Below, one piece after another: positions 1-64,000 of a DNA stretch of 64,000 nt (positions within the stretch are counted from its first letter, which is position 1; each line of letters begins with the position of its first letter). The stretch is taken from NCBI GenBank assembly GCA_964636275.1, contig CAZWRN010000001.1, positions 22,070-86,069 of the forward strand. Direction: 5' to 3'. The DNA comes from an uncultured Gammaproteobacteria bacterium. Its GTDB lineage: Bacteria > Patescibacteriota > Microgenomatia > Daviesbacterales > UBA10151. The position numbers were made by a program, and so were the translations under genes. The notes under the pieces were generated by a model. That model searched no databases and was not told where the DNA came from. It was given only the letters and a program-made list of their open reading frames with translations.

Positions 1-13
1 TGTTGTTAATAAA

Positions 14-286
14 ATGAATGCTGGTGACCCAACAGGGGCTACTGGAGTCAATACCCTCTTAAGTACTGTAGTGAGTCTTTTTTTTGTATTTGCTGGGATA
101 GTATTTGTAATTATGGTGGTTTGGGGTGCGGTAGATTTTATTATCTCTTTTGGCGAAAAGGACGCAATTGGAAAAGCACGGCAAAAAATCACTTGGGCTA
201 TTATTGGAGTCATAATATTATCACTGGTCTTTGTTTTACTTCGGATTGTTGAGAGGCTGACAGGATTAACATTTATTATTAGCTAA
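14..286 (+). CDS. Small double-TM pilin-like protein, paralog 1 (VirB2/TrbC-like topology)
   Basis: 90 aa with two hydrophobic helices flanking the conserved loop WGAVDFIISFGEKDAIGKARQK; the motif is shared with five downstream paralogs; the N-terminus may be cut by the window edge. Confidence 0.45.
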   Translation: MNAGDPTGATGVNTLLSTVVSLFFVFAGIVFVIMVVWGAVDFIISFGEKDAIGKARQKITWAIIGVIILSLVFVLLRIVERLTGLTFIIS

Positions 287-287
287 T

Positions 288-743
288 ATGAAATTATTGA
301 TACTAATTGTTTTGACTCTGACCATTTTTGCCCAGCTGGCTTTGCCTGTCCATTCGGCCGCCCAGATTGGAATCAAACAACCTACTACTGGTGGAGGAAT
401 TCAGGTAGGAAAAAACGATGCTGACACTCTCTTATCCACAGTGATTCGAAATATAATCACCTTTGTTTTTACTTTTGCCAGTGTTGCTTTAGTACTCGTC
501 TTTATGTGGGGATCTGTTGACTGGATTATTTCTGGGGGTGACAAAGACAAAGTGAGTGCTGCTAGAAAAAAGATCACTGCAGCTATCACGGGCTTTATCA
601 TTTTGTCGCTTAGTTTCTTCTTTATAAGTGTGATTGGTGTGATGTTTGGGATAAATCCATTTCAAGGACTTAAAATCCCCTTTCTTGGGGAAGCTGCAAC
701 CATTGGTAATCCGCAACGTCCGACAGGGGGTAATGTCCAATGA
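288..743 (+). CDS. Small secreted double-TM pilin-like protein, paralog 2
   Basis: Signal peptide MKLLILIVLTLTIFAQLALPVHSAAQ; TM1, loop WGSVDWIISGGDKDKVSAARKK, TM2; starts 1 nt after the upstream gene. Confidence 0.5.
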   Translation: MKLLILIVLTLTIFAQLALPVHSAAQIGIKQPTTGGGIQVGKNDADTLLSTVIRNIITFVFTFASVALVLVFMWGSVDWIISGGDKDKVSAARKKITAAITGFIILSLSFFFISVIGVMFGINPFQGLKIPFLGEAATIGNPQRPTGGNVQ

Positions 744-1147
744 AACAAAAAAAGATTATTTTACCCTTTTTATTAGCTCTTCTTATATTTAATCCACTTT
801 CAGCCCAAGCTTTTGATATAACTGTTCCAAATACAATAACCCAACCTGTAACAAACTCTCAGGCAGCCAGCCAAGGAGTTGGCTCAATGATCAGCAACGT
901 AATCACATTAATTTTTTCTTTCTCCGGGGTGGCAGTAGTTTTGTATTTTTTATGGGGAGCCTTTGACTGGATTATGTCTGGAGGTGATAAAGAAAAAGTT
1001 GGAAATGCGAGGAAAAAGATGACTACTGCCATAATCGGTTTACTTTTACTCTCACTTACTTTCGCAATTATGGGTATCATCAGCCAACTCACATCAGTGA
1101 ATATATTGGGAGATCTGACACTTCCCCGATTTGGAGCAAACAACTAG
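740..1147 (+). CDS. Small secreted double-TM pilin-like protein, paralog 3
   Basis: Signal peptide ending AQA; loop WGAFDWIMSGGDKEKVGNARKK between two TM helices; overlaps the upstream stop by 4 nt. Confidence 0.5.
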   Translation: MKQKKIILPFLLALLIFNPLSAQAFDITVPNTITQPVTNSQAASQGVGSMISNVITLIFSFSGVAVVLYFLWGAFDWIMSGGDKEKVGNARKKMTTAIIGLLLLSLTFAIMGIISQLTSVNILGDLTLPRFGANN

Positions 1148-1595
1148 GATGATGAAAATAATAACCATTTTTTTAGCTCTGTCATTATTTATATTCCCGG
1201 TATCTGCCTGGGCGCAAACAAACTCTAAACAAAATAATGCAGGAAGCACCTTTAGAATAAACCAACCGACAGGTTATGGTGTCCAAATTGACGGGACAGC
1301 TGACAATATTATTGGCGTTTTGGTCAAAAATGCCATAATTCTGATTTTTTCTTTTTCAGCTTTAGGAGTTATTGCCTATTTTTTATGGGGAGCTTTTGAC
1401 TGGATTGTTTCTGGTGGAGATAAAGAAAAAATTAACTCAGCCAGAAAAAAAATGACTCATGCTTTGTTTGGTTTAGCTATTCTTTCATTGTCGTTTGTGA
1501 TTATTACTGTTGCTGGAGAGATTGTAGGTTTTAATCCGTTGAAAGAGCTATTATTCCCAGCACTTGGTGATCAATCCTCAACCGTGACTCCTTAA
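1131..1595 (+). CDS. Small secreted double-TM pilin-like protein, paralog 4
   Basis: Signal peptide; loop WGAFDWIVSGGDKEKINSARKK between two TM helices; the true start is possibly the MMKII Met a few codons in. Confidence 0.5.
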   Translation: MEQTTRMMKIITIFLALSLFIFPVSAWAQTNSKQNNAGSTFRINQPTGYGVQIDGTADNIIGVLVKNAIILIFSFSALGVIAYFLWGAFDWIVSGGDKEKINSARKKMTHALFGLAILSLSFVIITVAGEIVGFNPLKELLFPALGDQSSTVTP

Positions 1596-1654
1596 ACTAA
1601 GTAATATAACGCCATTTTTTTGCTTTCTAGAGTATCTTATAGTATAATATAGGC

Positions 1655-2719
1655 ATGTTTAATTCTAGTTTAAATTGCCTAAAAACCTCTCTAACCGGTC
1701 TAATTTTGTCCGGAGTTATATTTAGTGTTTTCGCTTATCCAATCCAGATATCGGCGGATAGTATTACATGGGAACCGGGATACGAAAGTACTTTTGAGAG
1801 TGGCTCAACCCCTACCCCAGCCAACCCCCAAGGTCAAAACTGGATATTTAATCCTATCCGCCAGGTTGGACAAAATACTCAGTTTGGAGGCTATGATCCA
1901 ATTCGAACTGTCGGCAACAACTCAACATTTAATACATATGAGCCGATCAGAACTGTTGGCAATAACTCCACTTTCAATACTTATGAACCGATTCGGACTG
2001 TAGGACAGACCACCACTTTTGGCAGTTACGAACCAATTCGTGCTGTGGGACAAAATACTCAATTTGGAACCTACGACCCTATTAGACGGGTTGGTCAGGC
2101 GACTCGATTTGGGTCCTATGATCCTATTAGACAAGTAGGTCAAAATACCTCATTTGGCGCTTACGATCCAATCCGCCAGGTTGGACAGAATACTCAGTTT
2201 GGAAATTATGATCCTATCCGCCAGGTTGGACAAAATACTCAGTTTGGAAATTATGATCCGATCAGAACTGTCGGACAATCAACCAGTTTTTCAAGCTATG
2301 ACCCCATCCGCCGTGTAGGTCAAAATACCTCATTTGGCGCTTACGATCCAATCCGCCAGGTTGGACAGAATACTCAGTTTGGAAATTATGATCCGATCAA
2401 AACTGTGGGACAAAATAACGCAGCGCCGGCTTACAACCCGATTGTGATACCAAATCTGGAAAACAATCCATATCGATACAATGCTATTCAGGTGCCAAAT
2501 ACTGGTAACTCGGGTGTGACGTACAATCAACCGGTGGTTCCAGCTGCTGGAAGCAATAACCCGGCTTACAACCAACCATTAATTCCACCTACTGGAAATA
2601 GTTCTACGACTTATAATCAGCCGGTCGTCCCCACAGCTTCGACACAGCCCCAGGTAATTGTGGTTGATCCTTCAACATATAGTAGTATTCGTGAACTACC
2701 TAAAACAGGCCTTCGCTAA
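1655..2719 (+). CDS. Secreted tandem-repeat protein (about 13 x 16-aa YDPIRxVGQNTxFGx units) with a C-terminal LPKTG
   Basis: N-terminal signal/TM segment; highly regular 48-nt repeats in the sequence; Pro/Asn-rich tail ending ELPKTGLR; embedded within the pilin paralog array. Confidence 0.6.
   Translation: MFNSSLNCLKTSLTGLILSGVIFSVFAYPIQISADSITWEPGYESTFESGSTPTPANPQGQNWIFNPIRQVGQNTQFGGYDPIRTVGNNSTFNTYEPIRTVGNNSTFNTYEPIRTVGQTTTFGSYEPIRAVGQNTQFGTYDPIRRVGQATRFGSYDPIRQVGQNTSFGAYDPIRQVGQNTQFGNYDPIRQVGQNTQFGNYDPIRTVGQSTSFSSYDPIRRVGQNTSFGAYDPIRQVGQNTQFGNYDPIKTVGQNNAAPAYNPIVIPNLENNPYRYNAIQVPNTGNSGVTYNQPVVPAAGSNNPAYNQPLIPPTGNSSTTYNQPVVPTASTQPQVIVVDPSTYSSIRELPKTGLR
1850..2445 (+). repeat. In-frame tandem 48-bp repeat array inside the CDS
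   Basis: Near-identical units, e.g. gatccaatccgccaggttggacagaatactcagtttggaaattatgat recurs at about 2164, 2212 and 2347; the larger block 2112-2215 is duplicated at 2300-2397. Confidence 0.85.
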
Positions 2720-2748
2720 TCTCGAGGTATTGACAAGGTTGTTTCTTC

Positions 2749-3165
2749 ATGATTATGATTAATTCAATCATGAAAAAGCTTTCTGCCGCTTTTGCTTCTG
2801 TCGCTGGATATTTCACATTAGCTTCTTCTGCTTTGGCACTTCAAGTAAACACACCAACTAATATGGGTATTGATCCAAAGACAGCTCCTAGTACTATTTT
2901 GACAAGCGCTTTAACTATCGTTTATATCGTTGCAGCACTGCTTGTTCTCTATTTTTTGATCATGGGAGCTTTTAAATGGATCACCTCTGGTGGTGACAAA
3001 GATGCTATCGGAAAAGCTCGCGGCGCTATCATAAATGCTTTGATTGGTCTGGCTATATTAGCTTTGGCTGTAGTGATAGTCATAGTTGTTGGAAAGATCT
3101 TGAATATTAATATTTTGGGCAACTTCACTATCCCCAACCTGATGGGTACTGCAACCGACATTTAA
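2749..3165 (+). CDS. Small secreted double-TM pilin-like protein, paralog 5
   Basis: Signal peptide; loop MGAFKWITSGGDKDAIGKARGA between two TM helices. Confidence 0.5.
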   Translation: MIMINSIMKKLSAAFASVAGYFTLASSALALQVNTPTNMGIDPKTAPSTILTSALTIVYIVAALLVLYFLIMGAFKWITSGGDKDAIGKARGAIINALIGLAILALAVVIVIVVGKILNINILGNFTIPNLMGTATDI

Positions 3166-3320
3166 TGTCGGTAAATTCTAAGCACTAAATCCTAAACTCG
3201 AGATAAATCTAATACATAAATTCTAAATACAAAACTATTTTTGAAATTGTTATTTTGATATTTGAATTTGTCTAGAATTTAGGATTTCGATATTAGAGTT
3301 TATTATGTTACTCTTATTAC

Positions 3321-3635
3321 ATGAGTCCTACTCCTTCGATAAACTTAGGTCCTGAACCGGCAGGAATTGCCCAACTTGAGCAGCTTTTCTCCCGCATAGT
3401 TTATTTATCTGCTGGGATAGCATTTATGGCACTCACAGTAATGTTGGTATATGCAGCAATCAGATTTCTTACCTCTGGTGGAGACAAGAAAACGATCCAA
3501 TCAACCTGGGCTGTTATCACTTGGGCATTTCTAGGAATTTTTTTCATGGGTCTAGCCTGGGCTATTCTTCTTTTAGTAAAAAGCTTTACCGGTGTGGATG
3601 TTCTAAATTTTAGACTTGCATTCCCCCAGACTTAA
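3321..3635 (+). CDS. Small double-TM pilin-like protein, paralog 6 (divergent, no obvious cleavable signal)
   Basis: Loop IRFLTSGGDKKTIQSTW between two hydrophobic helices; same family motif SGGDK. Confidence 0.45.
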   Translation: MSPTPSINLGPEPAGIAQLEQLFSRIVYLSAGIAFMALTVMLVYAAIRFLTSGGDKKTIQSTWAVITWAFLGIFFMGLAWAILLLVKSFTGVDVLNFRLAFPQT

Positions 3636-3672
3636 GTTGAAAAAGATAACTCAGTAAGTTACTCTATTCTTA

Positions 3673-5184
3673 ATGCCTTTTATATCCCGAAAATTCTTTT
3701 TCAATTTTAAATCTAAAGTATGCCTGATATTTACATTGGGTCTTTTTATTTTTGGTAGCTGTGCGACCCCAGCGCTAGCTCAAAATAGCCCCGCATCAAC
3801 TCAATCTACGCAACAAGTTTTAAATTCACTTTTAAACTCATTTGCCGGCTGTATGATTATCGGACAAAGCCTGATTGAAACAGAAGAGTGTCCTACCCAG
3901 TCAGGCTCTCAAAGCTCTAACCATCCAAATAGCGGGATGGGGCTGGTCGGTAAGGCTATTTCATTGACCTACAATCCTCCTCTTTCCACTCAGGCCTATC
4001 TGGCAGACGTTAAAGAGAGTTTGGGCTTTGCCAAACCGGCTTATGCCCAATCTGTGACAGGCACAGGTGAGAGTGTAATTGCTCCTGTTAAAAAACTCTG
4101 GCAGATAACACGAAATTTCTCTTATCTGATTTTTACCTTGATATTTGTAGGTATAGGCGTGATGATCATGCTGCGGCGAAAACTAAATCCGCAAACAGTA
4201 CTAAGTGTTCAAAGCGCTTTGCCAGGGCTGGTGATAGGGCTGATATTGATCACATTTAGCTATCTGATTGCCGCTTTGATAGTTGATTTGTCTTTCTTAC
4301 TAATTCCGCTTGTCGCAAGTGTTTTTGAGCAGGCTGGAGGGAATATTTTCAAGGAAAATGGTCAGACTTTGCAGGATTTCGCTCTAAATTCGACAGTCTT
4401 CTCTTTTTTTAAACCGGTTTTTTGGAATCATCCAAACTGGCCATTGGATCTTGATCTTTTGAAAGGAACCCCTCCGGGGTCTGTTACTAGAGAGCAGTTT
4501 TCAATCCCCAACTTAATCCCATATCTTATCCAATTGGCTATTGATGCTGTTCTGGGTCTGGGTAATTTATTGATAATGGTAATCGTTGTCATCGGATTGT
4601 TTTTTCAGATGATTCGTTTACTATGGATAATTTTGAGATCCTATATCTCTATTTTAGTTTTTACTGTTTTGGGACCATTATTGATTTTAATGTCCACAAT
4701 ACCAGGTCGTGGAAAATCAGTCGAATTTTGGTGGAGAAATCTACTAGGAAACGCTTTAATCTTTCCGGCTATATTTGCAGCCTTCTTTTTTGGGGGGATG
4801 ATCTTGTCGGATACTGGTGTGGATCAAAACGCTTTTAACCAGACATTGCCGCTATTTGCCGGTATACCTGTTTATCTGTTAAAATATGTTATAGGATTTG
4901 CCATTATATTGGGCGTTCCTGCGGTACCACAAATGGTTAAAGAAACAATCGGAGTCAAGGATATTAAAGGAATCCCAGAAGCCGCCATGGCTGGCTTTGG
5001 TGCGGGAGTTGGACCAATGCAACAGGGTTTAAAACAAGCCTACAAACCATTTGAAACAGAAAGACAAGCATTTAGAGAAGCAAAAATGCGTTCGATGTTC
5101 CCATCCGACAAAACAACTTTTGATACCATGATGGCAAGTAAATCTTCACGGCCTCGCTGGTACACTCGTTGGTTTAATAAATAG
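3673..5184 (+). CDS. Polytopic membrane protein, VirB6/TrbL-like candidate
   Basis: 503 aa; signal peptide, about 130-aa extracytoplasmic domain, then 5-6 TM helices and a charged C-terminal tail; positioned directly after the pilin array as in T4SS loci; no motif-level proof. Confidence 0.4.
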   Translation: MPFISRKFFFNFKSKVCLIFTLGLFIFGSCATPALAQNSPASTQSTQQVLNSLLNSFAGCMIIGQSLIETEECPTQSGSQSSNHPNSGMGLVGKAISLTYNPPLSTQAYLADVKESLGFAKPAYAQSVTGTGESVIAPVKKLWQITRNFSYLIFTLIFVGIGVMIMLRRKLNPQTVLSVQSALPGLVIGLILITFSYLIAALIVDLSFLLIPLVASVFEQAGGNIFKENGQTLQDFALNSTVFSFFKPVFWNHPNWPLDLDLLKGTPPGSVTREQFSIPNLIPYLIQLAIDAVLGLGNLLIMVIVVIGLFFQMIRLLWIILRSYISILVFTVLGPLLILMSTIPGRGKSVEFWWRNLLGNALIFPAIFAAFFFGGMILSDTGVDQNAFNQTLPLFAGIPVYLLKYVIGFAIILGVPAVPQMVKETIGVKDIKGIPEAAMAGFGAGVGPMQQGLKQAYKPFETERQAFREAKMRSMFPSDKTTFDTMMASKSSRPRWYTRWFNK

Positions 5185-5197
5185 AATACTGAGTGCT

Positions 5198-8119
5198 TCA
5201 ACCTTTTACAAATGCCTGCATTGTAGCCGCTAGCTGCTTTAAAACGCCTTCCAAAAATCCGCTAAAAAGACCTCTTTTATTGGTTTTCTCATACAGATCC
5301 CTCATAAATTGATATAAATCATTACCCAAATACTCCCTATTTAGTCGTTCGGACTCATGGTGAGCTACCATATGTGATAATGTCAATTTTCTGTTTAATA
5401 ATTCTAGTTGATTCCAATTTAGATTATTGAAATCATATTTCTCAGAATGCTTAGTCCGGAATTCAAAAATTCCTCTGGCGAGAGAACCTATAAATTCGTT
5501 CAACTCGTTTGCGCCATGGTGGTCATCAAACTCAGTTAAAGCTAATGAAGCTTTGAAAAACTCTCCCAAGGTTTTTATAATCTGGTCTGGTGTTTCCATA
5601 GCATGAAAATCATAGAGTAGTCTTGGCCCAGATTTATCAAACATGCCCTGGACTTTTTCCATGGCATTCCAGCGGCCGGTATTATATTTGATTCGATTGA
5701 AAAAACGGTCCCATTCTTCGGCCAGCTGAGCATTTGTTCCCAACTGGAAAAACTGCTGAATTGTAACTGTATTTACATAGCCATATTTTCTTAGCTCCTT
5801 AAAGCGACCTGGATTTAACTCACCGTCATTCCAATAATCAGCTGGCTTATGATGAAGCTTTTTCTTGTCTCGCGCTCCTCTTCCACCAATTGATGCATTA
5901 AAATCGATCAAATGGGCGTATCTCTCATAGATCATTCGCTGATGATCTGCCCAGGCTTTGGCTAATTCACCACTTCTTTCCCTGGCCAATTTCTGAGCAA
6001 TCTTTTTTCTTTTCTTCACTTCGGGTGTGTCATTTGGTGACTCGGGCATCATATCTTGAGCCAAATGGAGTGTGATTTTGTTTCCTGAAAACATTTTTTT
6101 GCTACCAGTTTCAGGGTCAATTTCTCTTGTGTCATCGTCATACCATTCAAAAACCGGATCAAAAACAACAGCATCTCCGGCGACGTTTTCATAGCCGAAT
6201 TGCTCAATTCCTCCTTTTAATTCTTCTGGTATTGCTACGCCTTTTTTCCACTTTAGACCATCAAAATCAGCTGACTGACCAGAAGCATGATGGATCTTTT
6301 CGGCAATCACAAAGGCTCGATTGAGATGTCCAAAGACCTGTTCAATATCCTCAAGGTGAATATTACTTAGTGTATCAGGATCTAAATTTTCAACTTCAGC
6401 GCTCTTGAGATTGCGCTCCAGTACGAATTTGGCCTTTTTTGCCTCATGCACTTTCTCTAATTCAGGCTTTATTTCCTCTCTTAGTGCTGGTGTTAATTCA
6501 TTTCTTAACTCGGCAATTCTCTCCTGCCGCTCTTCATCGGTGTAAGCCGGTTTCCCTTCCAGATTTCTGCGAGCATTTTCCTCGTTGATTTTACTTGCTG
6601 TTCTAGCTGGTAAAGCTTCTTCTACTTTTTCCTTTAGTTCAATGGGGAACTGATCTGCAATTTCCCTTGTATAGGCAAAATATTCTGAAATAGTTTTCGT
6701 TACTATTTTTTTACCTGAAGCATCCATTAATAATTTTGCTTTTTCAGGATTTCCTTCCTCTCCTTCTTGTTTTATTCTATTTATTGCACGATGAGCTGAA
6801 TGATACTTATCAAGTGCATCACTGGTAATCATATAATTCATTCCATGAATCATTAATCCTCTATATTTTGTTCTTGCAGCTTCTACTTTTTTCTTTGCTT
6901 CATTTATATCAATTGACTGGTAGTACTTTTTGAGAGCTTGATCATATTGATATTCCTGAAAAACACCTTCATCAGAGTAGAATTTAGTTTTATCGGGAAA
7001 GTCGGTCAATCCCGCAATCTTAAATACATCCGTCATCCCTAAGAAATCTTTTGGTTTTTTATCTTCTCCAACTCCAAAATCATCCCACATTTGATCGATC
7101 AGTTTGATTTTTTGTCTGAGTGTCCAGGTATCTTCTTTTTCTTTATTAGTTAAATTTGCTCCATCAACAATTTTATTTACCAGATTCTGATCTTTTATAC
7201 CTTCATCTTTGACCCGGTAATAATGGCCTCTGGCTCTTGATGGGGTATCTGCATCATCATTCCAACCTTCAAGTAAATCTGATGCCTGCTGGACACCGGC
7301 CTCTCTCATTAATGCTTTTAAATGTCGTCCACGGATATTGGTAATACCACTACCCCATTGTTCACATTTCAAATATTTTGCTGCAAACGCCACATTGTGA
7401 GTGATCTGCCGAGCCTCAATCCAGTTGGAGATCTCAGATCGAAAAGATTCATACTGGGGCTCAGCAAAGACCACGTTTATATATTGCAACATCTCACCAA
7501 CACCTGGAGCCTCACCAGCCTCATCAATGTCAAGAGTTGCTAAAATATTATTTACACGTTGTCTCAATTTACCAAATTGGCGATTTTGTTTATAGTATTC
7601 AAGCTCCTGATAAATATTGTAAAAAGATTGTTCTCTTCCCTCATTGGCCACTGACTCTCTATACGCATCTACTTCAGCTTGGGGAAACCCTTTTGCGGCA
7701 TTTTGATCACGATCCCATTGTTTTTTTTCCTCTTCTCCCCGCATCGGATCAGGCGGAGTTTCTGGAGTTACATTGTCCTCAGGTCGGTGATGTCCAGAGG
7801 TTTCTGCTGATTCATCTGTATCCTCTGCGCCCCCTGCTACTCTAAAAATAGGTTTGCCTGATCTGGTAAAAAGTGTTCCTGGTGGATAATCGGCTGGATT
7901 GGGTTTTTCAGTATTTTTAGGATTTTCTGCACTGCTACGTTTTTGCCCGGTTGCCCATCCTTCGGTTCCTGGCCAAATAGGACGGCCCTTTTCAGTAAAT
8001 TTTGTTCCTGGTGGATAAGGTGACTTTTTTTCAAAATCAGAAGGCTTACTCCCTGAAGGAGCACTTTCGGGTCCTGTTCCTGGTGGTGTACCATCGGCCA
8101 TATTTTTGTCAAAGGCCAT
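5198..8119 (-). CDS. Large (973 aa) hydrophilic acidic protein of unknown function
   Basis: Long uninterrupted ORF with no TM; N-terminal duplicated motif YPPGTKFTEKGRPIWPG / YPPGTLFTRSGKPIFRV; lysine/glutamate-rich; no recognisable catalytic motif. Confidence 0.6.
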   Translation of the reverse strand: MAFDKNMADGTPPGTGPESAPSGSKPSDFEKKSPYPPGTKFTEKGRPIWPGTEGWATGQKRSSAENPKNTEKPNPADYPPGTLFTRSGKPIFRVAGGAEDTDESAETSGHHRPEDNVTPETPPDPMRGEEEKKQWDRDQNAAKGFPQAEVDAYRESVANEGREQSFYNIYQELEYYKQNRQFGKLRQRVNNILATLDIDEAGEAPGVGEMLQYINVVFAEPQYESFRSEISNWIEARQITHNVAFAAKYLKCEQWGSGITNIRGRHLKALMREAGVQQASDLLEGWNDDADTPSRARGHYYRVKDEGIKDQNLVNKIVDGANLTNKEKEDTWTLRQKIKLIDQMWDDFGVGEDKKPKDFLGMTDVFKIAGLTDFPDKTKFYSDEGVFQEYQYDQALKKYYQSIDINEAKKKVEAARTKYRGLMIHGMNYMITSDALDKYHSAHRAINRIKQEGEEGNPEKAKLLMDASGKKIVTKTISEYFAYTREIADQFPIELKEKVEEALPARTASKINEENARRNLEGKPAYTDEERQERIAELRNELTPALREEIKPELEKVHEAKKAKFVLERNLKSAEVENLDPDTLSNIHLEDIEQVFGHLNRAFVIAEKIHHASGQSADFDGLKWKKGVAIPEELKGGIEQFGYENVAGDAVVFDPVFEWYDDDTREIDPETGSKKMFSGNKITLHLAQDMMPESPNDTPEVKKRKKIAQKLARERSGELAKAWADHQRMIYERYAHLIDFNASIGGRGARDKKKLHHKPADYWNDGELNPGRFKELRKYGYVNTVTIQQFFQLGTNAQLAEEWDRFFNRIKYNTGRWNAMEKVQGMFDKSGPRLLYDFHAMETPDQIIKTLGEFFKASLALTEFDDHHGANELNEFIGSLARGIFEFRTKHSEKYDFNNLNWNQLELLNRKLTLSHMVAHHESERLNREYLGNDLYQFMRDLYEKTNKRGLFSGFLEGVLKQLAATMQAFVKG

Positions 8120-8288
8120 AAAAGGCTACCCGTTTGTCAGTACTCTAGTACCTATCCATCTTTTTTATTAGTTTAACTAAAGAAGGAAACGACTAGTGAG
8201 AGTATTATATACCCTATAGCCTATTAAAGCAACTTTCTGACTCCATCGTAACGTGCTTATAAAAAATAGTCAAACTTCAAATACCTAA

Positions 8289-9704
8289 TTGGGTCAGACG
8301 TATGATACTCTTATATATATGACCGGACCGGAGACTGCAGAACGCAATCACAATCGAGATATCCTCATGATGCAGATCCGCAATCCAGCTACACGGGAGA
8401 CCCTCAAAAGGGAGATACCAGCGGATTCAAGGGTGGATTATTCTGGAGGAGGATCTAGGAATGAAACTCTCAGTGCGCTGGCTACTTTAGCGCGAGTTGA
8501 AAAAGGTGATATATATAAATATATTTTGGGAATAGCCACAGTAGCTGAGTCCCCTGATCAGCTGGCTAATGCATTTGGAGCTATTAGAGCTTTGGCCGAT
8601 TGGAAAAATAGCGGGAAAGATCGAGCTGGTACGATAGCAGCAGCCCAAAAAGATTTTCTATCCCGTTCTTCACCACCTATGCATATCACTGATGAGGCAA
8701 AAGATCTAATAAGAATTTTTAAGTCTGCTTGGGACCAATCTCGAGGTGATGAACGCTTTGCAATACGAAGTATTCGAAGCACACTTATGAGTCGCCAAGG
8801 TGAAGCTCAAAGAAATTACGAAAATCATTTTGCCGAAGCTTATTTAGCTAGTATTATGGATGATTCATTACCCGAAGGGCTTCGGCAAGCCGTGTTGAAT
8901 AGTGGGTATATGTTTGACTTGGGATCCCCTCCTTATTTAAATGAAAATGAACGTCGATTTGATACTAGAGCCAGTTTTTGGACCCAAGCCAAGCCAGCCT
9001 GGGTTTTCCCAGAGATTTTTGGATCGGGGACACGTCCGGAAGATCGTTTAGATCCAAAAGATGCAGAAATTGTCAATTTAAAAAAAGAGATAGATAGGCT
9101 TCGTCGACGTCCACCAGCAGCCGATCCAGCACAAGAAGCGCGATTCCGAGCTACAGAAAGAGAAAATACGACTCTAAAAGGACAGCGGGATCGTTTGACT
9201 AAAGAAAATAATGATTTAATAAATATGAATAATCAGCTTAGAACTAAAATTGCTGAACTAGAACGTCTTCGCGGAGCTGCCCCCTCACCCGATGCTTCTC
9301 GAAGAATAAGTGAGCTAATGATGCAGGTGCAGCAACTAGAAGCAGATAAAAAATCACTCCAAGAATCTAATCGTCAAAAGGACACTGACTTAAGACGCGA
9401 AAGGGATGCAAGAGCCGCGGCAGAAAGAGAAGCCGCCAGAGCCAGAGCCGACCGTCGGTCAGGCAGACCCTCTCCATTTGAAGTTTTAGGGATAACTGAC
9501 CGTTTGGCCTGGGATCGAGCTGACATGGCTGGGAAGAGACGGATTTTAGACCTTGCTAGTCGGCCACTACGTATGAAGTATCATACCGATATGCATGTAG
9601 AAGCAGCGAAAAATCCTGTAATTAAGGAGTTATTGGATCGTGAGCTGGTAAAAATAAACTTAGCAGTGGAAGAGCTGGAGAAACAGGCGGGTCTAAGAAA
9701 ATAG
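8289..9704 (+). CDS. Coiled-coil protein with a C-terminal J-domain-like module (HTD variant of HPD)
   Basis: The C-terminus PFEVLGITDRLAWDRADMAGKRRILDLASRPLRMKYHTDMHVEAAKNPVIKELLDRELVKI fits the J-domain pattern (YxxLGv..a..eIkkaYr.l..kyHPD); the central region is heptad-like and charged. Confidence 0.5.
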   Translation: MGQTYDTLIYMTGPETAERNHNRDILMMQIRNPATRETLKREIPADSRVDYSGGGSRNETLSALATLARVEKGDIYKYILGIATVAESPDQLANAFGAIRALADWKNSGKDRAGTIAAAQKDFLSRSSPPMHITDEAKDLIRIFKSAWDQSRGDERFAIRSIRSTLMSRQGEAQRNYENHFAEAYLASIMDDSLPEGLRQAVLNSGYMFDLGSPPYLNENERRFDTRASFWTQAKPAWVFPEIFGSGTRPEDRLDPKDAEIVNLKKEIDRLRRRPPAADPAQEARFRATERENTTLKGQRDRLTKENNDLINMNNQLRTKIAELERLRGAAPSPDASRRISELMMQVQQLEADKKSLQESNRQKDTDLRRERDARAAAEREAARARADRRSGRPSPFEVLGITDRLAWDRADMAGKRRILDLASRPLRMKYHTDMHVEAAKNPVIKELLDRELVKINLAVEELEKQAGLRK

Positions 9705-9742
9705 CTTTGACATTTGTTTTTGAATGTGACAACAATTGATTT

Positions 9743-10081
9743 ATGCATCAGACAATTCATCAATACAGAGAGCAGATCCTGCAAAAAACATATGACGTCA
9801 TGACCCAGGCTGTTGAAAATGGGACACTCCAAGAAGAAGACATCTCACCAATGGCAGATTTTATTTTAGAGAGAGTTGATAAACTCACCACATATGATCA
9901 GGTAATCGGTTTTTTTCATTTACTAGCTTTGAAATGGCCTATCTTCTCCTCTTTATCTGTCGAAACAGAGGGTAAGCTGCAGGAAAAAGTTGAATCTCAT
10001 GTAAGAGATAGTATGTTATCATTGATAAAGGAAGGAAAGGTTGACGAAGCTGTCCAAATAGGACAGGCTTTGCATAAATAA
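9743..10081 (+). CDS. Hypothetical small protein
   Basis: 112-aa ORF tightly linked (1-nt gap) to the downstream gene. Confidence 0.4.
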   Translation: MHQTIHQYREQILQKTYDVMTQAVENGTLQEEDISPMADFILERVDKLTTYDQVIGFFHLLALKWPIFSSLSVETEGKLQEKVESHVRDSMLSLIKEGKVDEAVQIGQALHK

Positions 10082-11920
10082 ATGGCGATTGATTCAAGAG
10101 AAGCTGGTGCAGCATTTGCAGCCGGAGCTCAACCAGAATTAACAAAAACAAAGCGAGCGGGTACTTTTCGTTCCCGTGATTTTGAAGACCGTTCTCGTAG
10201 ACTTGCTCAAAAAGATGCAGTAGGGGCTCGTGAGGCTTGGAGGAGGGAAACAGATAATAAAATAAAAAAGGACGCTCGAATACAAGCTGTAGATTCAAAT
10301 ATTGGCTTTGATGCTAAACGTGATGCGGGAGGTAAAAGAGAATCTACTGGCGATGCTCGTCTCGATAACCAGATTCAAAGAACTGAACAATTGTTTGATA
10401 TTGCTCAAAATATTTCAGAAATGGGCGATTTTTCCAAAATTGAAGCAGAATTTGACCGCCTCGGACTGACTGATATAGTAATCAAACAATATGACAAAAT
10501 CCCCCAGCTCAAACCAATTGCCGATATTTTAAAAGATACTAATACGGCTACTCGGCTTCCCGATGCTCAAAGAAAAGAATTGATTCGTCATCTAGTTGCT
10601 GACCACGATTTTGCTAAACATATGATGGATCGGCTTAAACCACTGATGAAGGAAGGTGTTGTACCTGACTATAATTTACCTGAGATGAGAAAAAAACTGG
10701 CTGAGCTTCAAAAAGAGATGACCGATTTAAATCTAAAAGAAGAGCAGTATCTAGCTCAGAAAAGTGTGTATGTGACAGGAATTACGGATCTCTCTGGGGA
10801 TCCCAACCGAAATATTGAAATTAAAAGAGCTCAAGATTTTATAGATAAGGCCAAGAAAGGCAATGATACTGTCTTCAATAAAGTTGATAAGTATATTGAT
10901 CTCAGAAATAAACGGGCATATTTTGAACATATGAAGTTAAAAGCTACCACCCCTGCTGAAAAAAACGAATGGCAAAGCAAATATGATGCTCTAACTACTG
11001 ATTTTACTAACCTTGATGCTGACCCCCAAATTGTTGCCTCTCGGGGAGCTACTCCTACTGGAATAGCCGATACGATTAAAAACTATATTATTTCCAGAGA
11101 TACTATTGATCTAACCGAAGGTTCTGAATGGACAGATCCGACTGGAAGAAAAGCTACTGAAACAGCCCGACTCACTACGGAAATCGCGGCTCAAAATACA
11201 AAGATTACTGACGCTCAAACAAAGAGAACTCAGGATGAAAATGAATATGTTATAAAAGTTAGGGACGCAATTGGGGAGTCAGCCTACGACACTTTAATCG
11301 GTCGAATGGATGCTAACATGGCTTATATTCAAAAAGAAATTAAGGAATCTGCTGGAGGAGAAATGGGGAAACAATTAAATCGTATCCTTACCAGAGAGGG
11401 CCTGTTTGGAGAAACAGCAGATAGAGGAAAAATCCAAAGTTATTTTAATACTCTGATAGAGTCTGGTGAGGAGGCTGCTATCGATCGGATGAACCTTGAT
11501 CCTGAATTTCAGGAAGAAGTTCTAAATAATCCTGATCTAAAAGCCAAATTTAATGAAACTATTTTATATAATGCGATGAAGTATGGGGGTTTGCGTCGAG
11601 AAAATTTAGACCGAATTATGAATCTTCCCTGGGGGGAAAAGGCTATTAATGATGCACTTAGACGAAATAGTGAGCTGGTTAAATTTGAAGAACAAATGAA
11701 ACAAGCTGGTTTTATGAAAGGCGGAATGGTTGAGTGGTTGAGAAGCGGTAAAAATAAAAACTTAATTGCAGCAGTTATCACAGCTCTTTTAACGGGTGTC
11801 GGTGCTGCCACAGTGGTTGGTCTGGCTTCCATTCCTGCTGCAGGACTGGCTGGTGTGGCGGCTGTGGGTGGAGGAATGATAGGCGGAATGGGGGCAAATA
11901 GACTTGGTGAAGCTGCTTAA
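10082..11920 (+). CDS. Large coiled-coil protein with a C-terminal glycine-zipper transmembrane anchor
   Basis: 612 aa, mostly hydrophilic and charged; C-terminal LIAAVITALLTGVGAATVVGLASIPAAGLAGVAAVGGGMIGGMGANRLG. Confidence 0.55.
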   Translation: MAIDSREAGAAFAAGAQPELTKTKRAGTFRSRDFEDRSRRLAQKDAVGAREAWRRETDNKIKKDARIQAVDSNIGFDAKRDAGGKRESTGDARLDNQIQRTEQLFDIAQNISEMGDFSKIEAEFDRLGLTDIVIKQYDKIPQLKPIADILKDTNTATRLPDAQRKELIRHLVADHDFAKHMMDRLKPLMKEGVVPDYNLPEMRKKLAELQKEMTDLNLKEEQYLAQKSVYVTGITDLSGDPNRNIEIKRAQDFIDKAKKGNDTVFNKVDKYIDLRNKRAYFEHMKLKATTPAEKNEWQSKYDALTTDFTNLDADPQIVASRGATPTGIADTIKNYIISRDTIDLTEGSEWTDPTGRKATETARLTTEIAAQNTKITDAQTKRTQDENEYVIKVRDAIGESAYDTLIGRMDANMAYIQKEIKESAGGEMGKQLNRILTREGLFGETADRGKIQSYFNTLIESGEEAAIDRMNLDPEFQEEVLNNPDLKAKFNETILYNAMKYGGLRRENLDRIMNLPWGEKAINDALRRNSELVKFEEQMKQAGFMKGGMVEWLRSGKNKNLIAAVITALLTGVGAATVVGLASIPAAGLAGVAAVGGGMIGGMGANRLGEAA

Positions 11921-11922
11921 AT

Positions 11923-13371
11923 TTATTCCGGATAACATCTAATACAATATCCACACTCCCCAAAATCACTTCCTCCACAATCATCACATTTTGTTTTTTT
12001 AGTACGTGATCTGCTCATTCTATCAACTCCCCAGCCTCCACCACTAAACTGTGTGAAATTGCGGAGAGAATCGGTGATCCTTTGTGTGACTCCTTCTACC
12101 CTACCGGAGCCACTACCTTTACCCCATGTTCCACAGAAAGCGCCAGTGTTGGCTTTCATAGCAGCCAGGGCTTTCAGATCGACCTGATTTTCCTCGACTA
12201 TATCGGCTGAATCTATCCTATGTTGATCTGACTTTTTAAGCATTCTTTCTAGCTTGATATTTTCGATAGTATTTTGGGTTTCTTGGATATATTTATCTTT
12301 GATGTGATCCTGGATCCAATCAGTGGAAATACCTTTTTCAAGCAGATTTACTACCCAATGCGCCACAATGGTCGAAGCTTCATCTTCTAGCCTTTGGCGC
12401 AAAGTCGGATCTTGAACAGCTAGGAACGTTTTCTGATCGATGCCAAACATAGTGCTGCTACCGTCAACCTCAGCTTTAACTTTAAACATCCTCTGATAAA
12501 TCTCATTGTGCGTTAGTGTCCCTTCTTTCATGATACTGGTTCGCATCACTCGGTCGACATCGACGGTCTGAGCAGTTGAATGTTTGCCAAGTCCAGCAAA
12601 GAACTCTTGGCCCTGTAGTTCACGCATGAACTTTTGATACGCCTCAGTGCTCATATCATTTTTGTATGAGTGCATCACCATTTTGCGAATACCCGCCACC
12701 TCAGTAATCTCTCCAACATAGAGATAGCCATATTCACCGTTGTATTTATGTATCATCTCCCCTTCTGATTCTTTGGCTATTGGACTGCCCCAGACCAACG
12801 TATGGGTTTTGGAGGCATTAAAGAATTTGTCAAAATTGGTAAATAGATACTCATTTTGAGTCATGGAGGCCAGGTCATTTTCTCTTCGCCATCCAGTCAG
12901 CGCTTCGGTGACGCTCCGACCAATATAAGCATGCTCAGGGCTGACCATTTTACGGCTGGTGACTCTTTGGCCAGTCGCCTCATCGACGGATTCTTCTTGA
13001 TGTAGCAGATAGGTGTTTTGGGTTGGCGTAATCTGCATCCGAGCTCGAGATTCTAGATCAAAAAAGGTTTTCCCACCCTGAGATAAAGCGGAGATATTTT
13101 CCTGCATCAGGGCTACACCATCTTTTTTGATAGCTTCAAAGGTATAGCGTTTAGCTAATTCTTGGTTACCACCGGATTTTTGGAGATGTTCCTGGTAAAG
13201 CTGAAGATACAAAGAGACATCACATACGAGTAGTTCACCATCACGTTGCTTCAAGGCTTTGCTGACAGACTCCATGCCAAGAGGAGAATTTATGGTGATG
13301 GATCCCCGCCTGCGCGAGGATGCGGGATATAATGAACGACTTTCTGTTCTTTTATCTAATAATGCTGGCAT
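11923..13371 (-). CDS. Hypothetical protein with a C-terminal Cys-cluster (zinc-ribbon-like)
   Basis: 482 aa ending CDDCGGSDFGECGYCIRCYPE; convergent with the upstream gene with a 2-nt gap. Confidence 0.55.
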   Translation of the reverse strand: MPALLDKRTESRSLYPASSRRRGSITINSPLGMESVSKALKQRDGELLVCDVSLYLQLYQEHLQKSGGNQELAKRYTFEAIKKDGVALMQENISALSQGGKTFFDLESRARMQITPTQNTYLLHQEESVDEATGQRVTSRKMVSPEHAYIGRSVTEALTGWRRENDLASMTQNEYLFTNFDKFFNASKTHTLVWGSPIAKESEGEMIHKYNGEYGYLYVGEITEVAGIRKMVMHSYKNDMSTEAYQKFMRELQGQEFFAGLGKHSTAQTVDVDRVMRTSIMKEGTLTHNEIYQRMFKVKAEVDGSSTMFGIDQKTFLAVQDPTLRQRLEDEASTIVAHWVVNLLEKGISTDWIQDHIKDKYIQETQNTIENIKLERMLKKSDQHRIDSADIVEENQVDLKALAAMKANTGAFCGTWGKGSGSGRVEGVTQRITDSLRNFTQFSGGGWGVDRMSRSRTKKTKCDDCGGSDFGECGYCIRCYPE

Positions 13372-13814
13372 ACTAGTACCTAGCTTCGGAGCAAATAGAA
13401 GAAAGTTCTCTTTGACCCGAAGATATTGCCGCCCTTAAAAAAGGACTCGGGAACCAGGCAGTCCGGCTTGAAAAGAGCTTTTAGTTTTCAGCTTCGAGCT
13501 TCTAGTGGTTTTTACTAAAAGCTGAAAGCTGATCGCTGGAAGCTTTCTCTTACGGTTGCGGTACAGCTGCAGAGTCTCACTGCATTCCCCTGGATTAGGT
13601 TGGTCTGATCCAACCCGTTCCCTCAAGAATATGGATTACCAACTTAGTACTTTTAGTAGACTGAGTCAATACTTGTTTTGAAGTGGATACAGATTAATGG
13701 TTTTGGAAGCCGGTATGGTAGTTGGATGTATGTTTTAGGTTGACCTACTACTAAAACATTTAACCATACTGGCTTCTACACCTTACAACTTATGACAAAC
13801 GCTTGATTCACTTT

Positions 13815-13932
13815 GAGCGGGTGGACAGTGGATTTTTCACGGGGTATAAAGAATGAAGCCTAGTTACTATAAGGACCTGCTCGCTTATTGGTGAGGAATA
13901 TTATACCAACCGCTCGCAGAACCTTGTTTTTT
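13815..13932 (+). promoter_or_regulatory. Candidate structured 5' leader with an intrinsic-terminator-like 3' end, upstream of the PrgI-like gene
   Basis: Long-range complementarity GAGCGGGTGG (13815-13824) with CCAACCGCTC (13906-13915), followed by a T6 run at 13927-13932, then RBS GGGGAG and ATG 13970. Confidence 0.25.
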
Positions 13933-13969
13933 AAAATCCTTGATTTAAAACTAGGGGAGATTTTAAAAA

Positions 13970-15193
13970 ATGGAACCTGTCTTTCAAGCCCATCCTATAC
14001 CGCAAAATGTGACCAACTTTGAATTTCATTTGGTGGGAGATATGACCATCAAGCAGTTTGGGTATCTGGCTTTGGGACTAGTAATCGCTTTTGTGACGTT
14101 TATCGGACTTGCTTCTTCTTTTCCCTTTATAGCCTATCCTATTATAGTTATTTCAGCAGCAACTGGGGCGGCTTTTGCTTTTATTCCGATTCAAGAAAGG
14201 CCTTTAGATCATTGGGTAGGTGCATTTTTTAAGGCGATCTTTCATCCCACCAAACTGACCTATCAGTCAAAAATTTTAAAAAAAGAGGATCCTTTTTTTT
14301 CGAGAAGATTGTCGCTTTATATCCAAAACAAACACCGAAATCAGGCAGCTAAGTCACTTAGCACCCTGGCTTTAAAGCCAGTGAGCCAAAACCCTTCCGC
14401 CCCACCTTCGAATATGCCTTTATCAAGCACCAGAAAGCCTTCAATGGCTGATCGTCTTTTGTCCGGAGTTCAAACTACAGCTCAGGCACAGCCTGCTTCC
14501 CAGCCTGCAGCGCCTGTTTCACTGGGGACAGTTCCGGCAAGCCCGGTGGTAAAAGAACCACCCAAGCCAACAGATCTGAAGAAAACGGTTGACCTAGCAA
14601 AAGACGCCCAAGAAACTCAGAGTAAAATTTTAAAAATAGAAAAGCAGCTGGAACAGATCAAAGCAACCGTTGCTCAACCAGGAATTGATGCCAAAATATA
14701 TATCGATCAGTTTCAATCGCTGCTGGGAGATTTGCAAAAACTAAATGAACACGCTTCTGGTACCGCCCATGATTTGGCGATCCTGGCCAACTCCCCTGCT
14801 GCTGCAGCCCCCTCAGCTACACCGCCAGCCACAAATACTAGCGAGCCTAAGCCTCAAGTAAGTCCTCAACCAGCTCCCCCAAAAACAGTTCCTTCGGTCA
14901 CTTTGACAACGTTTCCCAATGTAGTAAATGGAGTCGTGACTGACAGCCAGGGCAACTATGTTGAAGGAGCTATTGTGGTTGCACATGACAAACAAGGATT
15001 ACCAGTCCGGGCTTTGCGAAGCAACAAACTGGGACAGTTTGTTGCAGCTACCCCCTTATCCAATGGTATCTATACTATTGTGGTTGAAAAAGACTCGATG
15101 GTCTTTGACAAAGTAGCAGTTGAACTAAAAAATGAAATCCTCCCTCCAATTTTGGTAGCCGCCCGTAAACAACTGCCCGGAGGTACAGCCTAA
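13970..15193 (+). CDS. PrgI/VirB3-like two-TM N-terminal domain fused to a Pro/Ala-rich linker and a C-terminal carboxypeptidase-regulatory-like beta-sandwich
   Basis: N-terminus NVTNFEFHLVGDMTIKQFGYLALGLV plus two TM helices then ERPLDHW, typical of PrgI-family proteins that precede VirB4; the C-terminus VTDSQGNYVEGAIVVAHD...GIYTIVVEKD resembles the CarboxypepD_reg fold. Confidence 0.5.
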   Translation: MEPVFQAHPIPQNVTNFEFHLVGDMTIKQFGYLALGLVIAFVTFIGLASSFPFIAYPIIVISAATGAAFAFIPIQERPLDHWVGAFFKAIFHPTKLTYQSKILKKEDPFFSRRLSLYIQNKHRNQAAKSLSTLALKPVSQNPSAPPSNMPLSSTRKPSMADRLLSGVQTTAQAQPASQPAAPVSLGTVPASPVVKEPPKPTDLKKTVDLAKDAQETQSKILKIEKQLEQIKATVAQPGIDAKIYIDQFQSLLGDLQKLNEHASGTAHDLAILANSPAAAAPSATPPATNTSEPKPQVSPQPAPPKTVPSVTLTTFPNVVNGVVTDSQGNYVEGAIVVAHDKQGLPVRALRSNKLGQFVAATPLSNGIYTIVVEKDSMVFDKVAVELKNEILPPILVAARKQLPGGTA

Positions 15194-15997
15194 ATGAGTG
15201 CAACGCAAGATTTTTTACCAGTAGAAGACATCCGCGATGATGTAGTGGTGATGAAAGATGGCTCAATGGCGATCGTACTACAAACATCAGCCGTCAATTT
15301 TGATCTACTTTCTGAAACAGAGCAGTTAGCAATTATTGGATCATTTGCAGCTCTTTTAAATTCCCTCTCTTTTTCAATCCAAATAGTAATCCGCTCAAAA
15401 AGACTCGACATATCCAACTACATTCATCTGCTGAAGGATGCCGAGGCTTTGCAAAAAAATCCGCTATTACAAGCGATGATGCAACATTACCGGCAATTTG
15501 TCACCAATATTATTCGAAATAACGAGGTGCTGGATAAACAGTTTTTTGTGGTCATATCAGTTTCTTATTTAGAACTTGGGGTGGTGAAAGATGTGAATAA
15601 AAACTTTGAGAAAGGATTAACCCTACTCTCTCCCAGACGGGATCATATCATGCGTCAGTTGGGGAGGATTGGTCTTAAAACAACCCAGCTGAATACTGAT
15701 AAACTGATAGCGCTTTTTTATGACTATTACAACGATACTTTTAAATCCAGTTTCAAATCAGCTGGGGCTTCATCAAAAACAACGGCTCCATCGCCAACAC
15801 CACCTGCAGTTGCCCCCCAGCCAGTCAAACCGTCCCAGACACCAACAATCACGCAAATGGCGCCAGCTCCCCAGCCCGCACCAGTACAACCAGTATCTCA
15901 GCCAATAACCAATCCGGCTCCACAGACACAGCCTAAACCAGCGGGAGTCCCTCTCAATCGCAATGTGCCATTTGCTGTGGAGGAGTTGGGAGCCTAA
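15194..15997 (+). CDS. VirB4/TrbE N-terminal domain as a separate ORF with a Pro-rich tail (split VirB4 or pseudogene fragment)
   Basis: LPVEDIRDDVVVMKDGSMAIVLQTSAVNFDLLSETEQLAIIGSFAALLNSL parallels the VirB4 N-terminus (LPY..HL.D.IVLLEDGSI..I.RV.GV.FEL.E..E...); the tail is APSPTPPAVAPQP...; the start is 1 nt after the upstream stop. Confidence 0.5.
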   Translation: MSATQDFLPVEDIRDDVVVMKDGSMAIVLQTSAVNFDLLSETEQLAIIGSFAALLNSLSFSIQIVIRSKRLDISNYIHLLKDAEALQKNPLLQAMMQHYRQFVTNIIRNNEVLDKQFFVVISVSYLELGVVKDVNKNFEKGLTLLSPRRDHIMRQLGRIGLKTTQLNTDKLIALFYDYYNDTFKSSFKSAGASSKTTAPSPTPPAVAPQPVKPSQTPTITQMAPAPQPAPVQPVSQPITNPAPQTQPKPAGVPLNRNVPFAVEELGA

Positions 15998-16086
15998 AGA
16001 ATAAACCAATAAACAAATAACCCAATGTCAAATTCCCAATTATTGAGAATTTGTTTATTTGAATATTGGATTATTTGTATATTTAT
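15998..16086. repeat. CCAAT-rich imperfect palindromic element (copy A), between the VirB4 N-terminal ORF and the VirB4 ATPase ORF
   Basis: aataaaCCAATaaacaaataaCCCAATgtcaaattCCCAATtattgagaatttgtttatttgaatATTGGattatttgtatattt; related copies at 24414-24470, 24581-24629 and 25086-25165. Confidence 0.7.
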
Positions 16087-16089
16087 AGT

Positions 16090-17880
16090 ATGAACTTACC
16101 TTTTAGCAGTAATAAAAAAAGTTATGCGTCAAATATTAAAGGGACTGCGGCTGAAGCACCGAAAGATCCTAGTGTGAATGGACAAACTTTTAGTTTAGAT
16201 GACGCCATTGCTCCCAAAGAGATCGAAATTGATTTTAGTTATCTACGAATGGATGACAAATACTACCGATCTTTTTTCGTCTCAGGTTATCCCCGCTATG
16301 TTGAACCAAACTGGCTTGAGCCGCTGATTAGTTTTGAACACTCACTAACTCTATCGATGTTTATTTATCCATCATCCAGTAAGAATATTTTGGATGATCT
16401 GAAAAGAAAGATCGCCGAGATGGAGGCTACTATTCAGACAGATATGGAGCGTGGCCGAGCAATAGATCCGGCTGTTCAGGTTGCTTTGGATGATGCTAAA
16501 TCACTCCAAGAACAGTTGGTTAAAGGGGCCGAAAGGTTTTTCCGGCTAGGACTTTATGTCACAGTCCCCTCTTCCAATCTTGAAGAGTTAAACAATATTT
16601 CCAAACTTGTTGAATCAACATTGGGATCTTTATCTATTCAACCTCGGGTGATGACCCTTCAGATGGCTGAAGCTTTTAACGCCACAATGCCGATCGATCG
16701 GGATATTTTAAAGCTCAATCACAACATGGACACAACATCCCTAGCGACAACTTTCCCGTTTACAACTTCAGAGCTGACTTCAGAAACGGGTATTATTTAT
16801 GGCATCAATGAACACAATGGCTCTTTGATTATTTTTGACCGTTTTTCATTGGAAAATGCTAATTCGGTGATTTTTGCTAAGTCCGGATCTGGTAAGTCCT
16901 ACTTTGTCAAACTCGAGGCTTTACGCTATATGATGTTTGGTTCGCAGGTGATTGTGATTGATCCTGAACATGAATATTTAAAGCTCTGTCAGGCTGTGGG
17001 AGGGCAATATATAGATTTTTCATCAGAGTCTCCGGTCAAGATAAATCCCTTTGATCTATCCAATGTCACAGAAGAGGGAGAAAATGAGCTGGGAAGAAAG
17101 ATTCTGACACTTACCGGATTTTTAAAACTCGTCTTGGGCCAGTTGGACGCTTCTCAGCAGGCAATTTTAGACCGGGCTTTGATTACAACGTATCGCCTCA
17201 AAGGAATAACCCAGGACCCAAAAACACAACATTTACCGCCACCATTAATGGAAGATCTCTATAAAGTACTGGTGGGTATGGAAGACAAAAGTGCCCAGGA
17301 GCTGGCTTATCGCCTAGAACGATTTATTAAAGGATCATTAGCTGGTATTTTTAGTGCTCCCTCTAATATTAACTTGAACAATCAGCTGATTGTTTTTTCG
17401 GTTCGTGATTTGGCAGATCAGTTGAGGCCTCTGGCGATGTATCTGATATTGGATTATATCTGGACCAAGATCAGACGAGAGATCTCCAAAAGATTGCTGA
17501 TCGTAGATGAGGCCTGGTACATGATGCAAAATGAGGATTCAGCTGAATTTTTGGTAGGTATAGCCAAAAGAGCCCGCAAATATTATTTAGGAGTTACTAC
17601 AATTACCCAGGATGTGGAAGACTTTTTAGGAACAGATCGTGGAAAGGCGATTATATCCAACTCTTCGATTCAGATATTACTTAAACAAGCTCCGGCCTCT
17701 ATTGGAAAAGTAGCTGAAACTTTTAATTTATCTGATGGGGAAAAATTGTTGTTGCTCTCAGCTGGAGTAGGACAAGGACTCTTCTTTGCCGGACAAACCC
17801 ATGTCGCGATGAGTGTAGTTGCTTCTCCAGAAGAACATCGACTGATCACCACCAATCCGTCTGAAGTGTTTAAGAAATAA
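16090..17880 (+). CDS. Type IV secretion ATPase, VirB4/TrbE/CagE family
   Basis: Walker A VIFAKSGSGKSYFVK, Walker B LLIVDEAWYMM, upstream GYPRYVEPNWLEPLI signature of the CagE_TrbE_VirB domain; start chosen at MNLPF (16090) because the track start lies inside the repeat element. Confidence 0.8.
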   Translation: MNLPFSSNKKSYASNIKGTAAEAPKDPSVNGQTFSLDDAIAPKEIEIDFSYLRMDDKYYRSFFVSGYPRYVEPNWLEPLISFEHSLTLSMFIYPSSSKNILDDLKRKIAEMEATIQTDMERGRAIDPAVQVALDDAKSLQEQLVKGAERFFRLGLYVTVPSSNLEELNNISKLVESTLGSLSIQPRVMTLQMAEAFNATMPIDRDILKLNHNMDTTSLATTFPFTTSELTSETGIIYGINEHNGSLIIFDRFSLENANSVIFAKSGSGKSYFVKLEALRYMMFGSQVIVIDPEHEYLKLCQAVGGQYIDFSSESPVKINPFDLSNVTEEGENELGRKILTLTGFLKLVLGQLDASQQAILDRALITTYRLKGITQDPKTQHLPPPLMEDLYKVLVGMEDKSAQELAYRLERFIKGSLAGIFSAPSNINLNNQLIVFSVRDLADQLRPLAMYLILDYIWTKIRREISKRLLIVDEAWYMMQNEDSAEFLVGIAKRARKYYLGVTTITQDVEDFLGTDRGKAIISNSSIQILLKQAPASIGKVAETFNLSDGEKLLLLSAGVGQGLFFAGQTHVAMSVVASPEEHRLITTNPSEVFKK

Positions 17881-17940
17881 GAAGAGACGATAGATGATCG
17901 AAGATAGGGGTAGAAGGTAGATGATAGCAGGTAGATACTT

Positions 17941-18303
17941 TTAGTAACTTTTCCATTTATCTCTTAAATTTACAATCTTTCCTCCCACTAACTCATATCG
18001 CTTAATTAGTTCGCTACATTTCTCTTGATCTAGATACTTCAAATCTTTTGCTATATTTAAATGTACTTCCATCTCATTACAGGATCCCAATGCTCTATCT
18101 AGTGATACCTTGAATTCTTTCTCAAAGCGTCTTTTCGCCCATCCTTCAGCAATATTTGCAGGAGGAGACTTAGTACATCTTCTCATTTGAGAAGCCAGAT
18201 CATTCTTTTCAAAAGATGGAAGCAATACACACAACTTCATTACTTCGATAGCCAACTCATAACATTCTTTATATACATCTAAATCCTTGAAGCTCTGAAT
18301 CAT
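17941..18303 (-). CDS. Four-helix-bundle protein (23S rRNA intervening-sequence protein family)
   Basis: FKDLDVYKECYELAIEV...LPSFEKNDLASQMRRCTKSPPANIAEGWAKRRFEKEFKVSLDRALGSCNEMEVHLNIA matches the family pattern (DL.VW.kA..L......LP..E...L..Q.rRaa.Si..NIAEG..R...keF..fL.iA.GS..E....L). Confidence 0.65.
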   Translation of the reverse strand: MIQSFKDLDVYKECYELAIEVMKLCVLLPSFEKNDLASQMRRCTKSPPANIAEGWAKRRFEKEFKVSLDRALGSCNEMEVHLNIAKDLKYLDQEKCSELIKRYELVGGKIVNLRDKWKSY

Positions 18304-18421
18304 ATCTGCGGATTCTATAAGTTCTATTCTCTATTTTCAATCCTCCACCACTATTTTCTATCTTCAATACTCTATTTTCTTTAAGTTGTCTCTCCTCCAT
18401 CTTTTCAGCTAAACTAGAGGC

Positions 18422-20374
18422 ATGGCTGCCCGCGATTCTGCTTCACTGTCTCGCAACGATTATTTGGCACTTTTCTATGCTTTGCAGGAGCTGCGCTCAG
18501 AGCCTAGCCAGCTCAGAATTTTAAAATCTCACATCTCGAGCGGCCGTTTTTACAATCAACCTTTGCCAAATATGATCCGACATATGCAAATACTTTTGCA
18601 GAGTAAGGATCCTAATCGGAAATTTCCGCAAACTCTCCGGAAAGAGGATGTGCCTGAATACTTTGAATCGCTTTTACGCGAGGTTAATAGCCATACTGAA
18701 CATGATTTTTATGGAAATATTGAACGTGGCATCAAGCAAAATATTTGGGAAAATATTCCGAGTCCGATAGCTGCACCAGTTCAAACTCCCCAGATGACAG
18801 ATGTCCCAGCAGCGACTGAATCACCCACGCCATCCGAGCCAGAAGAGGCCGTGCCAGAGCCGGAAAAAAAGTCTGAGCCGATAAAGCGTTTTAAGGCTGG
18901 CGGGACTCATTCTGAACCGATAAAAAAAGATGAGGGGCATAAAGATCAGCCACAGGCAAAAACTACCCCCAAAAAAAATATCTACCAGAGAGTAAAATCT
19001 TTTTTTACAACATCATCAACCCCTCAGCCTTCAACTTCGAGTGCTCCCTCAACAACGGCTACTAATAATACTCGGATTGTTGTGGCTAAAGCCAGACAAA
19101 CAGTTGGACAGGTACTCAGCAATCCGGTAAAAGATCTTGGCAGTCAGATCGTGAGACAGATCATCCGTCATCCTTTACTAAAAAAACGGGTAGTAACTGC
19201 TGGGATAGGGGCGATCGGCGGATATTATTTTGGCGGGGCACCGGGAGCAGGGGTTGGAGCTGTCCTGGGAGGGTTGTTAGGGCCAAATATCTCCACAACC
19301 ATAGGTGATGTTCTGACTGGAGGAAGAAGTAGCTCTTCCCTTTCGACGGGTACTCCAACAGCGCCAGATGATACATCAGGTGACGCACCTTCAGGTGGTG
19401 GGGGAGGGAGTAACTTTTTCCGCAACCGAGCTTTAAATACTGCGCGTAATTTAGCCAATCAGGCGGCTCGACGAGCCATCATTGCCGGTGGGCGAACTTT
19501 TTTAGCCGCCAACGCCTGGTGGATTATTTTGGTGATAGTTGTGGGGATTTTGCTACTGGTGGCGCTGTTGTTGATGCTCTGCATTCTCCCCTGGTCCGGC
19601 TGCAGTACCGGTGGATTAAATGGTGATGTAAAAAAGAATTTTTCTATTCAAAAATCAGCCCCTCAGGCTGTTGATAATGGATCTCCAATTGAATATAAAA
19701 TTGAAGTTATTAATAAAGGAAATCAAAATGCCTCAGTCACCGTTGTAGATAATCTCCCTGATGGAACTATTTATCAAACTGGAAATAACGATCCGGCTAC
19801 TGACCAAAATACTTCAAAAAAAATTCAATGGACAATTAATGACCTAGGTCCTGGACAGAAGAAAGATCTGACTTTCACCGTAGTTCCTCAAATCCCTGAT
19901 ACATGGATAGTTAATCAGACATCTGCAAATATTAAGTTGCTTGGAAATTCAAGTAGCGGTAATGTCAATATTCCGGGAAATATCCCCCCTACCGCAAACA
20001 ATTGCAATGGTACCTATCCTCTTAAAAATCCATTAGGTAACTTTGGTGATCCAAAGTGTGATTTTAATAAAGATGCCCTATACCAAATACTTCAGCAATT
20101 GGATCCTACAAACGCTACCTACTGGTTTACTAAAGTTGCTCGATGTGAAAGTAACTATTCTCCGAATGCCTATGCAGATCCAATTGCTGTAGGAACACCC
20201 GATCCTATAGGGGCCTGGGGGCTTTTCCAAATGGGACGGGGTAAGAATGGCGAATTTGACCATGGAGATGTTATCTGGCAACTTCAAACAAGTAATGCAG
20301 TGAATTATAACAACAATATTTCTAAGCTTGGGTTAGCCTGGCGATATTGGCAGTGCGCCAATGACAGATGGTAA
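18422..20374 (+). CDS. Membrane-anchored cell-wall hydrolase: N-terminal cytoplasmic region, Gly-zipper/TM, DUF11-like repeat domain, C-terminal Rpf/SLT-like transglycosylase (VirB1-like role)
   Basis: GIGAIGGYYFGGAPGAGVGAVLGGLLG then TM WWIILVIVVGILLLVALLLML; IEYKIEVINKGNQNASVTVVDNLPDG (DUF11-like); VARCESNYSPNAYADPIAVGTPDPIGAWGLFQM (the CES...GLFQ transglycosylase-like motif). Confidence 0.6.
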   Translation: MAARDSASLSRNDYLALFYALQELRSEPSQLRILKSHISSGRFYNQPLPNMIRHMQILLQSKDPNRKFPQTLRKEDVPEYFESLLREVNSHTEHDFYGNIERGIKQNIWENIPSPIAAPVQTPQMTDVPAATESPTPSEPEEAVPEPEKKSEPIKRFKAGGTHSEPIKKDEGHKDQPQAKTTPKKNIYQRVKSFFTTSSTPQPSTSSAPSTTATNNTRIVVAKARQTVGQVLSNPVKDLGSQIVRQIIRHPLLKKRVVTAGIGAIGGYYFGGAPGAGVGAVLGGLLGPNISTTIGDVLTGGRSSSSLSTGTPTAPDDTSGDAPSGGGGGSNFFRNRALNTARNLANQAARRAIIAGGRTFLAANAWWIILVIVVGILLLVALLLMLCILPWSGCSTGGLNGDVKKNFSIQKSAPQAVDNGSPIEYKIEVINKGNQNASVTVVDNLPDGTIYQTGNNDPATDQNTSKKIQWTINDLGPGQKKDLTFTVVPQIPDTWIVNQTSANIKLLGNSSSGNVNIPGNIPPTANNCNGTYPLKNPLGNFGDPKCDFNKDALYQILQQLDPTNATYWFTKVARCESNYSPNAYADPIAVGTPDPIGAWGLFQMGRGKNGEFDHGDVIWQLQTSNAVNYNNNISKLGLAWRYWQCANDRW

Positions 20375-20978
20375 AGTAAAAGTTATGAAAATTGAAAATA
20401 TTTTTGCAAATAAAAAAATAGCCTTAGTTATTGTTGTTTTGCTTGTTTTACTTTTAATAGCGTTTTTATTGCGACTTATATTCTCTTCCCCTAAATCATC
20501 CATCCCACCAGTTATTGATGTCCCAAAAGCTTCATTTTCTCCATCGCCAAGAATAGTCGGCCAGCCTTTTCCATCTGTAATTTCATCTACCCCATCAGCT
20601 CAAATCAAATCACTTGTATATAAACCGGGGGAGTTGACTAAAGATTATGAACGAATCAGTTCTCACCCACCCCTTTCTTCAGCAGATCAAACAGTTAAAA
20701 CGAACCTCTTAAGGCCCTTGAATTCCCAGTCGGGGGTTGTAGCAAGTACCAATCAATTTAGAATCGAGTACGTCAAAAGTCCTGATTTGTTTATGATTGA
20801 AGTAAGAAGCATCAACCCCAATATTGGAAAAAATGCCGCTGAACAATATTTAAAGGATCAGGGACTTAGTACTTCAGGGGTTTGTAATCTGCCGGTACTA
20901 TTTTATCTCAGTCAGCAAGTTCAAGATGATTTAATTTCAAAAGGACAGACTTTCAATCCAATACCGACAGGATGTTAA
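20361..20978 (+). CDS. Membrane-anchored extracytoplasmic protein (possible VirB8-like scaffold)
   Basis: N-terminal TM IALVIVVLLVLLLIAFLLRLIF followed by about 170 aa extracellular; role inferred only from context. Confidence 0.35.
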   Translation: MTDGKVKVMKIENIFANKKIALVIVVLLVLLLIAFLLRLIFSSPKSSIPPVIDVPKASFSPSPRIVGQPFPSVISSTPSAQIKSLVYKPGELTKDYERISSHPPLSSADQTVKTNLLRPLNSQSGVVASTNQFRIEYVKSPDLFMIEVRSINPNIGKNAAEQYLKDQGLSTSGVCNLPVLFYLSQQVQDDLISKGQTFNPIPTGC

Positions 20979-20979
20979 A

Positions 20980-22305
20980 ATGCAAAAAAATATAAAAATA
21001 ATATTATTTATACTTAGTGTTTTCTTTGTCAGCCAACTCCGACCGGTTCAAGCTCAGGAACCAGTAGATTTTCCCACAATCATACCCAAAGTGTCCTGTC
21101 CGGTGATCGGTGGTTCTATACTAACCCCTTCATTTCAAGCTGATCCAGTCAAAGGGCATTGTGGAAGTGATTATGGATATTCCTGCACTTGCGGAAATTC
21201 AGGTCGTAGAGCTAAAGCTATAGATATTCCCACCACTCCAGATACAGATGTTGTTCTGCCAAAAATCGAGGGTGAAGACATTACATGGACACTAATTGAA
21301 ACTCTTTGTGCCGGATCAGGTTTATATCCCAACTGCAGTGATAGTAATGGCGGAACAGGCGGGATGATAACATTTGTAGGTATTAATCCCTCTAGACCTA
21401 ACGACAAATGGTATATTCAGTTTCTTCATCTCAAAGTATCAACAATTTTGGTAGAAAAAGGAGGTTCGTATTCACCAGGAACTGTAGTTGGAAAAACCGA
21501 TATATCAGCCCATGTCCACACTACTATAGGTAAAAACCTGAACGTAAGTGGTGACAATATTTCAGGTGCTGCAGACTGTGATGCCAATTGGCTACCTTCT
21601 GACTTTATTTGTGACCCCTCCAAACAACCAACAACTATCCCTGAAGCCAAACCGGTTGGGGCTGCAGCTGGTGAAATAAAAAGTAATTATGCATGTACCA
21701 AAGTTGGAACTCCCAAAGAAGATATGCCTGCGATCTGCAAAAACCAGGCACTTCCTCAATTTGGAGAAGCAGGCAATTTTACCTATTACTGCCAGGGGGA
21801 TGACCGTTGGCAAAAATTTGCCTGTAGCGTTGGAAAGGTTGGCTGTGGTGCTACATCAGCCGCCATGATTACTACCTATTTTGGACAAACTCTTACTCCG
21901 GCTGATGTGTTTGGTGATTTTTTAAATTCTGGCGCATTAACATGTGGAGACGGGATCTATCCAGACAGAGTGTTAAACTGGTTTAGGAATAATGGCTATG
22001 AAGTGGGGCCGAGCGTAGTCGCTGGAGGCACTCTAGATGCTGTCGCTGCTAAAAATTATATTGACAAGGGATATCTGATCTTGGGATCCTCGCATAATTT
22101 TAGAGGACAGAGTGGCGCGACATTTAGCCATGTGTTTGTTGTTCAAAATGTGGACCCACAGACCGATACTTTTATCATGCGTGATCCGGAAAATTGCGCT
22201 TATGGGCCGGGAACAGAGCTGGCTCAAAATAATGTTCAACCGATCAAAAGCGATAAGATTCCAAGCTGGGCATATGCCTATCCGATTAAAAAAGGAGGTA
22301 ATTAG
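20980..22305 (+). CDS. Secreted cysteine-rich two-domain hydrolase: degenerate M23/LytM-like N-domain plus C39-like (Peptidase_C39_2) papain-fold C-domain
   Basis: Signal peptide; YIQFLHLKVS...GTVVGKTDISAHVHTTIG resembles the M23 HxH region; CSVGKVGCGATSAAMITTYFG (Cys nucleophile) and SHNFRGQSGATFSHVFVV (His) fit the C39-like domain. Confidence 0.5.
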   Translation: MQKNIKIILFILSVFFVSQLRPVQAQEPVDFPTIIPKVSCPVIGGSILTPSFQADPVKGHCGSDYGYSCTCGNSGRRAKAIDIPTTPDTDVVLPKIEGEDITWTLIETLCAGSGLYPNCSDSNGGTGGMITFVGINPSRPNDKWYIQFLHLKVSTILVEKGGSYSPGTVVGKTDISAHVHTTIGKNLNVSGDNISGAADCDANWLPSDFICDPSKQPTTIPEAKPVGAAAGEIKSNYACTKVGTPKEDMPAICKNQALPQFGEAGNFTYYCQGDDRWQKFACSVGKVGCGATSAAMITTYFGQTLTPADVFGDFLNSGALTCGDGIYPDRVLNWFRNNGYEVGPSVVAGGTLDAVAAKNYIDKGYLILGSSHNFRGQSGATFSHVFVVQNVDPQTDTFIMRDPENCAYGPGTELAQNNVQPIKSDKIPSWAYAYPIKKGGN

Positions 22306-22310
22306 TAACT

Positions 22311-22754
22311 ATGAATAGATTTCAAATGTTTCTCATGATATTTATAATTATCTTAGCCTTTATCGTTTTTATTAGCTTTATCTTTTTCTCTAATGCTCCA
22401 TTCCCTTCTGAGCCTACACCAATCCCTTCAGCGTCAACAACACCAGTCCAAAGAGTTATTGATGATAAAAGTGTGGAGCTTCATCCAAATAACGGTGTCT
22501 ATCAGACAATCTCCTCGGCAGCAGCGGAACAGATTGACCAGGATACTAAAATTGGCCAGTTAATAAAAAAATTACCACATCGATCGGAGAATTTTTCGCT
22601 TGTATATGATATAGACACTAATTCTTTTATTGCTGAACTTTCTCCCACCAGAAGAGCTCAGGCAAATAGAGAACTAGATCAATTTTTGGAAGAAAACGGT
22701 ATAATGGATAGAGATTGGTTATATAATTTAAGCATTAAACAACAAACCTACTAA
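22311..22754 (+). CDS. Small membrane-anchored hypothetical protein
   Basis: N-terminal TM FLMIFIIILAFIVFISFIFF then a hydrophilic domain. Confidence 0.4.
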   Translation: MNRFQMFLMIFIIILAFIVFISFIFFSNAPFPSEPTPIPSASTTPVQRVIDDKSVELHPNNGVYQTISSAAAEQIDQDTKIGQLIKKLPHRSENFSLVYDIDTNSFIAELSPTRRAQANRELDQFLEENGIMDRDWLYNLSIKQQTY

Positions 22755-22758
22755 GTTT

Positions 22759-23205
22759 ATGAGTACTAAAGCTAAAATCATTGCAGTTATCGTCGCTATC
22801 GGAGCAATCTTGATTGCCGTATTTCAGTTTGGTCTGGGTGGGCCAGCGACTGAAAGAGGATCGGAGGTCTCCCAAACTGATTCTCCAGTCGTCGTATCTA
22901 CCAATCCTCCAACAATGAAAGAGAAGAAAACCGTAGTTGTGCTCCCAACTCAGCCAATTGAGATCACTTTCAATCAACCATTAGAAAATGTACCAGAAAC
23001 ACGAATTACCATTGAACCAAAAGCTGATTACAAAGTTGAATTGTCAGGAGATAAAAAAACTATCAAAATAATCCCTGTAACCCCCTATTCTTTGGGGCAA
23101 GGTTACTCGCTTTTTATCAAAGCTGATACCAAATTTGACGGTAAAAAGACTTTAGGTTCAGATGTGGATTTTCATTTTGCAACCATTAGTTATAACGGAG
23201 TTTAA
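22759..23205 (+). CDS. Small membrane-anchored protein with an Ig-like beta domain
   Basis: N-terminal TM IIAVIVAIGAILIAVF; beta-rich C-terminus (ITIEPKADYKVELSGDKKTIKIIPV). Confidence 0.4.
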   Translation: MSTKAKIIAVIVAIGAILIAVFQFGLGGPATERGSEVSQTDSPVVVSTNPPTMKEKKTVVVLPTQPIEITFNQPLENVPETRITIEPKADYKVELSGDKKTIKIIPVTPYSLGQGYSLFIKADTKFDGKKTLGSDVDFHFATISYNGV

Positions 23206-23296
23206 ATTTGTATTTCTCCATGCGCGTAAAGCTGCTTAGTCAAAAAAGATTGTTTTATTATTCTTGTTCGAGCGAAGTCGAGAACTTCATTTTAAT

Positions 23297-24409
23297 CTAA
23301 CTTAAGCGGATTGGCATAATCACATATTCCAGTCCTTCGATGCCTTCTGGTTTGATTAAAGCCGCAGAGAGATTTCCGGAAAATTCAATCCTGACTTTTT
23401 CGGAATTTACTGAAGACAAAGCATCTGTCAGGTATTTAGCATTAAAGGCGATCTGGATCGGGTTTTGCCCCGTCTGAGCCTCTATTTCAGTCTCTTGCTC
23501 CCCTACTTCTCTGGCCTGAGAAGAGATTTTTATTTTTCCTTCCAAAGTCTCCATTTTGATAACATTCGCTTCTGTTTTAGCAAAAACCGATGCCAACTTG
23601 ACGGCTTTTAATAAATCTGTTCGATCGATATGGGTGATATTTTGAAATTCAGTCGGAACTATTTTTTCCCAGGATGGAAAATTACCCTCAATCAGCCGAG
23701 AAGAAGCCTGTGTATCCCCTACTTTAAAAATAATCTGGTTGTCACTGGTTCCAATCTCAACCAGTCCTGATTCCGACTTTTCAATATCTTCGCTAATCAG
23801 CCTGACAACTTCTTCTAGGGTTCTTCTGGGTATCAGAGATCTAAATGGTTGATCAGTTTCACTCTCGAGGCTCATTTTTTTGTGAGCCAGCCGAAAACCA
23901 TCAGTTGCAACCAACTCTAAGGTATGTTTGGTAATCTCGGTTAATATTCCAGTTAAAACAGGTCTGCCGTCATCAGCTGCAGCAGCAAAGGCGATCTGAG
24001 GGACAGAATCTTTTAGTACCGCAGCTTGAACAGAGGCGGCTTTTTCTCCGGCCAATGGTATAGCTGGAAACTCGGCAGACGAGATACCATTTAAAGTGAC
24101 ATTAAAGTTTTTAGCTGAAATTCGAAGTTGTTCGCCGCCGGATTCGAGAGTTAGTTCTAAGCCACTTAAAGACGAGATGATCTCTTGAAATGTTTTAGCT
24201 GGTACTGTTAGATCCCCTTCTTCTTCCACGCTTGCATTAATCGATTTAACAACACCAATTTCCAGATTGGTAGCAGATAAAACTAATTTATTTCCCTGAG
24301 CCTGTAACAGGATATTGGCCAAAACAGGTAAAGTGGTACGAATTCCGACTGATCTTGAAACAGCTTGTAGTGGACCATTTAAATCTGATTGTTGAATTTT
24401 TAATCGCAT
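23297..24409 (-). CDS. dnaN: DNA polymerase III beta subunit (sliding clamp)
   Basis: MRLKIQQSDLNGPLQAVSRSVGIRTTLPVLANILLQAQGNKLVLSATNLEIG and full-length clamp; start set at the internal Met (24409) since the track extension runs into the repeat element. Confidence 0.93.
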   Translation of the reverse strand: MRLKIQQSDLNGPLQAVSRSVGIRTTLPVLANILLQAQGNKLVLSATNLEIGVVKSINASVEEEGDLTVPAKTFQEIISSLSGLELTLESGGEQLRISAKNFNVTLNGISSAEFPAIPLAGEKAASVQAAVLKDSVPQIAFAAAADDGRPVLTGILTEITKHTLELVATDGFRLAHKKMSLESETDQPFRSLIPRRTLEEVVRLISEDIEKSESGLVEIGTSDNQIIFKVGDTQASSRLIEGNFPSWEKIVPTEFQNITHIDRTDLLKAVKLASVFAKTEANVIKMETLEGKIKISSQAREVGEQETEIEAQTGQNPIQIAFNAKYLTDALSSVNSEKVRIEFSGNLSAALIKPEGIEGLEYVIMPIRLS

Positions 24410-24413
24410 AATG

Positions 24414-24470
24414 GAATAAACCAATAACCCAATAGACAAATAAACCAATTCTTGAATTAAGAATTCGCTG
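24414..24470. repeat. CCAAT-rich element, copy C (left arm), abutting the dnaN start
   Basis: aataaaccaataacccaatagacaaataaaccaattcttgaattaagaattcg. Confidence 0.6.
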
Positions 24471-24580
24471 TTTTTGGATAATTGTTTAAAGTGTTTTTTG
24501 GTAATTTTTCAACCGCTTTAAGAACTTCAACAACGAATTCAAAAATTCTTTCATATATATCGTGTTTATATTCATTATTC

Positions 24581-24629
24581 GCCATTTGTTTATTGGGTTA
24601 TTTGTATATTTGTTTATTCAGTAAATGGC
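24581..24629. repeat. CCAAT-rich element, copy D (right arm, ATTGG orientation)
   Basis: gccatttgtttattgggttatttgtatatttgtttattcagtaaatggc, closely matching the right arm of copy A. Confidence 0.6.
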
Positions 24630-24633
24630 AGAT

Positions 24634-25113
24634 TTACTTAAGACCTTTAACAACTCTTTCAACTTCGTCTTCGGTGACCTTAATCAAGCGAAAATAAACT
24701 CGCTGATGCTCTATGAGGGTTTTAATATGTTTTTCCTCTGGTGTCAAGGCAGCACTTGTTCCCGACTTCACTTCGATGAAATCAATTCTTTCCCCATTTT
24801 TGACTCCAACAAAATCAATTGGCCATCCTAAAGGAATAATTCGGTCATAATCATAACGAAGTTCAGCATACGTTAAAAGTTCAGCCATCTTGCCCTTTTG
24901 TGGATTGATCGATCCCTGAATGGTCTGAAGTACCCTAACTGGCAGATTATTTACCTGTTGATAAAGGTCAATAAAATCCTGTGGGATATCTGTACGTGGT
25001 TTGGCTTGGAGTCTGCCAATTAAATAAGCGATGATTAATCCTAAAATAATAAACCCGATAGTAACCCAGTTAAATTCCATGATTAAGAATAATCCAATAA
25101 CCCGATAAACCAA
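24634..25113 (-). CDS. Membrane-anchored PD-(D/E)xK nuclease, Hjc-like (archaeal-type Holliday junction resolvase fold)
   Basis: N-terminal TM WVTIGFIILGLIIAYLIG; the core AEL...PIDFVGVKNGERIDFIEVKSG parallels Hjc AERE...KVDLVAGNGKKYLCIEVK (Glu, Asp, E-V-K catalytic triad). Confidence 0.55.
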   Translation of the reverse strand: MVYRVIGLFLIMEFNWVTIGFIILGLIIAYLIGRLQAKPRTDIPQDFIDLYQQVNNLPVRVLQTIQGSINPQKGKMAELLTYAELRYDYDRIIPLGWPIDFVGVKNGERIDFIEVKSGTSAALTPEEKHIKTLIEHQRVYFRLIKVTEDEVERVVKGLK

Positions 25114-25165
25114 TGCCCAATTTCCAATTATTGGAGTCTGGTTTATTTGGAGATTTGTTTATTAG
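25086..25165. repeat. CCAAT-rich palindromic element, copy B
   Basis: aataatCCAATaacccgataaaCCAATgcccaatttCCAATtattggagtctggtttatttggagatttgtttatt, alignable with copy A over about 80 bp. Confidence 0.7.
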
Positions 25166-25169
25166 GCTA

Positions 25170-25382
25170 TTATACAGTATTGAGTTATCCCGAGAGTTAT
25201 CAACAAGGCTGGTGAATATAAACTTTATTATTTATATACAGTAATGGTATTTATAGGGGGTGTGAATAAGTATATAACTTAGTATTTTAGCTTCACTTTT
25301 CGGATAATTTTGGTGTTGAAAAGCGGTGGATAATTGTGGATAACTTGGTGGATAAGTTGGGGATAAATTGTTGATAAGTAGT
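25170..25382. promoter_or_regulatory. oriC: oriC core: DnaA-box cluster plus an AT-rich unwinding-element candidate
   Basis: TTATCCCGA (25186-25194) and TTATCAACA (25198-25206) on the plus strand; AT-rich stretch 25207-25300; then on the minus strand TTATCCACC (25325-25333), perfect TTATCCACA (25335-25343), TTATCCACC (25347-25355) and weaker GGGGATAAA / TTGATAAG. Confidence 0.75.
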
Positions 25383-26729
25383 TCATCCGGCTAAATTTTG
25401 CTTTATTTCCATTACAACTCTTTGGATTTCTCTGTCTCTTGAGATAGCTGACTTGATCTTATCCACACCGTGCATAACTGTTGTATGGTCTCTACCACCC
25501 AAAACCTGGCCAATTTTTTCAAAAGGCATATTACATTCAGTTTGCATCAGGTACATGGCTATTTGGCGAGGCATGACGAGCTCTTTTTGTCTTCTGGGGC
25601 CGGTAATATCTGCCATTTTGAGATTGAAATAATCGTTTACTGTCGACAACAGTTTTTTATGGTCAACCTTCTGGTTTTGATTTAGCTGTGGTCCCCCCAA
25701 GTATCTTGAAACAAATTCAATAGTCGGTTCTTGATTCATCAGCTTACTAGTTTCTAATATTTGTATCAGCTTTCCTTCTAGTTCCCGAGTGTTGGATTGA
25801 ATTGATTCAGCAATTAAGGTTAGGCTTTCTTCAGGTAGTGTTTGTCCTTTCTCTACTAGCTTAGCTTTTAAGATGGCTACTCTGGTTTCAAAATCAGGGA
25901 GTTGGAGATCGACCATAAGACCACCTTGAAATCGAGATCTTAAACGGTCTTCGAGTTTGGTTAGTTCATTTGGTGGACGATCAGATGTAAGGACTATTTG
26001 GGCGTTTTTGGTGTGAAGTTCATTAAAAGTATGGAAAAATTCTTCCTGGAATGAATCTTTGCCGGCGATAAATTGAATATCGTCAACTAAAAGACAGTCA
26101 CAGTCTCGATATTTTTGACGAAAAGCGGTTGTACCTTTTCTTTGAATTGATTCAACGAAATCGTTTAAAAATCTTTCTGATGAGACAAACACCAGTTTGG
26201 CTCGAGGGTTTTTTTCTAATATAGCGTTGCCAATGGCATGCATGAGATGGGTCTTCCCTACTCCAGATGGTCCATACATAAAGAATGGATTATATGATTG
26301 GCCTGGATTTTGAATAATTGCTTGGGCTGCAGCGAAAGCTAAATTGTTGGTCGGTCCGACAACAAAATTTTGAATAGTGTATTTTTTATTCAAGGCGGTA
26401 GTTGGTTTTGGTGCCCCAGGCATTTCTATAGTAAAGAGGTCGTCATCTTCTTCTGTTTGGATGATATTTTTTTTATTGTCTAAAGACGGGTCGATAGTGT
26501 AGGAGATTGTCAGCGTGTCGCCTATGACAGCCTGGATTGATTCGTTGAGTACCGGGCCATAACGCAATAATTGTTGCCCTTTGACAAAAGCTGACGGAAC
26601 GGCTAAAACGATCTCGTTGTTTTCGATCTTGCGAGCTTCGGTTTTACCAAACCAGGTTCTAAAATTGTGGGCATCCAGTTTTTGTTTGAGCTGAGCTTGG
26701 ATTTTTTGCCAGGTTGCTTGAGGGTCCAT
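25383..26729 (-). CDS. dnaA: Chromosomal replication initiator DnaA
   Basis: Walker A GPSGVGKTHLMHAIGN, Walker B LLVDDIQFIAGK, C-terminal DNA-binding MPRQIAMYLMQTECNMPFEKIGQVLGGRDHTTVMHGVDKI; ATG at 26729 (MDPQATWQKIQ...) preferred over the GTG-extended track start. Confidence 0.95.
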   Translation of the reverse strand: MDPQATWQKIQAQLKQKLDAHNFRTWFGKTEARKIENNEIVLAVPSAFVKGQQLLRYGPVLNESIQAVIGDTLTISYTIDPSLDNKKNIIQTEEDDDLFTIEMPGAPKPTTALNKKYTIQNFVVGPTNNLAFAAAQAIIQNPGQSYNPFFMYGPSGVGKTHLMHAIGNAILEKNPRAKLVFVSSERFLNDFVESIQRKGTTAFRQKYRDCDCLLVDDIQFIAGKDSFQEEFFHTFNELHTKNAQIVLTSDRPPNELTKLEDRLRSRFQGGLMVDLQLPDFETRVAILKAKLVEKGQTLPEESLTLIAESIQSNTRELEGKLIQILETSKLMNQEPTIEFVSRYLGGPQLNQNQKVDHKKLLSTVNDYFNLKMADITGPRRQKELVMPRQIAMYLMQTECNMPFEKIGQVLGGRDHTTVMHGVDKIKSAISRDREIQRVVMEIKQNLAG

Positions 26730-26741
26730 GAGGCCAATACT

Positions 26742-26760
26742 AGTGGATAAGTTGTCCACA
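26742..26760. promoter_or_regulatory. Two DnaA boxes immediately upstream of the dnaA start (autoregulatory candidate)
   Basis: agTGGATAAgTTGTCCACA: TTATCCACT (26742-26750) and TTGTCCACA (26752-26760). Confidence 0.6.
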
Positions 26761-26949
26761 GAAAAGGGAGAGAAACTAGCAAGAAGTGTATCAGTAGATA
26801 ATTTACAATTTTCAATTTACAACTTACAGTTTTCAAATAAATTTAAATTCTTAGAATTTGTAAATTGTAATTTGATTACTAAATTGACAAATAGAAATTG
26901 AAAATTCTTCACTCTTGGTTTTTAGCTTCAACTAGGTTATAATGTACGC

Positions 26950-27090
26950 ATGTCAACCAAAAGAACCTATCAGCCAAAGAAACTTAAAAGAGTCAGAAAA
27001 CACGGTTTTCGTGCTCGTATGAGTACCGATTCAGGTAAAAAAGTCTTAGCTCGTCGTAGAGCAGTTGGACGCGCTAGTTTGAGTATCTAA
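26950..27090 (+). CDS. rpmH: 50S ribosomal protein L34
   Basis: Translation [46 protein letters not shown]; not in the ORF track because it is under 60 aa. Confidence 0.9.
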
Positions 27091-27097
27091 CTATTTC

Positions 27098-27424
27098 ATG
27101 CTTCCTAAACATCAAAGGCTCAATTTAAAAACTGATTTTTCCCGAGTTATCAAAGGCAGACGAATTGAAACTCCTCACTTTATCATTTACACCAAACCAA
27201 CCGCAGAAGAAATTATCCGGATTGGTATAAGTATCCGGACTAAAAATTTTGGCAAAGCTCACAATCGCAATCGGGCTCGGAGATTGACTTCAACAGCTAT
27301 TCAAACTATTTATGAAGTGATACCTCAAAAGCAGGATTTGATTATTATGCCAAAATCTGGTCTACTAGAGACTACGGTAGATGTTTTAGCAGAGGAGTTG
27401 AAGCATGTCTTGGCTGGCGGTTAA
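27098..27424 (+). CDS. rnpA: RNase P protein component
   Basis: MLPKHQRLNLKTDFSRVIKGRRIETPHFIIY..., canonical position after rpmH. Confidence 0.85.
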   Translation: MLPKHQRLNLKTDFSRVIKGRRIETPHFIIYTKPTAEEIIRIGISIRTKNFGKAHNRNRARRLTSTAIQTIYEVIPQKQDLIIMPKSGLLETTVDVLAEELKHVLAGG

Positions 27425-27605
27425 ATTAATTGAGTTTTACCAGTTGTTTTTATCCTTTGATACCGGTATATTGCGTTTTCTGGCTCCGGGAGGGGCATGT
27501 AAATATCCGATTCGGTGTTCTGAATATACTAAACAGCAGATCATACGGTACGGCGTATTTAAAGGGATTTACTTGGGAGGGTTAAGAATACTTTCATGCA
27601 GATAA
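27405..27605 (+). CDS. yidD: Membrane protein insertion efficiency factor YidD
   Basis: LAPGGACKYPIRCSEYTKQQIIRYGVFKGIYLGGLRILSC matches the YidD Cys-containing motif; sits between rnpA and yidC. Confidence 0.8.
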   Translation: MSWLAVKLIEFYQLFLSFDTGILRFLAPGGACKYPIRCSEYTKQQIIRYGVFKGIYLGGLRILSCR

Positions 27606-28435
27606 TAACATCACTTTTTGACACTATCTTTTTTGGCCCGATTGTTAATGTGTTGGTGCTTTTGGTGCGTGGCCTGGAAGGAATGGGCGTTCCAGGTGCT
27701 TTAGGAATTGCCATAATTGTCGTAACTATTTTAATTCGGATTTTGGTTTGGCCACTGATGGCAACTCAGCTGAAATCGGCCAAAAAATTGGCAGATTTAA
27801 AGCCACACATGGATGAGTTAAAGAAGAAACATAAAGATGACAAACAGGCTTTGGCTAAAGCCCAGATGGATCTTTATAAAGAACATGGTGTAAATCCGGC
27901 TGGAGGCTGTCTCCCCCTTTTGATTCAAATTCCGCCAATGATTGCTATCTACCAGGTCATCTATGCTTTCTTTGATGGAGATCATGGCCTCAACCGCATA
28001 AATGGGGTTTTATACAACCAGGACTGGGCTTTAAGCCAGGTCCCAAATTTGAATTTCTTTGGAATGAATCTGGCGGATAAGCCTTCAGATTTTGCTCGAG
28101 TTGGTCTGATTATTTTGATTGTTCCCCTCATAACTGCCGCTTTGCAATTGGTTCAATCACGTATGATGACCCCCAAGGCGGTTCCTGTAAATAAGAAAGA
28201 CTCAAAGAAAGAAAAGCAGGAAAAAGAATCAATGGAGGATGCTATGGCTTCGATGCAGGGGCAGATGATGTTTATCATGCCTTTAATGATGGGATATATT
28301 TCTTATACCTTCCCCATAGGTTTGGCATTGTATTTAAACACCCTGACTATCGTTGGGATCTGGCAACAATATCTGATCTCTGGTTGGGGCGGTCTGGAAG
28401 ACTGGGTCAAAAAACTTTTTCCGAACTCTAAATAA
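27596..28435 (+). CDS. yidC: Membrane protein insertase YidC (short form)
   Basis: 279-aa polytopic protein; VPGALGIAIIVVTILIRILVWPL motif; synteny. Confidence 0.85.
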   Translation: MQIITSLFDTIFFGPIVNVLVLLVRGLEGMGVPGALGIAIIVVTILIRILVWPLMATQLKSAKKLADLKPHMDELKKKHKDDKQALAKAQMDLYKEHGVNPAGGCLPLLIQIPPMIAIYQVIYAFFDGDHGLNRINGVLYNQDWALSQVPNLNFFGMNLADKPSDFARVGLIILIVPLITAALQLVQSRMMTPKAVPVNKKDSKKEKQEKESMEDAMASMQGQMMFIMPLMMGYISYTFPIGLALYLNTLTIVGIWQQYLISGWGGLEDWVKKLFPNSK

Positions 28436-28590
28436 CTCTTTATAATTAACAGTTGCTAATTTGTGCCTAATCTAATATACTTGCGTTCATAAGGACTTGT
28501 TCGTTTTTTGGAAAGAGTATTTTACCAAAAATCTCACAAAACCTTTCCTTTTAAAATCTGCCGATTTTAAGAGGAGAAAGATTTTAAAAC

Positions 28591-29037
28591 GTGGAAGAAA
28601 AAGTTTCCGAATTACTTGAAAATATTTTAGGTTTACTGGGTCTTGAAGGATCTTTTGAAGTGGAAGAAAAAGAGGATTCGATCTTTGTATCTATCGATAC
28701 CAACGAACCAGGTAAACTGATTGGTAAAATGGGTGAAACTCTGGCTGCTTTACAGTTGATTCTCAATTTAGCATTATCCCGATCGGTTGGGATGGAAAAC
28801 TCCAAGAGAGTGGTTGTCGATGTGTCTGATTGGAGAAAAAGTAAAGAAGAGGATTTAGCTCACAAAGCACGAGGTTGGGCTGAGCAGGTTTTAGAAACCA
28901 AAGAGCCGATGGAATTACAGCCGATGCCAGCCTGGCAACGACGAATTGTTCATATGACTATTGAACAAACTGCTGGTGTAAAATCTGAAAGTGCTGGTGA
29001 AGGTGCGGAACGTCATTTGATCATCTCCCCTGAATGA
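28591..29037 (+). CDS. jag: Jag/KhpB-like RNA-binding protein (KH plus R3H)
   Basis: C-terminal R3H WQRRIVHMTIEQTAGVKSESAGEGAERHLIISP; GTG start; synteny after yidC. Confidence 0.8.
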   Translation: MEEKVSELLENILGLLGLEGSFEVEEKEDSIFVSIDTNEPGKLIGKMGETLAALQLILNLALSRSVGMENSKRVVVDVSDWRKSKEEDLAHKARGWAEQVLETKEPMELQPMPAWQRRIVHMTIEQTAGVKSESAGEGAERHLIISPE

Positions 29038-30260
29038 AGATCTTAAATCGGTTGAAGGCATTCTCGCCTGCTTCCCTTGAAAGATGGTTTTTTTCTTTAT
29101 CAATTATTCTACTTCCTTCCCAACTAGGTAAACATTTTTGGCCCGATTGGAGCTACGTATTTTCATTAAAAATTGATTATTTGGCTATAACCATCTATTT
29201 TTGGGATATACTGGTGGTTTTTTTGTGGATTTTGTATTTGACAAGACCAAGATTAAACTTAAAGGCGGCTAGTTTATCTGGTATTTTTTTATTTACAGCC
29301 AGTATATCGATGTTTTTTTCAGACAATTGGCAAGTCGGATTTTCCAGATTGATCAATTGGATACCGGCTGGGTTGTTTGGTATATATATTGCTTCTATTT
29401 CGAGTGCAGAATTAATTAAAAATTTACAGAAATGGCTACCTGTAAGTGTTGTTCTGTCTGCACTGATAGCTTTTTTGCAGGTCATAACTGGTGCTGATGT
29501 CGGGTTGTGGATACTGGGAGAAAGAAATTTTTCGTTGAATACAACCAACATAGCCACTTTTAACTGGTATGGCGAGGTTTTTTTACGGCCATATGCTACA
29601 TTTGCTCACCCCAATGTTTTTGCAGCCTACATGTTGCTATCAGGAATGATTTTGGTGTTTTTATCCGGGATTAAAACCTCATTGCAAAAAATTTATCAGC
29701 TGTTGGTTGCGGCCTCAGTACTAGTAAGTTTTTCTCGAGCCTCTGTAGCTATTTATATCTCTTTAGTTTTGTTCCTGCTACGAAAACAGCTACTCATTCT
29801 AACAATGCTTTTTTTGCTTTTCTCACCATTTTTGTTTATTAGATTTGATTCAGCATTTAATTTTGATAGATTGTCACTCATTCGACGCGAGGAACTGGCA
29901 GAAACTGCAATTGTAATATTTACTAAAAATCCCTTATTTGGAGTGGGTTTGAACAACTTTATACCTGAGGCGATGTCTTCTGCTTTTATATCCGGGACCA
30001 ATCGCTTTTTGCAGCCTGTACACAATATATTTCTACTTGTACTGGTAGAATCAGGATTAATTGGTCTGATTGGATTTTTGTTGTTTTTATTTGGGCCGAT
30101 ATTGCTGCATAAACCTTCAAATTTATTAACTAAATCGCAAGGGGTCGGTTTATTGCTGATTATTATATTTTTGGGGATGGTTGACCACTATTTTTTAACT
30201 TTACCTCAAGGGCAGCGCGTTCTTTTTTTAGTTTGGGGTCTGTTATTGGCGAGAAAATGA
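29034..30260 (+). CDS. O-antigen ligase-like (Wzy_C) polytopic membrane protein
   Basis: About 10 TM helices with a loop containing RPYATFAHPNVFAAYMLL, typical of the O-antigen ligase family. Confidence 0.55.
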   Translation: MKILNRLKAFSPASLERWFFSLSIILLPSQLGKHFWPDWSYVFSLKIDYLAITIYFWDILVVFLWILYLTRPRLNLKAASLSGIFLFTASISMFFSDNWQVGFSRLINWIPAGLFGIYIASISSAELIKNLQKWLPVSVVLSALIAFLQVITGADVGLWILGERNFSLNTTNIATFNWYGEVFLRPYATFAHPNVFAAYMLLSGMILVFLSGIKTSLQKIYQLLVAASVLVSFSRASVAIYISLVLFLLRKQLLILTMLFLLFSPFLFIRFDSAFNFDRLSLIRREELAETAIVIFTKNPLFGVGLNNFIPEAMSSAFISGTNRFLQPVHNIFLLVLVESGLIGLIGFLLFLFGPILLHKPSNLLTKSQGVGLLLIIIFLGMVDHYFLTLPQGQRVLFLVWGLLLARK

Positions 30261-30290
30261 GTAATCTGATAATTTGTTACAATTACTGGC

Positions 30291-31511
30291 ATGGAAACTA
30301 TAAAAAAAATAATCCATCAGGTGAGTTGGCAAATGGGATCAAAGATTTTAACAGCCGCTTCCACCATCGCTACACTGTCATTCGTTACCAGATCATTTGG
30401 TGAGACTGGTACTGGAGTATACACTCTGGCTTTGACATACCTTGCCTTTTTTTACTTAGCAGCGGATCTTGGTTTGAACGGGTTTTATTTAAGTAGTTAT
30501 CGTGATGATCCTCTATTACCCAATAAATTGTTTAATTTCCGGCTGATTTGGAGCTTTTTATTAATACTGATTGCGTTAGGGCTACTCCCTTTTTTGCCTT
30601 TTTCAACCACCCCGTTTATCTTGACGGTAATTATTGGTGCTACAAGTATACTCTTTAACGGTTTTTACAATTCAGCCAACTTTGTTTTCCAGCATGAGTT
30701 GGCTTATTCTAAATCCTCAATTGCTTTAGCCGCGGGATCATTGATGAGTCTGGCTGTTGCAGTGGTATTTTATACTCTCCAAATGCCTGTTTATATATTC
30801 GTACTGGCGCCTCTTGCGGGGTGGATGTTAACTGCTTTTTTGTGCTGGATATTTGTTAAGCGTTATTATCAGATTAAGCTTGCGAAAATAGATTTAATGT
30901 TTCCGGTTGAGACTTTAAAAATAGCCTGGCCCGTAGCCGCTACTTTGGTCATCAACACACTTTATTTTCGGATAGATGCTTTTATACTTTCATCAACCCA
31001 GTCCTTTGCAGTTACTGGAGCTTACAATTTAGCCTATGCTGTTTTTCAAAATTTATTGGTTATCCCAGCTTTTATAATGAATGGGTACTACCCTCTTATG
31101 CTGAGGTCCTTGAGGGAAAATACGTATCAGTTTTACCTTCATCTTAATAATGCAGTTTTTATAATGCTTGGTTTAGGGATTGTCGGGGCGGTTGGTTTAT
31201 TTGTTTTCTCGGATATTTTTATTGACCTTTTGACTGGCGGTGGATTTAAAGATTCAGTTGTGACACTGCATATTTTAGCTACTTCACTCCCCGCTTTCTT
31301 TTTATCAGCTCTTTTGATGTGGGTATTGATGGCAAAAAAGATGTATAGACAGTTATTAGCAGTTTATTTGACAGCTTTGCTTTTTAACTTTAGTGCAAAT
31401 TGGTATTTAATCCCTCTTTATTCGTATCAGGCGGCGGCTTGGGTGACAGTTGGTGGTGAATATTTAATTTTAGTGTTACAGCTTTTTACGCTTTATCGGC
31501 ATAGAAGTTAG
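30291..31511 (+). CDS. Polysaccharide biosynthesis flippase (Wzx/MOP superfamily)
   Basis: 406 aa with about 12 TM helices; adjacent to the ligase-like gene. Confidence 0.55.
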   Translation: METIKKIIHQVSWQMGSKILTAASTIATLSFVTRSFGETGTGVYTLALTYLAFFYLAADLGLNGFYLSSYRDDPLLPNKLFNFRLIWSFLLILIALGLLPFLPFSTTPFILTVIIGATSILFNGFYNSANFVFQHELAYSKSSIALAAGSLMSLAVAVVFYTLQMPVYIFVLAPLAGWMLTAFLCWIFVKRYYQIKLAKIDLMFPVETLKIAWPVAATLVINTLYFRIDAFILSSTQSFAVTGAYNLAYAVFQNLLVIPAFIMNGYYPLMLRSLRENTYQFYLHLNNAVFIMLGLGIVGAVGLFVFSDIFIDLLTGGGFKDSVVTLHILATSLPAFFLSALLMWVLMAKKMYRQLLAVYLTALLFNFSANWYLIPLYSYQAAAWVTVGGEYLILVLQLFTLYRHRS

Positions 31512-31579
31512 AAATTTATCAACTAAATTTTTCTATCTTCAAAACAGATCGCCAATCTTCTATCATCTACATTCAAGAT

Positions 31580-31996
31580 ATGGATTTAATTATTTATACA
31601 GATGGTGCATCTCGGGGTAATCCAGGTGATGCATCATACGGATATATTATTTATGCCAGAGGGGGAGAAATTCTTCGACAAGAAGGAAAAGTGCTAGGTG
31701 TGACTACCAATAATGTGGCGGAGTATACAGCGGTTTTAGCAGCGTATCAGTATATCTTAAACAAATGGGGAAATGAAAATTCTTTAAAAATTGAGTTACG
31801 AGCTGATTCCCGGCTTGTAATAGAGCAGCTTGCGGGAAGATTTAAAATCAAAAGCCCACATCTAATTGAAATATTTAAACAAATTAAACAAATTGAATCT
31901 AAGTTAGGACTAATTCACTATAAACATGTTCCCAGGGCGGAAAATTTTATAGCAGATAGATTGGCAAATCAGGCTCTTGACGCACAACTAACATGA
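31580..31996 (+). CDS. rnhA: Ribonuclease HI
   Basis: IIYTDGASRGNPGDASYGYII, plus the C-terminal HVPRAENFIADRLANQA. Confidence 0.85.
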   Translation: MDLIIYTDGASRGNPGDASYGYIIYARGGEILRQEGKVLGVTTNNVAEYTAVLAAYQYILNKWGNENSLKIELRADSRLVIEQLAGRFKIKSPHLIEIFKQIKQIESKLGLIHYKHVPRAENFIADRLANQALDAQLT

Positions 31997-32496
31997 GAGA
32001 ATCACGTTTATATCTGCAGTTTATTAGGGATTTTGGCCTACTGTTTGTTTTGTTTGGTCTTATTGGTTTAATAATTGCTTTTTATCTACTTAAACAACAA
32101 CCTACAGTTTATGTCAGTGAAAGAATGTATGAATTTGATTACTCAGTGGAAAATGCCGCTACTGTTGAAAAACAATCTGAAGAAGTCGTAACAATCCTTA
32201 GATCACCTCAGTTAAAAGAAGAGCTACGGTTGTCTTCTTCAGATATAGCGATATACAAACCAGGTCCGTTTTCCATTGCTCTTCAAACAAAAGATCCTAA
32301 TGCTGAAAAATCGATGAGCAATTTAGTTGTTTTATCCGGTTATCTGACGGGAAAATACCAAGTAAACCAGGTTGGAAAAGAAATTTTTTTTGTTGAGCCC
32401 AAGCCCTACTTTAAGTATTTTATCGCTGGAATAGTACTTGCAGAATTGGTGGCCTTACTCTTTTCACTGACAATATCCTATTTTAAACGGTACTAA
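31993..32496 (+). CDS. Hypothetical membrane protein (N- and C-terminal TM helices)
   Basis: TM LLFVLFGLIGLIIAFYLL and TM FIAGIVLAELVALLFSLTI. Confidence 0.4.
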   Translation: MRESRLYLQFIRDFGLLFVLFGLIGLIIAFYLLKQQPTVYVSERMYEFDYSVENAATVEKQSEEVVTILRSPQLKEELRLSSSDIAIYKPGPFSIALQTKDPNAEKSMSNLVVLSGYLTGKYQVNQVGKEIFFVEPKPYFKYFIAGIVLAELVALLFSLTISYFKRY

Positions 32497-32546
32497 ACAT
32501 TCCTCCTCGGCTGGTAATTCTTCACGTTTGGGGCTACAATTTATAT

Positions 32547-35531
32547 GTGGAAGAAGCTGCCGATTCGAGAATCCTCAATAAGCGTATTTTAGTTTCGCGA
32601 AACCATCCAGTAGCTTTTGTCGTGGGAGTTTCTGGGTTCATTGGATCTCATTTAGCCGAGAAATTGCTTGATAAAGGAATTCAAGTGATTGGAGTAGACA
32701 ATCTCTCTTCGGGAAACAAAGGCAACCTAATAGATTGTGTGAAAAATGGTAATTTTCACTTTCTAAATGAAGACATCGCTGATAATCAGACAGTAAAAAA
32801 ATTATTAAACCTTATCTTGCCGCGGATTGATTACGCTTTTTTCGTTGCAGAAAATGGGAAAACAAGTTCAGTATATTCCCACGGATTGGTAAATTTTTTA
32901 CATTTCCTTAAAGAGGCCCGAGATCGGATTGCTGAAGATAAAGATACGGCGATGTCAGAGGAAAAGCCAAAGATATTGATGGCTTCATCTACTGATTTAT
33001 ATGACTCTAAGCTCGCTCGGAATAAACGGGATTTAAAAGAAGCTGAGGTCAAATTTGCTAAATTTGTCCGATATTACAAAATGAATGCCCGGGTGGTGCG
33101 ACTTTCCCCAGTCTTTGGACCACGGATGCATTTTCGAGAAAGTGATTCAGTAGTGAGGCTACTTCAAGTGGCTTTAAATGGTGATTTACAAAAAGAACAA
33201 GTAGATAATGACTTTAGCACCAGATCAATTTTTATAAATGATGCTGTATCTTTGCTTATAAAAGCGATGTTTTCTGGAGGGACTTCTCATAAAATTTATG
33301 ACGGTTCCCTACTCCAGCCCGTCAAGATTGCTGAAATAAAACAGATATTGCTCGATCCCCTTTGGCACGAAGAACGAAATTTTAAACCAACTGAACTCCC
33401 CCCTTGGCCAACACCAAATCTTGAAAAAACCATGACTGAATTAAGCTGGAAGCCTAAGACACCGATTGTTGAGGCTTTAAAAGAAACAATTGTTTATTTT
33501 AAACATCATAGTGAGGAAGTGCCTGAGAGTTCATATAGTAAATTCCAAGAAGAAGGGAAAAAGTGGTCTTTTTCCAATCCGGAAATATTTGGACCAGATA
33601 AGTCCATGGAAAAGAAAGAACCTAGTCGAAGTTTATATTCATCTGAGGAGGATGATAAGATCCGATCGGTTAAATGGGAGAAATTCAAACAAGGGGTCGG
33701 AATGTTAATCTTGACAAGTATTTTAGTGATGGGTTTGATTTATCCATTTGGATCGTTGGCGGTGGGTGGAGTCATGATGAAAAACAATGTAGCCAATACA
33801 CAAAAAGCCTTGGAAGAAGGAGATTTTGATAAAGCTAAATCTGAAATAGGTATGGTAAGAAAAACCATCGGTGATACAAATGAGATGTTAAATTCAGTAG
33901 TAATACTGAAAAAGATTGGATTTTTAAATCAGCCTTTATCTGTCGCAGATGAAGGGGTGATGGTAATAAAAGAGGGGGTTGAGGGGATTGAACACGCTAT
34001 TGTAGGGAGTGAGGCTCTGTTTCAGACAACTAAAATTATCTCTGGTGAGGATCGTTCGGATCCAAAGCCAAATTATGAAAAAGCTCAGACTGAGTTGGTG
34101 GCGGCTAGTGAGAAGATTTCTAAAGTAAACGCTAAGCTAAAAGATGAAAACTTTTTAAATAGCTTTCCGGAGGTGATAAAAGATCGTCTGGTCGATTTGC
34201 AAGGTAGAATCGGGCTTTATCAGAAATTAGTTGACCAGGCACGAGTTGCGGCGATCTTATTGCCGGAAATTACTGCGGTAGAGGGTAAAAAGTCGTATTT
34301 AGTATTGCTGCAAAACAATCTTGAGCTGCGCCCGGCGGGAGGATTTATTGGTTCTTATGGTAAATTTGATTTTGAGGCTGGAAGGCTGACTGGTATAAAA
34401 GTGGATGATATTTATGCCCTGGATGGTCAATTGAAGGATGTGATCGAGCCACCAGCTGAGATTAAAACTCATTTAAATGTTGATAGGTGGTATTTGAGGG
34501 ATTCTAATTATGACCCGGATTTTCCGACATCTGCCAAGCAGGCGAGCTTTTTTTACAAAAAAGAGGGTGGGGATCTAATTAATGGTGTGGTTGCGCTAGA
34601 TCTGACCGCATCAGGTAAACTGCTAAACGCGGTGGGCGGACTTGATTTACCGGAATATGGAGAGAGTGTGGATGGGGACAATTTATTTGAACGGGCTATC
34701 TCTCATGCTGAGGTTGGTTTTTTCCCAGGATCACAAGCCAAAAAAAATTATTTAGTGTCTCTACAAACCCAGCTCTTTAATAAAGTATTCTATCTATCAA
34801 AACAAAATTGGCCGGCTATCATTCAGGCTCTGGGATCTTCCCTTGAACAAAAACATATGATGGTATATATGGAAGATCCCCGGCTTTTTTCCTATATTGC
34901 CTCTCAGAATTGGGCAGGTGTGATGCCACGCGGTGGGGTAAAAGTAGCTGGGGAGACGAGTGACTTTCTAGCAGTTAATGAAGCCAACTTGTCGGCTAAT
35001 AAATCAAACTATTATTTGAAGCGTTCTTTGAATCTGGAGACCGATATAGGTAAAGATGGGGGAGTGAAACACACTTTGCGGATCTCGTATAACAATACCT
35101 CTCCATCTAGTGTCTTTCCGGCTGGTACATATAAAAATTTCTTTAGAGTTTATATGCCTTTGGGAGCCAAGATAAACAAAGCAACAATAGGGGAGAGTGA
35201 TATCACTTCCCAGATGGTAGCTTTTTCTGATTATGGTCGTTCTGGATATTCTACATTCTTTGAAGTAGCTCCTCAGGAGACTAAAAATCTGGTGATTGAA
35301 TACACACTGGCTGACCCACTGGCATTTAAGAATGGGGTAGTGAATTATCGTCTGGATGTACTAAAGCAAGCTGGAGTAATTGCTGATCCATTTAACTGGA
35401 CTTTGAACTATCCGATTAACTACGAAATATCGGATCTGACCGAAGAGTCTTCATCTCAGACCCAACAACTTAAAATTTCTAGCGATTTATTGGAAGACAG
35501 ATCATTCCAATTAAAAGTTAAACAGAAGTAA
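32547..35531 (+). CDS. Fusion protein: NAD-dependent epimerase/dehydratase (Rossmann) N-domain, TM helix, large DUF4012-like extracytoplasmic domain
   Basis: VVGVSGFIGSHLAEKLL GxxGxxG motif; TM VGMLILTSILVMGLIYPFGSLAVGGV; about 600-aa C-terminal domain. Confidence 0.55.
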   Translation: MEEAADSRILNKRILVSRNHPVAFVVGVSGFIGSHLAEKLLDKGIQVIGVDNLSSGNKGNLIDCVKNGNFHFLNEDIADNQTVKKLLNLILPRIDYAFFVAENGKTSSVYSHGLVNFLHFLKEARDRIAEDKDTAMSEEKPKILMASSTDLYDSKLARNKRDLKEAEVKFAKFVRYYKMNARVVRLSPVFGPRMHFRESDSVVRLLQVALNGDLQKEQVDNDFSTRSIFINDAVSLLIKAMFSGGTSHKIYDGSLLQPVKIAEIKQILLDPLWHEERNFKPTELPPWPTPNLEKTMTELSWKPKTPIVEALKETIVYFKHHSEEVPESSYSKFQEEGKKWSFSNPEIFGPDKSMEKKEPSRSLYSSEEDDKIRSVKWEKFKQGVGMLILTSILVMGLIYPFGSLAVGGVMMKNNVANTQKALEEGDFDKAKSEIGMVRKTIGDTNEMLNSVVILKKIGFLNQPLSVADEGVMVIKEGVEGIEHAIVGSEALFQTTKIISGEDRSDPKPNYEKAQTELVAASEKISKVNAKLKDENFLNSFPEVIKDRLVDLQGRIGLYQKLVDQARVAAILLPEITAVEGKKSYLVLLQNNLELRPAGGFIGSYGKFDFEAGRLTGIKVDDIYALDGQLKDVIEPPAEIKTHLNVDRWYLRDSNYDPDFPTSAKQASFFYKKEGGDLINGVVALDLTASGKLLNAVGGLDLPEYGESVDGDNLFERAISHAEVGFFPGSQAKKNYLVSLQTQLFNKVFYLSKQNWPAIIQALGSSLEQKHMMVYMEDPRLFSYIASQNWAGVMPRGGVKVAGETSDFLAVNEANLSANKSNYYLKRSLNLETDIGKDGGVKHTLRISYNNTSPSSVFPAGTYKNFFRVYMPLGAKINKATIGESDITSQMVAFSDYGRSGYSTFFEVAPQETKNLVIEYTLADPLAFKNGVVNYRLDVLKQAGVIADPFNWTLNYPINYEISDLTEESSSQTQQLKISSDLLEDRSFQLKVKQK

Positions 35532-35894
35532 AAATTTCTAATTACTCTAATTTCTAATTTCTAATTTCTAAACAATATTAAAAACTTTAATTTTTTAGAA
35601 ATTACTAATTAGTAATTAGAACTTACCTTCTACTTATCCACCGGACTCTGTAAAGTATAAATTACAAAGTATAAAGTATAAAACTCTGAAATTGAAGCTA
35701 ATTGATATGGTGGGGTTCTTCTCTTTTCGGTTATCCTCCGGACTCTTTTGCACGTATAGGTCTAGTAAGTGGATTAGTTGATTGGTTAATCCGTTAATCA
35801 GGATTTTTTGCTTTTCCGATGAACTAGTTCACTGTTTAACCAATTACTTTCTTATGGTTGAATTCGTGAGGCTAAACGTGATATAGTACTCCCC

Positions 35895-36656
35895 ATGGAC
35901 AAGATTAATTTAAAAGCACAAGAACGAACTGTATTGGGAAAGAAGGTTAAGGCTCTACGAAAAGCTGGTATTATACCTGCTCACGTATTTGGAAATACCA
36001 AAGAGGTTGAACACGTTCAGGTCGATGTTAAAGACTTTATGGCTGTATTACAGCAGGCCGGCGAGACAGGGCTGATCAATTTGCGAATAGGTGAAGAGAA
36101 GGTCAGACCGGTATTAATCCGAGAAACTGACTTTGATCCGCGAAATGGTTCTCTCACCCACGTTGGTTTTTATCAGGTCAATTTGAAAGAAAAAGTTCAG
36201 GTACCGGTGCCAATTGTATTGGTAGGTGAAGAACCAGAATCTGTCAAAATGGGTGAGCATATCGTATTGCAAAATTTGTCAGAAGTGCAGGTGGAGGCTT
36301 TGCCGACAGACTTAATTGAAAATATCGAAGTTAATATTGAGGTTCTGAAGAATGTTGATGATGCTGTGACCGTTGATCAGTTGAGCTATAATCATGATCT
36401 GATTACTGTTTTAGCTGAACCAGAAGAGGTAGTGGTAAAACTGGCTCCGGCAGTGACTGAAGAGATGAAAGCGATGTTGGAAGAGGCTGATGCTGAAGCC
36501 GCTGCCGCAGCTGAAGAAGCGGAAGCCGCTGAGGGTGAAGAAAAAGCTGAAGGTGAAGAGGGTGAGGCTGCTGAAGGAGAAGACGGTGCTGAGTCTACTG
36601 AAGGTGAGTCTACAGAAGAAAAGCCAACTGAAGAAAAATCCGATTCTGCTGAATAA
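35895..36656 (+). CDS. rplY: 50S ribosomal protein L25 / general stress protein Ctc with an acidic E/A-rich tail
   Basis: MDKINLKAQERTVLGKKVKALRKAGIIPAHVFG...; the tail is EEADAEAAAAAEEAEAAEGEE. Confidence 0.85.
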   Translation: MDKINLKAQERTVLGKKVKALRKAGIIPAHVFGNTKEVEHVQVDVKDFMAVLQQAGETGLINLRIGEEKVRPVLIRETDFDPRNGSLTHVGFYQVNLKEKVQVPVPIVLVGEEPESVKMGEHIVLQNLSEVQVEALPTDLIENIEVNIEVLKNVDDAVTVDQLSYNHDLITVLAEPEEVVVKLAPAVTEEMKAMLEEADAEAAAAAEEAEAAEGEEKAEGEEGEAAEGEDGAESTEGESTEEKPTEEKSDSAE

Positions 36657-36661
36657 TCTAT

Positions 36662-36940
36662 ATGTCCTCCCTATCTGAATTAGAAACCCGCATTATTGCG
36701 ATTGAAAAGCGCAATCAGGAGGTTGAGTTAAGTAAAGCCTGGGAAGGCTCATGGACACGAAAGTTTCTAATTATTTTCTTCACTTATATCTCAATATCTT
36801 TTTATCTCTATTTCATCGTTGGTATCGATCCTTGGATTAATGCAATAGTCCCGGCACTTGGTTTCCTTTTGTCCACCTTAACTCTTCCCTATTTTAAGAA
36901 ATGGTGGGGTATGAGAATATACAAGAAGAATGGTGTTTAA
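36662..36940 (+). CDS. Small two-TM membrane protein
   Basis: FLIIFFTYISISFYLYFIVGI and AIVPALGFLLSTLTL. Confidence 0.4.
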   Translation: MSSLSELETRIIAIEKRNQEVELSKAWEGSWTRKFLIIFFTYISISFYLYFIVGIDPWINAIVPALGFLLSTLTLPYFKKWWGMRIYKKNGV

Positions 36941-37427
36941 AAACTTCGTTACCTCCTTTGTTCGTCAATGGAACTTTGTTCGTTCTGAAACTCTTGATAT
37001 CCTTGATTCATTAGATGACCAGAAATTGCTCTATCGACCAACTGGTTCAAATAAATGGCAACCTCTCTACTACCAATTTACATGTATAGCTAGAACGCAA
37101 ATGGTTTATGCCAAAGCCATTAAAGAAGGCAAAATGGATTTTAAATGGTTTGAGAGTGATGAGTTTCCAGACAAGTATCTGTTTAAAACAAAATCAGATT
37201 TGAAGCAGTTACTGGATAAAGCAGATAAACTTTGGAGTGCCGCTATTGTGGACCACAGAAGAAATGAAGAGTTTCAAGTAGCCTGGCCAGGATTTAAACA
37301 ATCTCTTCCTAACCATATTGTTTCTCTTATCTCTCATGAGCGGATTCATCATGGTGAGCTGATTAGTTATCTGACTTTAGGTGGATTTAAACTTCCCAAA
37401 AACTTCAAACAAAATTGGGCTCTTTAA
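36930..37427 (+). CDS. DinB/YfiT-like four-helix-bundle metal-dependent hydrolase family candidate
   Basis: 165 aa with paired His sites (DHRRNEE...HERIHHGE); weak family-level call. Confidence 0.3.
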   Translation: MVFKNFVTSFVRQWNFVRSETLDILDSLDDQKLLYRPTGSNKWQPLYYQFTCIARTQMVYAKAIKEGKMDFKWFESDEFPDKYLFKTKSDLKQLLDKADKLWSAAIVDHRRNEEFQVAWPGFKQSLPNHIVSLISHERIHHGELISYLTLGGFKLPKNFKQNWAL

Positions 37428-39541
37428 GCAGTTGGCCAATGGGTGATCATGATGGATTTGCCTTCGTGGGGCAACTTTTGCCACAATTCTTCGGTTATAA
37501 ACGGCATGTAGGGATGTAAAAGTTCCAGTGATGTTCGAAAAACGTACTCTAAAACTGGTTGGGCTTCAGCTCGGCGCTCTTTGGTTGACTCGATATATTT
37601 ATCGGCAAATTCATGCCATATAAATTCATAGAGAGCTTCAGCACCGTCGTGAAATCTAAATTGTTCGATGGAGTGGGTTACTTTCTTAGTTGTATCGTTT
37701 AGTTTATTTAGTATTGCCTGATCATTGGCTGGTAATTGTTGTATTGTTAAACTGTTAAATTGTTGAGAAGCCTCTAGCGATTTGGCGTCTTCGGGTTTGA
37801 ATTCGATCAAGAATCTTCCTATATTCCAGAGTTTGTTGGTGAATTTTCGCATCGCGTCTAGCTTTGGATAAGATAAGGCTTGATCGTGTCCAAAGGCTGT
37901 TCCATAAACAAGTGCCATTCGGGCAGCGTCGGATCCATACTGGTCAACTATTTCCATAGGAGACACCACATTGCCTTTAGATTTAGACATTTTTTTACCA
38001 AGTGGGTCATTCACTAGACCGTGCAAAGCGACGTCAGTAAAAGGAACTTTACCGGTGACCAAAAGTCCCATCATGACCATTCTGGACACCCAGGCTTTTA
38101 AAATATCATAGCCGGTTTCCATGACACAGGTTGGATAAAACTTTTCAAAATCCCCTGGCATTGTTGTTTGCAGAGTGGCAAATGGCCATTGGCCAGAGGA
38201 GAACCACGTGTCGAAGGTATCCGTATCACGTGTGATATTGGTTGCACCACAATGCTCACAGGCTTCGGGAATCTCCCCTTCAGTGATAGACCATTTGTTA
38301 CACGTTTCACAATACCAGGCAGGGATGCGGATACCCCAGATATTTTGACGTGAGATGTTCCAGTCTTTCAAATTTTCCAACCACTGATAATACAGAGTCG
38401 CATAGTTGGTCGGGTGAATTTTGATCTCCCCTTTCTTGACTGCGTCGATTGCTTGATGTTTGAGTTCCTGAACATTGAGGTACCATTGCTCCATTGGAAG
38501 TGGTTCTAAAACTGTGCCACATTTGTAACAAGTCCCAACTCGGTTTTGATACTGGTCATCAATCTTTTCAATTAAACCTTTTTGCTGCATCTCCTCAACC
38601 ACTGCTTGGCGGGCTTCCAAGACTTTCATTCCAGCAAATTTACCAGCATGTTCATTCATTCGTCCATTAAAACCAATAACCTGTTTCATTTCCAGGTTAT
38701 GTCTTTTTCCCGTTTCAAAATCATTAAAGTCATGAGCTGGCGTGATTTTTACAACTCCTGTCCCAAACTCAGGATCAACGGATTCATCAGCAATAACTTT
38801 GATTTTAGCTGGACCCAAAACAGTCTCTATTTCCAGTTCTTGGTCAATGTATTGTTGGTATCTTTTGTCAGAAGGATGAACAGCGACTGCAGTATCACCA
38901 AATTTAGTTTCTGGTCTAGTAGTTGCTAATACAAGCGGACCATATTTGATGAAGTAGAGTGAACTGGTACGATCTTCATAGGCGACTTCTAGGTCACTAA
39001 ACCCAGTGCCGTGTTTGGTACAGTAATTGACCAATCGGTTGGAACGATAGATCATTCCCTGGTCAGACATCTGTTTGAAGGTTTTATAGACCACTTTGAC
39101 AACATCCGGATCGAGGGTGAATTTTTCTCTGGACCAGTCAACTGAAAAACCTAGACGTCTAAGCTGATTTTCCATTTTGGATTTGTTGGATTGGACATAG
39201 TCCCAGATCATCTGATAAAGAGTGTCTCGGTCGTAGTCAAAACGGGATTTTCCCTCTTTGGCTAAGTTTTTTTCAAACACAACCTGAGTTTCAAATCCTG
39301 CATGATCTGAACCAGGAACCCACAGAGCAGCATCCCCTTTCATTCGGTGATAACGAACCATGATGTCTTCAATACTCATCATGGCGTGACCAAAGTGCAA
39401 ATCAGCATTGGCATTGGGTGGGGGAAGAATGATGGTAAAAGGTTTACCGTCTGGATTTATCTCAGGTTGAAAGAAGCCTGAGTCTTCCCAGAACTGGTAC
39501 CATTTTTCTTCAACTTCATTTTGATTGTAAATTTTATCCAT
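37424..39541 (-). CDS. valS: Valyl-tRNA synthetase, compact form (705 aa)
   Basis: HIGH region ILPPPNANADLHFGHA (ValRS-type PPPN..G.LH.GHA) and KMSKSKGNVVSP; T-box leader upstream. Confidence 0.7.
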   Translation of the reverse strand: MDKIYNQNEVEEKWYQFWEDSGFFQPEINPDGKPFTIILPPPNANADLHFGHAMMSIEDIMVRYHRMKGDAALWVPGSDHAGFETQVVFEKNLAKEGKSRFDYDRDTLYQMIWDYVQSNKSKMENQLRRLGFSVDWSREKFTLDPDVVKVVYKTFKQMSDQGMIYRSNRLVNYCTKHGTGFSDLEVAYEDRTSSLYFIKYGPLVLATTRPETKFGDTAVAVHPSDKRYQQYIDQELEIETVLGPAKIKVIADESVDPEFGTGVVKITPAHDFNDFETGKRHNLEMKQVIGFNGRMNEHAGKFAGMKVLEARQAVVEEMQQKGLIEKIDDQYQNRVGTCYKCGTVLEPLPMEQWYLNVQELKHQAIDAVKKGEIKIHPTNYATLYYQWLENLKDWNISRQNIWGIRIPAWYCETCNKWSITEGEIPEACEHCGATNITRDTDTFDTWFSSGQWPFATLQTTMPGDFEKFYPTCVMETGYDILKAWVSRMVMMGLLVTGKVPFTDVALHGLVNDPLGKKMSKSKGNVVSPMEIVDQYGSDAARMALVYGTAFGHDQALSYPKLDAMRKFTNKLWNIGRFLIEFKPEDAKSLEASQQFNSLTIQQLPANDQAILNKLNDTTKKVTHSIEQFRFHDGAEALYEFIWHEFADKYIESTKERRAEAQPVLEYVFRTSLELLHPYMPFITEELWQKLPHEGKSIMITHWPTA

Positions 39542-39869
39542 AGTTTTTAGTACAGAAGTACAAAGTGATAAGACAATTAATTATTTTTGTGATCTGTACT
39601 TGTAAGCATAAAAAAACACGCGAAATCCCATTGTTGGGACGAGCGTGTCGTGGTACCACCCAAATTTATTAATATTTTTCGAGTGTAACGAGAAATTACA
39701 TTTAATTTTGGAAATTTCTCACTTTTTGAAACTTATTCAAAAAGAAAGCTCTGCTTACTTCGTTCGAAAAATAATAACCTTATTGAAAGCTGTAACGGGC
39801 AAACCCGGAAGAGTCTAATGGGTCCAAGGACCGTTCTTTCTTCAAACACAGGAGACGTTATTTCCTGAT
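39542..39869 (-). promoter_or_regulatory. T-box riboswitch leader of valS
   Basis: On the minus strand AAATTTGGGTGGTACCACG (plus 39649-39667) matches the T-box core AAnnnGGGUGGnACCgCG; a terminator directly follows. Confidence 0.7.
39610..39648 (-). terminator. T-box attenuator terminator
   Basis: Minus-strand ACACGCUCGUCCCAACAAUGGGAUUUCGCGUGU followed by UUUUUUU. Confidence 0.7.
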
Positions 39870-39875
39870 AGGGTG

Positions 39876-39904
39876 ATTATACGATATTTGGTGTAAATTG
39901 ACAA
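39876..39904 (-). promoter_or_regulatory. Sigma-70-type promoter for the valS leader
   Basis: Minus strand TTGTCA (39899-39904), 17-nt spacer, TATAAT (39876-39881). Confidence 0.55.
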
Positions 39905-39905
39905 T

Positions 39906-40406
39906 TTAATTTTTTTCTATCTTCATTGGTCTGGTTACATAACTCACATTGATTTTTTTCTGATTATAGGTTGAAGGAAGTATTCCGCCATTTTTCCTTC
40001 TAAACCAGAAAGTGATATTTTCAGCATTTGTTTCAATACTTTCTAGATTTGCTCCGGGAATTGTTGTTTTGATAGCTCCATTCATGATTATGATTCGGCG
40101 AAGTCCTTGTTGTTTCCATTCTTCAGCAGTGATTAATTCTGAAGGACGTAAATTTTCGATTTCGTCTTCTAGAAATTTACCTCCCACATTGTGAGATAAA
40201 AAAATAGCTGGTAAGTGTTCTATATAGACAGGCCAACCCATTGAATCTGGAAATCTAGTTTCGGATAAAGCAGAGGGATCACTTAAAGTTCCATATTCTG
40301 TCCAGCGGCCAATGGTTCTACTAGGATTTTCTCTCCAAACTCTAGCTCGAGAACTAAAATGACGATCGGCAGAGTCAGAATAGTCTCGGTCATTATCGAG
40401 GATCAT
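39906..40406 (-). CDS. Hypothetical protein
   Basis: 166-aa ORF overlapping the tsaD start by 4 nt; no recognised motif. Confidence 0.4.
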   Translation of the reverse strand: MILDNDRDYSDSADRHFSSRARVWRENPSRTIGRWTEYGTLSDPSALSETRFPDSMGWPVYIEHLPAIFLSHNVGGKFLEDEIENLRPSELITAEEWKQQGLRRIIIMNGAIKTTIPGANLESIETNAENITFWFRRKNGGILPSTYNQKKINVSYVTRPMKIEKN

Positions 40407-41572
40407 AGTGTTAGATTTGGATCTGCCTGTAATTGTATAATATTATCTATGGGTTTTGCAAAAAAAGCTGCTGAGGCAATCATAGCGGCGTTGTCGCCGC
40501 AATATTTGAGATTGGGGAAATGAATGGTAGCTTCCAGCTTTGAGCTTTTAGCTTCAAGTGTTAGTTGGTCGCGGAGTTTTTGATTAGCAGAGACTCCTCC
40601 CCCGACGATAATTGTCGAAACATTGTTTTCCCGAGCAGCTTTGATAGTTTTTTTTACTAAAGATTTGACGATAGTATTTTCCAGGGTTGCACACAGATCT
40701 TTGGCTTCTTGGGTATCATTTTCAATATTTTTTTCTTTAACTAGATTGAGAAAGGCTGTTTTAAGACCAGAAAAAGAGAAATCAAAATCATGTGAGTTAC
40801 TCATTGGTAAAGGCAGAGTAAATTTTTTTGGATTTCCTTCTTTAGCTAGCTGGGAGATCTTGGGGCCACCCGGATAGGGATAGCCCAAAAGCCGGGCACA
40901 TTTATCAAAACATTCACCTGCAGCATCATCTCTGGTGCCGCCAATATATAAATATTTGTTATGGGATTTGAACAAAACCAGATCGGTGTGACCTCCAGAA
41001 ACGAGTAGACCGATACAGGGGAATTCAGGTTCTTTCCAGTTACCGGTTTTCGGTTGTCTGTTATCAGAATTAAGTTGATCAGTTATCGGTTTATCAGTTT
41101 TAGAAACAGACTGACCGACAACAGATAGACTTTCACCTGAAAACTGATGACTGAAAACTGATGACTGACTAATCCAGTTAGCATAGTAATGACCTATGAG
41201 ATGATTGATAGGCAATAGTGGCTTATTCCAGGCTAGTGCCAGAGTCTTGGCTGTTTCGACTCCGACGAGTAAAGAACCGATTAAACCAGGTCCATAGGTT
41301 ACTGCTATAGCATCTATCTGACTGATTTGTTGTGTCAATGTCTCAGTAGGAAACGCTTGAGATAATGCCTCTTTTAATACAGGGATCATGGCTTTTACCT
41401 GCTCTCTGGCTGCCTGTTCTGGGATGATTCCGCCAAATTTAGCCTGTATTTCGGCTGAGGAAGCTATAACACTGGATAAGACTACTATTTCATCGCCGGT
41501 TTTTTTTAATATTGCGGCAGCTGTTTCGTCACAGGATGTTTCAATGCCGAGAATTATCTTAAAGTCATTCAT
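40403..41572 (-). CDS. tsaD: tRNA N6-adenosine threonylcarbamoyltransferase TsaD (Kae1/Gcp) with an internal low-complexity insertion
   Basis: ILGIETSCDETAAAI, HLIGHYYAN, LLVSGGHTDLV; an about 45-aa insert SQSSVFSHQFSGESLSVVGQSVSKTDKPITDQLNSDNRQPKTGNWKEPEF sits between conserved blocks. Confidence 0.88.
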   Translation of the reverse strand: MNDFKIILGIETSCDETAAAILKKTGDEIVVLSSVIASSAEIQAKFGGIIPEQAAREQVKAMIPVLKEALSQAFPTETLTQQISQIDAIAVTYGPGLIGSLLVGVETAKTLALAWNKPLLPINHLIGHYYANWISQSSVFSHQFSGESLSVVGQSVSKTDKPITDQLNSDNRQPKTGNWKEPEFPCIGLLVSGGHTDLVLFKSHNKYLYIGGTRDDAAGECFDKCARLLGYPYPGGPKISQLAKEGNPKKFTLPLPMSNSHDFDFSFSGLKTAFLNLVKEKNIENDTQEAKDLCATLENTIVKSLVKKTIKAARENNVSTIIVGGGVSANQKLRDQLTLEAKSSKLEATIHFPNLKYCGDNAAMIASAAFFAKPIDNIIQLQADPNLTL

Positions 41573-41744
41573 AGCGTAAGTTTAAAGCGTAAAGCATGAA
41601 GGGTAAAGGGTGAAGTTCATTAGTTTAATTTCTAAGTCCTCTAACTTCTAATATCTAAACAAATACCAAAATAAAAATATCAAAATTTTAGAAATTGAGA
41701 TTTAATAATTGTTTAGGTCAATTAGGAATTAGTAATTAGAAATT

Positions 41745-42302
41745 CTAGATCAGCTTTATCTCTGCCAAGGTGTTGTGCTGATGGAAAGAGTGATCTGGGA
41801 CGGACTCAAAGAGCTTGATTGAATCCACTTTGATAGGGTCAAAATCGATCTGTTCAATCTTTTCAAATTCAGCTTCCTGAAAAGGGGTGATTTCAAAATT
41901 GTTGATCTTTCCTAAAGCAATGTGAGGTATAAACCTTCTATCATCGACATCCATACCGAGTTTTTCTATCCCGTCTTTGATACGGTGCCTGAGTAAAAAG
42001 AGTTTATCTATCTCGCCTTTAACACCAATCCAGATCACTTTGGCGGTGTGTAATTGAGGAAAGCCGTCAATATAACCAGGAGTGACAGAAAAAGGCGGAA
42101 TGTCTCTGGTGGCTTCTGTCATTATTTCTATTAAAGGGTCTTTCATATCATCGGGCTGTTCGCCAACAAAAGCGATTGTTAAATGAAACTTATCTGGATC
42201 CTGCGGTTTAAAGTCCGGGACTAAGTCGATAATTTTTTGCTGAGCCATATGAAGCTCCTGTTTGCTATTTTCTGGGATTTCCAGAGAGATAAAAAAACGC
42301 AT
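41745..42302 (-). CDS. thpR: RNA 2',3'-cyclic phosphodiesterase / 2'-5' RNA ligase (2H family)
   Basis: Two H-x-T/S-x motifs: HLTIAFVGE and PHIALGK. Confidence 0.75.
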   Translation of the reverse strand: MRFFISLEIPENSKQELHMAQQKIIDLVPDFKPQDPDKFHLTIAFVGEQPDDMKDPLIEIMTEATRDIPPFSVTPGYIDGFPQLHTAKVIWIGVKGEIDKLFLLRHRIKDGIEKLGMDVDDRRFIPHIALGKINNFEITPFQEAEFEKIEQIDFDPIKVDSIKLFESVPDHSFHQHNTLAEIKLI

Positions 42303-42364
42303 AGAATTAGTTTAGAGCGTTTAGCCTTTAGCGTAAAGTGGAGGTTTGGTGTATAGTTGTTTTT

Positions 42365-42805
42365 ATGAAAATTGAAACAATTACCCTTTGTTCCAGTGCA
42401 TCGATGTATGAAAAATTGATCCTGATTGAAAAAGAGCTGTTGAAAGTGGGTTTTAAGGTGTTGGTTCCCTTGAGTGCTAGGAAGATGGAGGAAAAAGGGG
42501 ATTTTTCTATGACAGGAAAAAAAGCCTGGTTAAAAGACCCTAATTTATTTTATCACAAAAAAGCTTTAATGGATGCGCATTTTAAAAAAGTTGAAGCAGG
42601 TGATGCAGTTTTGGTGGTGAATATGGATAAAGGAGATATTAATGGTTACATTGGAGGGAATGTCCTGATGGAGATGATGTTGGCCTATTGGCTAAAGAAA
42701 CCGATCTATATATGGAAGCAAGTGGAACCAGAGAATCCTTTTTATGAGGAAATATTGGGAATGAATGTACAGTTTTTAAATGAAGACTTAACTAACCTTC
42801 TTTAG
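42365..42805 (+). CDS. Hypothetical protein (nucleoside 2-deoxyribosyltransferase-like fold is only a guess)
   Basis: ORF; start set at MKIETI. Confidence 0.35.
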   Translation: MKIETITLCSSASMYEKLILIEKELLKVGFKVLVPLSARKMEEKGDFSMTGKKAWLKDPNLFYHKKALMDAHFKKVEAGDAVLVVNMDKGDINGYIGGNVLMEMMLAYWLKKPIYIWKQVEPENPFYEEILGMNVQFLNEDLTNLL

Positions 42806-44603
42806 TTCCTACCAGATAAACTGCTTGCCAAGGACGGTAGTTGGAGCGGAAGGTGTCGTTGTAAAGTGTTTGTCCGGCGCGTTCAACTTTTCGGGTAAAG
42901 ACTACATTGGCTCCATTGGCTGCCCAGTCAACTTGTTTGACGGTGCCTTTGGGTAAAGTGGGATCATCTTGTCTGAGTTCAGGTGGAGCCGGAGTGACAC
43001 TGGTGATGACTGGAGTAGAGACCGTTGCCACCCGACCGTCTGAAGTACCATAAAAATCGATTGTCAGACTGGTACCAACTACTTTGGCCTGGATCAGGAT
43101 GTAGTGAGCGGTATCGTTTTTAAATTTAAAATCTACCGTAGGCGAAAAAATAGTGGCATCGATTCCAGGCGGATAGCCTTGTTCATAATAACCGACTCGG
43201 TAAGCATGAGCGACTCGGTTGGTGATCTGGACACCGGCATTTAAAGCGGCGCGAAAGATAGTGGTGGATACCTGGCAAACACCCCCGCCATCATCTAGTA
43301 CAGTGCGTCCACTTTTGATGACATAGGCTTGTTTGTATCCACTGGCGGCGGATATATCTCCCACTGTATTTACAAAAGAAAATTCTTCTCCTGGTGCGAC
43401 GAGCACACCATTAATTCGAGCAGCGGCCAGTCCGACATTGTAGATACGTCCTTCTATTGATCCAGCAAAGTTGGATTGCCCTCGGCCAATCAGCTCTTTA
43501 ATACCGTAGTCGTTGACTAGCTGATTTTTAGGATGAGTGATCTCCACCGGTAATTCGATCAGTTGTTTATTGCTGGTCAAAAGTGCTTCATTGAGCCTGT
43601 CGATAGCAAGAGGGATGTTCAAAGTCTGACCTTCGACTGGTGGTTGGAACTCTTTGATTTTTGGTCTATTTGGATCGGCGGTGTTCTCAACAGAAAAAAG
43701 AGGTTCTTGCGATGGTCGATCAATTGAAGTGGCGATGGTTTTAAAGTAATTGGTTACTTTTTGATGGTTCAGAGTGAGAGTGGTATCTGTTAGGTTTTGT
43801 TCGCCAATCTCTACAGACTCAATAATAATAGGTTGTCCAGCCAAATTGATGGATGCTAGTGTTGGCTGAGAAGACTGCATATCTATCAGGTTGACCAGAT
43901 CATTTATAGTCAAAGTATAGACTTTGTCTTTAAAAGTTAGTTGGAGTGGTTGGAGTTTGATCTCATCGAGTCGTTTTTTTATTTTTAGAGCTGTTTCATA
44001 GGATAGCCGAGGTGGTGCTGATCTGACTTGAATCTGATCACTGATCATCTGATCTCCGTTCATAAAATTAGTAATTTGCCTTTTGAGTGCTGTTTCATCG
44101 AATTCGAGTCCGGATTGAGACGGTGTGACAACTATTTGTTCACCATCGACTTTGATTTGTGAATCAATTGGTGGTTGATTGAGTTTGGTTGAGATTTGTT
44201 GAAGTTTGAAATCAAAAGATGGTTTATAACTGACTTCTATTTCGACAGTTTTTGGTGGAAAATATAGTTTTTGGTGACCATAAGTAAAAGCCTCAGCCAA
44301 GGCTCCCTGACTATCAATAAGTATGTCTTCGGATGCCAGCTGGATCATCAGATCTTCGGTATCTGTGGCATATCTAAATTGAGATTTTTGGTTTAAACGA
44401 TCTTTAAAGGTTTGATCTATTTTAGATTTAGCTTGGGGGATGGTGAGAAATGATACATCAACGCCGGCTATTTTGACGCCGGGATACATTTTATCAAACA
44501 AAAAAAGCCAGCTTACCACTAGTAAAAAAATTACCCCTAAGATACTAATCAAAATATAACCGAAAATAGGTACAAAATGGTTGTTTTTTTTCTGTTTGCT
44601 CAT
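42792..44603 (-). CDS. VanW-domain protein with an N-terminal membrane anchor
   Basis: VLDDGGGVCQVSTTIFRAALNAGVQITNR is the VanW signature; N-terminal TM FVPIFGYILISILGVIFLLVVSWLFLF. Confidence 0.75.
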   Translation of the reverse strand: MSKQKKNNHFVPIFGYILISILGVIFLLVVSWLFLFDKMYPGVKIAGVDVSFLTIPQAKSKIDQTFKDRLNQKSQFRYATDTEDLMIQLASEDILIDSQGALAEAFTYGHQKLYFPPKTVEIEVSYKPSFDFKLQQISTKLNQPPIDSQIKVDGEQIVVTPSQSGLEFDETALKRQITNFMNGDQMISDQIQVRSAPPRLSYETALKIKKRLDEIKLQPLQLTFKDKVYTLTINDLVNLIDMQSSQPTLASINLAGQPIIIESVEIGEQNLTDTTLTLNHQKVTNYFKTIATSIDRPSQEPLFSVENTADPNRPKIKEFQPPVEGQTLNIPLAIDRLNEALLTSNKQLIELPVEITHPKNQLVNDYGIKELIGRGQSNFAGSIEGRIYNVGLAAARINGVLVAPGEEFSFVNTVGDISAASGYKQAYVIKSGRTVLDDGGGVCQVSTTIFRAALNAGVQITNRVAHAYRVGYYEQGYPPGIDATIFSPTVDFKFKNDTAHYILIQAKVVGTSLTIDFYGTSDGRVATVSTPVITSVTPAPPELRQDDPTLPKGTVKQVDWAANGANVVFTRKVERAGQTLYNDTFRSNYRPWQAVYLVGTKEG

Positions 44604-44738
44604 GGCTGATATTGTAACAAATTTAGAAGATAGATGGTGGAGGGTAGAAGATCGGATTCGATAGTAGAATATAGAGATTAGCTTCTATTTTCCATCTTCC
44701 ATATTCTACCACCATCTTCAATCCTCTATAATAGATGT

Positions 44739-46142
44739 ATGTTTCGTTATCTGATCATCGGAGTGATTGCTTTTGCTATTTTATCGGCATTTTTATTTTG
44801 GAAATTCGGTCCTGATCTTTTTAAAAAAGAAGAACCCCCAACAGCTTCAGAACTGACTATTTGGGGTCTGTGGGAAGATGAATCCTTGCTCCAGCCGGCT
44901 TTTGAAGAGTACAAAAAGACCCACCCAAATTTAGTAATTAAATATGAGTATCAGTCTTCTTTAAACTACCGTTCACGAACTCAAACCAAAATAACTCAAG
45001 GCGAGGGGCCGGATATTTTGATGATTCATTCGACTTGGGTTCCAATGTTTTTGAAATCAAACTCTTTAGCAGCTGCGCCTGCTGAGGTAGTGCCGATGGC
45101 AGATTTTATGAAAGAGTTTAATCCAGTGGTAGTGGAAGACTTTACTAATTATAAAATGCTGGAAGATCAGATAAATCGTTCGCCAAATATTAAAGACAAA
45201 ACGAAAGCTTTGCAGGAACAATTTGTTAAAAGTGGCAAAATCTATGGAATGCCCAGAGGTATCGATGGTCTGGCTTTGTATGTAAATATGGATATATTAC
45301 AAAATATTGGAGGCCAAGTTCCTGTTACCTGGAATGAATTTAAAGATACAGCTTTTAAAGCCACTGTTGCACAAGATGGAGTCATTCAGACAAGTGGGGC
45401 AGCTATTGGTCTGACTGGAAATGTGGATCATTGGTCGGATATATTAGGCCTTTTATTTAGCCAACAGCCAGGGGCCAATATTGCAGCTCCAAACGACCAA
45501 AATGGGGCTGATGTTGTAAAGTTTTATACCGATTTTGTGCGCAATAAAGATATTAAAACCTGGGATAGTACAATGCCTCGGTCGACCGAGGCATTTGCAT
45601 CAGGTAAAGTACTGTTTTATTTTGCTCCTTCATGGCGGGCACATGAGCTGCGTCAATTAAATCCAAGTTTGAATTTTAAAATTTTCCCTGTTCCGCAGTT
45701 GGCAAGTAAAAAAGTAGCCTGGGCCAATTACTGGGGATATGGAGTCTCTTCACAAAGTAAATTTCAGAAAGATGCCTGGGAAATGGTGAAATTTTTAACC
45801 GCCGCTAATACAGAAAGCTTACTTTATCAGCAGGCCTCTACTGCAGAAGATCGTTTGTTTGGTCTTCCTTATGCCAATGTGACACTACAACAGCAACTCC
45901 AAGCCGATCCTTTGGTCGGAGCATTTGTCTCTCAGGGGCCTTACTATAAATCATGGTATTTGTCCTCGGATACCAAGGATCAAGGAATTAATGATGAGAT
46001 GATAAAATATTTTGAGGATGCGGTAAATGCAACTGCGCAAGGAAGTGATCCCCGTGGTGCACTTGAAACGACAAAAAAAGGTGTTGACCAGATTTTAGAT
46101 AAATATATCAACCCTTCGGCTGCATCACCAAGTCCAAAATAA
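44739..46142 (+). CDS. Extracellular solute-binding protein (ABC-type, family 1-like), membrane-anchored
   Basis: N-terminal TM then an about 440-aa periplasmic-binding-protein-like domain; no cognate permease nearby. Confidence 0.55.
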   Translation: MFRYLIIGVIAFAILSAFLFWKFGPDLFKKEEPPTASELTIWGLWEDESLLQPAFEEYKKTHPNLVIKYEYQSSLNYRSRTQTKITQGEGPDILMIHSTWVPMFLKSNSLAAAPAEVVPMADFMKEFNPVVVEDFTNYKMLEDQINRSPNIKDKTKALQEQFVKSGKIYGMPRGIDGLALYVNMDILQNIGGQVPVTWNEFKDTAFKATVAQDGVIQTSGAAIGLTGNVDHWSDILGLLFSQQPGANIAAPNDQNGADVVKFYTDFVRNKDIKTWDSTMPRSTEAFASGKVLFYFAPSWRAHELRQLNPSLNFKIFPVPQLASKKVAWANYWGYGVSSQSKFQKDAWEMVKFLTAANTESLLYQQASTAEDRLFGLPYANVTLQQQLQADPLVGAFVSQGPYYKSWYLSSDTKDQGINDEMIKYFEDAVNATAQGSDPRGALETTKKGVDQILDKYINPSAASPSPK

Positions 46143-46195
46143 TATAATCCATAAAGGCTGATATATCATGGGTGATGTATATCAAATAATTAGTA

Positions 46196-47140
46196 TCAAC
46201 TGAGGGGTTGAAGATTGATGAACTGGACTTCAACATCTAGCCTGACTCCAAATTTTTCAAACACCTTTTCAGAATAATCCCGAGCGAGATTCCAAAAATC
46301 TTTAGCTGTGCCGTCTCCTAGATTGATAAACAAATTGGCATGGTAGGGGGCAATTTGGATATTTCCCAGTTGGGCTCCTTTGGCTCCTACCATTTCTAAA
46401 AGTGTTCCTGCTGGAACTTTTCCATAAACTATTTTCTCCTCAGGTATTTTTGATTTAGCTTCTGGTGATAGTTCACTGGCGACAATATTTTTGAAGAAAC
46501 TGCCTGGACACATGATTCCCGGAGGGTATTTGGCTTCGCGTTTTTTGATGGTTTCAGCTGATTCCTGAGTTAATTGATCAGTATTGCCAGGTGTTAAGAC
46601 TATTTCAATCTCCAAAATATATTCATCAGAAAAATAATAAGCGTTGGATTTTGCTTTTTTAAAATAGCTATCCCGATAACCAAACAGACATTCATCTTTG
46701 GAAGAGGTGATGGTTTCTTTTTTAATCCGGTTGTACCAGAGGACTTTAGTCAGATGATCTGAGATGGATTGGCCATAGGCGCCAGCGTTTCCATAAATAG
46801 CGCCACCAATAGTGCCTGGAATCCCAGCTAGTTTTTCTAATCCGGCCAGCCCATGTTGATTGGCGTAGTCGACTGCTTCCTGTAAAAGAGTACCACTTTT
46901 TATTTTGAGTGTATTTCCAGATTGTTCGATCCCTTTGATGTCATTTTTGATGATGACAGAATCACTGCCTTCATCTGAGCAGAGTAAATTGCTGCCCGAA
47001 CCGATCATGACAATCAAATTTTTCTCGGCGATTTCTGAAGTGACAGTTTCGATGAGTTGTTGGGCTGATGAAACAGAGATGACTTTTTTGACCGGACCGC
47101 CGATATGAAGAGTGGTCAGCTCTTTGAGATTTTGGGTCAT
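46196..47140 (-). CDS. murB: UDP-N-acetylenolpyruvoylglucosamine reductase
   Basis: LTTLHIGGPVKKVISVSS..., MIGSGSNLL, GGAIYGNAGAYG. Confidence 0.85.
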   Translation of the reverse strand: MTQNLKELTTLHIGGPVKKVISVSSAQQLIETVTSEIAEKNLIVMIGSGSNLLCSDEGSDSVIIKNDIKGIEQSGNTLKIKSGTLLQEAVDYANQHGLAGLEKLAGIPGTIGGAIYGNAGAYGQSISDHLTKVLWYNRIKKETITSSKDECLFGYRDSYFKKAKSNAYYFSDEYILEIEIVLTPGNTDQLTQESAETIKKREAKYPPGIMCPGSFFKNIVASELSPEAKSKIPEEKIVYGKVPAGTLLEMVGAKGAQLGNIQIAPYHANLFINLGDGTAKDFWNLARDYSEKVFEKFGVRLDVEVQFINLQPLS

Positions 47141-47237
47141 GTATGAATTGTATCACTTCAGATTGATCATATGGTATAAACAGACTGTAGATGATGGGAA
47201 ATTGAGGATAGATATATTTTCTGTTGTCGATTTTCTT

Positions 47238-48104
47238 ATGGAAAAGGCAATTTTAAAAACACTGGTTTACGCTGATTTATTTGACTATCCTTTACTCGCC
47301 CAGGAAATTCATAAATGGCTGATAGGCCGGCAATCCAGTATAGAACAGGTCGATAAAATCCTTATCAGGTTAGTAAAAAATAAAAAGATAGGTTTCAAAA
47401 AAGGAGTTTATTTTTTAAAAAATCGATCAAAGCTGGCGGATATCCGGCATGAAAGGGAGGTCATCTCACAGAAGTACTATCAGAAAGCGGTATGGGTAGC
47501 CAGACTTTTTAAGATCGTCCCCTGGATTCAGTTGGTTGGTATTTCTGGTAGTTTGGCTTTGCGCAATGCAGATAAAAAAGCGGATATCGATCTGTTTGTT
47601 ATAACCAGAAGAAAAAGAGTTTGGTTGTCCAGGTTACTTTCCGCATTTATTTTAGAGTTGCTGGGCGTGAGGCGAGCCCGTGAGGCTTCAGTGACAGAGA
47701 GTGCTGGTAAAATCTGTCTTAATTTGCTGATTTCCGAAGACGCTATGCTTCAGTCCACCCACAATTTATATATCGCTCACGAAGTATTGCAGATGAAAGT
47801 ATTATGGGAAAGACAAAAAACATACCAGCGATTTTTAGAAGCCAATGAATGGGCGTTTGAATTTTTACCAAACTGGATTGGGATGACTGCGGTAGAAAAA
47901 AAGATTGGCAAAGGGATTAAAAAACAGTGGCGTTTTTTTGATTGGTTGGAATATTTAGTTGAGGTATTGCAAAGAAGATATATGGGGCGGGTGTTGAGGG
48001 AGGAGAAGGTTGGTCATCAGATGGCCTATTTTCACCCCGATGATGCAGGTGAATGGGTGATGAGGGAATATAGTAAAAAAATTATAAAGTATAAAGTATT
48101 ATAA
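47238..48104 (+). CDS. Pol-beta-superfamily nucleotidyltransferase-domain protein
   Basis: GISGSLALRNADKKADIDLFVI (hG[GS]...DxD); start set at MEKAIL to avoid overlap with murB; the C-terminus overlaps the AAAGTATAAAG repeat. Confidence 0.45.
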   Translation: MEKAILKTLVYADLFDYPLLAQEIHKWLIGRQSSIEQVDKILIRLVKNKKIGFKKGVYFLKNRSKLADIRHEREVISQKYYQKAVWVARLFKIVPWIQLVGISGSLALRNADKKADIDLFVITRRKRVWLSRLLSAFILELLGVRRAREASVTESAGKICLNLLISEDAMLQSTHNLYIAHEVLQMKVLWERQKTYQRFLEANEWAFEFLPNWIGMTAVEKKIGKGIKKQWRFFDWLEYLVEVLQRRYMGRVLREEKVGHQMAYFHPDDAGEWVMREYSKKIIKYKVL

Positions 48105-48165
48105 AGTATAAAGTATAAAGTATAAGCGAAGCTTTCATGCTCCGCATATAAAGTATAAAACGGAG
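48084..48165. repeat. Tandem AAAGTAT(T)A(T)AAAG short repeats plus a CTCCG/CGGAG hairpin
   Basis: attataaagtataaagtattataaagtataaagtataaagtataagcgaagctttcatgctccgcatataaagtataaaacggagttgc; family members at 35651-35684, 48832-48870 and 51321-51352. Confidence 0.75.
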
Positions 48166-48206
48166 TTGCTAGGTTTTATAATTTAGACTTTATCCTTTAT
48201 CATTTC

Positions 48207-48830
48207 TTATTCTGCTAGGTGGGCAAAGTCGTTGACGCTTTTTACCCGCCAGCCTTTATCCTGATTAAACGTACAAACAGAAATAGCGGTATTATCTATC
48301 GACATTCCATGAAATGAGTCATCAAATTGCTCGATTCGGAGTGTGTCCTTTAAAATAATCAGCATTATAACCATCTTGATAAAGACGCCGTGTGATACAA
48401 CCACGATATTTTCTTCTGGTCTTTTTTCAAGCATCTGTAAAACATCTGCTGCTCTTTTTTTTATATCAAAAAAATTTTCTTCATCTGAATGATGATGTTC
48501 CGGATCTGGATGCGTATCTAAAAAATGGCGGAGTTTTTCTAGTTCTGGATCATCGTAAGGTTGATTGTGAAATGAAGAAGGTCTTTTTCTTTCTACCAAA
48601 GAATCCATCACCTGCATTGGTTTGCCAGTAGCTTCTTGAATTGCTTTGGCTGTTTCATGAGCCCTGGTGAAAGAGCTTGCCAGGATTACATCAAAATCCA
48701 CATGAGTCAAACGCTCGGCAACAATCTTGGCTTGTTGCTGTCCCAGTTCAGACAGTTTTACATCTGCACCTTGATAATTTCTGGCAACATTGTTGACGGA
48801 TTCGCCATGGCGAACGAAGTAAATAGTCAT
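48207..48830 (-). CDS. Histidine phosphatase family protein (phosphoglycerate mutase-like)
   Basis: IYFVRHGESVNN RHGE motif and the catalytic His region. Confidence 0.8.
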   Translation of the reverse strand: MTIYFVRHGESVNNVARNYQGADVKLSELGQQQAKIVAERLTHVDFDVILASSFTRAHETAKAIQEATGKPMQVMDSLVERKRPSSFHNQPYDDPELEKLRHFLDTHPDPEHHHSDEENFFDIKKRAADVLQMLEKRPEENIVVVSHGVFIKMVIMLIILKDTLRIEQFDDSFHGMSIDNTAISVCTFNQDKGWRVKSVNDFAHLAE

Positions 48831-48940
48831 GAAAGAAAGTATAAAGGATAGATTATAAATTATAAATAAGAATTATGAATGGATATTTTCGATTTATGAT
48901 TCAAGATTTACGAATATCCTAATACTAATTAACTAACCCA

Positions 48941-48980
48941 TTGGCAGCTCTTGACAATGATTGCTAATTTATTGTATATA
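48941..48980 (+). promoter_or_regulatory. groESL promoter (-35 TTGACA) overlapped by a degenerate CIRCE-like inverted repeat
   Basis: TTGGCAGCTC-ttgacaatg-ATTGCTAA compared with the CIRCE consensus TTAGCACTC-N9-GAGTGCTAA; TTGACA 48951-48956, TATATA about 18 nt downstream. Confidence 0.35.
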
Positions 48981-49033
48981 TTCACTTACACAACTGCCTC
49001 AGACTTTTAGTTCTGAACTTCTTTTAAAAAATT

Positions 49034-49354
49034 ATGGCTAAAAAAAATATTGAAGAGACCAAAAAAGTTTCACTTCGCCCACTCATGGGGTATCTTTTAG
49101 TAGAGCCTGTAGCAGCTGAGACGAAAACAGCTTCTGGGCTTTATTTACCAGATAGTGCTCAGGAAAAACCAGCTGGCCAGGGTGTGGTTGTAGCAGTTGG
49201 CACAGATATTATCGTCAATGGTCAAACATTTACCTCGCCGGTCAAAGTGGGGGAAAAGATCGTCTATAAAAAATGGGGTGGGGATGAAGTTAAACTCGGT
49301 GGTGTGGAATACAAACTAGTAAAATTTGAAGATGTGATGGGGGTATTTGAGTAA
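49034..49354 (+). CDS. groES: Co-chaperonin GroES
   Basis: LRPLMGYLLVEPVAAETKTASGLYLPDSAQEKPAGQGVVVAVG. Confidence 0.95.
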   Translation: MAKKNIEETKKVSLRPLMGYLLVEPVAAETKTASGLYLPDSAQEKPAGQGVVVAVGTDIIVNGQTFTSPVKVGEKIVYKKWGGDEVKLGGVEYKLVKFEDVMGVFE

Positions 49355-49686
49355 TGAAAATTGAGCTTAGATCTCAAAGCATGGGATTAGTTGATGCTTT
49401 ACGAAAGCCTATTCTAGATCAGCAATCACCAGATCGAGATTTTGTACAGAGAGCTAGGACTCGAATTGATGTGATCAATCAAAAAGCTATAATGATGACC
49501 GAAGTATTAGGTTTACCTCCTGAGTTTAAATATGATGTAATGGCCGGAGTTAATACTCCTGCATTATTAGATTCTCAGTTATCAATGATGGTAGATGGTC
49601 GGTTAACTCGATTAACTCCCGAAGGAATTAGTGCTTTGAATTTTCAGCATATGAGAATGGGAAGAACAGGAGGCCTAACAGAATAA
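49354..49686 (+). CDS. Hypothetical 110-aa protein encoded between groES and groEL
   Basis: ATG overlaps the groES TAA (TAATG); stop 1 nt before the groEL ATG; no known motif. Confidence 0.5.
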
Positions 49687-49687
49687 T

Positions 49688-51319
49688 ATGGCAAAAATAC
49701 TTAAATTTGATGCAGAGGCACGAGAAAAATTGTTAAAGGGTATTAATACCCTGACTGACGCAGTTGCTGCGACACTTGGTCCAAAAGGACGCAATGCAGC
49801 GATCGATCGAAAATGGGGTGCGCCAAACGTTGTGCATGATGGTGTCACTGTGGCTAAAGAGATCGAGTTAGAAGATCCATTTGAAAATATGGGGGCACAG
49901 ATCCTCAAAGAAGCAGCTTCCAAAACCAATGATATTGCTGGTGATGGTACGACCACAGCTACTGTTTTAGCTCAGGCTATCGTATCTGAAGCTTTGAAAA
50001 ATATCCAGGCTGGTGCCAATCCAATGGTCTTAAGACGAGGAATAGATCGGGCAGTGACGGAAGTAGTTGCTGAGCTAAAAAAGATGAGTAAAAAATTGGT
50101 AACTCCAGAAGAGATCACTCAGGTTGCAACTATTTCGGCTCAAAATGAGGAGATTGGCCGACTTATCTCAGAAGCAATTGCCAAAGTTGGTAAAGATGGT
50201 GTTATCACTGTCGAAGAAGGCAAAACCATGCAGATGAGTGTGGACTATAAAGAAGGTATGGAGTTTGATAAAGGTTACCAATCACCTTATTTTGTGACCG
50301 ACTCAGACAAAATGGAAGCTTCGATGGAAGATGTTCATATCCTGATCACTGATAAAAAGATCTCAGCGATGGCGGAGTTTATGCCATTTTTGGAAAAATA
50401 TGTTCAGGTATCAAAAACCCTGGTTATCATTGCTGAAGAGGTCGAAGGTGAAGCTTTGACTACCCTGATCCTCAATAAAATCCGTGGTTCTTTCAATGTC
50501 TTAGCTGTAGCTGCTCCTGGATTTGGTGATCGCAGAAAACAGATGCTGGAAGATATTGCTATTTTAACGGGTGGTACTGTTGTCTCAGCCGAGACTGGTA
50601 TGAAGTTTGAAGATATTGATATTGAAAAAGATCTCGGTCGGGCAGGCAGGGTGACTTCAACCAAAGATTCTACTTTAATTGTGGACGGTAAAGGTAGTAA
50701 GAAAGCTTTGGAAGCACGAATTGCTCAGATCAGACGAGAGCTGGCTGCGGCTGATAGTGAATTTGATAAAGAAAAGTTGCAGGAAAGATTGGCTAAATTG
50801 ACTGGTGGTGTAGCAGTACTCAACGTCGGTGCAGCAACTGAAGTTGAGATGAAGGAGAAAAAAGAGCGGGTGATCGATGCCGTATCTGCAACAAAAGCGG
50901 CTTTGGATGAAGGTATTGTGCCTGGTGGAGAGACTGCTTTACTGCGGGCAATGGTTGCTTTGGATAAAGTTAAAGTAGCTGATGATGAAGAACAGCTAGG
51001 AATTACTCTGGTAAGAAAAGCTTTGGAAAAACCATTTAGAAAGTTGCTACAAAACGGTGGAATGGATGAGGGTGTTGCTTTAGTTAAGGTTTTGGAGAGT
51101 AAAGGCAATATGGGTATTGATCTGATGGATGGTCAGTTGAAAGATTTGGTTAAAGCGGGTGTGATTGATCCTGTCAAAGTGACCCGAAGTGCGCTGCAAA
51201 ATGCTGCATCAGTGGCGATCATGGTGATGACTACCAATGTTTTGATCACCGATGCTCCGGAAAAAGAAAAAGGTTCACCAGCCATGCCAGGTGGTGGCAT
51301 GCCAGGAATGGATTATTAG
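49688..51319 (+). CDS. groEL: Chaperonin GroEL
   Basis: [36 protein letters not shown]..., [12 protein letters not shown]-terminal GGM tail [11 protein letters not shown]. Confidence 0.97.
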
Positions 51320-51350
51320 AAATTACAAAGTATAAAGGATAAAGTATAAA

Positions 51351-51378
51351 AGTCTCCGCAAGGAGGCTTTTTTGTGCT
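51351..51378 (+). terminator. Rho-independent terminator after groEL
   Basis: agtCTCCgcaaGGAGgcttttttgtg. Confidence 0.7.
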
Positions 51379-51414
51379 CTTGATTCCTACTTAAAAATCT
51401 ATACAATACCTCTA

Positions 51415-53343
51415 ATGGCTTTGGGTCAAGAACACTCTTCAAATGGCCGTCCGCATATATCTTCAGACACCGAGCCTTTAACCAACTTTGCGCAATATGG
51501 GGCGTTAAGATCATCTGGATTAATAGTTCCGATGAACTCTCAACAAATTCTTTGGAAATCGTTGACTGCAGGTGGAGTATTTTTGAGAGATTCAGGTTTT
51601 AATGATTTAGGTGTTTATAGAAACAGAAATAGTAGAAATCAAGTTTTTGGATCTGAATATACTATTCATGCTACTGCTGAAGCTGTAAAGGTGGCCGCCT
51701 CTAATCCCGAGCATGATAAAGGGCTACTATTTTATGGACCAACAGGGTCTGGTAAATCAAATATAGTTGATATTACTGTTAAATCAGTTGAGGCAACAGC
51801 ACCGAAAATACCAGGTTTGTTGGCGATTAAGGATTGCCCAATTAAGGAAGATCCGGATCATTTACTAAACTTAAAAAACGTCTCAGGTCGAGTTAGTTCT
51901 GATGTAAAACCACATGGTGATTTGTGTCCTTGTTGTCAAATTAAATATGAAGGTCTGTCTGCTGAAGAAATAGATGCAATTCTGTTAGCCCCACTAAAAT
52001 TTAGAAGTCGCACAGGAGAGCAAATTGTAAGACTTCAGCCATCTGATACTCAATTTAAGGATAGTTTAGAAGGTCTTGATCGGTTGGTTCAGTTGATTCA
52101 GGCTGCCAATAGAGGTTTGTTAGTGGTAGATGAAATGGGTGATCATCCATTTAGTTTTTTTCATCATATAAAGGACTTGCTTCGTGATGGAGATTTGAAA
52201 TACAGAGGAATGGTTTTCCCGATGGACTTGATGATGATTACCCACACTACCTCTCAAGAGTGGAAGGGGTTTTCTGATAATCAAAGTAATCGTCCGGTTA
52301 TAGAACGAATACAATCGATCCCTGTTGCATACAACTTAGATAAACAAGCTGAAGTGCAAGTTTATAACAAAGGAATAAGTGTATTGGAATCGCCACCTCA
52401 TATAGCACCTAATACATTGGAGACCTGGGCTGAACTGGCTGTTTCAACTAGAATAACACCAACATCTAGCACCTTAGATAGTCGCTACAGGGATATTAAA
52501 AATAGTAGATCTTTCTTGCTAGGAGAATTAGCAAATTTAGGAGATCATGAAGCTACGAGAAGAATAAAAGTGGATTTATATAGTGGAGAAGAAGTACCAG
52601 GTTTTAAAAAAGGAGATGTAAAAGCGATTCAGGAGGAAGGTATTATCAGTTTGGAAGGTATGACTGGACTATCTCCGGTCGCAGCTAGGGGTTTGTTAAT
52701 TGAAATGATGGGACAGCAGGGGAAATGTATTTCACCTAAAGATTTATTTTTTGGTATATCTGAGCGTTTAAAACAGGGGGGGAAGCCAGGTTATGTTGAA
52801 AAAGATAAATGGAATCCTGTGATTTCCGCAGTGAAAAAAAGATGGGAAGAGGGTCTTCAAAAAGTAGTTTTAGGAGCATTTAGGGATGATATGTTGAATA
52901 AGATCAATACTAAAACTACAGCGTATATTGAGGAATGCGAATTATTGCTTGGGATGGTAGATCCAAGGATAGACAGTAATGGTGAGAATATACCAGCAGA
53001 TATCACATTCATGACAAATATAGAAAAGACTATATTTGGAAAAGTTTTAACCAATGAAGAAAGAGGGAGTATTTTAAGAGGTTTGCCTCGTAAAAGTTCT
53101 CAATCTGCTGATAAAACTCCGGAAAGAGCAAAATTTGATCAGGGTATTGAACAAATTGTACTGGAAGAAGGTTCTTATAGACCTCAAGATGTATTAAAAT
53201 CTTTTCCACGAAAACAGAAAGAAGTTGGCTATATTGAGGAAGCAAGGCAAAAACTCGTAACAGATAAAGGGTTTTGTGTACATTGTGCGACAGAGTCTAT
53301 TGATTATGTAGCGCAGATTCTGCGTCAGTCTTCAGATAAATAA
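51415..53343 (+). CDS. PrkA-family serine protein kinase-like AAA protein
   Basis: P-loop LLFYGPTGSGKSN; THTTSQEWKGFSDNQSNRPVIERIQSIPVAY parallels YeaG/PrkA HSNESEW..F.NN.NNEAFLDR.YIVKVPY; size 642 aa. Confidence 0.55.
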   Translation: MALGQEHSSNGRPHISSDTEPLTNFAQYGALRSSGLIVPMNSQQILWKSLTAGGVFLRDSGFNDLGVYRNRNSRNQVFGSEYTIHATAEAVKVAASNPEHDKGLLFYGPTGSGKSNIVDITVKSVEATAPKIPGLLAIKDCPIKEDPDHLLNLKNVSGRVSSDVKPHGDLCPCCQIKYEGLSAEEIDAILLAPLKFRSRTGEQIVRLQPSDTQFKDSLEGLDRLVQLIQAANRGLLVVDEMGDHPFSFFHHIKDLLRDGDLKYRGMVFPMDLMMITHTTSQEWKGFSDNQSNRPVIERIQSIPVAYNLDKQAEVQVYNKGISVLESPPHIAPNTLETWAELAVSTRITPTSSTLDSRYRDIKNSRSFLLGELANLGDHEATRRIKVDLYSGEEVPGFKKGDVKAIQEEGIISLEGMTGLSPVAARGLLIEMMGQQGKCISPKDLFFGISERLKQGGKPGYVEKDKWNPVISAVKKRWEEGLQKVVLGAFRDDMLNKINTKTTAYIEECELLLGMVDPRIDSNGENIPADITFMTNIEKTIFGKVLTNEERGSILRGLPRKSSQSADKTPERAKFDQGIEQIVLEEGSYRPQDVLKSFPRKQKEVGYIEEARQKLVTDKGFCVHCATESIDYVAQILRQSSDK

Positions 53344-53365
53344 ATGGTGTATTATAAGAGAATAG

Positions 53366-53956
53366 ATGAAAAAAGTTCATTATAAAGAGCCGTCGCATAA
53401 AGATAAAAAAGCTTTTGGAGCTTATTTATCTGAAGACGAGGAGTTGGTGCTGGCGACAGGATATGGGGCCAACTATCTTCGTCATCAGTTTGCTTATTTC
53501 ATGATGATTCCAGGGGGGATCTCCTGGTTGATTGGTGCTGGGCTGGCCTATTTTTATCAGTTTAATTTGGGATATGGATTGTTGGCTGGATTAATTATTT
53601 CTATGATCTATGCCTATATCAAAGTTGTTTGGCTTTATCATGCCAACCGTTTTCTGCTTACTACCAGAAGAGTGATCATCAAGCAAGGCGTGATTGCTGT
53701 AAAACTTAAATCAGCTTTGTACGATAAAATTACTCACATTGAAGTAGATCAGAGTTTGTTTGACAGATTGATTATGAAACACGGAAATGTACTGATCCAT
53801 ACTGCTGGAGGAAACAATGACGAGATCAAAGTTCTAAATATTGATGAGCCGATCGAATTTAAAAATTTACTTGAACGACTGATCAACAGAGAAAGAGAGC
53901 GATTTGGTGGGGCGACTGGTCCGGTAGTGACTTTGGAAGGTGAACTGGTAGAGTGA
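53366..53956 (+). CDS. Membrane protein with a bacterial PH-like (bPH_2/YdbT-like) domain
   Basis: Two TM helices then RRVIIKQGVIAVKLKSALYDKITHIEVDQSLFDRL... Confidence 0.55.
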   Translation: MKKVHYKEPSHKDKKAFGAYLSEDEELVLATGYGANYLRHQFAYFMMIPGGISWLIGAGLAYFYQFNLGYGLLAGLIISMIYAYIKVVWLYHANRFLLTTRRVIIKQGVIAVKLKSALYDKITHIEVDQSLFDRLIMKHGNVLIHTAGGNNDEIKVLNIDEPIEFKNLLERLINRERERFGGATGPVVTLEGELVE

Positions 53957-53961
53957 GTAAC

Positions 53962-55254
53962 TTATTTAAGATTTAGGAAAGATAATAGGTCCAAAGAGAT
54001 TCTTCCTCCGGTTGGGACTTCTTCTTTAGCTGGAATATTTGTCACAAAGTTGAGAGTATTTGGAGTATTATTGGTTTGATTTAATAAAGTTGAAAGATTG
54101 GTCTGAGCAATTGTTTCAAATTTCTGTTTTTCTTCAGCACTTCTAGACTGATGCATAGAGAAAGCCAGAATACTATTAAAGTTTTCTTTAGCTATATCAG
54201 ATGGAATTGCGTAATTAGCCAAAGTTTTTGGTAGACTGTCTGTCAAATTGAGAGATAAATTATCTTTCAACTCTGGGTTTGATGGGGTGACAAGTGCCTT
54301 TAAAGTAGTTTCAGATATCTTCTCGGGTGTTAATTTTTTATCTGCTTCCTCTTTTTTGGCTTCATCACTAACTTCTGATGAAGCAGATGCTGTATTCTCT
54401 ACTATGCCGGTGAAAATATTGGCACTGGTAGAAGCTTGTTCTTCAGTTGGAATGGCGATAGCCGATGCCGTTGCTGATTGATAAGTGATGAAATCTTCCT
54501 CTTTTGGATAGTTACGGATCTCAGGGAGAAGAGGTCGTGGATCTACTTTTTTCCCAGCGTAAGAAAGCTCTAAATGAGTGTGTGGACCCGTGGTATGTCC
54601 GGTCATTCCGACCTCACCGATCAGATCATCAGTATTTACCTCTTTACCTTTGGTGACGTAGATTTTACCCATATGACCATAAGTAGATTTATAGCCATTA
54701 CCATGATCGATCTCAACCATCAAACCCAATCCCCAGATGTTGTAACCGGCTTCAGTGACTACACCTTTACCGATTGGTTTGATTGGCATCCCTAAACCAA
54801 TACAAATATCGATACCAGGATGGTATGAAGCAAAAGGTGTAGTGATGTATCCGGTATGTGGTAGCTGGAAGTTGGTAGGTGGAGGTGTCGGAATAGGGGC
54901 AGCTGATGGTGATGGTGTGGCTGAAGGGAGGGTGCTTTGAACCTGATTGATGACTTGGTTGACGGGTGCAATTGGTGTTTGGGCAAAGGTAATAGAACCG
55001 TTTTGTAGGAAAAAAGAGAAACAAAAAACCCCCAAGGCTGTTTTAGCAAAAATTTTGCTAAGTGCTTGGTTCCTGGTGGCGCCCAGATGAAATGACGTAA
55101 CAATCTTCGCCAAAGACTGTTTAAGGGCGGGCAGCTGCTTGTATGGATAACCCCAATGGAAATCCACTCTGCTTAGTCCGTTGACCATCAAAAAACCCAT
55201 CATACTCTTAAGCATGATGGGCAGAAGCGATACTATAACACATATCAGGCTCAA
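53962..55254 (-). CDS. M23-family metallopeptidase (LytM-like) with an N-terminal secreted linker region
   Basis: HPGIDI...GNGYKSTYGHMGKIYVTKG...VGMTGHTTGPHTHLEL; exact start codon uncertain. Confidence 0.85.
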   Translation of the reverse strand: MSLICVIVSLLPIMLKSMMGFLMVNGLSRVDFHWGYPYKQLPALKQSLAKIVTSFHLGATRNQALSKIFAKTALGVFCFSFFLQNGSITFAQTPIAPVNQVINQVQSTLPSATPSPSAAPIPTPPPTNFQLPHTGYITTPFASYHPGIDICIGLGMPIKPIGKGVVTEAGYNIWGLGLMVEIDHGNGYKSTYGHMGKIYVTKGKEVNTDDLIGEVGMTGHTTGPHTHLELSYAGKKVDPRPLLPEIRNYPKEEDFITYQSATASAIAIPTEEQASTSANIFTGIVENTASASSEVSDEAKKEEADKKLTPEKISETTLKALVTPSNPELKDNLSLNLTDSLPKTLANYAIPSDIAKENFNSILAFSMHQSRSAEEKQKFETIAQTNLSTLLNQTNNTPNTLNFVTNIPAKEEVPTGGRISLDLLSFLNLK

Positions 55255-55285
55255 AAGTCAAATTTAGGGCTTCCTAGCAGGGTGA

Positions 55286-56821
55286 TTAATTGATGAGAAA
55301 TGAATTGGATTTTGAGGTATAGGTGGTTCCTTGAAGGAATAGTCGGACCTCATATGATCCACTAGTAGCGGTAGTAGGGATTGTCATTGAACAGCGGCCT
55401 GTGATCGTAGGAGTAGCTGGTACTCCTTGAGATTTAGAGCAATTACCCAAATAAACCCATTCAATAAAACTGCTGATAGGTGTTAGAGAATCAGTTGTTT
55501 TGTAGATGCCCATCCAACTTGCTCCCTGTGGATTAATCAGATTTTGCCAGATGATATTAATTCTGCCACCTTTATTGACAGATGGGGTATTTACTTTGAT
55601 GAAGTTTTGTTTTGTTGAAGGGACTGGGGTTGGGCTAGGTGAAGGAGAGCTGGTTGGTGGAAATGAAGCCAGAGGAAAACCTGTAGAGGAGACAGTAAAC
55701 TGATTACTTTTTTTAGCTAAAGTAGTTCCCTGTATATATAGTCGAAATTCATACAACCCTTCAGCTAAATTATTTGGTAGATTAATTGTGCATTTTCCTA
55801 CCTGAGGTGTAGTACTTGGTGTACCTTGATTGGAGACACAATTACCTAGATAAAACCAGGTGATGAAATTACTAAACTGAGTATCAGGGATATCTTTTTT
55901 ATATAGTCCAATCCAACTGTCTCCACTGGCATTTGTTTGGTTGTACCAGCTAATTGTTTGAGGAGAGCCCGGTTTAACATATGAATAATTTGCGACTATA
56001 CCATTGGAATTTGGATCTGAAAGAATTGAGGTGAGCATGTTTTGCCAGACATTGGCTATTTTTTGATAGCCTGGTTCATTGGGGTGGACATTATCACTGA
56101 TGTCACTTAGTGTAACCGCATTGAAATTGTCGACCAGGTAGATTTTTTTACCTTCTTTATATTTTTTATCAATAAGCTCAGGCAATGCTTTGTTGAAATT
56201 TTGGATATTGGTTTGAAGATTGGCGACATAGCTAATATCACTGGGAGTGATTGTAGAAACAATAATTTTCGTATTTGGGTTATTGCTGGAGATCGTATCA
56301 ATAACTTTTTCTAGATGTTTTAAAGCATCAGCTCTAAAGGCATCTGTACGTGGCTGGGCAAAATCATTTATGCCACACATTACCAACGCAATATCGGGAT
56401 TGTACTGAGATACTTTTGTTGTGAGTATATTGGCGAGCATGTCACAATCATAGCCGTTGTGTCCTTCATGATCCTTATCTTCTAGTACTGAAGGTCCAGA
56501 AATGAGTGAACCTACCAAATCAACTGAAAAGCTGTTTTTAAGATTGTTGTAAAGATAGTAGCGGTAGCCAGCCATTACATTGTCTGGGTCTGTTGATGCA
56601 TTTTTAACTCCATGGGTAATAGAATCACCAATTGGCATGATTTTTACAGTGGAATAGGTGGTTTCAGCCGCAAAAGATCGATCTTTAGGATAAACAGAAG
56701 CCAGAAAATTATCTTTAAAACTGCCGACATTGGCAACTACCATAATTGCTAAGACGCTAATTACTGCAAGTGATAAAACGATAGGAGTAGCTCCTTGCTC
56801 TGATTTGGTTGGGTTTATCAT
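55286..56821 (-). CDS. SGNH/GDSL hydrolase with two C-terminal about 95-aa repeated beta domains
   Basis: GDS block MPIGDSITHG, DHEGHNGY, VHPN; duplicated modules ISWYNQTNASGDSWIGLYKK...EFRLYIQGTT and IIWQNLINPQGASWMGIYKT...EVRLFLQGTT; alternative start at 56884. Confidence 0.7.
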   Translation of the reverse strand: MINPTKSEQGATPIVLSLAVISVLAIMVVANVGSFKDNFLASVYPKDRSFAAETTYSTVKIMPIGDSITHGVKNASTDPDNVMAGYRYYLYNNLKNSFSVDLVGSLISGPSVLEDKDHEGHNGYDCDMLANILTTKVSQYNPDIALVMCGINDFAQPRTDAFRADALKHLEKVIDTISSNNPNTKIIVSTITPSDISYVANLQTNIQNFNKALPELIDKKYKEGKKIYLVDNFNAVTLSDISDNVHPNEPGYQKIANVWQNMLTSILSDPNSNGIVANYSYVKPGSPQTISWYNQTNASGDSWIGLYKKDIPDTQFSNFITWFYLGNCVSNQGTPSTTPQVGKCTINLPNNLAEGLYEFRLYIQGTTLAKKSNQFTVSSTGFPLASFPPTSSPSPSPTPVPSTKQNFIKVNTPSVNKGGRINIIWQNLINPQGASWMGIYKTTDSLTPISSFIEWVYLGNCSKSQGVPATPTITGRCSMTIPTTATSGSYEVRLFLQGTTYTSKSNSFLIN

Positions 56822-56913
56822 TTCACTATCGTAGGTTATATATGAGCTGATTGTCAATTTGAAAAGATATATATTCAAAGTCACATGATCTATAATGAAT
56901 TGAAGTTTCTTTT

Positions 56914-57735
56914 ATGAAAAAGGTTCTGCTAATTATTCTGGTATTTGTTAGTTTGATCTCGATTTTGTTTCAGTTTGGTCGAGCCCCTTTACAAAAATTA
57001 ATTGGTTCTCACTCCCGAAGTGGCTTACAGATCGATAGTAATGTTAAAGCCAAAGTATTTATTGGTGGTCAGGAGGTGGGTGAAACACCCTTTACTGATA
57101 GTAATTTGCAAGAAGGGGAGCTTTTAATTGGTTTAGAACCAGTTCAAGAGTCTAGCACTACTGCCAAGTTATGGCAGGGTTATATAAGGCTCAACCCAGG
57201 GACTTTGACTGTCATCAATCGTAATCTAGAGGCAAGTGCTCAAGCTTCATCGGGTGAGGTTATTACTCTGGAAACAGGTAAAGGTGTGACAGTGATCTCT
57301 ACTCCACCTGAGGCTCAGGTAGAAGTCGATGGAGCAGTTGTTGGTCGTACGCCGATCACCTTGTCGGATTTGTCTTCTGGGGATCATCAGTTTATTTTAA
57401 GCAAAGAAAATTTTGTAAAGCGTAGCATCCGGGCAAAAGTGGTAGAGGGATTTAACCTGATTTTAACAGTCGATTTGGCGATAGCCGAGGCAGATCTGAC
57501 TAAATTACCTACAGTGCCAATATCCGCAACAGCGCAGGTTGTAGTGAAAAATACTCCGACTGGTTTTTTACGAGTTCGCAGTACTGCTTCAGCAAATGGG
57601 CAGGAGATTGGTCAGCTTAAACCAGGAGATGTGGTGGTGATGTTAGAAGAGATTCCCAACTGGTACAGAGTTAGGCTGAGTGATGGAAAAGAAGGTTTTA
57701 TATCGGCTTCATATGCCCAGAAAAAGCAACAATAA
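56914..57735 (+). CDS. Membrane-anchored protein with two PEGA domains and a C-terminal bacterial SH3 domain
   Basis: VKAKVFIGGQEVGETPF and VTVISTPPEAQVEVDGAVVGRTPIT (PEGA-like); GFLRVRSTASANGQEIGQLKPGDVV...WYRVRL (SH3b-like). Confidence 0.6.
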   Translation: MKKVLLIILVFVSLISILFQFGRAPLQKLIGSHSRSGLQIDSNVKAKVFIGGQEVGETPFTDSNLQEGELLIGLEPVQESSTTAKLWQGYIRLNPGTLTVINRNLEASAQASSGEVITLETGKGVTVISTPPEAQVEVDGAVVGRTPITLSDLSSGDHQFILSKENFVKRSIRAKVVEGFNLILTVDLAIAEADLTKLPTVPISATAQVVVKNTPTGFLRVRSTASANGQEIGQLKPGDVVVMLEEIPNWYRVRLSDGKEGFISASYAQKKQQ

Positions 57736-57746
57736 TTGTTGAATTG

Positions 57747-58256
57747 TTAGGATTGTTTACACTGAGAAAATCGAAGTGTTAAATTGTTAGTTACTCTTAC
57801 TTGTTTAATGCCGTTTTCTTGACTGATGGTTTTGACATGTAGTTCAAATGGAGTTGGCGAGAAATTTTGAGATTGCCACTGTTTTAGCATTTCAAAAGTA
57901 GTGGGGATAATGTTTTTATTTAAAACTTCAGTGGTAGAAACCCATTCTAGTAAGCCGTCATCAGATAGGGGAAGTGGTTCATTAAAGATTCCCCAGAAAT
58001 AAATCAATTCTTCAGTATCATCAATAATCACTTTGGCACATTGTTTCAGTGTTACATTGGTAATGCCTGTCTCTTCTTTTAGTTCCCGATAAGCACTATC
58101 AAGAAATGTTTCACCTATTTCAATTTTACCGCCAATTCCGGTGTACATACCCGGCGCAAATTTTTTATTGGCGGCTCTTTTGAGTAAAACTATTTTTGAA
58201 GGGGTTGCTTGATTTATTAAAAAGATTACATTCCAGGAATTCATACTAAGCACCAA
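57747..58256 (-). CDS. NUDIX hydrolase
   Basis: Nudix box GGKIEIGETFLDSAYRELKEETGI. Confidence 0.8.
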   Translation of the reverse strand: MVLSMNSWNVIFLINQATPSKIVLLKRAANKKFAPGMYTGIGGKIEIGETFLDSAYRELKEETGITNVTLKQCAKVIIDDTEELIYFWGIFNEPLPLSDDGLLEWVSTTEVLNKNIIPTTFEMLKQWQSQNFSPTPFELHVKTISQENGIKQVRVTNNLTLRFSQCKQS

Positions 58257-59235
58257 AGAAATAGAGGATAAATACAGTCATGATGAGCCATAATATGACT
58301 GTGTAGAGGAGTGGTTTGTCAGTGAGTAAAACTCTTTCTGGTGATTCACCCTCTTTCTTTTCATAAATGATATACAGATAGCGCATCACACCGTAGATAA
58401 CAAGTGGAATAGTAGCCATTAAAAATTTGGCTTGGGAGAAAGGTAATGAGAAATTATCAAATAAAATAGACAGCCTATTGCGAGCAACAATTGGTGGCTG
58501 TAAAAAAGTAAACAGCGCATAGGCCAGCCAGGTAGAGTTGGCAAACATACTGGTCAAAATATCTAGTAGGTTTTCTGGATAGTGTAGAAGAGTTTCTCGG
58601 TGTTTAGCTGCCTGGGCCTGGAGCAGGGTTAACTCCGATCGTCTTTTACCAATGGCTAAAAATAGAGCAAAAGATGTAACAGTAAGTAAAAACCAGACAT
58701 TTAGATGGGCATCTATCACCCAGACCCCGGCATAAATACGTAAAACAAAACCAGCTGCTATTGCCATCACGTCTAGTAAAATAGTTGTTTTCAAATAAGC
58801 CGAGTAAAGCAACTGAAGAAATAAGTAAGCTAAAACGGCTAGAAAAAGTGCGGGGGTGATACCATAGGATATCGGTAACACAATCACAATCAATCCCAAA
58901 GCGATAGCTATAGCAGATTTTTCGGGAACTACCCCAGAGGCGATCGGCCGTTTACTTTTAAAAGGATGAAGCTGGTCACGTTCAATATCAAATACATCAT
59001 TGAGTAGATAGACAGCGGAGGTGGTGGCGCAAAAAATTAGAAAAGTTTGAAAAACTAGCCAAACTGCTACTGGATTGTCGAGTTGATTGGCTAAAAGGAG
59101 AGCTGCAAAGATAACTAAATTTTTAATCCATTGGCGTGGCCGAACGGCTTTGATAAGTCCCCATATAAATTTAAGGGCGGGGTAAGTATTTATTGTTGAT
59201 TGAATTTTTCCTTGTAAAGTGATTTGGTTTCCCAT
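58246..59235 (-). CDS. UbiA-family prenyltransferase (decaprenyl-phosphate phosphoribosyltransferase-like)
   Basis: NDVFDIERDQLHPFKSKRPIASG Asp-rich motif; about 8 TM helices. Confidence 0.7.
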   Translation of the reverse strand: MGNQITLQGKIQSTINTYPALKFIWGLIKAVRPRQWIKNLVIFAALLLANQLDNPVAVWLVFQTFLIFCATTSAVYLLNDVFDIERDQLHPFKSKRPIASGVVPEKSAIAIALGLIVIVLPISYGITPALFLAVLAYLFLQLLYSAYLKTTILLDVMAIAAGFVLRIYAGVWVIDAHLNVWFLLTVTSFALFLAIGKRRSELTLLQAQAAKHRETLLHYPENLLDILTSMFANSTWLAYALFTFLQPPIVARNRLSILFDNFSLPFSQAKFLMATIPLVIYGVMRYLYIIYEKKEGESPERVLLTDKPLLYTVILWLIMTVFILYFFGA

Positions 59236-59252
59236 GGGTTTATTGCTAACCG

Positions 59253-60332
59253 TTATTTCTTGTTTTTTCCCTCAGGAAAGTAAAAGAGTTGTAGCCACAC
59301 AATAGCACCAGTTATTATAACTGTTCCGAGAAGTAGTGTAAAAAGTTTTTCTTTTGAAGATAAATTGATAACTAAAATACCTAAAATTGTAGAGCAACCC
59401 ATAAAGAAAAGTGAAATTTTTTGATGAGACCAGCCTCTTTGTAAAAGTAAATGATGCAGATGTTTTTGATCTCCAAAGAAAGGGGATTTGCCAGATACTA
59501 TTCGACGGAAAAATGTATAGAAAAAATCAATAGCCGGGACTAAAAGAACAATAACGGCGGTTGCAAGTTTTCCTCCTGATAAAATAGCGACAGTTGCCAG
59601 CATAAAGCCTAGAATTGTTGACCCCGAAAAAGCCGGTAATATTTTAGCCGGATGCCAATTAAAATATAGTAGTCCTAAAGCAGCGCCGGCTACGATAAAG
59701 GCAATTAGAGCGATATTAAACTGATTGGGATCTCCTTGGATAAAGAATCGATAGGAGATAAATCCGATTACCAAAAAAGCGATCGTCATTACTCCAGGCA
59801 TCTGACCATCAACCCCTTTGCTCCAATTGACAACGTTCATAATCCAGGTGATCCATATTAAAGCCAAAAGATCAGCGATTAGTAAAATATGATGTTCTCC
59901 AAAAAAATAGATGGGGATATTAATTGCATCTAAATATAAAATTCCTCCAAACGGATTGGTAATAAATGTAATACCAATTCCAGCTAAAACAACAGTTAAA
60001 GCAGCTAGTATTTGGAACCCAAGACGAGGGAATGGGCTGAAATCGGAAAATTTATCATCAAGTAGACCTACAATCAAAAGCAGTGTTATAGCAATAATGA
60101 TCCCGATAATGGCTTTATTTAAAGGTATAAAAATAAGAAGTCCGGTAATTATCGCAATATAAATAGGAAGTCCACCTGCTCGGGGTATTACTCTGTTTTG
60201 AATATGAGCAGGGTGAGGTCTTTTTTTAGGATCATCAACCCATTTGTATTTTTTGGCTAACCAAATAGTAAAAGGAGTTGAAATGATTGAAACAATCAAG
60301 CTTACTAAAAATGCGGTTATCAGTGTCGTCAT
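59253..60332 (-). CDS. Glycosyltransferase family 4 (MraY/WecA-like polyprenyl-phosphate sugar-1-phosphate transferase)
   Basis: GLLDDKF and NVVNWSKGVDGQMPG motifs; about 10 TM helices. Confidence 0.65.
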   Translation of the reverse strand: MTTLITAFLVSLIVSIISTPFTIWLAKKYKWVDDPKKRPHPAHIQNRVIPRAGGLPIYIAIITGLLIFIPLNKAIIGIIIAITLLLIVGLLDDKFSDFSPFPRLGFQILAALTVVLAGIGITFITNPFGGILYLDAINIPIYFFGEHHILLIADLLALIWITWIMNVVNWSKGVDGQMPGVMTIAFLVIGFISYRFFIQGDPNQFNIALIAFIVAGAALGLLYFNWHPAKILPAFSGSTILGFMLATVAILSGGKLATAVIVLLVPAIDFFYTFFRRIVSGKSPFFGDQKHLHHLLLQRGWSHQKISLFFMGCSTILGILVINLSSKEKLFTLLLGTVIITGAIVWLQLFYFPEGKNKK

Positions 60333-60700
60333 ATTGCTGTAAAGATAATCCGAATGCCAGCCATCACTGCTAATAATGCAACAATAGTTGTAGAAGAAGC
60401 AATAATTCTTTTCATTGTCAGTTGGGAAGTATGAAGATGCCAGGTAAGAATAAGATTGATTAATGAAGCTAAAATAACCAAAGAAGGCAAGATAAAAAAC
60501 TGGTTTTTATGTGCCAGTTGAGTCTCACCCCATGGTAAAGAAAAGAAAAAAGGGATAAATGCGGGCAATTGGTCATAATAAAGCAGATAAAAAATACTTA
60601 AAAATAGCGATAATAGAATAGAAATCGATGTAGACCAAAAAATAATACTGTCTTGGCGTTGGTAAAAATTTATGAATTTTTTGAGTGGTTTCATATACAA
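60329..60700 (-). CDS. Small multi-TM membrane protein
   Basis: Three to four hydrophobic helices; translationally coupled to the GT4 gene. Confidence 0.4.
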   Translation of the reverse strand: MYMKPLKKFINFYQRQDSIIFWSTSISILLSLFLSIFYLLYYDQLPAFIPFFFSLPWGETQLAHKNQFFILPSLVILASLINLILTWHLHTSQLTMKRIIASSTTIVALLAVMAGIRIIFTAI

Positions 60701-60730
60701 AGGCAGAATGATTGCTTACGCAAAACCAGA

Positions 60731-62497
60731 CTATTTAGTTCTGGCCTTGTTTGTTACTCGGTATTCCAAATATCTGCCAAACATCAGCGAAGTTTGGGCA
60801 TCAATGGCTGGGATTGTGGTGATTGTTACTAAAACAACAGGGACCAATAAATATTGGAGATAAGACCAGAACCATTTCACAAATGGCCAGTGTTTGGGAC
60901 GGGGCGGAGCTGTTTTTTCATGAACAAAGATGGTCGCAAAAAGTCCCAAAAAAGCGACAGTTAGAATCCAGGATGAGACAATTGGTAAATTGATGGCGAT
61001 GACTGATTGGGCGTAGGTCGGGTTGACCAGAGGGATCACAAGTCCGGCAAATGTGACGATCAGGGCTAAAGATCCCCAACGTAAATTACCCCAAAGCACA
61101 AAAAGCAGTTTATCTGTTTTGTCCCAAAAATCGATATCTTGTCTTCTGAAATATTCTTTAAAGGCGTAAGGAACATGTTCAACGCCATAAGCCCAGCGTT
61201 TGAGTTGTTGGTACTGATTGACAAATGTTTTAAGTAAATTGGTATCAAGGTTGGTATCTCCATTGATAGGGATATAGTGGGGGATCACTTTATAATCCCC
61301 TTTAAAATGGAAATAGGCTTTCCAATAAAAGCCTGAATCATCATTTACTTTATTGGGTATCCAGCCGCCAATCTCTTTTAGGGACTGTAAATTGATAGTT
61401 AAAGAGGAAAAATTCATGTACTTGTCTGATCCGTACATTTCGGCTAGTTGCCAAAAGGCTGTACCGGTAGAAATCAATCGCATCGGAGTGGGAGAAGACC
61501 AGTAATTGTTGTAGTAGAAAAAGGAGCCAGTAAATGATCTTTTATCTCGTTCTTCTACAGGTGTGGAGAGGTATTTATGTAGAGCTCCTGATAACAGATC
61601 TTTATCTATGACAAAGTCCGCATCCAAAGTGGTTACTAGAACTTTATGAAGGGGAATCCCTTTTCTCTCCAATTCTTTAATAGCATTTTTGTACATACAG
61701 TTGCGGTTGGTAGCCGGGCCTTTGATTTCGCCCGGTTGCAGTTCATGAATAGTGATAAAGACATCTCCGATGATTTTTTTATAATGTTCAAGCTGTTTAA
61801 TAATTCCGTTTACTTGCTCTCGATCTGCCCAGGCTTCAAAACCGACACAAAGGTATATTTGTTTTTTAGGATACGAAGAGTTGGCAACAGCTTCAAAGGC
61901 TGGTTTTAATACTTCAATACTTTCCTTATACGTTGGTAGCAATATGATATGATGATAGGTGTCCCACTCAGTTGGGAAATCTTCTTTCAGCTTTTTAAGC
62001 CAATCCTGTTTTTTAGCCCAAGTGAGTTTACGATAACCAAGTAAAATCAGAACGGCATTTTTAAGTGCAGTGATCAGCCAGTAAGCCTGAGCAGCGATGA
62101 TAAAGTAAGCAACAGCAAAAGGAAACGTAAATGAGAGCCAGATTGGAGAGGTAAGAGCGGTCCAAGTGAGAGCGCCAGGCAGTATTTCCAAAGCTCTTTC
62201 AATTTTTGTTTCATGTTTGCGGGCGAAGTCGAGTTCCACTCGTTCGGAGATGATGTAGCGCTGTGTGAGTAGATGGTAGAGTGTGATGGCAACACCGATA
62301 CCACCTAGAAAGACTGAAAGTAAGGTATCGATAGGCTGAGGAATCCAATAATGACCAAAAATTCCTATTATAAATGAGGCTAGTATAGTAACTAATCCGA
62401 TTATACTGGGTATTGGGCGTTTAAAAACCCGGTCGAAACCATTACTTATTAGAAAGAAGATTAAAAAACCGGTGATAAATGAGAGTAAGATACGCAT
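60731..62497 (-). CDS. Membrane-embedded GT2 processive glycosyltransferase (cellulose/chitin synthase-like)
   Basis: TTLDADF (DxD) and QQLKRWAYG (QxxRW); flanking TM helices. Confidence 0.7.
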   Translation of the reverse strand: MRILLSFITGFLIFFLISNGFDRVFKRPIPSIIGLVTILASFIIGIFGHYWIPQPIDTLLSVFLGGIGVAITLYHLLTQRYIISERVELDFARKHETKIERALEILPGALTWTALTSPIWLSFTFPFAVAYFIIAAQAYWLITALKNAVLILLGYRKLTWAKKQDWLKKLKEDFPTEWDTYHHIILLPTYKESIEVLKPAFEAVANSSYPKKQIYLCVGFEAWADREQVNGIIKQLEHYKKIIGDVFITIHELQPGEIKGPATNRNCMYKNAIKELERKGIPLHKVLVTTLDADFVIDKDLLSGALHKYLSTPVEERDKRSFTGSFFYYNNYWSSPTPMRLISTGTAFWQLAEMYGSDKYMNFSSLTINLQSLKEIGGWIPNKVNDDSGFYWKAYFHFKGDYKVIPHYIPINGDTNLDTNLLKTFVNQYQQLKRWAYGVEHVPYAFKEYFRRQDIDFWDKTDKLLFVLWGNLRWGSLALIVTFAGLVIPLVNPTYAQSVIAINLPIVSSWILTVAFLGLFATIFVHEKTAPPRPKHWPFVKWFWSYLQYLLVPVVLVTITTIPAIDAQTSLMFGRYLEYRVTNKARTK

Positions 62498-62617
62498 CTT
62501 TTATAATTTTCCCCTTTTCAGACACTTTAGTCAATGACAGGGCAGTTAAAACTTGTGGTATTTTACGCATAGTATCAGTCAATTGCAATTGGTTATTAGA
62601 TAGGGTGATAATGAATT

Positions 62618-63649
62618 ATGCTGATGAAAACTGTCCAATCAATGCTATTTTTGTTTATTCTGGGTGATCTGGTTTTAGTAAATGGGTTATTTTTAGCTGA
62701 TTCAATTAAAGGGTTTCACTCTTTGGTAGATAAAGTTGGTATTGATCCGATTGTTTTTTTAGTTTTATCTCTGGCAGCTATAGTTGGTTTGCGTATTTGG
62801 AAACAATCTATCATTCCACAGATCTTTTTCTACACCTACCTATATATATTAGTACCGGTACTTACAATTTTGGCTATTGTTTTGACTTATATTGAACTTT
62901 CACATTATTATAATTTTCTTTATAGCCAGTATTTCATTTATTTTGAGAGGGTATCGATGTGGGCGATCTCGAGTTGGTTGATGGTGCTGGTACTGTCTCC
63001 CCAAAAAATGTGGAAAAAACAATGGCAGAATATTGTTTTTATATTACCTGTAGTTTTTTTAGCCGGAATGACTTTGATCTGGATGTGGCCTCAAGATGTG
63101 TTTATAGGCTTGGTTAAAGAAGATAATTTGATTGAAAATCTTCAAGTGTTGGTTTTATTGGCTGGGGCAACTGGAGCATTTTTGTTAGCGAATAAATTTA
63201 TTAAAACTAAGCTATTTTTTATAGCAACCATTTTTATAGTTGGGGGAGCAGGATTATTATTTATTGCTGGTGATGAAATCTCTTGGGGTCAGCGGTTGTT
63301 GGGTTTTGGAACACCGTCAGATCTGGCCGCAGAAAATGTCCAGAATGAAGTGACCGTCCACAATATCGAGGGCATTCATCAGTTGGTAGGATATGGTTAT
63401 ATCTTGACTGGACTTTATGGGGCATTTGCCTGGATTTTGGCAGATAATTTTCTGAAAAAATATTATCGCTGGACAAAATACTTTGTTCCACCGGCATATT
63501 TATTTTTCTTTTTCTATCTGAGTTTAGTTTACAACTCATATGCACTGGGAGGAGTAAACAACTTTAAAGAGTGGTCAGAGGTGGCAGAGCTTTTTTTGTA
63601 TAGTGGAATTGGGCTATTTTTAATAATTGTATTAAAAAAGAAGAATTAA
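62618..63649 (+). CDS. Polytopic membrane protein of unknown function
   Basis: 343 aa with about 9 TM helices. Confidence 0.45.
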   Translation: MLMKTVQSMLFLFILGDLVLVNGLFLADSIKGFHSLVDKVGIDPIVFLVLSLAAIVGLRIWKQSIIPQIFFYTYLYILVPVLTILAIVLTYIELSHYYNFLYSQYFIYFERVSMWAISSWLMVLVLSPQKMWKKQWQNIVFILPVVFLAGMTLIWMWPQDVFIGLVKEDNLIENLQVLVLLAGATGAFLLANKFIKTKLFFIATIFIVGGAGLLFIAGDEISWGQRLLGFGTPSDLAAENVQNEVTVHNIEGIHQLVGYGYILTGLYGAFAWILADNFLKKYYRWTKYFVPPAYLFFFFYLSLVYNSYALGGVNNFKEWSEVAELFLYSGIGLFLIIVLKKKN

Positions 63650-63650
63650 A

Positions 63651-64000
63651 ATGCCAAACGAATCAAGCTCAAATCTAGAAGTATTTACTCCAATGATTGA
63701 TCCTGCTGTTAAGAAGCAAGGAATAAAGGCTTATATTGGCCAGATTCAGGAGAAATATCAGCGAAAGATTCCCCAAATAGTACAAACTAATGAAACTGTC
63801 CCAAAAAGGATAATTCCTCCAAAGTGGGTAATAGAAGAAACAGCCCGGTTAGCGGAGTTGGATCCGACAACTGATCCAGAGCAATACAGAAAAGATGTTA
63901 AATACTTGGAATATTTTGATAGATCATTGTATGGGGAAGTTGGTAAAAATTTGACCTTACCTAGATCATTAACCCAGAGGAAAATTTGGGCTTTGGAAGA
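63651..64000 (+). CDS. Hypothetical protein, 3' end truncated by the window edge
   Basis: ATG at 63651 with an open frame to the end of the sequence (MPNESSSNLEVFTPMIDPAVKK...). Confidence 0.35.
   Translation, partial: MPNESSSNLEVFTPMIDPAVKKQGIKAYIGQIQEKYQRKIPQIVQTNETVPKRIIPPKWVIEETARLAELDPTTDPEQYRKDVKYLEYFDRSLYGEVGKNLTLPRSLTQRKIWALE

What the first reader, a model, noticed from the sequence alone, without database searches (positions are those of the whole stretch)
15194..17880. VirB4 appears split: an N-terminal-domain ORF with a Pro-rich tail, then a 90-bp palindromic element, then the ATPase ORF in another frame
ORF 15194-15997 matches the extreme N-terminus of VirB4/TrbE (LP..D.R.D.VV.KDGS.A.V..TS.VNF.L.SE.E...). 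It then degenerates into APSPTPPAVAPQP low complexity. The CCAAT-rich palindrome occupies 15998-16086. The ATPase ORF restarts at 16090 in a different frame, with the GYPRYVEPNWL signature and Walker motifs. This could be a natural two-gene VirB4, an element insertion that pseudogenised the ATPase, or a site of programmed recoding.
Basis: partly seen in the sequence, partly recalled or inferred. Interest (0 to 1): 0.65.

Follow-up and report, generated by a model that had tools for sequence, protein, structure and literature searches.

The report
Natural two-gene VirB4 (TrsD plus ATPase)
The "split VirB4" is real but ordinary: in this Patescibacteria (Daviesbacteria-like) chromosome the secretion ATPase is normally encoded as two conserved genes, a TrsD-like N-domain protein and the ATPase, and the palindrome between them is one of many hairpin repeats in the genome.

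Summary
ORF1 (15194-15997) is a VirB4 N-terminal domain followed by a Pro-rich tail. Next comes a 92-nt AT-rich imperfect palindrome. ORF2 (16090-17880) is the rest of VirB4, in another frame.

The two ORFs tile a fused 787-aa relative almost exactly: ORF1 residues 2-199 match its 8-215, and ORF2 residues 40-596 match its 213-770.

The split is neither damage nor recoding.
- In all 88 analysable related loci, a TrsD-like ORF is directly followed by a separate ATPase ORF. None is fused, and the median gap is -4 nt.
- Both ORFs are under very strong purifying selection.
- The spacer carries stop codons in all three frames.

The arrangement is the known TrsD/TrsE layout of staphylococcal plasmid pSK41, with the same breakpoint. 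It was described across Patescibacteria in 2025 (PMC12102498).

The palindrome is lineage-specific and did not cause the split. It is absent in a relative 76% identical in the N-domain. Copies with the same arm motif lie at two other loci in the window. Differently sequenced hairpins fill the same junction in 13 of 80 species representatives.

Two small additions:
- a conserved C-terminal PFVVEEL peptide sits at the end of the TrsD tail;
- the hairpin replaces the translational coupling seen in most relatives.

Verdict: already known, low interest.

The parts
13970..15193 (+). PrgI/VirB3-like membrane protein gene. Its stop codon abuts the ORF1 start (TAAATG). It is the first gene of the conserved prgI-trsD-virB4 triplet.
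   Evidence: Pfam PF12666 PrgI, E 5.9e-10, above cutoff. The same gene lies upstream in relatives.
15194..15748 (+). ORF1 residues 1-185: the folded VirB4 N-terminal domain, encoded as a stand-alone TrsD-like (Pfam 'TraC-like') protein.
   Evidence: NCBIfam hits to TrsD and to the N-terminal positions of VirB4 profiles. Precomputed Pfam PF26593 TraC-like. 45% identity to residues 8-215 of fused VirB4 P0187, E 4e-52. In the AF2 model residues 1-185 are confident. The top 14 PDB fold matches are all entries of the R388 T4SS inner-membrane complex and TrwK/VirB4, each with probability 1.00.
15749..15964 (+). ORF1 residues 186-257: a Pro/Gln/Ala-rich linker predicted to be disordered. Its length is hypervariable among homologs; whole proteins range from about 205 to 715 aa.
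   Evidence: pLDDT 49-68 with no secondary structure. Homolog lengths and tails are shown.
15965..15997 (+). ORF1 residues 258-267, VPFAVEELGA, plus the stop codon: a conserved C-terminal peptide motif (consensus PFVVEEL[PDDYG]).
   Evidence: A motif match lies within the last 25 residues in 141 of 267 collected homologs. It is aligned and present in most Daviesbacteria-level loci.
15998..16089 (+). 92-nt AT-rich (22% GC) spacer holding an imperfect hairpin (paired region about 16008-16083) built from 8-nt units (AATAAACC/AATAAACA/AATAACCC) and their complements. It belongs to a repeated palindromic element family.
   Evidence: Inverted repeats. Fold z = -4.1. The same arm motif recurs at 24415-24449(+), 24584-24618(-) and 25088-25163: 14 motif matches against 0.46 expected. 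No Rfam family matches. There are stop codons in all three frames.
16078..16083 (+). TATATT hexamer ending 7 nt before the ORF2 ATG: a possible -10 box for a leaderless virB4 transcript. This is inferred and weak.
   Evidence: TA[ACT]A[AT]T hexamers end at -7 or -8 in 8 of 45 genes of the window, ORF2 included. Only 9 of 47 genes have an SD-like motif, and ORF2 has none. By my reading of the spacers, the hexamer is not conserved in this register in L005, L011 or L012.
16090..17880 (+). ORF2 (596 aa): the VirB4-family ATPase without its N-terminal domain. Landmarks: GYPRYVEPNWL at 16285-16317, Walker A AKSGSGKS at 16876-16899, Walker B LLIVDEAW at 17494-17517.
   Evidence: NCBIfam conju_CD1110, 391 bits (cutoff 325), residues 32-574 matching profile positions 183-734. 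Pfam P-loop_TraG, AAA_10 and DUF87. 64% identity to P0187 residues 213-770. 25% identity to pSK41 TrsE, E 8e-47.
17941..18303 (-). Context only: a PF05635 (23S rRNA IVS protein) gene inserted between virB4 and the next T4SS-cluster gene, inside a long inverted repeat. It is not part of the split VirB4.
   Evidence: Pfam E 5e-27. The site is empty in the relative L005, which is 89% identical in the N-domain.

Best explanation
This is the normal chromosomal type IV secretion locus of a Patescibacteria (CPR) bacterium of the Daviesbacteria/Microgenomates kind, about 8 kb from dnaN/dnaA/oriC. Here VirB4 is encoded as two separate, functional genes.

**The two proteins.** ORF1 is a TrsD-like protein. 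It carries the VirB4 N-terminal domain, then a disordered Pro-rich linker, then a conserved C-terminal PFVVEEL-type peptide. ORF2 is the remainder of VirB4, the middle domain plus the RecA-type ATPase domain. The gene order prgI(virB3)-trsD-virB4 and the position of the break match trsC-trsD-trsE of staphylococcal plasmid pSK41.

**Inferred mechanism.** The TrsD-like protein supplies in trans what the N-domain does in single-chain VirB4. In the R388 structures that domain contacts VirB3 and the membrane complex and mediates VirB4 dimer contacts. TrsD would therefore link the PrgI/VirB3 membrane anchor to the ATPase hexamer. Its tethered C-terminal peptide is a candidate docking motif for the ATPase or another partner.

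**The junction.** In most relatives the two genes overlap by 4 nt or lie a few nt apart, which suggests translational coupling. In this lineage a hairpin-forming repeated palindromic element sits in the junction. It resembles REP or IVS elements, and its arm motif recurs at two other loci in the window. It did not create the split. It most likely just separates the two cistrons. ORF2 would then start on its own, with no Shine-Dalgarno motif and possibly from a leaderless-type -10 box. The hairpin may also affect mRNA processing or stability.

**Shown versus inferred.** Shown: the tiling, the conservation of the split, purifying selection, the fold, and the repeat nature and lineage-specificity of the hairpin. 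Inferred: assembly in trans, the role of the C-terminal peptide, and any regulatory role of the hairpin.
For: **Tiling.**
- ORF1 5-193 matches CD1110 profile positions 2-181, and ORF2 32-574 matches positions 183-734.
- ORF1 2-199 matches P0187 8-215, and ORF2 40-596 matches P0187 213-770. P0187 is a real fused 787-aa VirB4 found on 3 contigs directly after prgI.

**Fold.** In the AF2 model residues 1-185 are confident. The 14 best PDB matches are all entries of the R388 T4SS inner-membrane complex and TrwK/VirB4.

**Conservation of the split.**
- The 120 closest ORF1 homologs are all 215-331 aa stand-alone proteins.
- Across 80 species-representative genomes plus metagenome contigs, 88 loci could be analysed. 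In every one the ATPase ORF directly follows the TrsD-like ORF, and none is fused. Of the 85 gaps that could be measured, the median is -4 nt and 64 are 25 nt or less.
- prgI-trsD-virB4 synteny holds.

**Selection.** Against L005, L011 and L012, pN is 0.01-0.06 and pS is 0.68-0.85. Second codon positions are 97-100% identical and third positions 48-56%.

**Known precedent.**
- In pSK41, trsD (227 aa) is followed by trsE (672 aa) after a 14-nt gap. TrsE residue 30 aligns to CD1110 position 183, the same breakpoint.
- PMC12102498 reports 2,272 TrsD homologues in Patescibacteria, 1,664 of them next to virB4. It describes TrsD as remotely homologous to the VirB4 N-terminus and as essential in S. 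epibionticum, and it places the T4SS near dnaA.
- dnaA, dnaN and a DnaA-box cluster are in the window.

**Hairpin.**
- It is absent in L004 (17-nt gap) and in L007 and L009 (overlapping genes).
- The arm motif recurs at 24415-24618 and 25088-25163.
- Of the 15 distinct spacers longer than 60 nt, 12 fold clearly better than shuffled controls (z of -2.7 or lower). Their sequences are unrelated to one another.
- The consensus scans find no promoter on the + strand and no terminator in the spacer.
Against: - No expression or protein data exist for this organism. Physical interaction of the two products is inferred from homology with single-chain VirB4.
- ORF1 scores far below the curated cutoff of the NCBIfam TrsD model (38 against 200 bits). 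It is therefore a distant relative of plasmid TrsD, and the shared breakpoint could reflect convergence at a domain boundary rather than common descent.
- The AF2 model gives no information on where the C-terminal peptide binds.
- The four closest hairpin spacers cannot be aligned, so structure-conserving covariation could not be shown.
- The -10-like hexamer is expected by chance at roughly 3% in such AT-rich sequence (my own rough estimate). By my reading it is not conserved in register in relatives.
Confidence: 0.9

Rival explanations
1. Insertion of a mobile palindromic element broke a formerly single virB4 gene. ORF1 and/or ORF2 would then be decaying pseudogene fragments.
For: A repeated palindromic element does sit exactly at the junction. 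A fused VirB4 exists in one related lineage (P0187).
Against: The split exists without any element in relatives, with gaps of -23 to +17 nt. None of the 88 analysable related loci is fused. Both ORFs are intact, with pN/pS well below 0.1 at saturating synonymous divergence. The Pro-rich tail ends in a conserved C-terminal motif. Long spacers also occur at the prgI-trsD junction in 9 of 78 loci, so this is ordinary intergenic occupancy.
Confidence: 0.02
2. Programmed recoding (frameshift, readthrough or ribosomal bypass over the hairpin) joins ORF1 and ORF2 into one VirB4 polypeptide.
For: There is a frame change plus a stable hairpin directly after the ORF1 stop, which superficially resembles a bypassing or frameshift stimulator.
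Against: The spacer has stop codons in all three frames, and the ORF2 frame is closed until 65 nt after the ORF1 stop. The 72-aa tail with its conserved terminal motif ends at a conserved stop. Most relatives have plain overlapping stop/start junctions with a conserved ATG. The frame relation between the ORFs varies among relatives (0, +1 or +2).
Confidence: 0.01
3. The hairpin is a selected regulatory device for this operon rather than a passive repeat. It could be an RNase III processing site or an mRNA-stabilising stem that sets the TrsD:VirB4 ratio, and/or it could carry a promoter that makes virB4 a leaderless transcript. This concerns the spacer only and is compatible with the main explanation.
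For: A hairpin of 92-114 nt is kept at this junction in four relatives whose synonymous sites are saturated (window, L011, L005, L012), although the arm sequences differ. Long-stem elements of the same style flank a PF05635 gene of the kind found in RNase III-cleaved rRNA intervening sequences (PMC11270868). A TATATT hexamer ends at -7 from the ATG, in the same register as -10-like boxes of seven other genes.
Against: The same kinds of hairpin occur in divergent intergenic regions too, for example 26793-26880 upstream of dnaA and 44645-44728. They also occur at the prgI-trsD junction in other genomes, which fits selfish or neutral spread. No covariation could be shown. 64 of the 85 measured junctions lack any long spacer.
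Confidence: 0.25
4. ORF1 is an independent T4SS accessory protein that merely shares ancestry with the VirB4 N-domain. It would no longer act as the ATPase's N-domain, having taken on another role such as binding a different partner through its tail.
For: [quoted passage not shown] The hypervariable tails reach about 500 aa. The paper reports that about a quarter of Patescibacteria TrsD homologues are not adjacent to virB4.
Against: Adjacency is strict in all 88 analysable loci of this clade. ORF2 lacks an N-domain of its own. The N-domain is highly conserved, with second codon positions 100% identical to L011, and it keeps the VirB4 N-domain fold.
Confidence: 0.07

Closest known systems
TrsD + TrsE of Staphylococcus plasmids pSK41/pGO1. 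The TraD + TraE pair of pIP501 is named with it in the NCBIfam family title 'TrsD/TraD'.
   Same: Gene order is VirB3-like, then a stand-alone N-domain protein of about 200 aa, then a VirB4 ATPase lacking that domain. The breakpoint is the same: TrsE residue 30 and ORF2 residue 32 both align to CD1110 profile position 183. ORF1's best NCBIfam hit is TrsD, and BLASTP against TrsD gives E 2e-6.
   Different: Homology is distant: 23% identity, and 38 bits against the 200-bit family cutoff. The window locus is chromosomal, near oriC, with no relaxase seen nearby, whereas pSK41 is a conjugative plasmid. ORF1 carries a Pro-rich linker plus a PFVVEEL C-terminal motif. pSK41 TrsD is only 227 aa, and its alignment with ORF1 runs almost to its C-terminus, leaving no room for such a tail. 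The window has a 92-nt hairpin spacer where pSK41 has a 14-nt gap.
Patescibacteria chromosomal T4SS with TrsD next to VirB4 (Quinonero-Coronel et al. 2025, PMC12102498)
   Same: The same lineage-wide arrangement: a TrsD homologue adjacent to virB4, PrgI/VirB3 present, a location close to dnaA/dnaN, and no VirB3-VirB4 fusion. The window is one instance of it.
   Different: The passages retrieved from the paper call TrsD remotely homologous to the VirB4 N-terminus and of unknown function. In those passages it does not describe residue-level tiling, the conserved C-terminal peptide, or the hairpin elements in the junction. Only targeted passages were read, not the whole paper.
Single-chain VirB4/TrwK/TraC ATPases (R388 TrwK; Firmicutes CD1110 family; fused Patescibacteria P0187)
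   Same: ORF1 and ORF2 together contain all VirB4 regions in the same order. The ORF1 fold matches entries of the R388 TrwK/VirB4 complex. Identity to fused P0187 is 45% for ORF1 and 64% for ORF2.
   Different: Two polypeptides replace one. ORF1 adds a 72-aa tail and ORF2 adds an N-terminal extension of about 39 aa that have no counterpart in the fused protein.
Repetitive extragenic palindromes (REP/BIME) and RNase III-cleaved rRNA intervening sequences (IVS)
   Same: Short imperfect palindromes are repeated in intergenic DNA, including inside operons. Related stems in this window enclose a PF05635 '23S rRNA IVS protein' gene or its remnant.
   Different: There is no sequence relation to enterobacterial REP. 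The arms are built of degenerate 7-8-nt tandem units and differ between genomes. No RNase III cleavage or transposase association has been shown. No Rfam family matches.

Membership tests
VirB4/TrbE/CagE-family T4SS ATPase (applied to ORF2) | Scores above the curated cutoff of a VirB4-type family model | tested here: met
   NCBIfam NF045971 conju_CD1110: 391.1 bits against a cutoff of 325, E 9.7e-117.
VirB4/TrbE/CagE-family T4SS ATPase (applied to ORF2) | P-loop NTPase domain with Walker A and Walker B motifs | tested here: met
   Pfam P-loop_TraG E 4.7e-33 and AAA_10 E 4.8e-12. AKSGSGKS and LLIVDEAW are read in the sequence.
VirB4/TrbE/CagE-family T4SS ATPase (applied to ORF2) | N-terminal VirB4 domain on the same polypeptide | tested here: not met
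   The ORF2 match starts at profile position 183 of 752. The domain is encoded by ORF1 instead.
VirB4/TrbE/CagE-family T4SS ATPase (applied to ORF2) | Genomic association with other T4SS genes (VirB3-like and others) | tested here: met
   PrgI lies at 13970-15193, and synteny is conserved in relatives. VirD4 and a relaxase were not identified among the window ORFs scanned; that scan was not exhaustive.
TrsD/TraD family (NCBIfam NF041427), applied to ORF1 | Scores above the curated family cutoff | tested here: not met
   38.2 bits against a cutoff of 200 (E 1.3e-9), although this is ORF1's best NCBIfam hit. ORF1 is a distant homologue, not a member of the plasmid subfamily as NCBI defines it.
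TrsD/TraD family (NCBIfam NF041427), applied to ORF1 | Stand-alone protein homologous to the VirB4 N-terminal domain, encoded immediately upstream of a VirB4 ATPase that lacks it | tested here: met
Pfam PF26593 'TraC-like' domain, applied to ORF1 | A Pfam hit on record for the protein | tested here: inconclusive
   A precomputed PF26593 hit is listed unmarked for the identical protein P0001. The local Pfam scan returned only PF11130 TraC_F_IV, below cutoff (E 2.4e-4).
Programmed ribosomal frameshift or readthrough site | An open path between the two frames with no intervening stop codons, and a conserved recoding signal | tested here: not met
   Stops in all three frames of the spacer. The ORF2 frame is closed until 65 nt after the ORF1 stop. 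The frame relation varies among relatives.
Repeated intergenic palindromic element (REP/MITE-like), applied to the spacer | Several related copies per genome, palindromic, in intergenic positions | tested here: met
   14 motif matches against 0.46 expected, clustered at three intergenic loci in the 64-kb window. Alignment of the copies at 16000 and 25088 is. At least 8 long intergenic hairpins are present in the window.
Repeated intergenic palindromic element (REP/MITE-like), applied to the spacer | Evidence of mobility: target-site duplication, a transposase partner, or empty sites | tested here: inconclusive
   The junction carries no hairpin in L004, L007 and L009, and hairpins differ at the same site in close relatives. 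Target-site duplications and a mobilising enzyme were not identified.

The most novel reading that the evidence does not exclude
The TrsD-like protein may be more than a detached N-domain. It could be a tethered adaptor whose conserved C-terminal PFVVEEL peptide, held on a hypervariable Pro-rich leash, docks onto the VirB4 ATPase or another T4SS partner to rebuild the split enzyme.

Separately, Microgenomates genomes may carry an undescribed class of IVS-like hairpin elements. These sometimes carry PF05635 genes and repeatedly land in operon junctions such as trsD-virB4. There they would replace translational coupling with independent, possibly leaderless or RNase III-processed, expression.
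Probability: 0.3. Interest if true: 0.4.

Novelty: already known. Interest (0 to 1): 0.2.

Why it matters
It settles an annotation question. Annotation pipelines and readers should not flag this locus as a frameshifted or disrupted virB4. In Patescibacteria, as in the staphylococcal plasmid pSK41, VirB4 is normally a two-gene enzyme.

The T4SS was shown to be essential for epibiotic growth in the one Patescibacteria strain studied experimentally. The exact domain boundary, the conserved C-terminal peptide of the TrsD-like protein and the existence of a naturally fused relative give concrete constructs for testing how the N-domain is recruited. Beyond that, the finding adds nothing unexpected.

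Tried and rejected
- **Rfam.** A search of the whole window at gathering thresholds and of the spacer at permissive E-values found no family.
- **Solved structures by sequence.** A profile of ORF1 homologs against PDB sequences gave no significant hit. Only the fold comparison found VirB4.
- **Covariation in the hairpin.** RNAalifold on the four closest spacers gave only -3.15 kcal/mol for the consensus. The repetitive arms make the alignment unreliable, so this is inconclusive.
- **Motif-based ATPase detection.** My first script used a GYPR motif to find the downstream ATPase and missed many loci. I replaced it with tblastn mapping.
- **Consensus promoter and terminator scans.** They found no + strand promoter and no terminator in the spacer. 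The tool only covers two-hexamer sigma-70 sites.
- **Junction as a hot spot.** Rejected, because long spacers also occur at prgI-trsD in 9 of 78 loci.
- **The 42-aa remnant ORF at 24460-24585(-).** It has no Pfam hit. Only a short BLASTP match links it to the PF05635 protein.
- **Searches not run.** I ran no further search on ORF2. The 80 species-representative loci already answered the fused-or-split question.
Full report
**Observation.**
- ORF1 runs from 15194 to 15997 (267 aa). It has a well-conserved N-terminal part and a Pro/Gln/Ala-rich tail.
- A 92-nt AT-rich spacer follows (15998-16089).
- ORF2 runs from ATG 16090 to 17880 (596 aa) in a different frame. An upstream TTG at 16066 is not the start: alignment with relatives that are 89% identical in the N-domain shows conservation beginning exactly at the ATG.
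- ORF2 carries GYPRYVEPNWL, Walker A (AKSGSGKS) and Walker B (LLIVDEAW).
- The spacer holds imperfect inverted repeats: 27-nt arms at 81% complementarity and 19-nt arms at 89%. It folds far better than shuffled controls (-19.3 kcal/mol, z = -4.1, 0 of 200 shuffles).

**Do the two ORFs tile one VirB4?** Yes, by two independent tests.
- *Against a profile.* In the NCBIfam VirB4 model conju_CD1110 (752 positions), ORF1 residues 5-193 match positions 2-181 and ORF2 residues 32-574 match positions 183-734. ORF2 alone scores 391 bits, above the 325-bit cutoff.
- *Against a real fused protein.* P0187 (787 aa) lies directly after a prgI gene in both retrieved places; three contigs carry it. ORF1 residues 2-199 align to its 8-215 (45% identity, E 4e-52). 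ORF2 residues 40-596 align to its 213-770 (64% identity). The two alignments abut at a shared '(T/I)AP' tripeptide.
- *What is extra.* The window has a 72-aa tail on ORF1 and an N-terminal extension of about 39 aa on ORF2 that the fused protein lacks.
- *Fold.* In the AlphaFold2 model of ORF1, residues 1-185 are confident and the rest is disordered. The 14 best PDB fold matches are all entries of the R388 T4SS inner-membrane complex and TrwK/VirB4, each with probability 1.00. The break therefore lies in a disordered inter-domain linker.

**Is the split damage, recoding or design?** It is design.
- The 120 closest homologs of the ORF1 N-domain are all stand-alone proteins of 215-331 aa, and the named ones are mostly Candidatus Daviesbacteria. 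An exhaustive profile-free search gave 2,371 relatives. Among the best 150, only P0187 is a complete fused protein, and P0249 looks like a fragment of one.
- I fetched 80 species-representative genome loci and several metagenome contigs and mapped both halves by tblastn. In all 88 analysable loci the TrsD-like ORF is directly followed by a separate ATPase ORF, and none is fused.
- A gap could be measured at 85 junctions. The median is -4 nt (ATGA-type overlap) and 64 gaps are 25 nt or less, the usual signature of translational coupling.
- Relatives that are 76%, 70% and 64% identical in the N-domain have a 17-nt gap or overlaps of 14 and 23 nt, with no palindrome. The palindrome therefore did not cause the split.
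- Both ORFs are under very strong purifying selection. Against L005, L011 and L012, pN is 0.01-0.06 while pS is 0.68-0.85, which is saturating. Second codon positions are 97-100% identical and third positions only 48-56%.
- The spacer has stop codons in all three frames, and the frame relation between the two ORFs varies among relatives. This excludes a conserved recoding route.

**What is already known.**
- ORF1's best NCBIfam hit is TrsD/TraD (E 1.3e-9, far below the subfamily cutoff).
- In Staphylococcus plasmid pSK41 the annotated order is trsC, trsD (227 aa), then a 14-nt gap, then the DUF87 ATPase TrsE (672 aa). TrsE residue 30 aligns to CD1110 position 183, the same breakpoint as ORF2. 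ORF1 against TrsD gives 23% identity and E 2e-6. ORF2 against TrsE gives 25% identity and E 8e-47.
- Quinonero-Coronel et al. 2025 (PMC12102498) report TrsD as the most abundant T4SS component recovered in Patescibacteria: 2,272 homologues, 1,664 of them next to virB4. They describe it as remotely homologous to the N-terminal portion of VirB4, of unassigned function, and essential in S. epibionticum ML1. They also report that the T4SS often lies near dnaA/dnaN.
- The window fits this description. PrgI lies upstream. dnaN, dnaA and five tandem DnaA boxes lie 6-9 kb downstream. Housekeeping genes surround the locus.
- The main finding is thus one instance of a described arrangement.

**Likely mechanism (inference).**
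- In single-chain VirB4, the N-domain contacts VirB3 and the inner-membrane complex and mediates VirB4 dimer contacts.
- The TrsD-like protein should do the same in trans, linking PrgI/VirB3 to the ATPase.
- One detail I did not find in the passages of the 2025 paper that I read: the hypervariable Pro-rich tail ends in a conserved peptide. It is PFVVEEL(PDDYG) in relatives and VPFAVEELGA here. A motif match lies within the last 25 residues of 141 of 267 collected homologs.
- In short-tailed relatives, a similar 'TP[ILF]VEP...' segment follows the N-domain directly. In the fused forms the equivalent region ('LPVVDVIAPSSVETDF' in P0249, 'VPTIAPQSITVDF' in P0187) leads into the first conserved strand of the ATPase part.
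- This suggests a tethered docking peptide. The AF2 model gives it low confidence and no fold-back onto the N-domain, so the partner is unknown.

**The palindrome.**
- Its arms consist of degenerate 8-nt units, AATAAACC/AATAAACA/AATAACCC. The same motif recurs in inverted pairs at 24415-24449/24584-24618 and at 25088-25163, giving 14 matches against 0.46 expected. The copy at 25088 also shares the central sequence TTCCAATTATTG.
- The window holds at least eight such long AT-rich intergenic hairpins, in co-directional and divergent intergenic regions alike.
- At the trsD-virB4 junction, 13 of the 80 species representatives have spacers of 81-191 nt. These spacers have unrelated sequences. Counting the window's own spacer and L005, 12 of the 15 distinct long spacers fold clearly better than shuffled controls, with z of -2.7 or lower.
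- Close relatives (L011, L005, L012) keep a hairpin at this site with different arms. The spacers cannot be aligned reliably, so covariation is unproven.
- Long spacers are also found at prgI-trsD in 9 of 78 loci, so the junction is not a special hot spot.
- Stems of the same style enclose a PF05635 '23S rRNA IVS protein' gene at 17941-18303. That gene is absent from the otherwise collinear relative L005, which shows the empty site. The AATAAACCAAT arms at 24415-24618 enclose a 42-aa remnant resembling the N-terminus of that protein.
- rRNA intervening sequences that carry such ORFs are RNase III substrates and occur in CPR rRNA genes (PMC11270868). An IVS-like or REP-like repeated element is therefore the best description.
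- No Rfam family matches.

**Consequence for expression (weakly supported).**
- ORF2 cannot be translationally coupled to ORF1 here, and it has no Shine-Dalgarno motif. Such motifs are rare in this genome: 9 of 47 genes have one.
- A TATATT hexamer ends 7 nt before the ATG. This is the register in which TATAAT/TACAAT-like boxes precede seven other genes in the window, which hints at leaderless transcription.
- By my own rough estimate, chance expectation for such a hexamer in this AT-rich sequence is about 3%. By my reading of the spacers, relatives do not conserve it in register.

**Verdict.** The interpretation 'natural two-gene VirB4' is right, and the pseudogene and recoding readings are rejected. 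The arrangement is already known, from pSK41 and from Patescibacteria generally. The remaining open points are the C-terminal peptide of the TrsD-like protein and the nature of the hairpin element family. These are modest leads rather than surprises.

Noticed in passing
window 25190-25382 (DnaA boxes at 25325-25377, 25197, 25261): Five tandem DnaA-box matches spaced 10-12 nt apart, plus two more. They lie between dnaA (25383-26759, -) and a Holliday-resolvase-like gene (24634-25091, -), with dnaN at 23297-24410 (-). This is probably oriC, about 8 kb from the T4SS genes.
   Followed up: partly
window 17881-18421 (gene 17941-18303, -): A PF05635 (23S rRNA IVS protein) gene lies between virB4 and the next T4SS-cluster gene. 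It sits inside a long purine-rich/pyrimidine-rich inverted repeat; the joined flanks fold at -50 kcal/mol. The collinear relative L005, 89% identical in the N-domain, has an empty site (L005 6698-6749), so this is a recent cassette insertion.
   Followed up: partly
window 24404-24625: Inverted AATAAACCAAT-type arms, the same family as the trsD-virB4 spacer, enclose a 42-aa ORF (24460-24585, -). Its residues 9-29 resemble the N-terminus of the PF05635 protein (38% identity, E 8e-5). It has no Pfam hit. It may be a decayed cassette.
   Followed up: partly
window 3172-3302, 13476-13537, 25088-25165, 26793-26880, 35546-35620, 44645-44728; spacers in L011, L012, L018, L022, L037, L043, L050, L080: Many long AT-rich imperfect intergenic hairpins are built of 7-8-nt tandem units. 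A few arm types recur across different genomes. For example, window 3172-3208 resembles the L037 spacer, and window 26793-26880 resembles the L005 and L022 spacers. No Rfam family matches in the window; the locus spacers were not searched against Rfam. This may be an undescribed repeat class in Microgenomates.
   Followed up: partly
window, upstream regions of 45-47 genes: Only 9 of 47 genes have a Shine-Dalgarno-like motif. TA[ACT]A[AT]T hexamers pile up ending at -7 or -8 from the ATG in 8 of 45 genes. This suggests widespread leaderless transcripts.
   Followed up: partly
window 16090-17880 compared with L011, L005 and L012: The VirB4 ATPase is 94-99.8% identical in protein to relatives whose third codon positions are only 50-56% identical. 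Purifying selection is therefore unusually strong, which is consistent with the reported essentiality of the Patescibacteria T4SS.
   Followed up: yes
L091 3001-5364, L092 877-3240 (protein P0187): A naturally fused full-length VirB4 (787 aa) exists in a related Patescibacteria lineage, directly after prgI. Three contigs carry it, and the two retrieved places come from separate samples. Fused and split forms therefore coexist in the phylum.
   Followed up: partly
window 18422-20374 (+): The 650-aa protein downstream has a DUF11/CLIPPER repeat region and a C-terminal segment with a weak SLT lytic-transglycosylase match (E 0.06; motif ...CESNYSPNAY...GLFQMG). It may be the VirB1-like cell-wall hydrolase of the system. 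It is conserved downstream of virB4 in relatives.
   Followed up: partly
P0247, P0238 and other homologs: Some TrsD-like proteins carry low-complexity Q/N/P/S-rich tails of 400-500 aa after the N-domain, with no Pfam domain. The function of this extreme tail expansion is unknown.
   Followed up: no

Follow-up and report, generated by a model that had tools for sequence, protein, structure and literature searches.

Two genes for unusual cell wall hydrolases, located directly downstream of a split virB4, probably serve to remodel peptidoglycan as a module of a chromosomal type IV secretion system (T4SS) of the Gram-positive (MPF-FATA-like) type in a member of the Microgenomatia, where their products would open the producer's own wall. 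From the sequences, the module is best read as being of the VirB1/PrgK type, with lysozyme-like, LytM-like and cysteine-peptidase domains split over the two genes. What would be new is that the three enzyme types of PrgK are carried by two proteins, as divergent and so far unannotated domain variants. The genes lie in a 64,000-nucleotide stretch of DNA (the window) from an ultra-small bacterium of the Candidate Phyla Radiation (CPR/Patescibacteria). A VirB1-type role had been proposed for the first protein in an earlier note on this DNA, and the location of both genes after the split virB4 in a Gram-positive-type T4SS locus, a position that is conserved in relatives, fits that role.

The two genes belong to a conserved block that begins with a PrgI/VirB3-like gene and ends before dnaN (Table 1). 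Pfam recognizes PrgI in the first product (orf407; 40 bits, cut-off 27), and PrgI orthologues occupy the equivalent position in loci L005-L011; of the 30 metagenome loci that span 7 kb or more, 16 have one there as well. The split VirB4 is matched by TrsD/VirB4 (NCBIfam, E 1e-9) and P-loop_TraG (Pfam, E 4.9e-33), and VirB4 is likewise split in L010 and L011. Both hydrolase ORFs, whose coordinates the earlier note had given exactly, form a densely packed run of five genes with ORF205, ORF147 and ORF148, in which protein 1 and ORF205 overlap by 14 nt and the remaining gaps are 1-5 nt. ORF148 has an Ig-like Big_5 domain (Pfam, 28.3 bits, cut-off 23.6) and orthologues in L004-L011, and orthologues of ORF147 occur in L011 and L084. 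The same locus contains a seven-gene pilin array that includes a T4SS_pilin match.

Table 1. Positions in the window of the genes and protein domains discussed in the text
Feature	Position	Strand	Basis or remark
PrgI/VirB3-like T4SS membrane protein (orf407) with C-terminal CarboxypepD_reg-like domain	13970..15193	+	First gene of the conserved block
Split VirB4 ATPase	15194..17880	+	TrsD/TraC-like N-terminal ORF 15194-15997; P-loop ORF 16066-17880
Protein 1, 650-aa membrane-anchored T4SS hydrolase	18422..20374	+	ORF; homologues P0001-P0008
Protein 1, conserved cytoplasmic head, residues 1-110	18422..18751	+	Conserved block, alignment A1
Protein 1, amphipathic and glycine-zipper segment, residues ~233-302	19118..19327	+	Invariant block in A1
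Protein 1, sole TM helix, residues ~362-392	19505..19597	+	Kyte-Doolittle window maximum 3.61 over 356-397
Protein 1, DUF11 (CLIPPER) Ig-like domain, residues 408-489	19634..19891	+	Pfam and TIGR01451
Protein 1, C-terminal lysozyme-like (SLT-like) domain, residues 521-650, core 561-650	19982..20371	+	Family profiles
ORF205, bitopic membrane protein, conserved ecto-domain with two invariant Cys	20361..20978	+	Conserved neighbour
Protein 2, 441-aa secreted two-domain hydrolase	20980..22305	+	ORF; homologues P0009-P0026
Protein 2, M23/LytM-fold domain, residues 36-215	21085..21624	+	Foldseek, hhalign, invariant columns A3/A7
Protein 2, Peptidase_C39_2 papain-like domain, residues 262-438	21763..22293	+	Pfam, triad, Foldseek
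ORF147 (22311-22754, bitopic, no known family) and ORF148 (22759-23205, bitopic)	22311..23205	+	Last genes of the block before dnaN

The order PrgI-VirB4-anchored hydrolase-small TM protein-secreted hydrolase-Big_5-dnaN-dnaA is found again in over 25 related loci of Microgenomatia, and L004-L011 keep PrgI-VirB4N-VirB4C-anchored hydrolase-(small TM protein)-(secreted hydrolase)-Big_5-dnaN. Among the 30 metagenome loci that reach 7 kb, the lysozyme-like gene is directly 3' of VirB4C in 18, and a VirB6-like gene is found near it in 7 more. The locus was earlier taken for an island; it is instead syntenic and chromosomal, adjoins dnaN/dnaA in many relatives and is not mobile. This conserved setting, together with the failure to find a relaxase or coupling protein among the window ORFs scanned, would fit ordinary autolysins for growth and division that stand beside T4SS genes by chance, but such an arrangement is very unlikely given that the slot directly after virB4 is kept across loci that are otherwise wholly different and that proteins with an anchored head are confined to it. 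A separate canonical M23 peptidase (53962-55254) and a VanW/PG_binding_4 protein encoded elsewhere in the window also speak against a housekeeping role, as does strict coupling to ORF205. ORF205, for which no match was found in Pfam, PDB or PHROG, is an obligatory downstream partner of the lysozyme-like protein, as a homologue lies 3' of the gene for that protein in 72 of the 80 loci and in each of the 30 that are at least 7 kb long.

Protein 1, whose gene also directly follows virB4 in relatives, consists of a cytoplasmic head, a Gly-rich segment, a single TM helix, a DUF11 domain and a C-terminal lysozyme-like domain, in that order. The head, which leads into a low-complexity linker rich in Pro, Glu, Lys and Ser that extends to about residue 230, had no match in Pfam or PDB, and matches to its HMM were limited to close orthologues. 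When it was compared with the heads of other anchored hydrolases, BLASTP returned no match and hhalign a single one (E 1.7e-7) that is partly due to Gly-rich/TM composition. The invariant block of the glycine-zipper segment reads AGVGA.LGG..GP...G..T.GR in alignment A1; Gly-zipper_YMGG matches residues 257-290 below its Pfam cut-off (E 0.014), and the hydropathy of the segment is under the TM threshold. The earlier description of a glycine-zipper TM helix therefore has to be revised, since the zipper is a separate segment upstream of the one strongly hydrophobic helix; the cytoplasmic part that went with that description is upheld, but at ~360 rather than roughly 380 aa. An Arg-rich stretch N-terminal of the helix follows the positive-inside pattern and predicts an N-in, C-out topology. 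The DUF11 domain, which had been recognized previously, is above the cut-offs of Pfam (E 5.1e-9, 36.9 bits vs 24.6) and TIGR01451 (28.3 vs 24) and is a probable stalk or spacer.

The CES...GLFQ motif reported for protein 1 is indeed present, with CES at residues 575-577 and GLFQ at 600-603, so that the key residues of the domain are Glu576 (codon 20147-20149), Ser577, G600-L-F-Q603 and the pair Cys575/Cys645. In 66 of 66 relatives the Glu, Gly, Gln and Met are invariant (Glu576 and Gln603 included), and the two cysteines co-occur in 41 sequences, are both missing in 22 and are discordant in 3. Sequence profiles support the membership of this domain in the lysozyme-like superfamily: a profile of 40 family sequences matched PDB entries for c-type lysozymes (E 5.5e-4), the catalytic Glu falling on Glu35, hhalign matched the domain to a CPR SLT profile (E 2.7e-5, probability 74%), and Pfam SLT matched 25 of the 40 family members (best E 1.1e-5). 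The window copy itself is under the cut-off for SLT (13.5-14.7 bits vs 21.3) and also for Transglycosylase-like, and its AF2 model has a pLDDT of 41, so the fold assignment comes from the profiles. An Rpf identity was not supported, as hhalign aligned 9 columns with RpfB and PF06737 matched 1 of 40 family members (E 0.015). The domain resembles Rpf in being small and lysozyme-like and in having a Cys directly before the catalytic Glu that is paired with a C-terminal Cys, but it has no significant profile match to Rpf. Of the earlier label Rpf/SLT-like transglycosylase, the SLT-like portion is retained for the family.

Protein 2 has a signal peptide (residues 1-25, with the cleavage motif VQA|QE and a hydrophobic N-terminus at 5-25), 15 cysteines rather than the more than 20 attributed to it, and an AF2 model with a mean pLDDT of 71.8. 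The proposed LytM/M23 fold of its N-terminal domain was recovered by Foldseek, which matched lysostaphin, ShyA, Csd1/2, EnpA and phi29 gp13 (E 1.5e-4 to 8e-3, probability 1.0), although Pfam Peptidase_M23 gave no match at all. This M23-like family comprises 232 representative clusters. Its conserved residues are His60, Cys61, Arg77, Asp82, His150, His178 and His180, of which His150 corresponds to His82 and His178/180 to His113/115 of lysostaphin in the hhalign alignment, while the position of the canonical HxxxD histidine is occupied by an invariant Ala78. Zinc binding by the domain is putative, as the HxxxD histidine is missing and the model has low confidence in the loop with His60.

It is possible, though rather unlikely, that the M23-like domain, and perhaps C39_2 as well, is non-catalytic and serves a glycosidase or amidases by regulating them, by scaffolding or by binding the wall. 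Its role would then resemble that of PrgK's degenerate LytM and CHAP domains or that of EnvC and NlpD, the dLytM proteins that activate amidases. The invariant Ala and the failure of Pfam M23 to detect the domain agree with such a role, and the M23-like domain is repeatedly fused beside Amidase_3 (P0014, P0051, P0061, P0073, P0077), an arrangement that recalls dLytM-amidase partnerships. PrgK, a protein with LytM, SLT and CHAP domains to which the VirB8-like PrgL binds, offers a precedent, since its LytM domain is degenerate and metal-free, no hydrolysis was seen with its LytM and CHAP domains, and the two down-regulate its SLT domain (PMC11323569). By analogy, the M23-like and C39_2 domains could also be without hydrolytic activity. 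On the other hand, Asp82, His150, His180 and the upstream His60 are invariant, and His178 nearly so, in 28 diverse members of the family down to 26% identity; such residues are normally lost in dead domains, and the additional His60 makes the His/Asp count equal to that of an active M23 site. The term degenerate, used in the earlier note, thus fits the replaced HxxxD histidine but not His60 and the other four catalytic positions, whose conservation argues against a dead domain. The triad of C39_2 is likewise conserved in full.

The papain-like C39 domain proposed for protein 2 is matched by Pfam Peptidase_C39_2 over residues 266-403 (33.8 bits, cut-off 24), with an intact triad of Cys289 (codon 21844-21846), His384 and Asp402, and the motifs GCG[PA]TS, H[VI]FVV and RDP are kept in 12 of 12 C39_2-bearing homologues. 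Classical C39 peptidases cleave leader peptides, and the domain might, instead of cutting peptidoglycan, process proteins, for example by maturing VirB2-like pilins or further secreted substrates. Its closest solved folds in Foldseek are proteases and transpeptidases (staphopain, AvrRpt2, phytochelatin synthase) and not CHAP/NlpC, and the pilin array is close at hand. This option is nevertheless very unlikely: the pilins have ordinary Sec-type signal peptides and no evident double-glycine leader, C39_2 occurs in only 3 of 80 related loci although pilins are widespread, related proteins fuse C39_2 to the wall hydrolases SLT, Amidase_3 and M23, and C39-like domains are established catalytic domains of phage endolysins (PMC3314691, PMC8223927).

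Hydrolase domains are freely exchanged between the anchored and secreted proteins of related genomes. Locus L011 is the reciprocal of the window, with an anchored DUF11 and M23-like protein and a secreted SLT and C39_2 protein, and P0079 fuses M23-like and lysozyme-like domains in a single protein. A head and an internal TM helix are present in 110 of 155 M23-like carriers; a CPR-type SLT domain occurs in 37 carriers, in the listed examples between the TM helix and the M23-like domain. Other domains carried by these polypeptides are Amidase_3, Amidase_2, SLT, C39_2, M14 and canonical M23. The secreted slot varies among relatives from M23-like+C39_2 through SLT+C39_2 and Amidase_3+M23-like+C39_2 to CHAP/NlpC-like, Amidase_2-like and HExxH proteins. 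Since the M23-like domain occurs in none of the 80 loci with a lysozyme-like domain and C39_2 in those 3, protein 2 is an accessory, variable part of the module and not its core.

This variability, which is typical of diversifying pressure, and the signal peptide of protein 2, which has no anchor, raise the question of whether the two enzymes work in trans and attack the wall of the cell to which an epibiont attaches, opening it for the T4SS pilus or channel or releasing nutrients; this would apply above all to protein 2, which is freely secreted. If so, the variable slot would reflect adaptation to differing host wall chemistries, and the canonical M23 peptidase of the window could cover housekeeping. 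VirB1 homologues are seldom near virB4 in Patescibacteria. Epibiotic growth of Ca. Southlakia epibionticum reportedly requires the T4SS and the genes for peptidase and lysozyme homologues just 3' of virB4 (PMC12102498, PMC10633639), a requirement that suits action on either wall. Action on the host is still unlikely, as protein 1 and most M23-like carriers are tethered to the producer's membrane, which favours action in cis, Gram-positive T4SS hydrolases of the same domain types work on the donor wall (PMC11323569), and no immunity gene was identified, though the functions of ORF205 and ORF147 are uncharacterised. The two targets are also compatible with each other.

For the opening of the producer's own wall, the following sequence of events can be proposed. 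Protein 1 would insert in the membrane N-in, C-out, with its cytoplasmic part and Gly-rich segment probably docking to the VirB4/PrgI machinery, and its DUF11 stalk would position the small single-Glu lysozyme-like domain in the wall, where, to judge from the ES...GLxQ motifs and the invariance of Glu576, it would cleave glycan strands. Protein 2 would be exported by Sec and released, bringing an M23-fold domain with the unusual ligand layout His60...Asp82...His180 and the predicted catalytic residues His150/His178, as well as the C39_2 cysteine peptidase. Each of the two domains might cleave stem peptides or cross-links, or else modulate the glycosidase as in PrgK. Together the two proteins would open a local gap through which the channel and a VirB2-like pilus pass.

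Several known systems share parts of this design. The C39-like domain of mycobacteriophage LysA N5 and other Peptidase_C39_2 endolysin domains are papain-like wall-lytic modules beside other lytic domains, but the protein in the window is not phage-borne, and searches of viral contig collections, phage collections and PHROGs gave no matches. The fold of protein 2 is that of the canonical M23 glycyl-glycine endopeptidases lysostaphin and LytM and of phi29 gp13, a tail enzyme with lysozyme and M23 domains; it keeps the Asp of HxxxD, the His of the Y-x-H-L strand and the HxH motif, but differs in having Ala78 in place of the first zinc-ligand His, in being overlooked by Pfam M23, and in the conserved His60-Cys61, 22 residues upstream and before a Cys-rich insertion. 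Protein 1 has in common with VirB1 of Agrobacterium and other diderm T4SS lytic transglycosylases a lysozyme-like domain of the single-Glu SLT type that is devoted to a T4SS and contains ES...GLxQ. VirB1, however, is soluble, periplasmic and above the Pfam SLT threshold, whereas protein 1 is a bitopic membrane protein whose domain is much smaller and predicted to be Cys-bridged, with c-type lysozymes as its best PDB sequence matches. The peptidase and lysozyme homologues of Ca. Southlakia epibionticum ML1 are likewise patescibacterial and directly follow virB4, but they belong to the Saccharimonadia rather than the Microgenomatia. PrgK of Enterococcus faecalis pCF10, to which TraG of pIP501 (SLT+CHAP) is related, is also encoded inside a VirB4-containing Gram-positive-type T4SS operon and combines a membrane anchor with extracellular hydrolase domains. 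These are of the same three types as here: a LytM/M23 fold in which the active site is non-canonical, a lysozyme-like domain of the SLT type and a papain-like cysteine peptidase. Its small bitopic partner PrgL parallels ORF205 by position only. The system in the window departs from PrgK in being chromosomal, near oriC and accompanied by a pilin array, with no relaxase or coupling protein in view, in having C39_2 in place of CHAP, in lysozyme-like and M23-like domains too divergent for Pfam, in the cytoplasmic head and DUF11 stalk added to protein 1, and in the division of the three domains over an anchored and a secreted protein, whose places are swapped in relatives.

The genes encoding the two putative wall hydrolases, the membrane-anchored protein 1 and the secreted protein 2, lie within a Gram-positive-type T4SS locus (see table); the remainder of the window consists of housekeeping genes. 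Both ORFs are located where the earlier note had placed them and on the same strand, and together with three small membrane-protein ORFs (ORF205, ORF147 and ORF148) they form a compact run of five genes in which protein 1 and ORF205 overlap by 14 nt and the remaining gaps are 1-5 nt. VirB4 is split into two ORFs, as it also is in related loci L010 and L011, indicating a conserved arrangement rather than a frameshift artefact. No relaxase or coupling protein was found among the window ORFs scanned against Pfam, and a promoter/terminator scan returned counts equal to the shuffled expectation.

Features of the T4SS locus and of other genes discussed in the text (window coordinates)
Feature	Position	Strand	Remark
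VirB2-type small pilin array	14-3635		T4SS_pilin match
Repeat-containing secreted protein	1655-2719		354 aa
VirB6-like polytopic protein	3673-5184
Four large ORFs	5198-13371	-, +, +, -	973, 471, 612 and 482 aa
PrgI/VirB3-like protein	13970-15193
VirB4 N-part, TrsD/TraC-like ORF	15194-15997
VirB4 P-loop ORF	16066-17880
23S rRNA intervening-sequence protein family gene	17941-18303	-	94.6 bits
Protein 1 ORF	18422-20374	+	650 aa
ORF205	20361-20978	+	between protein 1 and protein 2
Protein 2 ORF	20980-22305	+	441 aa
ORF147	22311-22754	+	after protein 2
ORF148	22759-23205	+	after ORF147
dnaN, Holliday-junction-resolvase-like gene, dnaA	downstream of five-gene run	opposite
VanW + PG_binding_4 protein	42792-44603	-
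Canonical Peptidase_M23 protein	53962-55254	-	86.8 bits

Several genes of the locus are of separate interest. The pilin array consists of seven small paralogous VirB2/T4SS_pilin-type genes and is interrupted by a gene for a secreted protein in which a motif of some 15 residues (YDPIRQVGQNTQFGx) is repeated in tandem about 14 times. Four large ORFs that have no Pfam match sit between the VirB6-like and PrgI/VirB3-like genes, an interval that measures only about 1.3 kb in the related locus L006; these ORFs may represent lineage-specific cargo or T4SS effectors. The gene of the 23S rRNA intervening-sequence protein family, situated between virB4 and protein 1, breaks an otherwise co-directional operon, and L008 has a weaker relative of it upstream of PrgI.

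Each of the eight related loci examined (L004-L011) has the order PrgI, VirB4N, VirB4C, anchored hydrolase, small transmembrane protein (optional), secreted hydrolase (optional), small transmembrane protein (optional), Big_5 and dnaN, and in L010 the block runs on into dnaA, rpmH, rnpA, yidD and yidC. This conservation of gene order marks the locus as part of the core chromosome, next to the replication origin, and not as a mobile island; the earlier note had spoken of an island. In the window the T4SS block likewise abuts dnaN, the resolvase-like gene and dnaA (13970-26759), the minimum of the cumulative GC skew falls at about 22-24 kb, and Microgenomatia relatives share the origin-side position of the block. 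An origin from a phage or prophage was rejected, as PHROGs gave no match and viral contigs scanned for the M23-like domain of protein 2 gave none either; tblastn searches of plasmids and phages with the C-terminal domain of protein 1 also returned no matches.

Protein 1 contains a DUF11 (CLIPPER repeat) domain at residues 408-489, as had been proposed, with scores above the cut-offs of both Pfam (PF01345, 36.9 bits vs 24.6) and TIGR01451 (28.3 vs 24). Its sole strongly hydrophobic segment is at about residues 362-392 and is flanked on the N-terminal side by an Arg-rich stretch, which suggests a cytoplasmic part of about 360 residues and an extracellular C-terminus. A cytoplasmic head, whose length the earlier note had put at roughly 380 residues, is thus predicted here too, and the supposed glycine-zipper transmembrane segment is in fact two separate elements, since the zipper (residues 257-290, a weak Pfam match with E 0.014) does not coincide with the membrane helix. 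The head presumably docks to the T4SS; BLASTP of the head against P0024, a homologue of protein 2, was not significant. Just after the helix, Cys394 (residues 388-394, ILPWSGC; window 19583-19603) is invariant in nine of nine family members, and its context (PWSGC) is lipobox-like, although the N-terminus is 394 residues away.

The C-terminal domain of protein 1 was found in 80 loci by a metagenome scan, and 66 sequences were aligned. Glu576, Gly600, Gln603 and Met604 are each present in 66 of 66 sequences and Ser577 in 58, which agrees with the SLT/GH23 pattern of Glu-Ser followed by G-L-x-Q; the earlier note had recognised the motif in the window as CES...GLFQ. With Pfam SLT (PF01464) the window domain scores 13.5-14.7 bits, under the gathering cut-off of 21.3, although the same model matches 25 of 40 family members at E<=0.1 (best E 1.1e-5). 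Alignment by hhalign of the 66-sequence profile with a CPR SLT-domain profile gave E 2.7e-5 and a probability of 74%, with ES and GxxGLxQ in register; a profile of seven sequences gave E 0.0019 against SLT, compared with at least 0.026 for 20 column-shuffled controls and 0.09-0.9 for unrelated profiles, while the seven sequences alone yielded only sub-threshold SLT matches. A 40-sequence profile matched 192 PDB sequences at E<=10, of which the top-ranked were c-type lysozymes (best E 5.5e-4) whose Glu35 aligns with Glu576; phmmer and hmmsearch with single proteins and small profiles retrieved nothing relevant from the PDB. Taken together, the CPR SLT alignment, the Pfam SLT matches across the family and the PDB lysozyme matches identify the domain, at the superfamily level, as a small lysozyme-like member with a single catalytic Glu.

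Assignment to a narrower family was also considered. GH22 (PF00062) requires two catalytic carboxylates, Glu35 and Asp52/53, but the column of lysozyme Asp53 is Ala598 in 65 of 66 sequences, and Pfam C-type lysozyme matches six of the 40 members. The Rpf family, named in the earlier note, is not supported: PF06737 is below threshold on the window protein and matches only one of 40 members (E 0.015), and hhalign with RpfB (sequence verified against 4emn) covered nine columns at E 0.46. The SLT-like label of that note holds for the motifs and the CPR profile and fails at the PF01464 cut-off. Judged by its sequence, the domain is closest in logic to SLT/GH23, and either a lytic transglycosylase, which would release 1,6-anhydro-MurNAc, or a muramidase, which would release reducing MurNAc, would fit. 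Cys575, which immediately precedes Glu576, and Cys645 occur together in 41 sequences, are jointly missing from 22 and are discordant in three, a strong co-occurrence that points to a possible disulfide like those of Rpf and c-type lysozymes. A low-confidence AF2 model from seven sequences (pLDDT 41) is all-helical, with a helix ending at fragment residues 68-70 (CES), and Foldseek on this model gave meaningless output.

The N-terminal domain of protein 2 is identified at the level of fold. The AF2 model of the protein has a mean pLDDT of 71.8, with cores at residues 80-190 and 290-440 in the range 80-94 and the first of these, the M23-like core, at 86-94. Foldseek against the PDB matched the domain to lysostaphin, ShyA, Csd1/2, EnpA, phi29 gp13 and others (E 1.5e-4 to 8e-3, probability about 1.0), and all five PDB matches of the family profile A7 are M23 enzymes; the domain thus has the M23/LytM beta-fold. 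The Peptidase_M23 HMM that had been suggested for this domain failed to find it, as PF01551 has no match on protein 2, nor even at E<=10 in 12 family members. In an hhalign alignment with lysostaphin, whose sequence was checked against the PDB, His150 corresponds to the catalytic His82 on the preceding strand and His178/His180 to the HxH residues His113/His115. Pairing of RRAKAID(82)IPTTPDTDVV with lysostaphin MHYGVD(36)FFMNIGTPV (GMHYGVDF) would place Asp82 at the position of the zinc-binding Asp and Ala78 at that of the canonical His. The HxxxD motif is therefore incomplete, with Asp82 invariant and Ala78 lying inside an invariant RRAKAID. Global hhalign of the M23-like profile with the window's own canonical M23 protein left the first motif unresolved. 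That protein carries the motifs HPGID and HTH, and its presence along with the VanW/PG_binding_4 protein indicates that the genome has ordinary wall enzymes besides the T4SS-linked variants.

The M23-like family numbers 232 members when 1.84 billion representatives are searched by profile. A comparison of 28 diverse members, with identities as low as 26%, shows six invariant residues (Cys40, His60, Arg77, Asp82, His150 and His180) and conservation of at least 90% for His178, Cys61 and Cys69. The domain thus retains four of the five active-site residues canonical for M23 and has an extra invariant His60, 22 residues upstream of Asp82, in a loop with pLDDT below 50. It is possible that His60 replaces the missing zinc ligand. 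The description of the domain as a degenerate LytM fold was right as to fold, but only one of five canonical positions is lost and His60 is a sixth conserved residue, which separates the domain from the degenerate-LytM class of EnvC, NlpD and PrgK-LytM, regulators that have lost most of their metal-binding and catalytic residues.

The C-terminal domain of protein 2 matches Peptidase_C39_2 (PF13529, residues 266-403) at 33.8 bits against a cut-off of 24, and Foldseek matches to staphopain, AvrRpt2 and phytochelatin synthase (E 9e-3 to 8e-2) indicate a papain-like fold, confirming what had been read from the sequence. Cys289 opens helix 289-300 in the AF2 model, and the triad Cys289/His384/Asp402 is kept in 12 of 12 homologues with the domain. 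Protein 2 contains 15 cysteines, not the more than 20 reported earlier. Protein 1 and protein 2 are both predicted to be enzymatically active. Alternatively, given the lost position in the one domain and in spite of the intact triad in the other, the M23-like or the C39_2 domain may be regulatory rather than catalytic. Processing of pilins by the C39_2 domain, for which the pilin array of the same locus would supply substrates, is less likely.

Domains are swapped between the anchored and the secreted protein among relatives. Locus L011 is the exact reciprocal of the window: its anchored protein of 1015 aa carries DUF11 and the M23-like domain, and its secreted protein of 469 aa (P0015) carries SLT and C39_2. 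In another protein, P0079, a TM helix and both the M23-like and the lysozyme-like domains are joined in one chain, and in Daviesbacteria-type loci the whole space from virB4 to Big_5 is taken up by one protein of about 615 aa, which consists of a head, a Gly-rich segment, a TM helix and the M23-like domain. A long head with an internal TM helix occurs in 110 of 155 carriers of the M23-like domain; 37 carriers have a CPR-type SLT domain, which in the examples listed follows the TM helix and precedes the M23-like domain, and further partners are Amidase_3, Amidase_2, M14, canonical M23 and C39_2. The lysozyme-like gene directly follows VirB4C in 18 of 30 long loci and is near a VirB6-like gene in seven more, and the secreted slot is filled, depending on the locus, by CHAP/NlpC-like, Amidase_2-like, Amidase_3-like or HExxH proteins (motifs read by eye). 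The M23-like domain is found in none of the 80 loci with the lysozyme-like domain and C39_2 in three, and this variation indicates that the type represented by protein 1 is the core component and protein 2 an accessory variant. In L014, L017, L024, L032, L034 and L084, the position that follows the ORF205 homologue, at about 6.8-9.8 kb of the respective locus, holds changing small secreted proteins which, by eye, include CHAP/NlpC-like (QC...GH), Amidase_2-like, Amidase_3 plus CHAP-like and HExxH metalloprotease-like forms, one of the last being fused to C39_2 (L084).

It could be argued that the hydrolase genes downstream of virB4 form a lysin cassette. These genes would then shuffle rapidly; secreted members such as protein 2 would reach the host-cell wall, their domains tuned to the host peptidoglycan chemotype, and would determine host range and attachment of Microgenomatia epibionts; and the M23-like family would be a new active M23 subfamily with its first zinc ligand in an upstream His-Cys motif (H-x21-D vs H-x3-D). 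As a whole this proposal is improbable. The best-supported reading is that protein 1 and protein 2 constitute a wall-remodelling module of the VirB1/PrgK class, probably acting on the cell's own wall. The genes are located in, and conserved with, a VirB4-containing cluster, as expected of T4SS-associated wall hydrolases (VirB1/PrgK/TraG), and the VirB1-type role proposed in the earlier note, which was largely right apart from the island, the cysteine count, the glycine-zipper TM and Rpf, is supported on the same grounds. The secreted enzyme may in addition act on a host wall, which is compatible with the wall-remodelling module; if secreted enzymes do so, they would offer handles on host specificity in mostly uncultivated organisms.

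ORF205 is a bitopic protein with a conserved ecto-domain that ends in ...GxCNLPVxFYL...F.PLPxGC and contains two invariant Cys. In 72 of the 80 related loci, including all 30 long ones, the gene directly downstream of the lysozyme-like one encodes a homologue. Pfam, the PDB and PHROGs contain no relatives of the family, and paralogy between ORF205 and ORF147 was not detectable. One possibility is that ORF205 serves the hydrolase as a dedicated partner, whether regulator, inhibitor or scaffold; another is that it is the "missing" VirB8-like subunit of CPR T4SSs. As a conserved partner, together with concrete catalytic residues, it makes the module amenable to testing.

A 2025 survey of Patescibacteria T4SSs seldom saw recognisable VirB1 homologues near virB4 and suggested other glycosidases instead (PMC12102498); in Ca. 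Southlakia, peptidase and lysozyme homologues encoded just after virB4 are essential (PMC12102498, PMC10633639). The essentiality of these analogous genes lends indirect support to the idea that the window's hydrolases may be required for T4SS assembly or function. The present locus shows how the VirB1 slot is filled in Microgenomatia, namely by a lysozyme-like and an M23-fold domain. Neither domain has a Pfam or NCBIfam match above threshold, every named public copy of these proteins is a "hypothetical protein" or "uncharacterized repeat protein", and the cluster members looked up are "hypothetical protein" only. PrgK, the cell-wall hydrolase of the Enterococcus faecalis pCF10 T4SS, has LytM, SLT and CHAP domains, of which LytM is degenerate and only SLT, which proved to be a muramidase, is active; it binds the VirB8-like PrgL (PMC11323569). 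All three of these domain types (LytM, SLT and cysteine peptidase) are encoded in the window but, unlike in PrgK, are split over an anchored and a secreted protein, with shuffling among relatives. The occurrence of the PrgK triad in this split, shuffling form ties the CPR system closer to Gram-positive conjugation machines.

What the first reader, a model, noticed from the sequence alone, without database searches (positions are those of the whole stretch)
24634..25113. Membrane-anchored Hjc-like PD-(D/E)xK nuclease encoded inside the origin, between the DnaA boxes and dnaN
The catalytic core (E...PIDFVGVKNGERIDFIEVK) parallels archaeal Holliday-junction resolvase Hjc (E...VDLVAGNGKKYLCIEVK). 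Unlike Hjc it carries an N-terminal TM helix. A junction-resolving or structure-specific nuclease tethered to the membrane and expressed from within oriC is an unusual arrangement. It could act in origin-proximal recombination or chromosome segregation at the membrane, or in processing incoming DNA.
Basis: partly seen in the sequence, partly recalled or inferred. Interest (0 to 1): 0.6.

Follow-up and report, generated by a model that had tools for sequence, protein, structure and literature searches.

The report
Membrane-anchored nuclease gene beside the replication origin
A small, real gene next to the chromosome's replication origin encodes a membrane-tethered DNA-cutting enzyme of a family predicted in 2005 but never tested; what is unusual is that a whole lineage of ultra-small bacteria keeps it between dnaA and dnaN and conserves it more tightly than either.

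Summary
The ORF is real. Its likely start is the ATG at 25080, giving 148 aa rather than 159. It is a member of Pfam PF10107 / COG4741 ([quoted passage not shown]). It has an N-terminal membrane anchor, a long helix and a minimal PD-(D/E)xK core. E67, D89, E/D103 and K105 are conserved in 64 diverse homologues. Charge distribution places the nuclease domain in the cytoplasm.

This protein-level picture was published in silico in 2005, so it is not new. The specific link to Hjc is weak: only the D...ExK hairpin aligns, and VRR-NUC is at least as close.

The gene is not inside the origin. DnaA boxes lie only on its dnaA side. In 75 non-redundant Daviesbacteria-type loci the order is always dnaA, DnaA boxes plus an AT-rich stretch, nuclease, dnaN. 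The nuclease often overlaps dnaN. It is more conserved than DnaA (75/75 loci) and DnaN (74/75). A more distant CPR lineage keeps the same order.

Most other family members examined lie in phage-like contigs, 14 of 16 viral loci just downstream of a T7-like primase-helicase.

Best reading: a cytoplasm-facing, membrane-tethered, structure-specific endonuclease recruited as a replication-operon core gene. The function is inferred, not shown.

The parts
25383..26759 (-). dnaA (458 aa as listed from GTG)
   Evidence: ORF. tblastn matches to the DnaA genes of 80 related loci, whose products carry Pfam DnaA_N/Bac_DnaA/Bac_DnaA_C.
25081..25382 (.). dnaA-nuclease intergenic region (IG1, 302 bp, 32% GC): candidate oriC. 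It must also hold the nuclease-dnaN promoter and 5' leader.
   Evidence: DnaA-box density (<=1 mismatch) in the equivalent region of 75 loci is 17.4 per kb, against 0.67 per kb in the rest of those loci. No terminator-like site; one weak promoter-like site at 25203-25176.
25325..25377 (-). Cluster of five DnaA boxes, same orientation, 10-12 bp apart, starting 6 nt after the dnaA stop
   Evidence: one perfect TTATCCACA, four with one mismatch. Tandem period 11. 67 of 75 related loci have at least 2 forward boxes within 100 nt of the dnaA stop.
25197..25269 (.). Two further one-mismatch DnaA boxes (25261-25269 on the - strand; 25197-25205 on the + strand, i.e. reversed) bracketing the most AT-rich 50 nt (25206-25255, 22% GC): candidate unwinding region
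   Evidence: In relatives the most AT-rich 50-nt window sits at a median 0.76 of the way from dnaA to the nuclease gene. A reversed box lies within 60 nt of the nuclease ATG in 35 of 75 loci.
24634..25080 (-).
25015..25065 (-). Codons for the N-terminal membrane helix (residues 6-22, VTIGFIILGLIIAYLIG), followed by RLQAKPR
   Evidence: Hydropathy and charge analysis. AF2 helix 4-25.
24766..24882 (-). Codons for the catalytic core: E67 (24880-24882), D89 (24814-24816), E103 (24772-24774), K105 (24766-24768)
   Evidence: Invariant or E/D columns in 64 diverse homologues. In the AF2 model E67 is on helix 1, D89 is at the start of strand 2, and E103/K105 are on strand 3. Codon positions read.
24410..24633 (.). 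Nuclease-dnaN spacer (IG2, 224 bp), the longest of 76 loci. It holds inverted arrays of an 8-nt unit (AATAAACC, 24415-24449 and 24584-24618) flanking a 42-aa ORF (24457..24585, - strand).
   Evidence: The ORF has no Pfam or NCBIfam match. In relatives this spacer has a median of 5 bp.
23297..24409 (-). dnaN (370 aa from ATG 24409; the listed 383-aa ORF starts at an upstream TTG)
   Evidence: tblastn alignments to relatives start at residue 1 of the 370-aa form. Homologues carry the three DNA_pol3_beta Pfam domains.

Best explanation
SHOWN:
- The gene encodes a 148-aa single-pass membrane protein of the PF10107/COG4741 family.
- It has a hydrophobic anchor at residues 6-22, with no positive charge before it and a cluster of Arg/Lys after it.
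- It then has a long helix (34-77) and a minimal alpha-beta-beta-beta-alpha-beta PD-(D/E)xK core carrying E67, D89, E103 and K105.
- In Daviesbacteria-type CPR bacteria it is the first gene after the DnaA-box/AT-rich origin region downstream of dnaA.
- It usually abuts or overlaps dnaN.
- It is under stronger protein-level constraint than DnaA or DnaN.

INFERRED:
- The anchor inserts N-out/C-in, so the nuclease domain faces the cytoplasm while held at the membrane on a helical stalk.
- The enzyme is a metal-dependent, probably dimeric, structure-specific DNA endonuclease. It would cut branched replication or recombination intermediates such as Holliday junctions, reversed or converging forks, and flaps.
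- It is made together with the sliding clamp as a housekeeping accessory of chromosome replication or segregation.
- It comes from the same stock as nucleases found in phage replication modules.
For: Identity:
- PF10107 scores 40.2 bits against a cut-off of 23.8. 63 of 64 diverse homologues hit the same family.
- G63, E67, Y78, D89 and K105 are invariant, and position 103 is E or D.
- The AF2 model (pLDDT 88) has the canonical order of secondary-structure elements.
- All Foldseek neighbours are small PD-(D/E)xK nucleases, several of them junction- or structure-specific: VRR-NUC, Hjc, FAN1, NucS.

Topology:
- 112 of 125 representatives have the N-terminal helix.
- Mean K+R is 0.04 before the helix and 2.96 in the 15 residues after it; 111 of 112 have more after.
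- Three topology predictors gave the same cytosolic result in PMC1189080.

Replication link, seen twice in unrelated contexts:
- (a) dnaA-origin-nuclease-dnaN order in 75 of 75 non-redundant loci. The median nuclease-dnaN gap is 5 bp, and there are 23 overlaps, mostly ATGA.
- The same order, followed by dciA, occurs in a lineage only 54% identical.
- (b) Relatives with viral context sit a few genes downstream of a T7 gp4-like primase-helicase in 14 of 16 IMG/VR loci.

Housekeeping status:
- Mean identity to the window protein is 72.6%, against 53.9% for DnaA and 53.8% for DnaN. The nuclease is higher than DnaA in 75/75 loci and higher than DnaN in 74/75.
- Synonymous sites are nearly as scrambled as in dnaN: same-codon fraction 0.465 against 0.405.
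- Identity co-varies with that of the flanking genes: rho 0.40 with DnaA and 0.58 with DnaN.
- There is no PADLOC defence-model hit.
Against: - No biochemical data exist for any family member. Substrate preference is inferred from fold neighbours whose Foldseek E-values are all >=1e-3.
- Sequence-level kinship to true resolvases is marginal.
- One phage (L089) carries both this gene and a T7 endonuclease I homologue, so in phages it need not be the resolvase.
- Gene adjacency to dnaN shows co-expression, not functional coupling.
- No canonical clamp-binding motif was found.
- Dimerisation could not be modelled with these tools.
- I could not check whether Daviesbacteria lack RuvC or RecU.
Confidence: 0.45

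Rival explanations
1. A gatekeeper or scavenger nuclease on the cytoplasmic face of the membrane. It would degrade DNA as it enters the cell, either phage or foreign DNA (exclusion) or DNA taken up by competence machinery, to supply nucleotides to an organism with poor biosynthesis. Phage-borne copies would serve superinfection exclusion or host-DNA breakdown.
For: - Membrane tethering with a cytoplasm-facing active site suits action at a DNA entry point.
- This is one of the functions proposed for COG4741 in PMC1189080.
- Phage copies sit among nucleotide/DNA-metabolism genes: Pyr_excise, NT5C, DNA methylase.
- L089 already has an endonuclease I-type resolvase.
- That CPR bacteria depend on salvage is general knowledge, not tested here.
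Against: - Fixed position in the dnaA-dnaN operon, overlap with dnaN, and conservation above DnaA and DnaN across 75 loci are not typical of exclusion or defence genes.
- No PADLOC match.
- No competence or uptake genes are adjacent in the loci examined.
- The nearest fold neighbours are structure-specific rather than degradative nucleases.
Confidence: 0.25
2. Mainly a membrane tether for the origin or for replicating DNA, built like the phage phi29 protein p16.7 (N-terminal membrane helix, coiled coil, C-terminal DNA-binding domain). The nuclease fold would serve chiefly as a DNA-binding module.
For: - Same three-part build: TM helix 4-25, long helix 34-77, compact C-terminal domain.
- Found in replication gene clusters in both phages and cells.
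- In phages it is preceded by another protein with an N-terminal hydrophobic segment.
- The p16.7 comparison is from my own knowledge.
Against: - All four catalytic positions are invariant or conservatively E/D across very divergent members. This argues for a working active site.
- There is no sequence or fold similarity to p16.7.
Confidence: 0.12
3. A selfish or defensive element (restriction-like nuclease, toxin or homing-type insertion) that happens to have lodged next to the origin.
For: - PD-(D/E)xK is the classic restriction-enzyme fold.
- Relatives are phage-borne.
- Two members hit the Shedu SduA_C model weakly.
Against: - No partner methylase, antitoxin or ATPase in any of 75 loci.
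- Universal synteny, vertical co-variation with flanking genes, and very strong purifying selection.
- No PADLOC hit.
- The Daviesbacteria-type sequence is absent from IMG/VR.
Confidence: 0.05
4. A secreted or surface-exposed nuclease, as in the original COG label 'predicted secreted endonuclease'.
For: The database label is repeated in PMC3424549. An N-terminal hydrophobic segment could in principle be a leader peptide.
Against: - There is no positively charged n-region.
- The hydrophobic stretch is at least 17 residues long.
- It is followed by about 3 Arg/Lys, in 111 of 112 representatives. This is the reverse of a Sec signal peptide.
- Predictors in PMC1189080 also gave a cytosolic domain.
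Confidence: 0.03

Closest known systems
Pfam PF10107 (Endonuc_Holl) / COG4741, 'predicted endonuclease distantly related to archaeal Holliday junction resolvase'
   Same: Scores above the family's gathering cut-off. Has the E-(V/I)D-E(V/I)K motif, a minimal core of 4 strands and 2 helices, an N-terminal transmembrane helix and a predicted cytosolic nuclease domain. All of these were described in PMC1189080.
   Different: COG4741 was described as mostly archaeal, sporadic and of unknown role. Here a bacterial (CPR) subfamily is a fixed, highly conserved gene between oriC and dnaN. Most other metagenomic relatives examined are in phage-like contigs. No member has been characterised experimentally as far as the searchable literature shows.
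Archaeal Holliday junction resolvase Hjc (PF01870; PDB 1hh1, 1gef, 2wcw, 2eo0)
   Same: Small PD-(D/E)xK core with Glu on helix 1, Asp at strand 2 and E-x-K on strand 3. Spacing is nearly identical: D89-E103-K105 against Sso Hjc D42-E55-K57. Foldseek superposition gives rmsd 3.2-3.5 A over about 71-76 columns.
   Different: - No HMM-level match.
- hhalign aligns only 22 columns, P=0.019.
- Foldseek E-values are 0.18-0.55.
- Hjc is a soluble dimer without a membrane helix or long stalk.
Stand-alone VRR-NUC nucleases of phages and bacteria (PF08774; PDB 4qbl/4qbn/4qbo)
   Same: They are the best-ranked fold neighbours in BFVD (E 1e-3 to 1e-2, prob about 1.0) and among the top in PDB. They are the only other nuclease family hit weakly by several members: 8 of 64, best E=0.0063. 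Both are phage-associated minimal PD-(D/E)xK domains.
   Different: Matches are below family thresholds. VRR-NUC proteins lack the N-terminal membrane anchor.
YraN / UPF0102 family
   Same: Reported as the closest family by HMM comparison (P about 1e-5) in PMC1189080. It is a minimal PD-(D/E)xK core of unknown function.
   Different: Not re-tested here. YraN proteins are soluble and have no link to dnaA-dnaN.
Phage phi29 p16.7 (membrane-anchored organiser of phage DNA replication; from my own knowledge)
   Same: Same overall build (N-terminal membrane helix, helical stalk, small C-terminal DNA-interacting domain) and location in a replication gene cluster.
   Different: Unrelated fold and no catalytic residues. 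The resemblance is architectural only.

Membership tests
PF10107 / COG4741 | Profile HMM score above the curated gathering cut-off | tested here: met
   40.2 bits against 23.8, E=3.9e-10. 63 of 64 aligned homologues also match.
PF10107 / COG4741 | Conserved E ... (V/I)D ... E(V/I)K catalytic motif | tested here: met
   E67, I88-D89 and E103-V104-K105 are present. E67, D89 and K105 are invariant, and position 103 is E or D, in 64 diverse members.
PF10107 / COG4741 | N-terminal hydrophobic transmembrane helix with the nuclease domain predicted cytosolic | tested here: met
   Residues 6-22. Charge bias is 0.04 K+R before the helix against 2.96 after it, over 112 representatives. This agrees with PMC1189080. 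It is a prediction only.
PF10107 / COG4741 | Minimal PD-(D/E)xK core (4 strands, 2 helices) | tested here: met
   AF2 model, pLDDT 88: helix 34-77, strands 80-83, 90-94 and 98-106, helix 114-123, strand 128-135.
PF10107 / COG4741 | Nuclease activity | not testable with these tools
   No experimental report was found for any member.
Archaeal Hjc (PF01870) | Sequence-profile membership | tested here: not met
   No PF01870 match at E<=1 in any of 64 members. hhalign against four PDB-verified Hjc sequences gives 22 columns, P=0.019, probability 2.5%.
Archaeal Hjc (PF01870) | Catalytic Glu / Asp / Glu-x-Lys arrangement and spacing | tested here: met
   D89...E103-x-K105 aligns with Sso Hjc D42...E55-x-K57. 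E67 lies on the preceding helix.
Archaeal Hjc (PF01870) | Fold superposes significantly on solved Hjc structures | tested here: inconclusive
Archaeal Hjc (PF01870) | Soluble homodimer that cleaves four-way junctions | not testable with these tools
   The protein has a membrane helix, unlike Hjc. Dimerisation and cleavage were not testable.
VRR-NUC (PF08774) | Profile match or fold match | tested here: inconclusive
   8 of 64 members hit weakly, best E=0.0063. It gives the top Foldseek hits in BFVD (E 1e-3 to 1e-2) and in PDB (4qbo E=0.05).
Gene located inside oriC (DnaA boxes on both sides) | DnaA-box clusters both upstream and downstream of the gene | tested here: not met
   Boxes occur only in the dnaA-nuclease spacer, at 17.4 per kb. 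There are none in the nuclease-dnaN spacer in 75 loci, and a single one-mismatch match in the window.
Known anti-phage defence systems (PADLOC-DB) | Match to a defence-protein model | tested here: not met
   No hit for the window protein or for two of three relatives tested. The third gave one weak, irrelevant hit: Cas6f, E=0.007.

The most novel reading that the evidence does not exclude
A membrane-anchored PD-(D/E)xK nuclease of phage-replication-module stock has been domesticated by a CPR lineage (Daviesbacteria and at least one sister group). It would be an essential, clamp-co-expressed component of chromosome replication or segregation at the membrane, for example the lineage's junction- or fork-processing enzyme. 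This would explain why it evolves more slowly than DnaA and DnaN.
Probability: 0.3. Interest if true: 0.65.

Novelty: new member of a known kind. Interest (0 to 1): 0.4.

Why it matters
The protein belongs to a family whose fold, motif, membrane anchor and orientation were predicted twenty years ago, so by itself it is ordinary. Three things are worth knowing.

1. An entire lineage of ultra-small, uncultured bacteria keeps this gene as the first gene after the origin. It is often translationally coupled to the sliding-clamp gene and is conserved more tightly than DnaA or DnaN.

2. Most of the other relatives whose context was examined sit in phage-like contigs, usually a few genes downstream of a primase-helicase. 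Two unrelated contexts therefore point to DNA replication for a family with no known function.

3. This gives a concrete, cheap experiment: assay the soluble domain on junction and fork substrates, determine its topology, and test complementation of resolvase mutants.

If it proved to be a membrane-tethered replication or recombination nuclease, it would add a component to the poorly known replication apparatus of CPR bacteria. It would also give the first functional handle on PF10107.

Tried and rejected
1. PDB sequence searches with the protein and with a 64-sequence profile found nothing relevant.
3. A second AF2 model of the soluble domain alone (pLDDT 87) lost the fourth strand and gave only noise in Foldseek, E>=2.9.
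4. hhalign against Hjc, with a single sequence and with four PDB-verified sequences, aligned only the D...ExK hairpin.
5. PHROGs gave no hit for the window protein, a phage homologue or its neighbours. PADLOC gave none. tblastn of a phage-type member against INPHARED phages and PLSDB plasmids gave none.
6. Clamp-binding idea. 'IPQDFIDLY' (residues 32-40) is invariant in Daviesbacteria and looks like a partial QxxIxxY PIP box. The Gln is absent in the nearest outgroups: P0122 has 'VPDVLSLY' and P0121 has 'LPTDFISIY'. No QL[SD]LF-type motif is conserved. Rejected as unsupported.
7. High conservation might have reflected DNA-level origin constraints. Rejected, because the same-codon fraction among identical residues is 0.465 against 0.405 in dnaN.
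8. High identity might have reflected recent horizontal spread. Disfavoured by fixed synteny and by positive rank correlation with DnaA and DnaN identity.
9. The 42-aa ORF in the nuclease-dnaN spacer recalled the N-terminus of 'four-helix-bundle' proteins. No Pfam or NCBIfam match supports this.
10. The very diverse alignment A2 was too divergent for locus scanning, so a narrower one was used.
11. Literature searches for CPR origins or for resolvases in Daviesbacteria found nothing specific.
12. Pfam scanning of 10 other small window ORFs found no RuvC, RecU or YqgF. The rest of the genome could not be checked.

Full report
THE OBSERVATION

The minus-strand ORF 24634..25113 is present and contains the quoted peptide. 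Database homologues are 148-152 aa and align from the internal Met. The true start is therefore almost certainly the ATG at 25080, giving a 148-aa protein, MEFNWVT...KGLK. The gene is real. There are 961 homologues at E<=1e-3. The only significant Pfam match is PF10107, 'Endonuclease related to archaeal Holliday junction resolvase' (40.2 bits, cut-off 23.8). Source names on close homologues place the window in Candidatus Daviesbacteria, within the CPR/Microgenomates.

THE PROTEIN

An alignment of 64 homologues down to 25% identity has G63, E67, Y78, D89 and K105 invariant. Position 103 is E or D, so the motif reads E...(I/V)D...(E/D)(V/I)K.

An AlphaFold2 model built from that alignment has pLDDT 88. 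It shows:
- a membrane helix at 4-25;
- a long helix at 34-77 carrying E67;
- strands at 80-83, 90-94 (D89 at its start) and 98-106 (E103, K105);
- a helix at 114-123, a strand at 128-135 and a terminal helix.

This is the canonical alpha-beta-beta-beta-alpha-beta PD-(D/E)xK core.

HOW HJC-LIKE IS IT?

I verified four Hjc sequences against the PDB. Profile comparison aligns only the hairpin D89...E103-x-K105 with Hjc D42...E55-x-K57, over 22 columns at P=0.019.

None of the 64 members touches Pfam Hjc at E<=1. Eight touch VRR_NUC weakly. 'Hjc-like' is therefore fair at the level of fold class and catalytic geometry, but not as a specific relationship.

Feder & Bujnicki (2005) described COG4741 as follows (PMC1189080):
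- a minimal core, the same motif, an N-terminal transmembrane helix and a predicted cytosolic nuclease domain;
- closest by HMM comparison to YraN;
- function only guessed at: toxin, guard against foreign DNA, or nucleotide scavenging.

Steczkiewicz et al. (2012) list it as group 85 with no experimental reference (PMC3424549).

TOPOLOGY

Of 125 complete-looking cluster representatives, 112 have the hydrophobic segment, starting around residue 4. Mean K+R is 0.04 before it and 2.96 in the 15 residues after it, and 111 of 112 have more after. By the positive-inside rule this is a reverse signal-anchor (N-out, C-in). It is not a Sec leader, so the 'secreted' label is unlikely. This is a prediction, not a measurement.

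THE LOCUS

On the minus strand the order is:
- dnaA (25383..26759);
- a 302-bp spacer;
- the nuclease (24634..25080);
- a 224-bp spacer;
- dnaN (23297..24409).

The first spacer begins with five same-orientation DnaA boxes at 10-12-bp spacing (25325-25377). Two more boxes follow, one of them reversed, bracketing the most AT-rich 50 nt (25206-25255, 22% GC). Cumulative GC skew turns at about 22-24 kb. No terminator-like site lies between dnaA and dnaN.

COMPARATIVE EVIDENCE

A scan of one genome per species returned 80 loci, and two metagenomic look-ups added more. Wherever the contig reaches, dnaA lies upstream and dnaN downstream.

In 75 non-redundant loci:
- The dnaA-nuclease spacer has a median of 186 bp. 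Its DnaA-box density is 17.4 per kb, against 0.67 per kb elsewhere in the loci.
- 67 of 75 have at least 2 forward boxes within 100 nt of the dnaA stop.
- The AT-richest window sits about three-quarters of the way to the nuclease gene.
- 35 of 75 have a reversed box within 60 nt of the nuclease ATG.
- The nuclease-dnaN spacer has a median of 5 bp and no DnaA boxes at all. In 23 loci the genes overlap, mostly as ATGA.

The origin is therefore contained in the dnaA-nuclease spacer. The nuclease is the first gene of a nuclease-dnaN unit that starts at the origin. It is not 'inside' the origin.

The window's 224-bp second spacer is the longest seen. It holds inverted arrays of an 8-nt repeat around an unmatched 42-aa ORF.

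CONSTRAINT

Identity to the window protein averages 72.6% for the nuclease, 53.9% for DnaA and 53.8% for DnaN. The nuclease is higher than DnaA in 75 of 75 loci and higher than DnaN in 74 of 75.

This is protein-level constraint. Among identical residues the same-codon fraction is 0.465, against 0.405 in dnaN.

Nuclease identity rank-correlates with that of DnaA (rho 0.40) and DnaN (rho 0.58). This fits vertical co-inheritance rather than recent spread.

A lineage only 54% identical (P0122) has rnpA-dnaA-nuclease-dnaN-dciA.

THE WIDER FAMILY

A full HMMER scan of 1.84 billion cluster representatives finds only 204 clusters at E<=1e-3. Seven representatives outside the Daviesbacteria-type subfamily were looked up. 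Six lie in phage-like contigs and the seventh (P0138) is on a contig too short to tell:
- P0273, P0279, P0281 and P0285 (34-41% identical to the window protein) lie in 60-114-kb contigs. These carry a T7 gp4-like primase-helicase, Amidase_2, Pyr_excise or Phage_endo_I and many co-directional ORFans.
- P0126, whose best local match to the window protein is 57% identical, sits with a DNA methylase, NT5C and NADAR.
- P0141 lies in a 205-kb ORFan-rich contig.
- A scan of IMG/VR with the phage-type alignment gave 16 viral loci. The Daviesbacteria-type alignment gave none.
- In those viral loci a module recurs: primase-helicase, then a protein of about 330 aa with its own N-terminal hydrophobic segment, then the nuclease (often overlapping), then a protein of about 238 aa. 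Primase-helicase identity within this module ranges from 29% to 100%.
- None of these matched PHROGs, cultured-phage genomes or plasmids.

MECHANISM

The shown facts are the fold, the conserved active-site residues, the membrane anchor with its charge bias, the operon position, the overlap with dnaN, the strength of constraint and the phage replication-module context.

The inference has four parts:
- The domain faces the cytoplasm on a helical stalk.
- It is an active, metal-dependent, probably dimeric endonuclease.
- Its substrates are branched replication or recombination intermediates.
- It acts as a housekeeping accessory of replication or segregation.

I put this at about 0.45. The main rival, at 0.25, is a membrane-face nuclease that destroys or recycles incoming DNA. 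That rival fits the anchor and the 2005 speculation. It also fits the phage L089, which already encodes an endonuclease I homologue. It does not fit the fixed dnaA-dnaN position and the extreme conservation.

A p16.7-like DNA tether (0.12), a defence or selfish element (0.05) and a secreted nuclease (0.03) are less likely, for the reasons given in the rival explanations.

VERDICT

This is a new member of a known but experimentally uncharacterised family.

The new points, as far as the searchable literature shows, are these:
- the gene has lineage-wide fixation as the origin-proximal partner of dnaN;
- it is conserved more tightly than DnaA and DnaN;
- the rest of the family examined is mostly phage-associated, usually within a replication gene module.

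Interest is moderate at 0.4. It would rise to about 0.65 if the domesticated, replication-essential reading were confirmed.

Noticed in passing
window 24415-24449, 24584-24618, 25088-25114, 25131-25163; also 16000-16026, 16056-16084, 26800-26836, 35533-35682, 41073-41168, 48079-48125, 48836-48880, 51327-51350: Short tandem arrays of 7-8-nt A/T-rich units (e.g. AATAAACC x3-4, AATTTAC x5) sit in many intergenic regions. Some form inverted pairs just upstream of the nuclease and dnaN start codons. Close relatives have different units in the same spacer (GATAAAC in L006, AATATCCA in L007). This looks like a genome-wide feature of unknown role rather than an origin-specific one.
   Followed up: partly
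window 24457-24585 (-), within the 224-bp nuclease-dnaN spacer: A 42-aa ORF (MANNEYKHDIYERIFEFVVEVLKAVEKLPKNTLNNYPKTANS) lies between inverted 8-nt arrays, in a spacer that is only about 5 bp in most relatives. It is possibly the remnant of an inserted gene. It has no Pfam or NCBIfam match.
   Followed up: partly
window 26742-26760 and 26800-26836: Two one-mismatch DnaA boxes in opposite orientation straddle the dnaA start codon, and a 7-nt tandem array lies just upstream. This could be dnaA autoregulation or a second origin half (bipartite origin around dnaA).
   Followed up: no
loci L006-L085: Many contigs that encode Daviesbacteria-type dnaA-nuclease-dnaN loci are titled 'uncultured Gammaproteobacteria bacterium' in their public records (CAY*/CAZ* accessions). 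This is evidently a bulk mislabel.
   Followed up: no
L088 (NZCX01000010.1, 61,922 bp, 'Candidatus Pacearchaeota archaeon') and L094 (IMGVR_UViG_2811995112_000007, 61,922 bp): A contig binned into a DPANN archaeal MAG has the same length and a near-identical gene set as an IMG/VR viral genome. It carries a T7-like primase-helicase and an endolysin-type amidase, so it is probably a phage genome mis-binned as archaeal.
   Followed up: partly
L087 3006-4004 and 4473-5189 (and equivalents in L086, L089, L094-L105): The phage nuclease gene is flanked by two conserved proteins of unknown function. One is about 330 aa with its own N-terminal hydrophobic segment. The other is about 238 aa, with only a faint PDDEXK_1 hint in L089. 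Together with the primase-helicase they form a conserved module with no PHROG, Pfam or NCBIfam match.
   Followed up: partly
P0138 (L111 453-1586) and P0268: Two unusual family architectures. One is a 377-aa protein combining PF10107 with HEAT repeats. The other is a 100-aa protein whose N-terminal half looks YraN-like and whose C-terminal half matches the Daviesbacteria-type sequence (FIEVKSG...LTEEEKHIK).
   Followed up: no
window 288-3165 and 1892-2424: Three paralogous T4SS_pilin genes (288-743, 740-1147, 2749-3165) flank a 354-aa ORF (1655-2719) that contains 45/135-nt tandem repeats.
   Followed up: no
75 related loci, last 60 nt before the nuclease ATG: About half of the loci (35 of 75) have a DnaA box in reversed orientation immediately upstream of the nuclease start codon. 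It might couple expression of the nuclease-dnaN unit to DnaA occupancy, or mark the origin boundary.
   Followed up: partly
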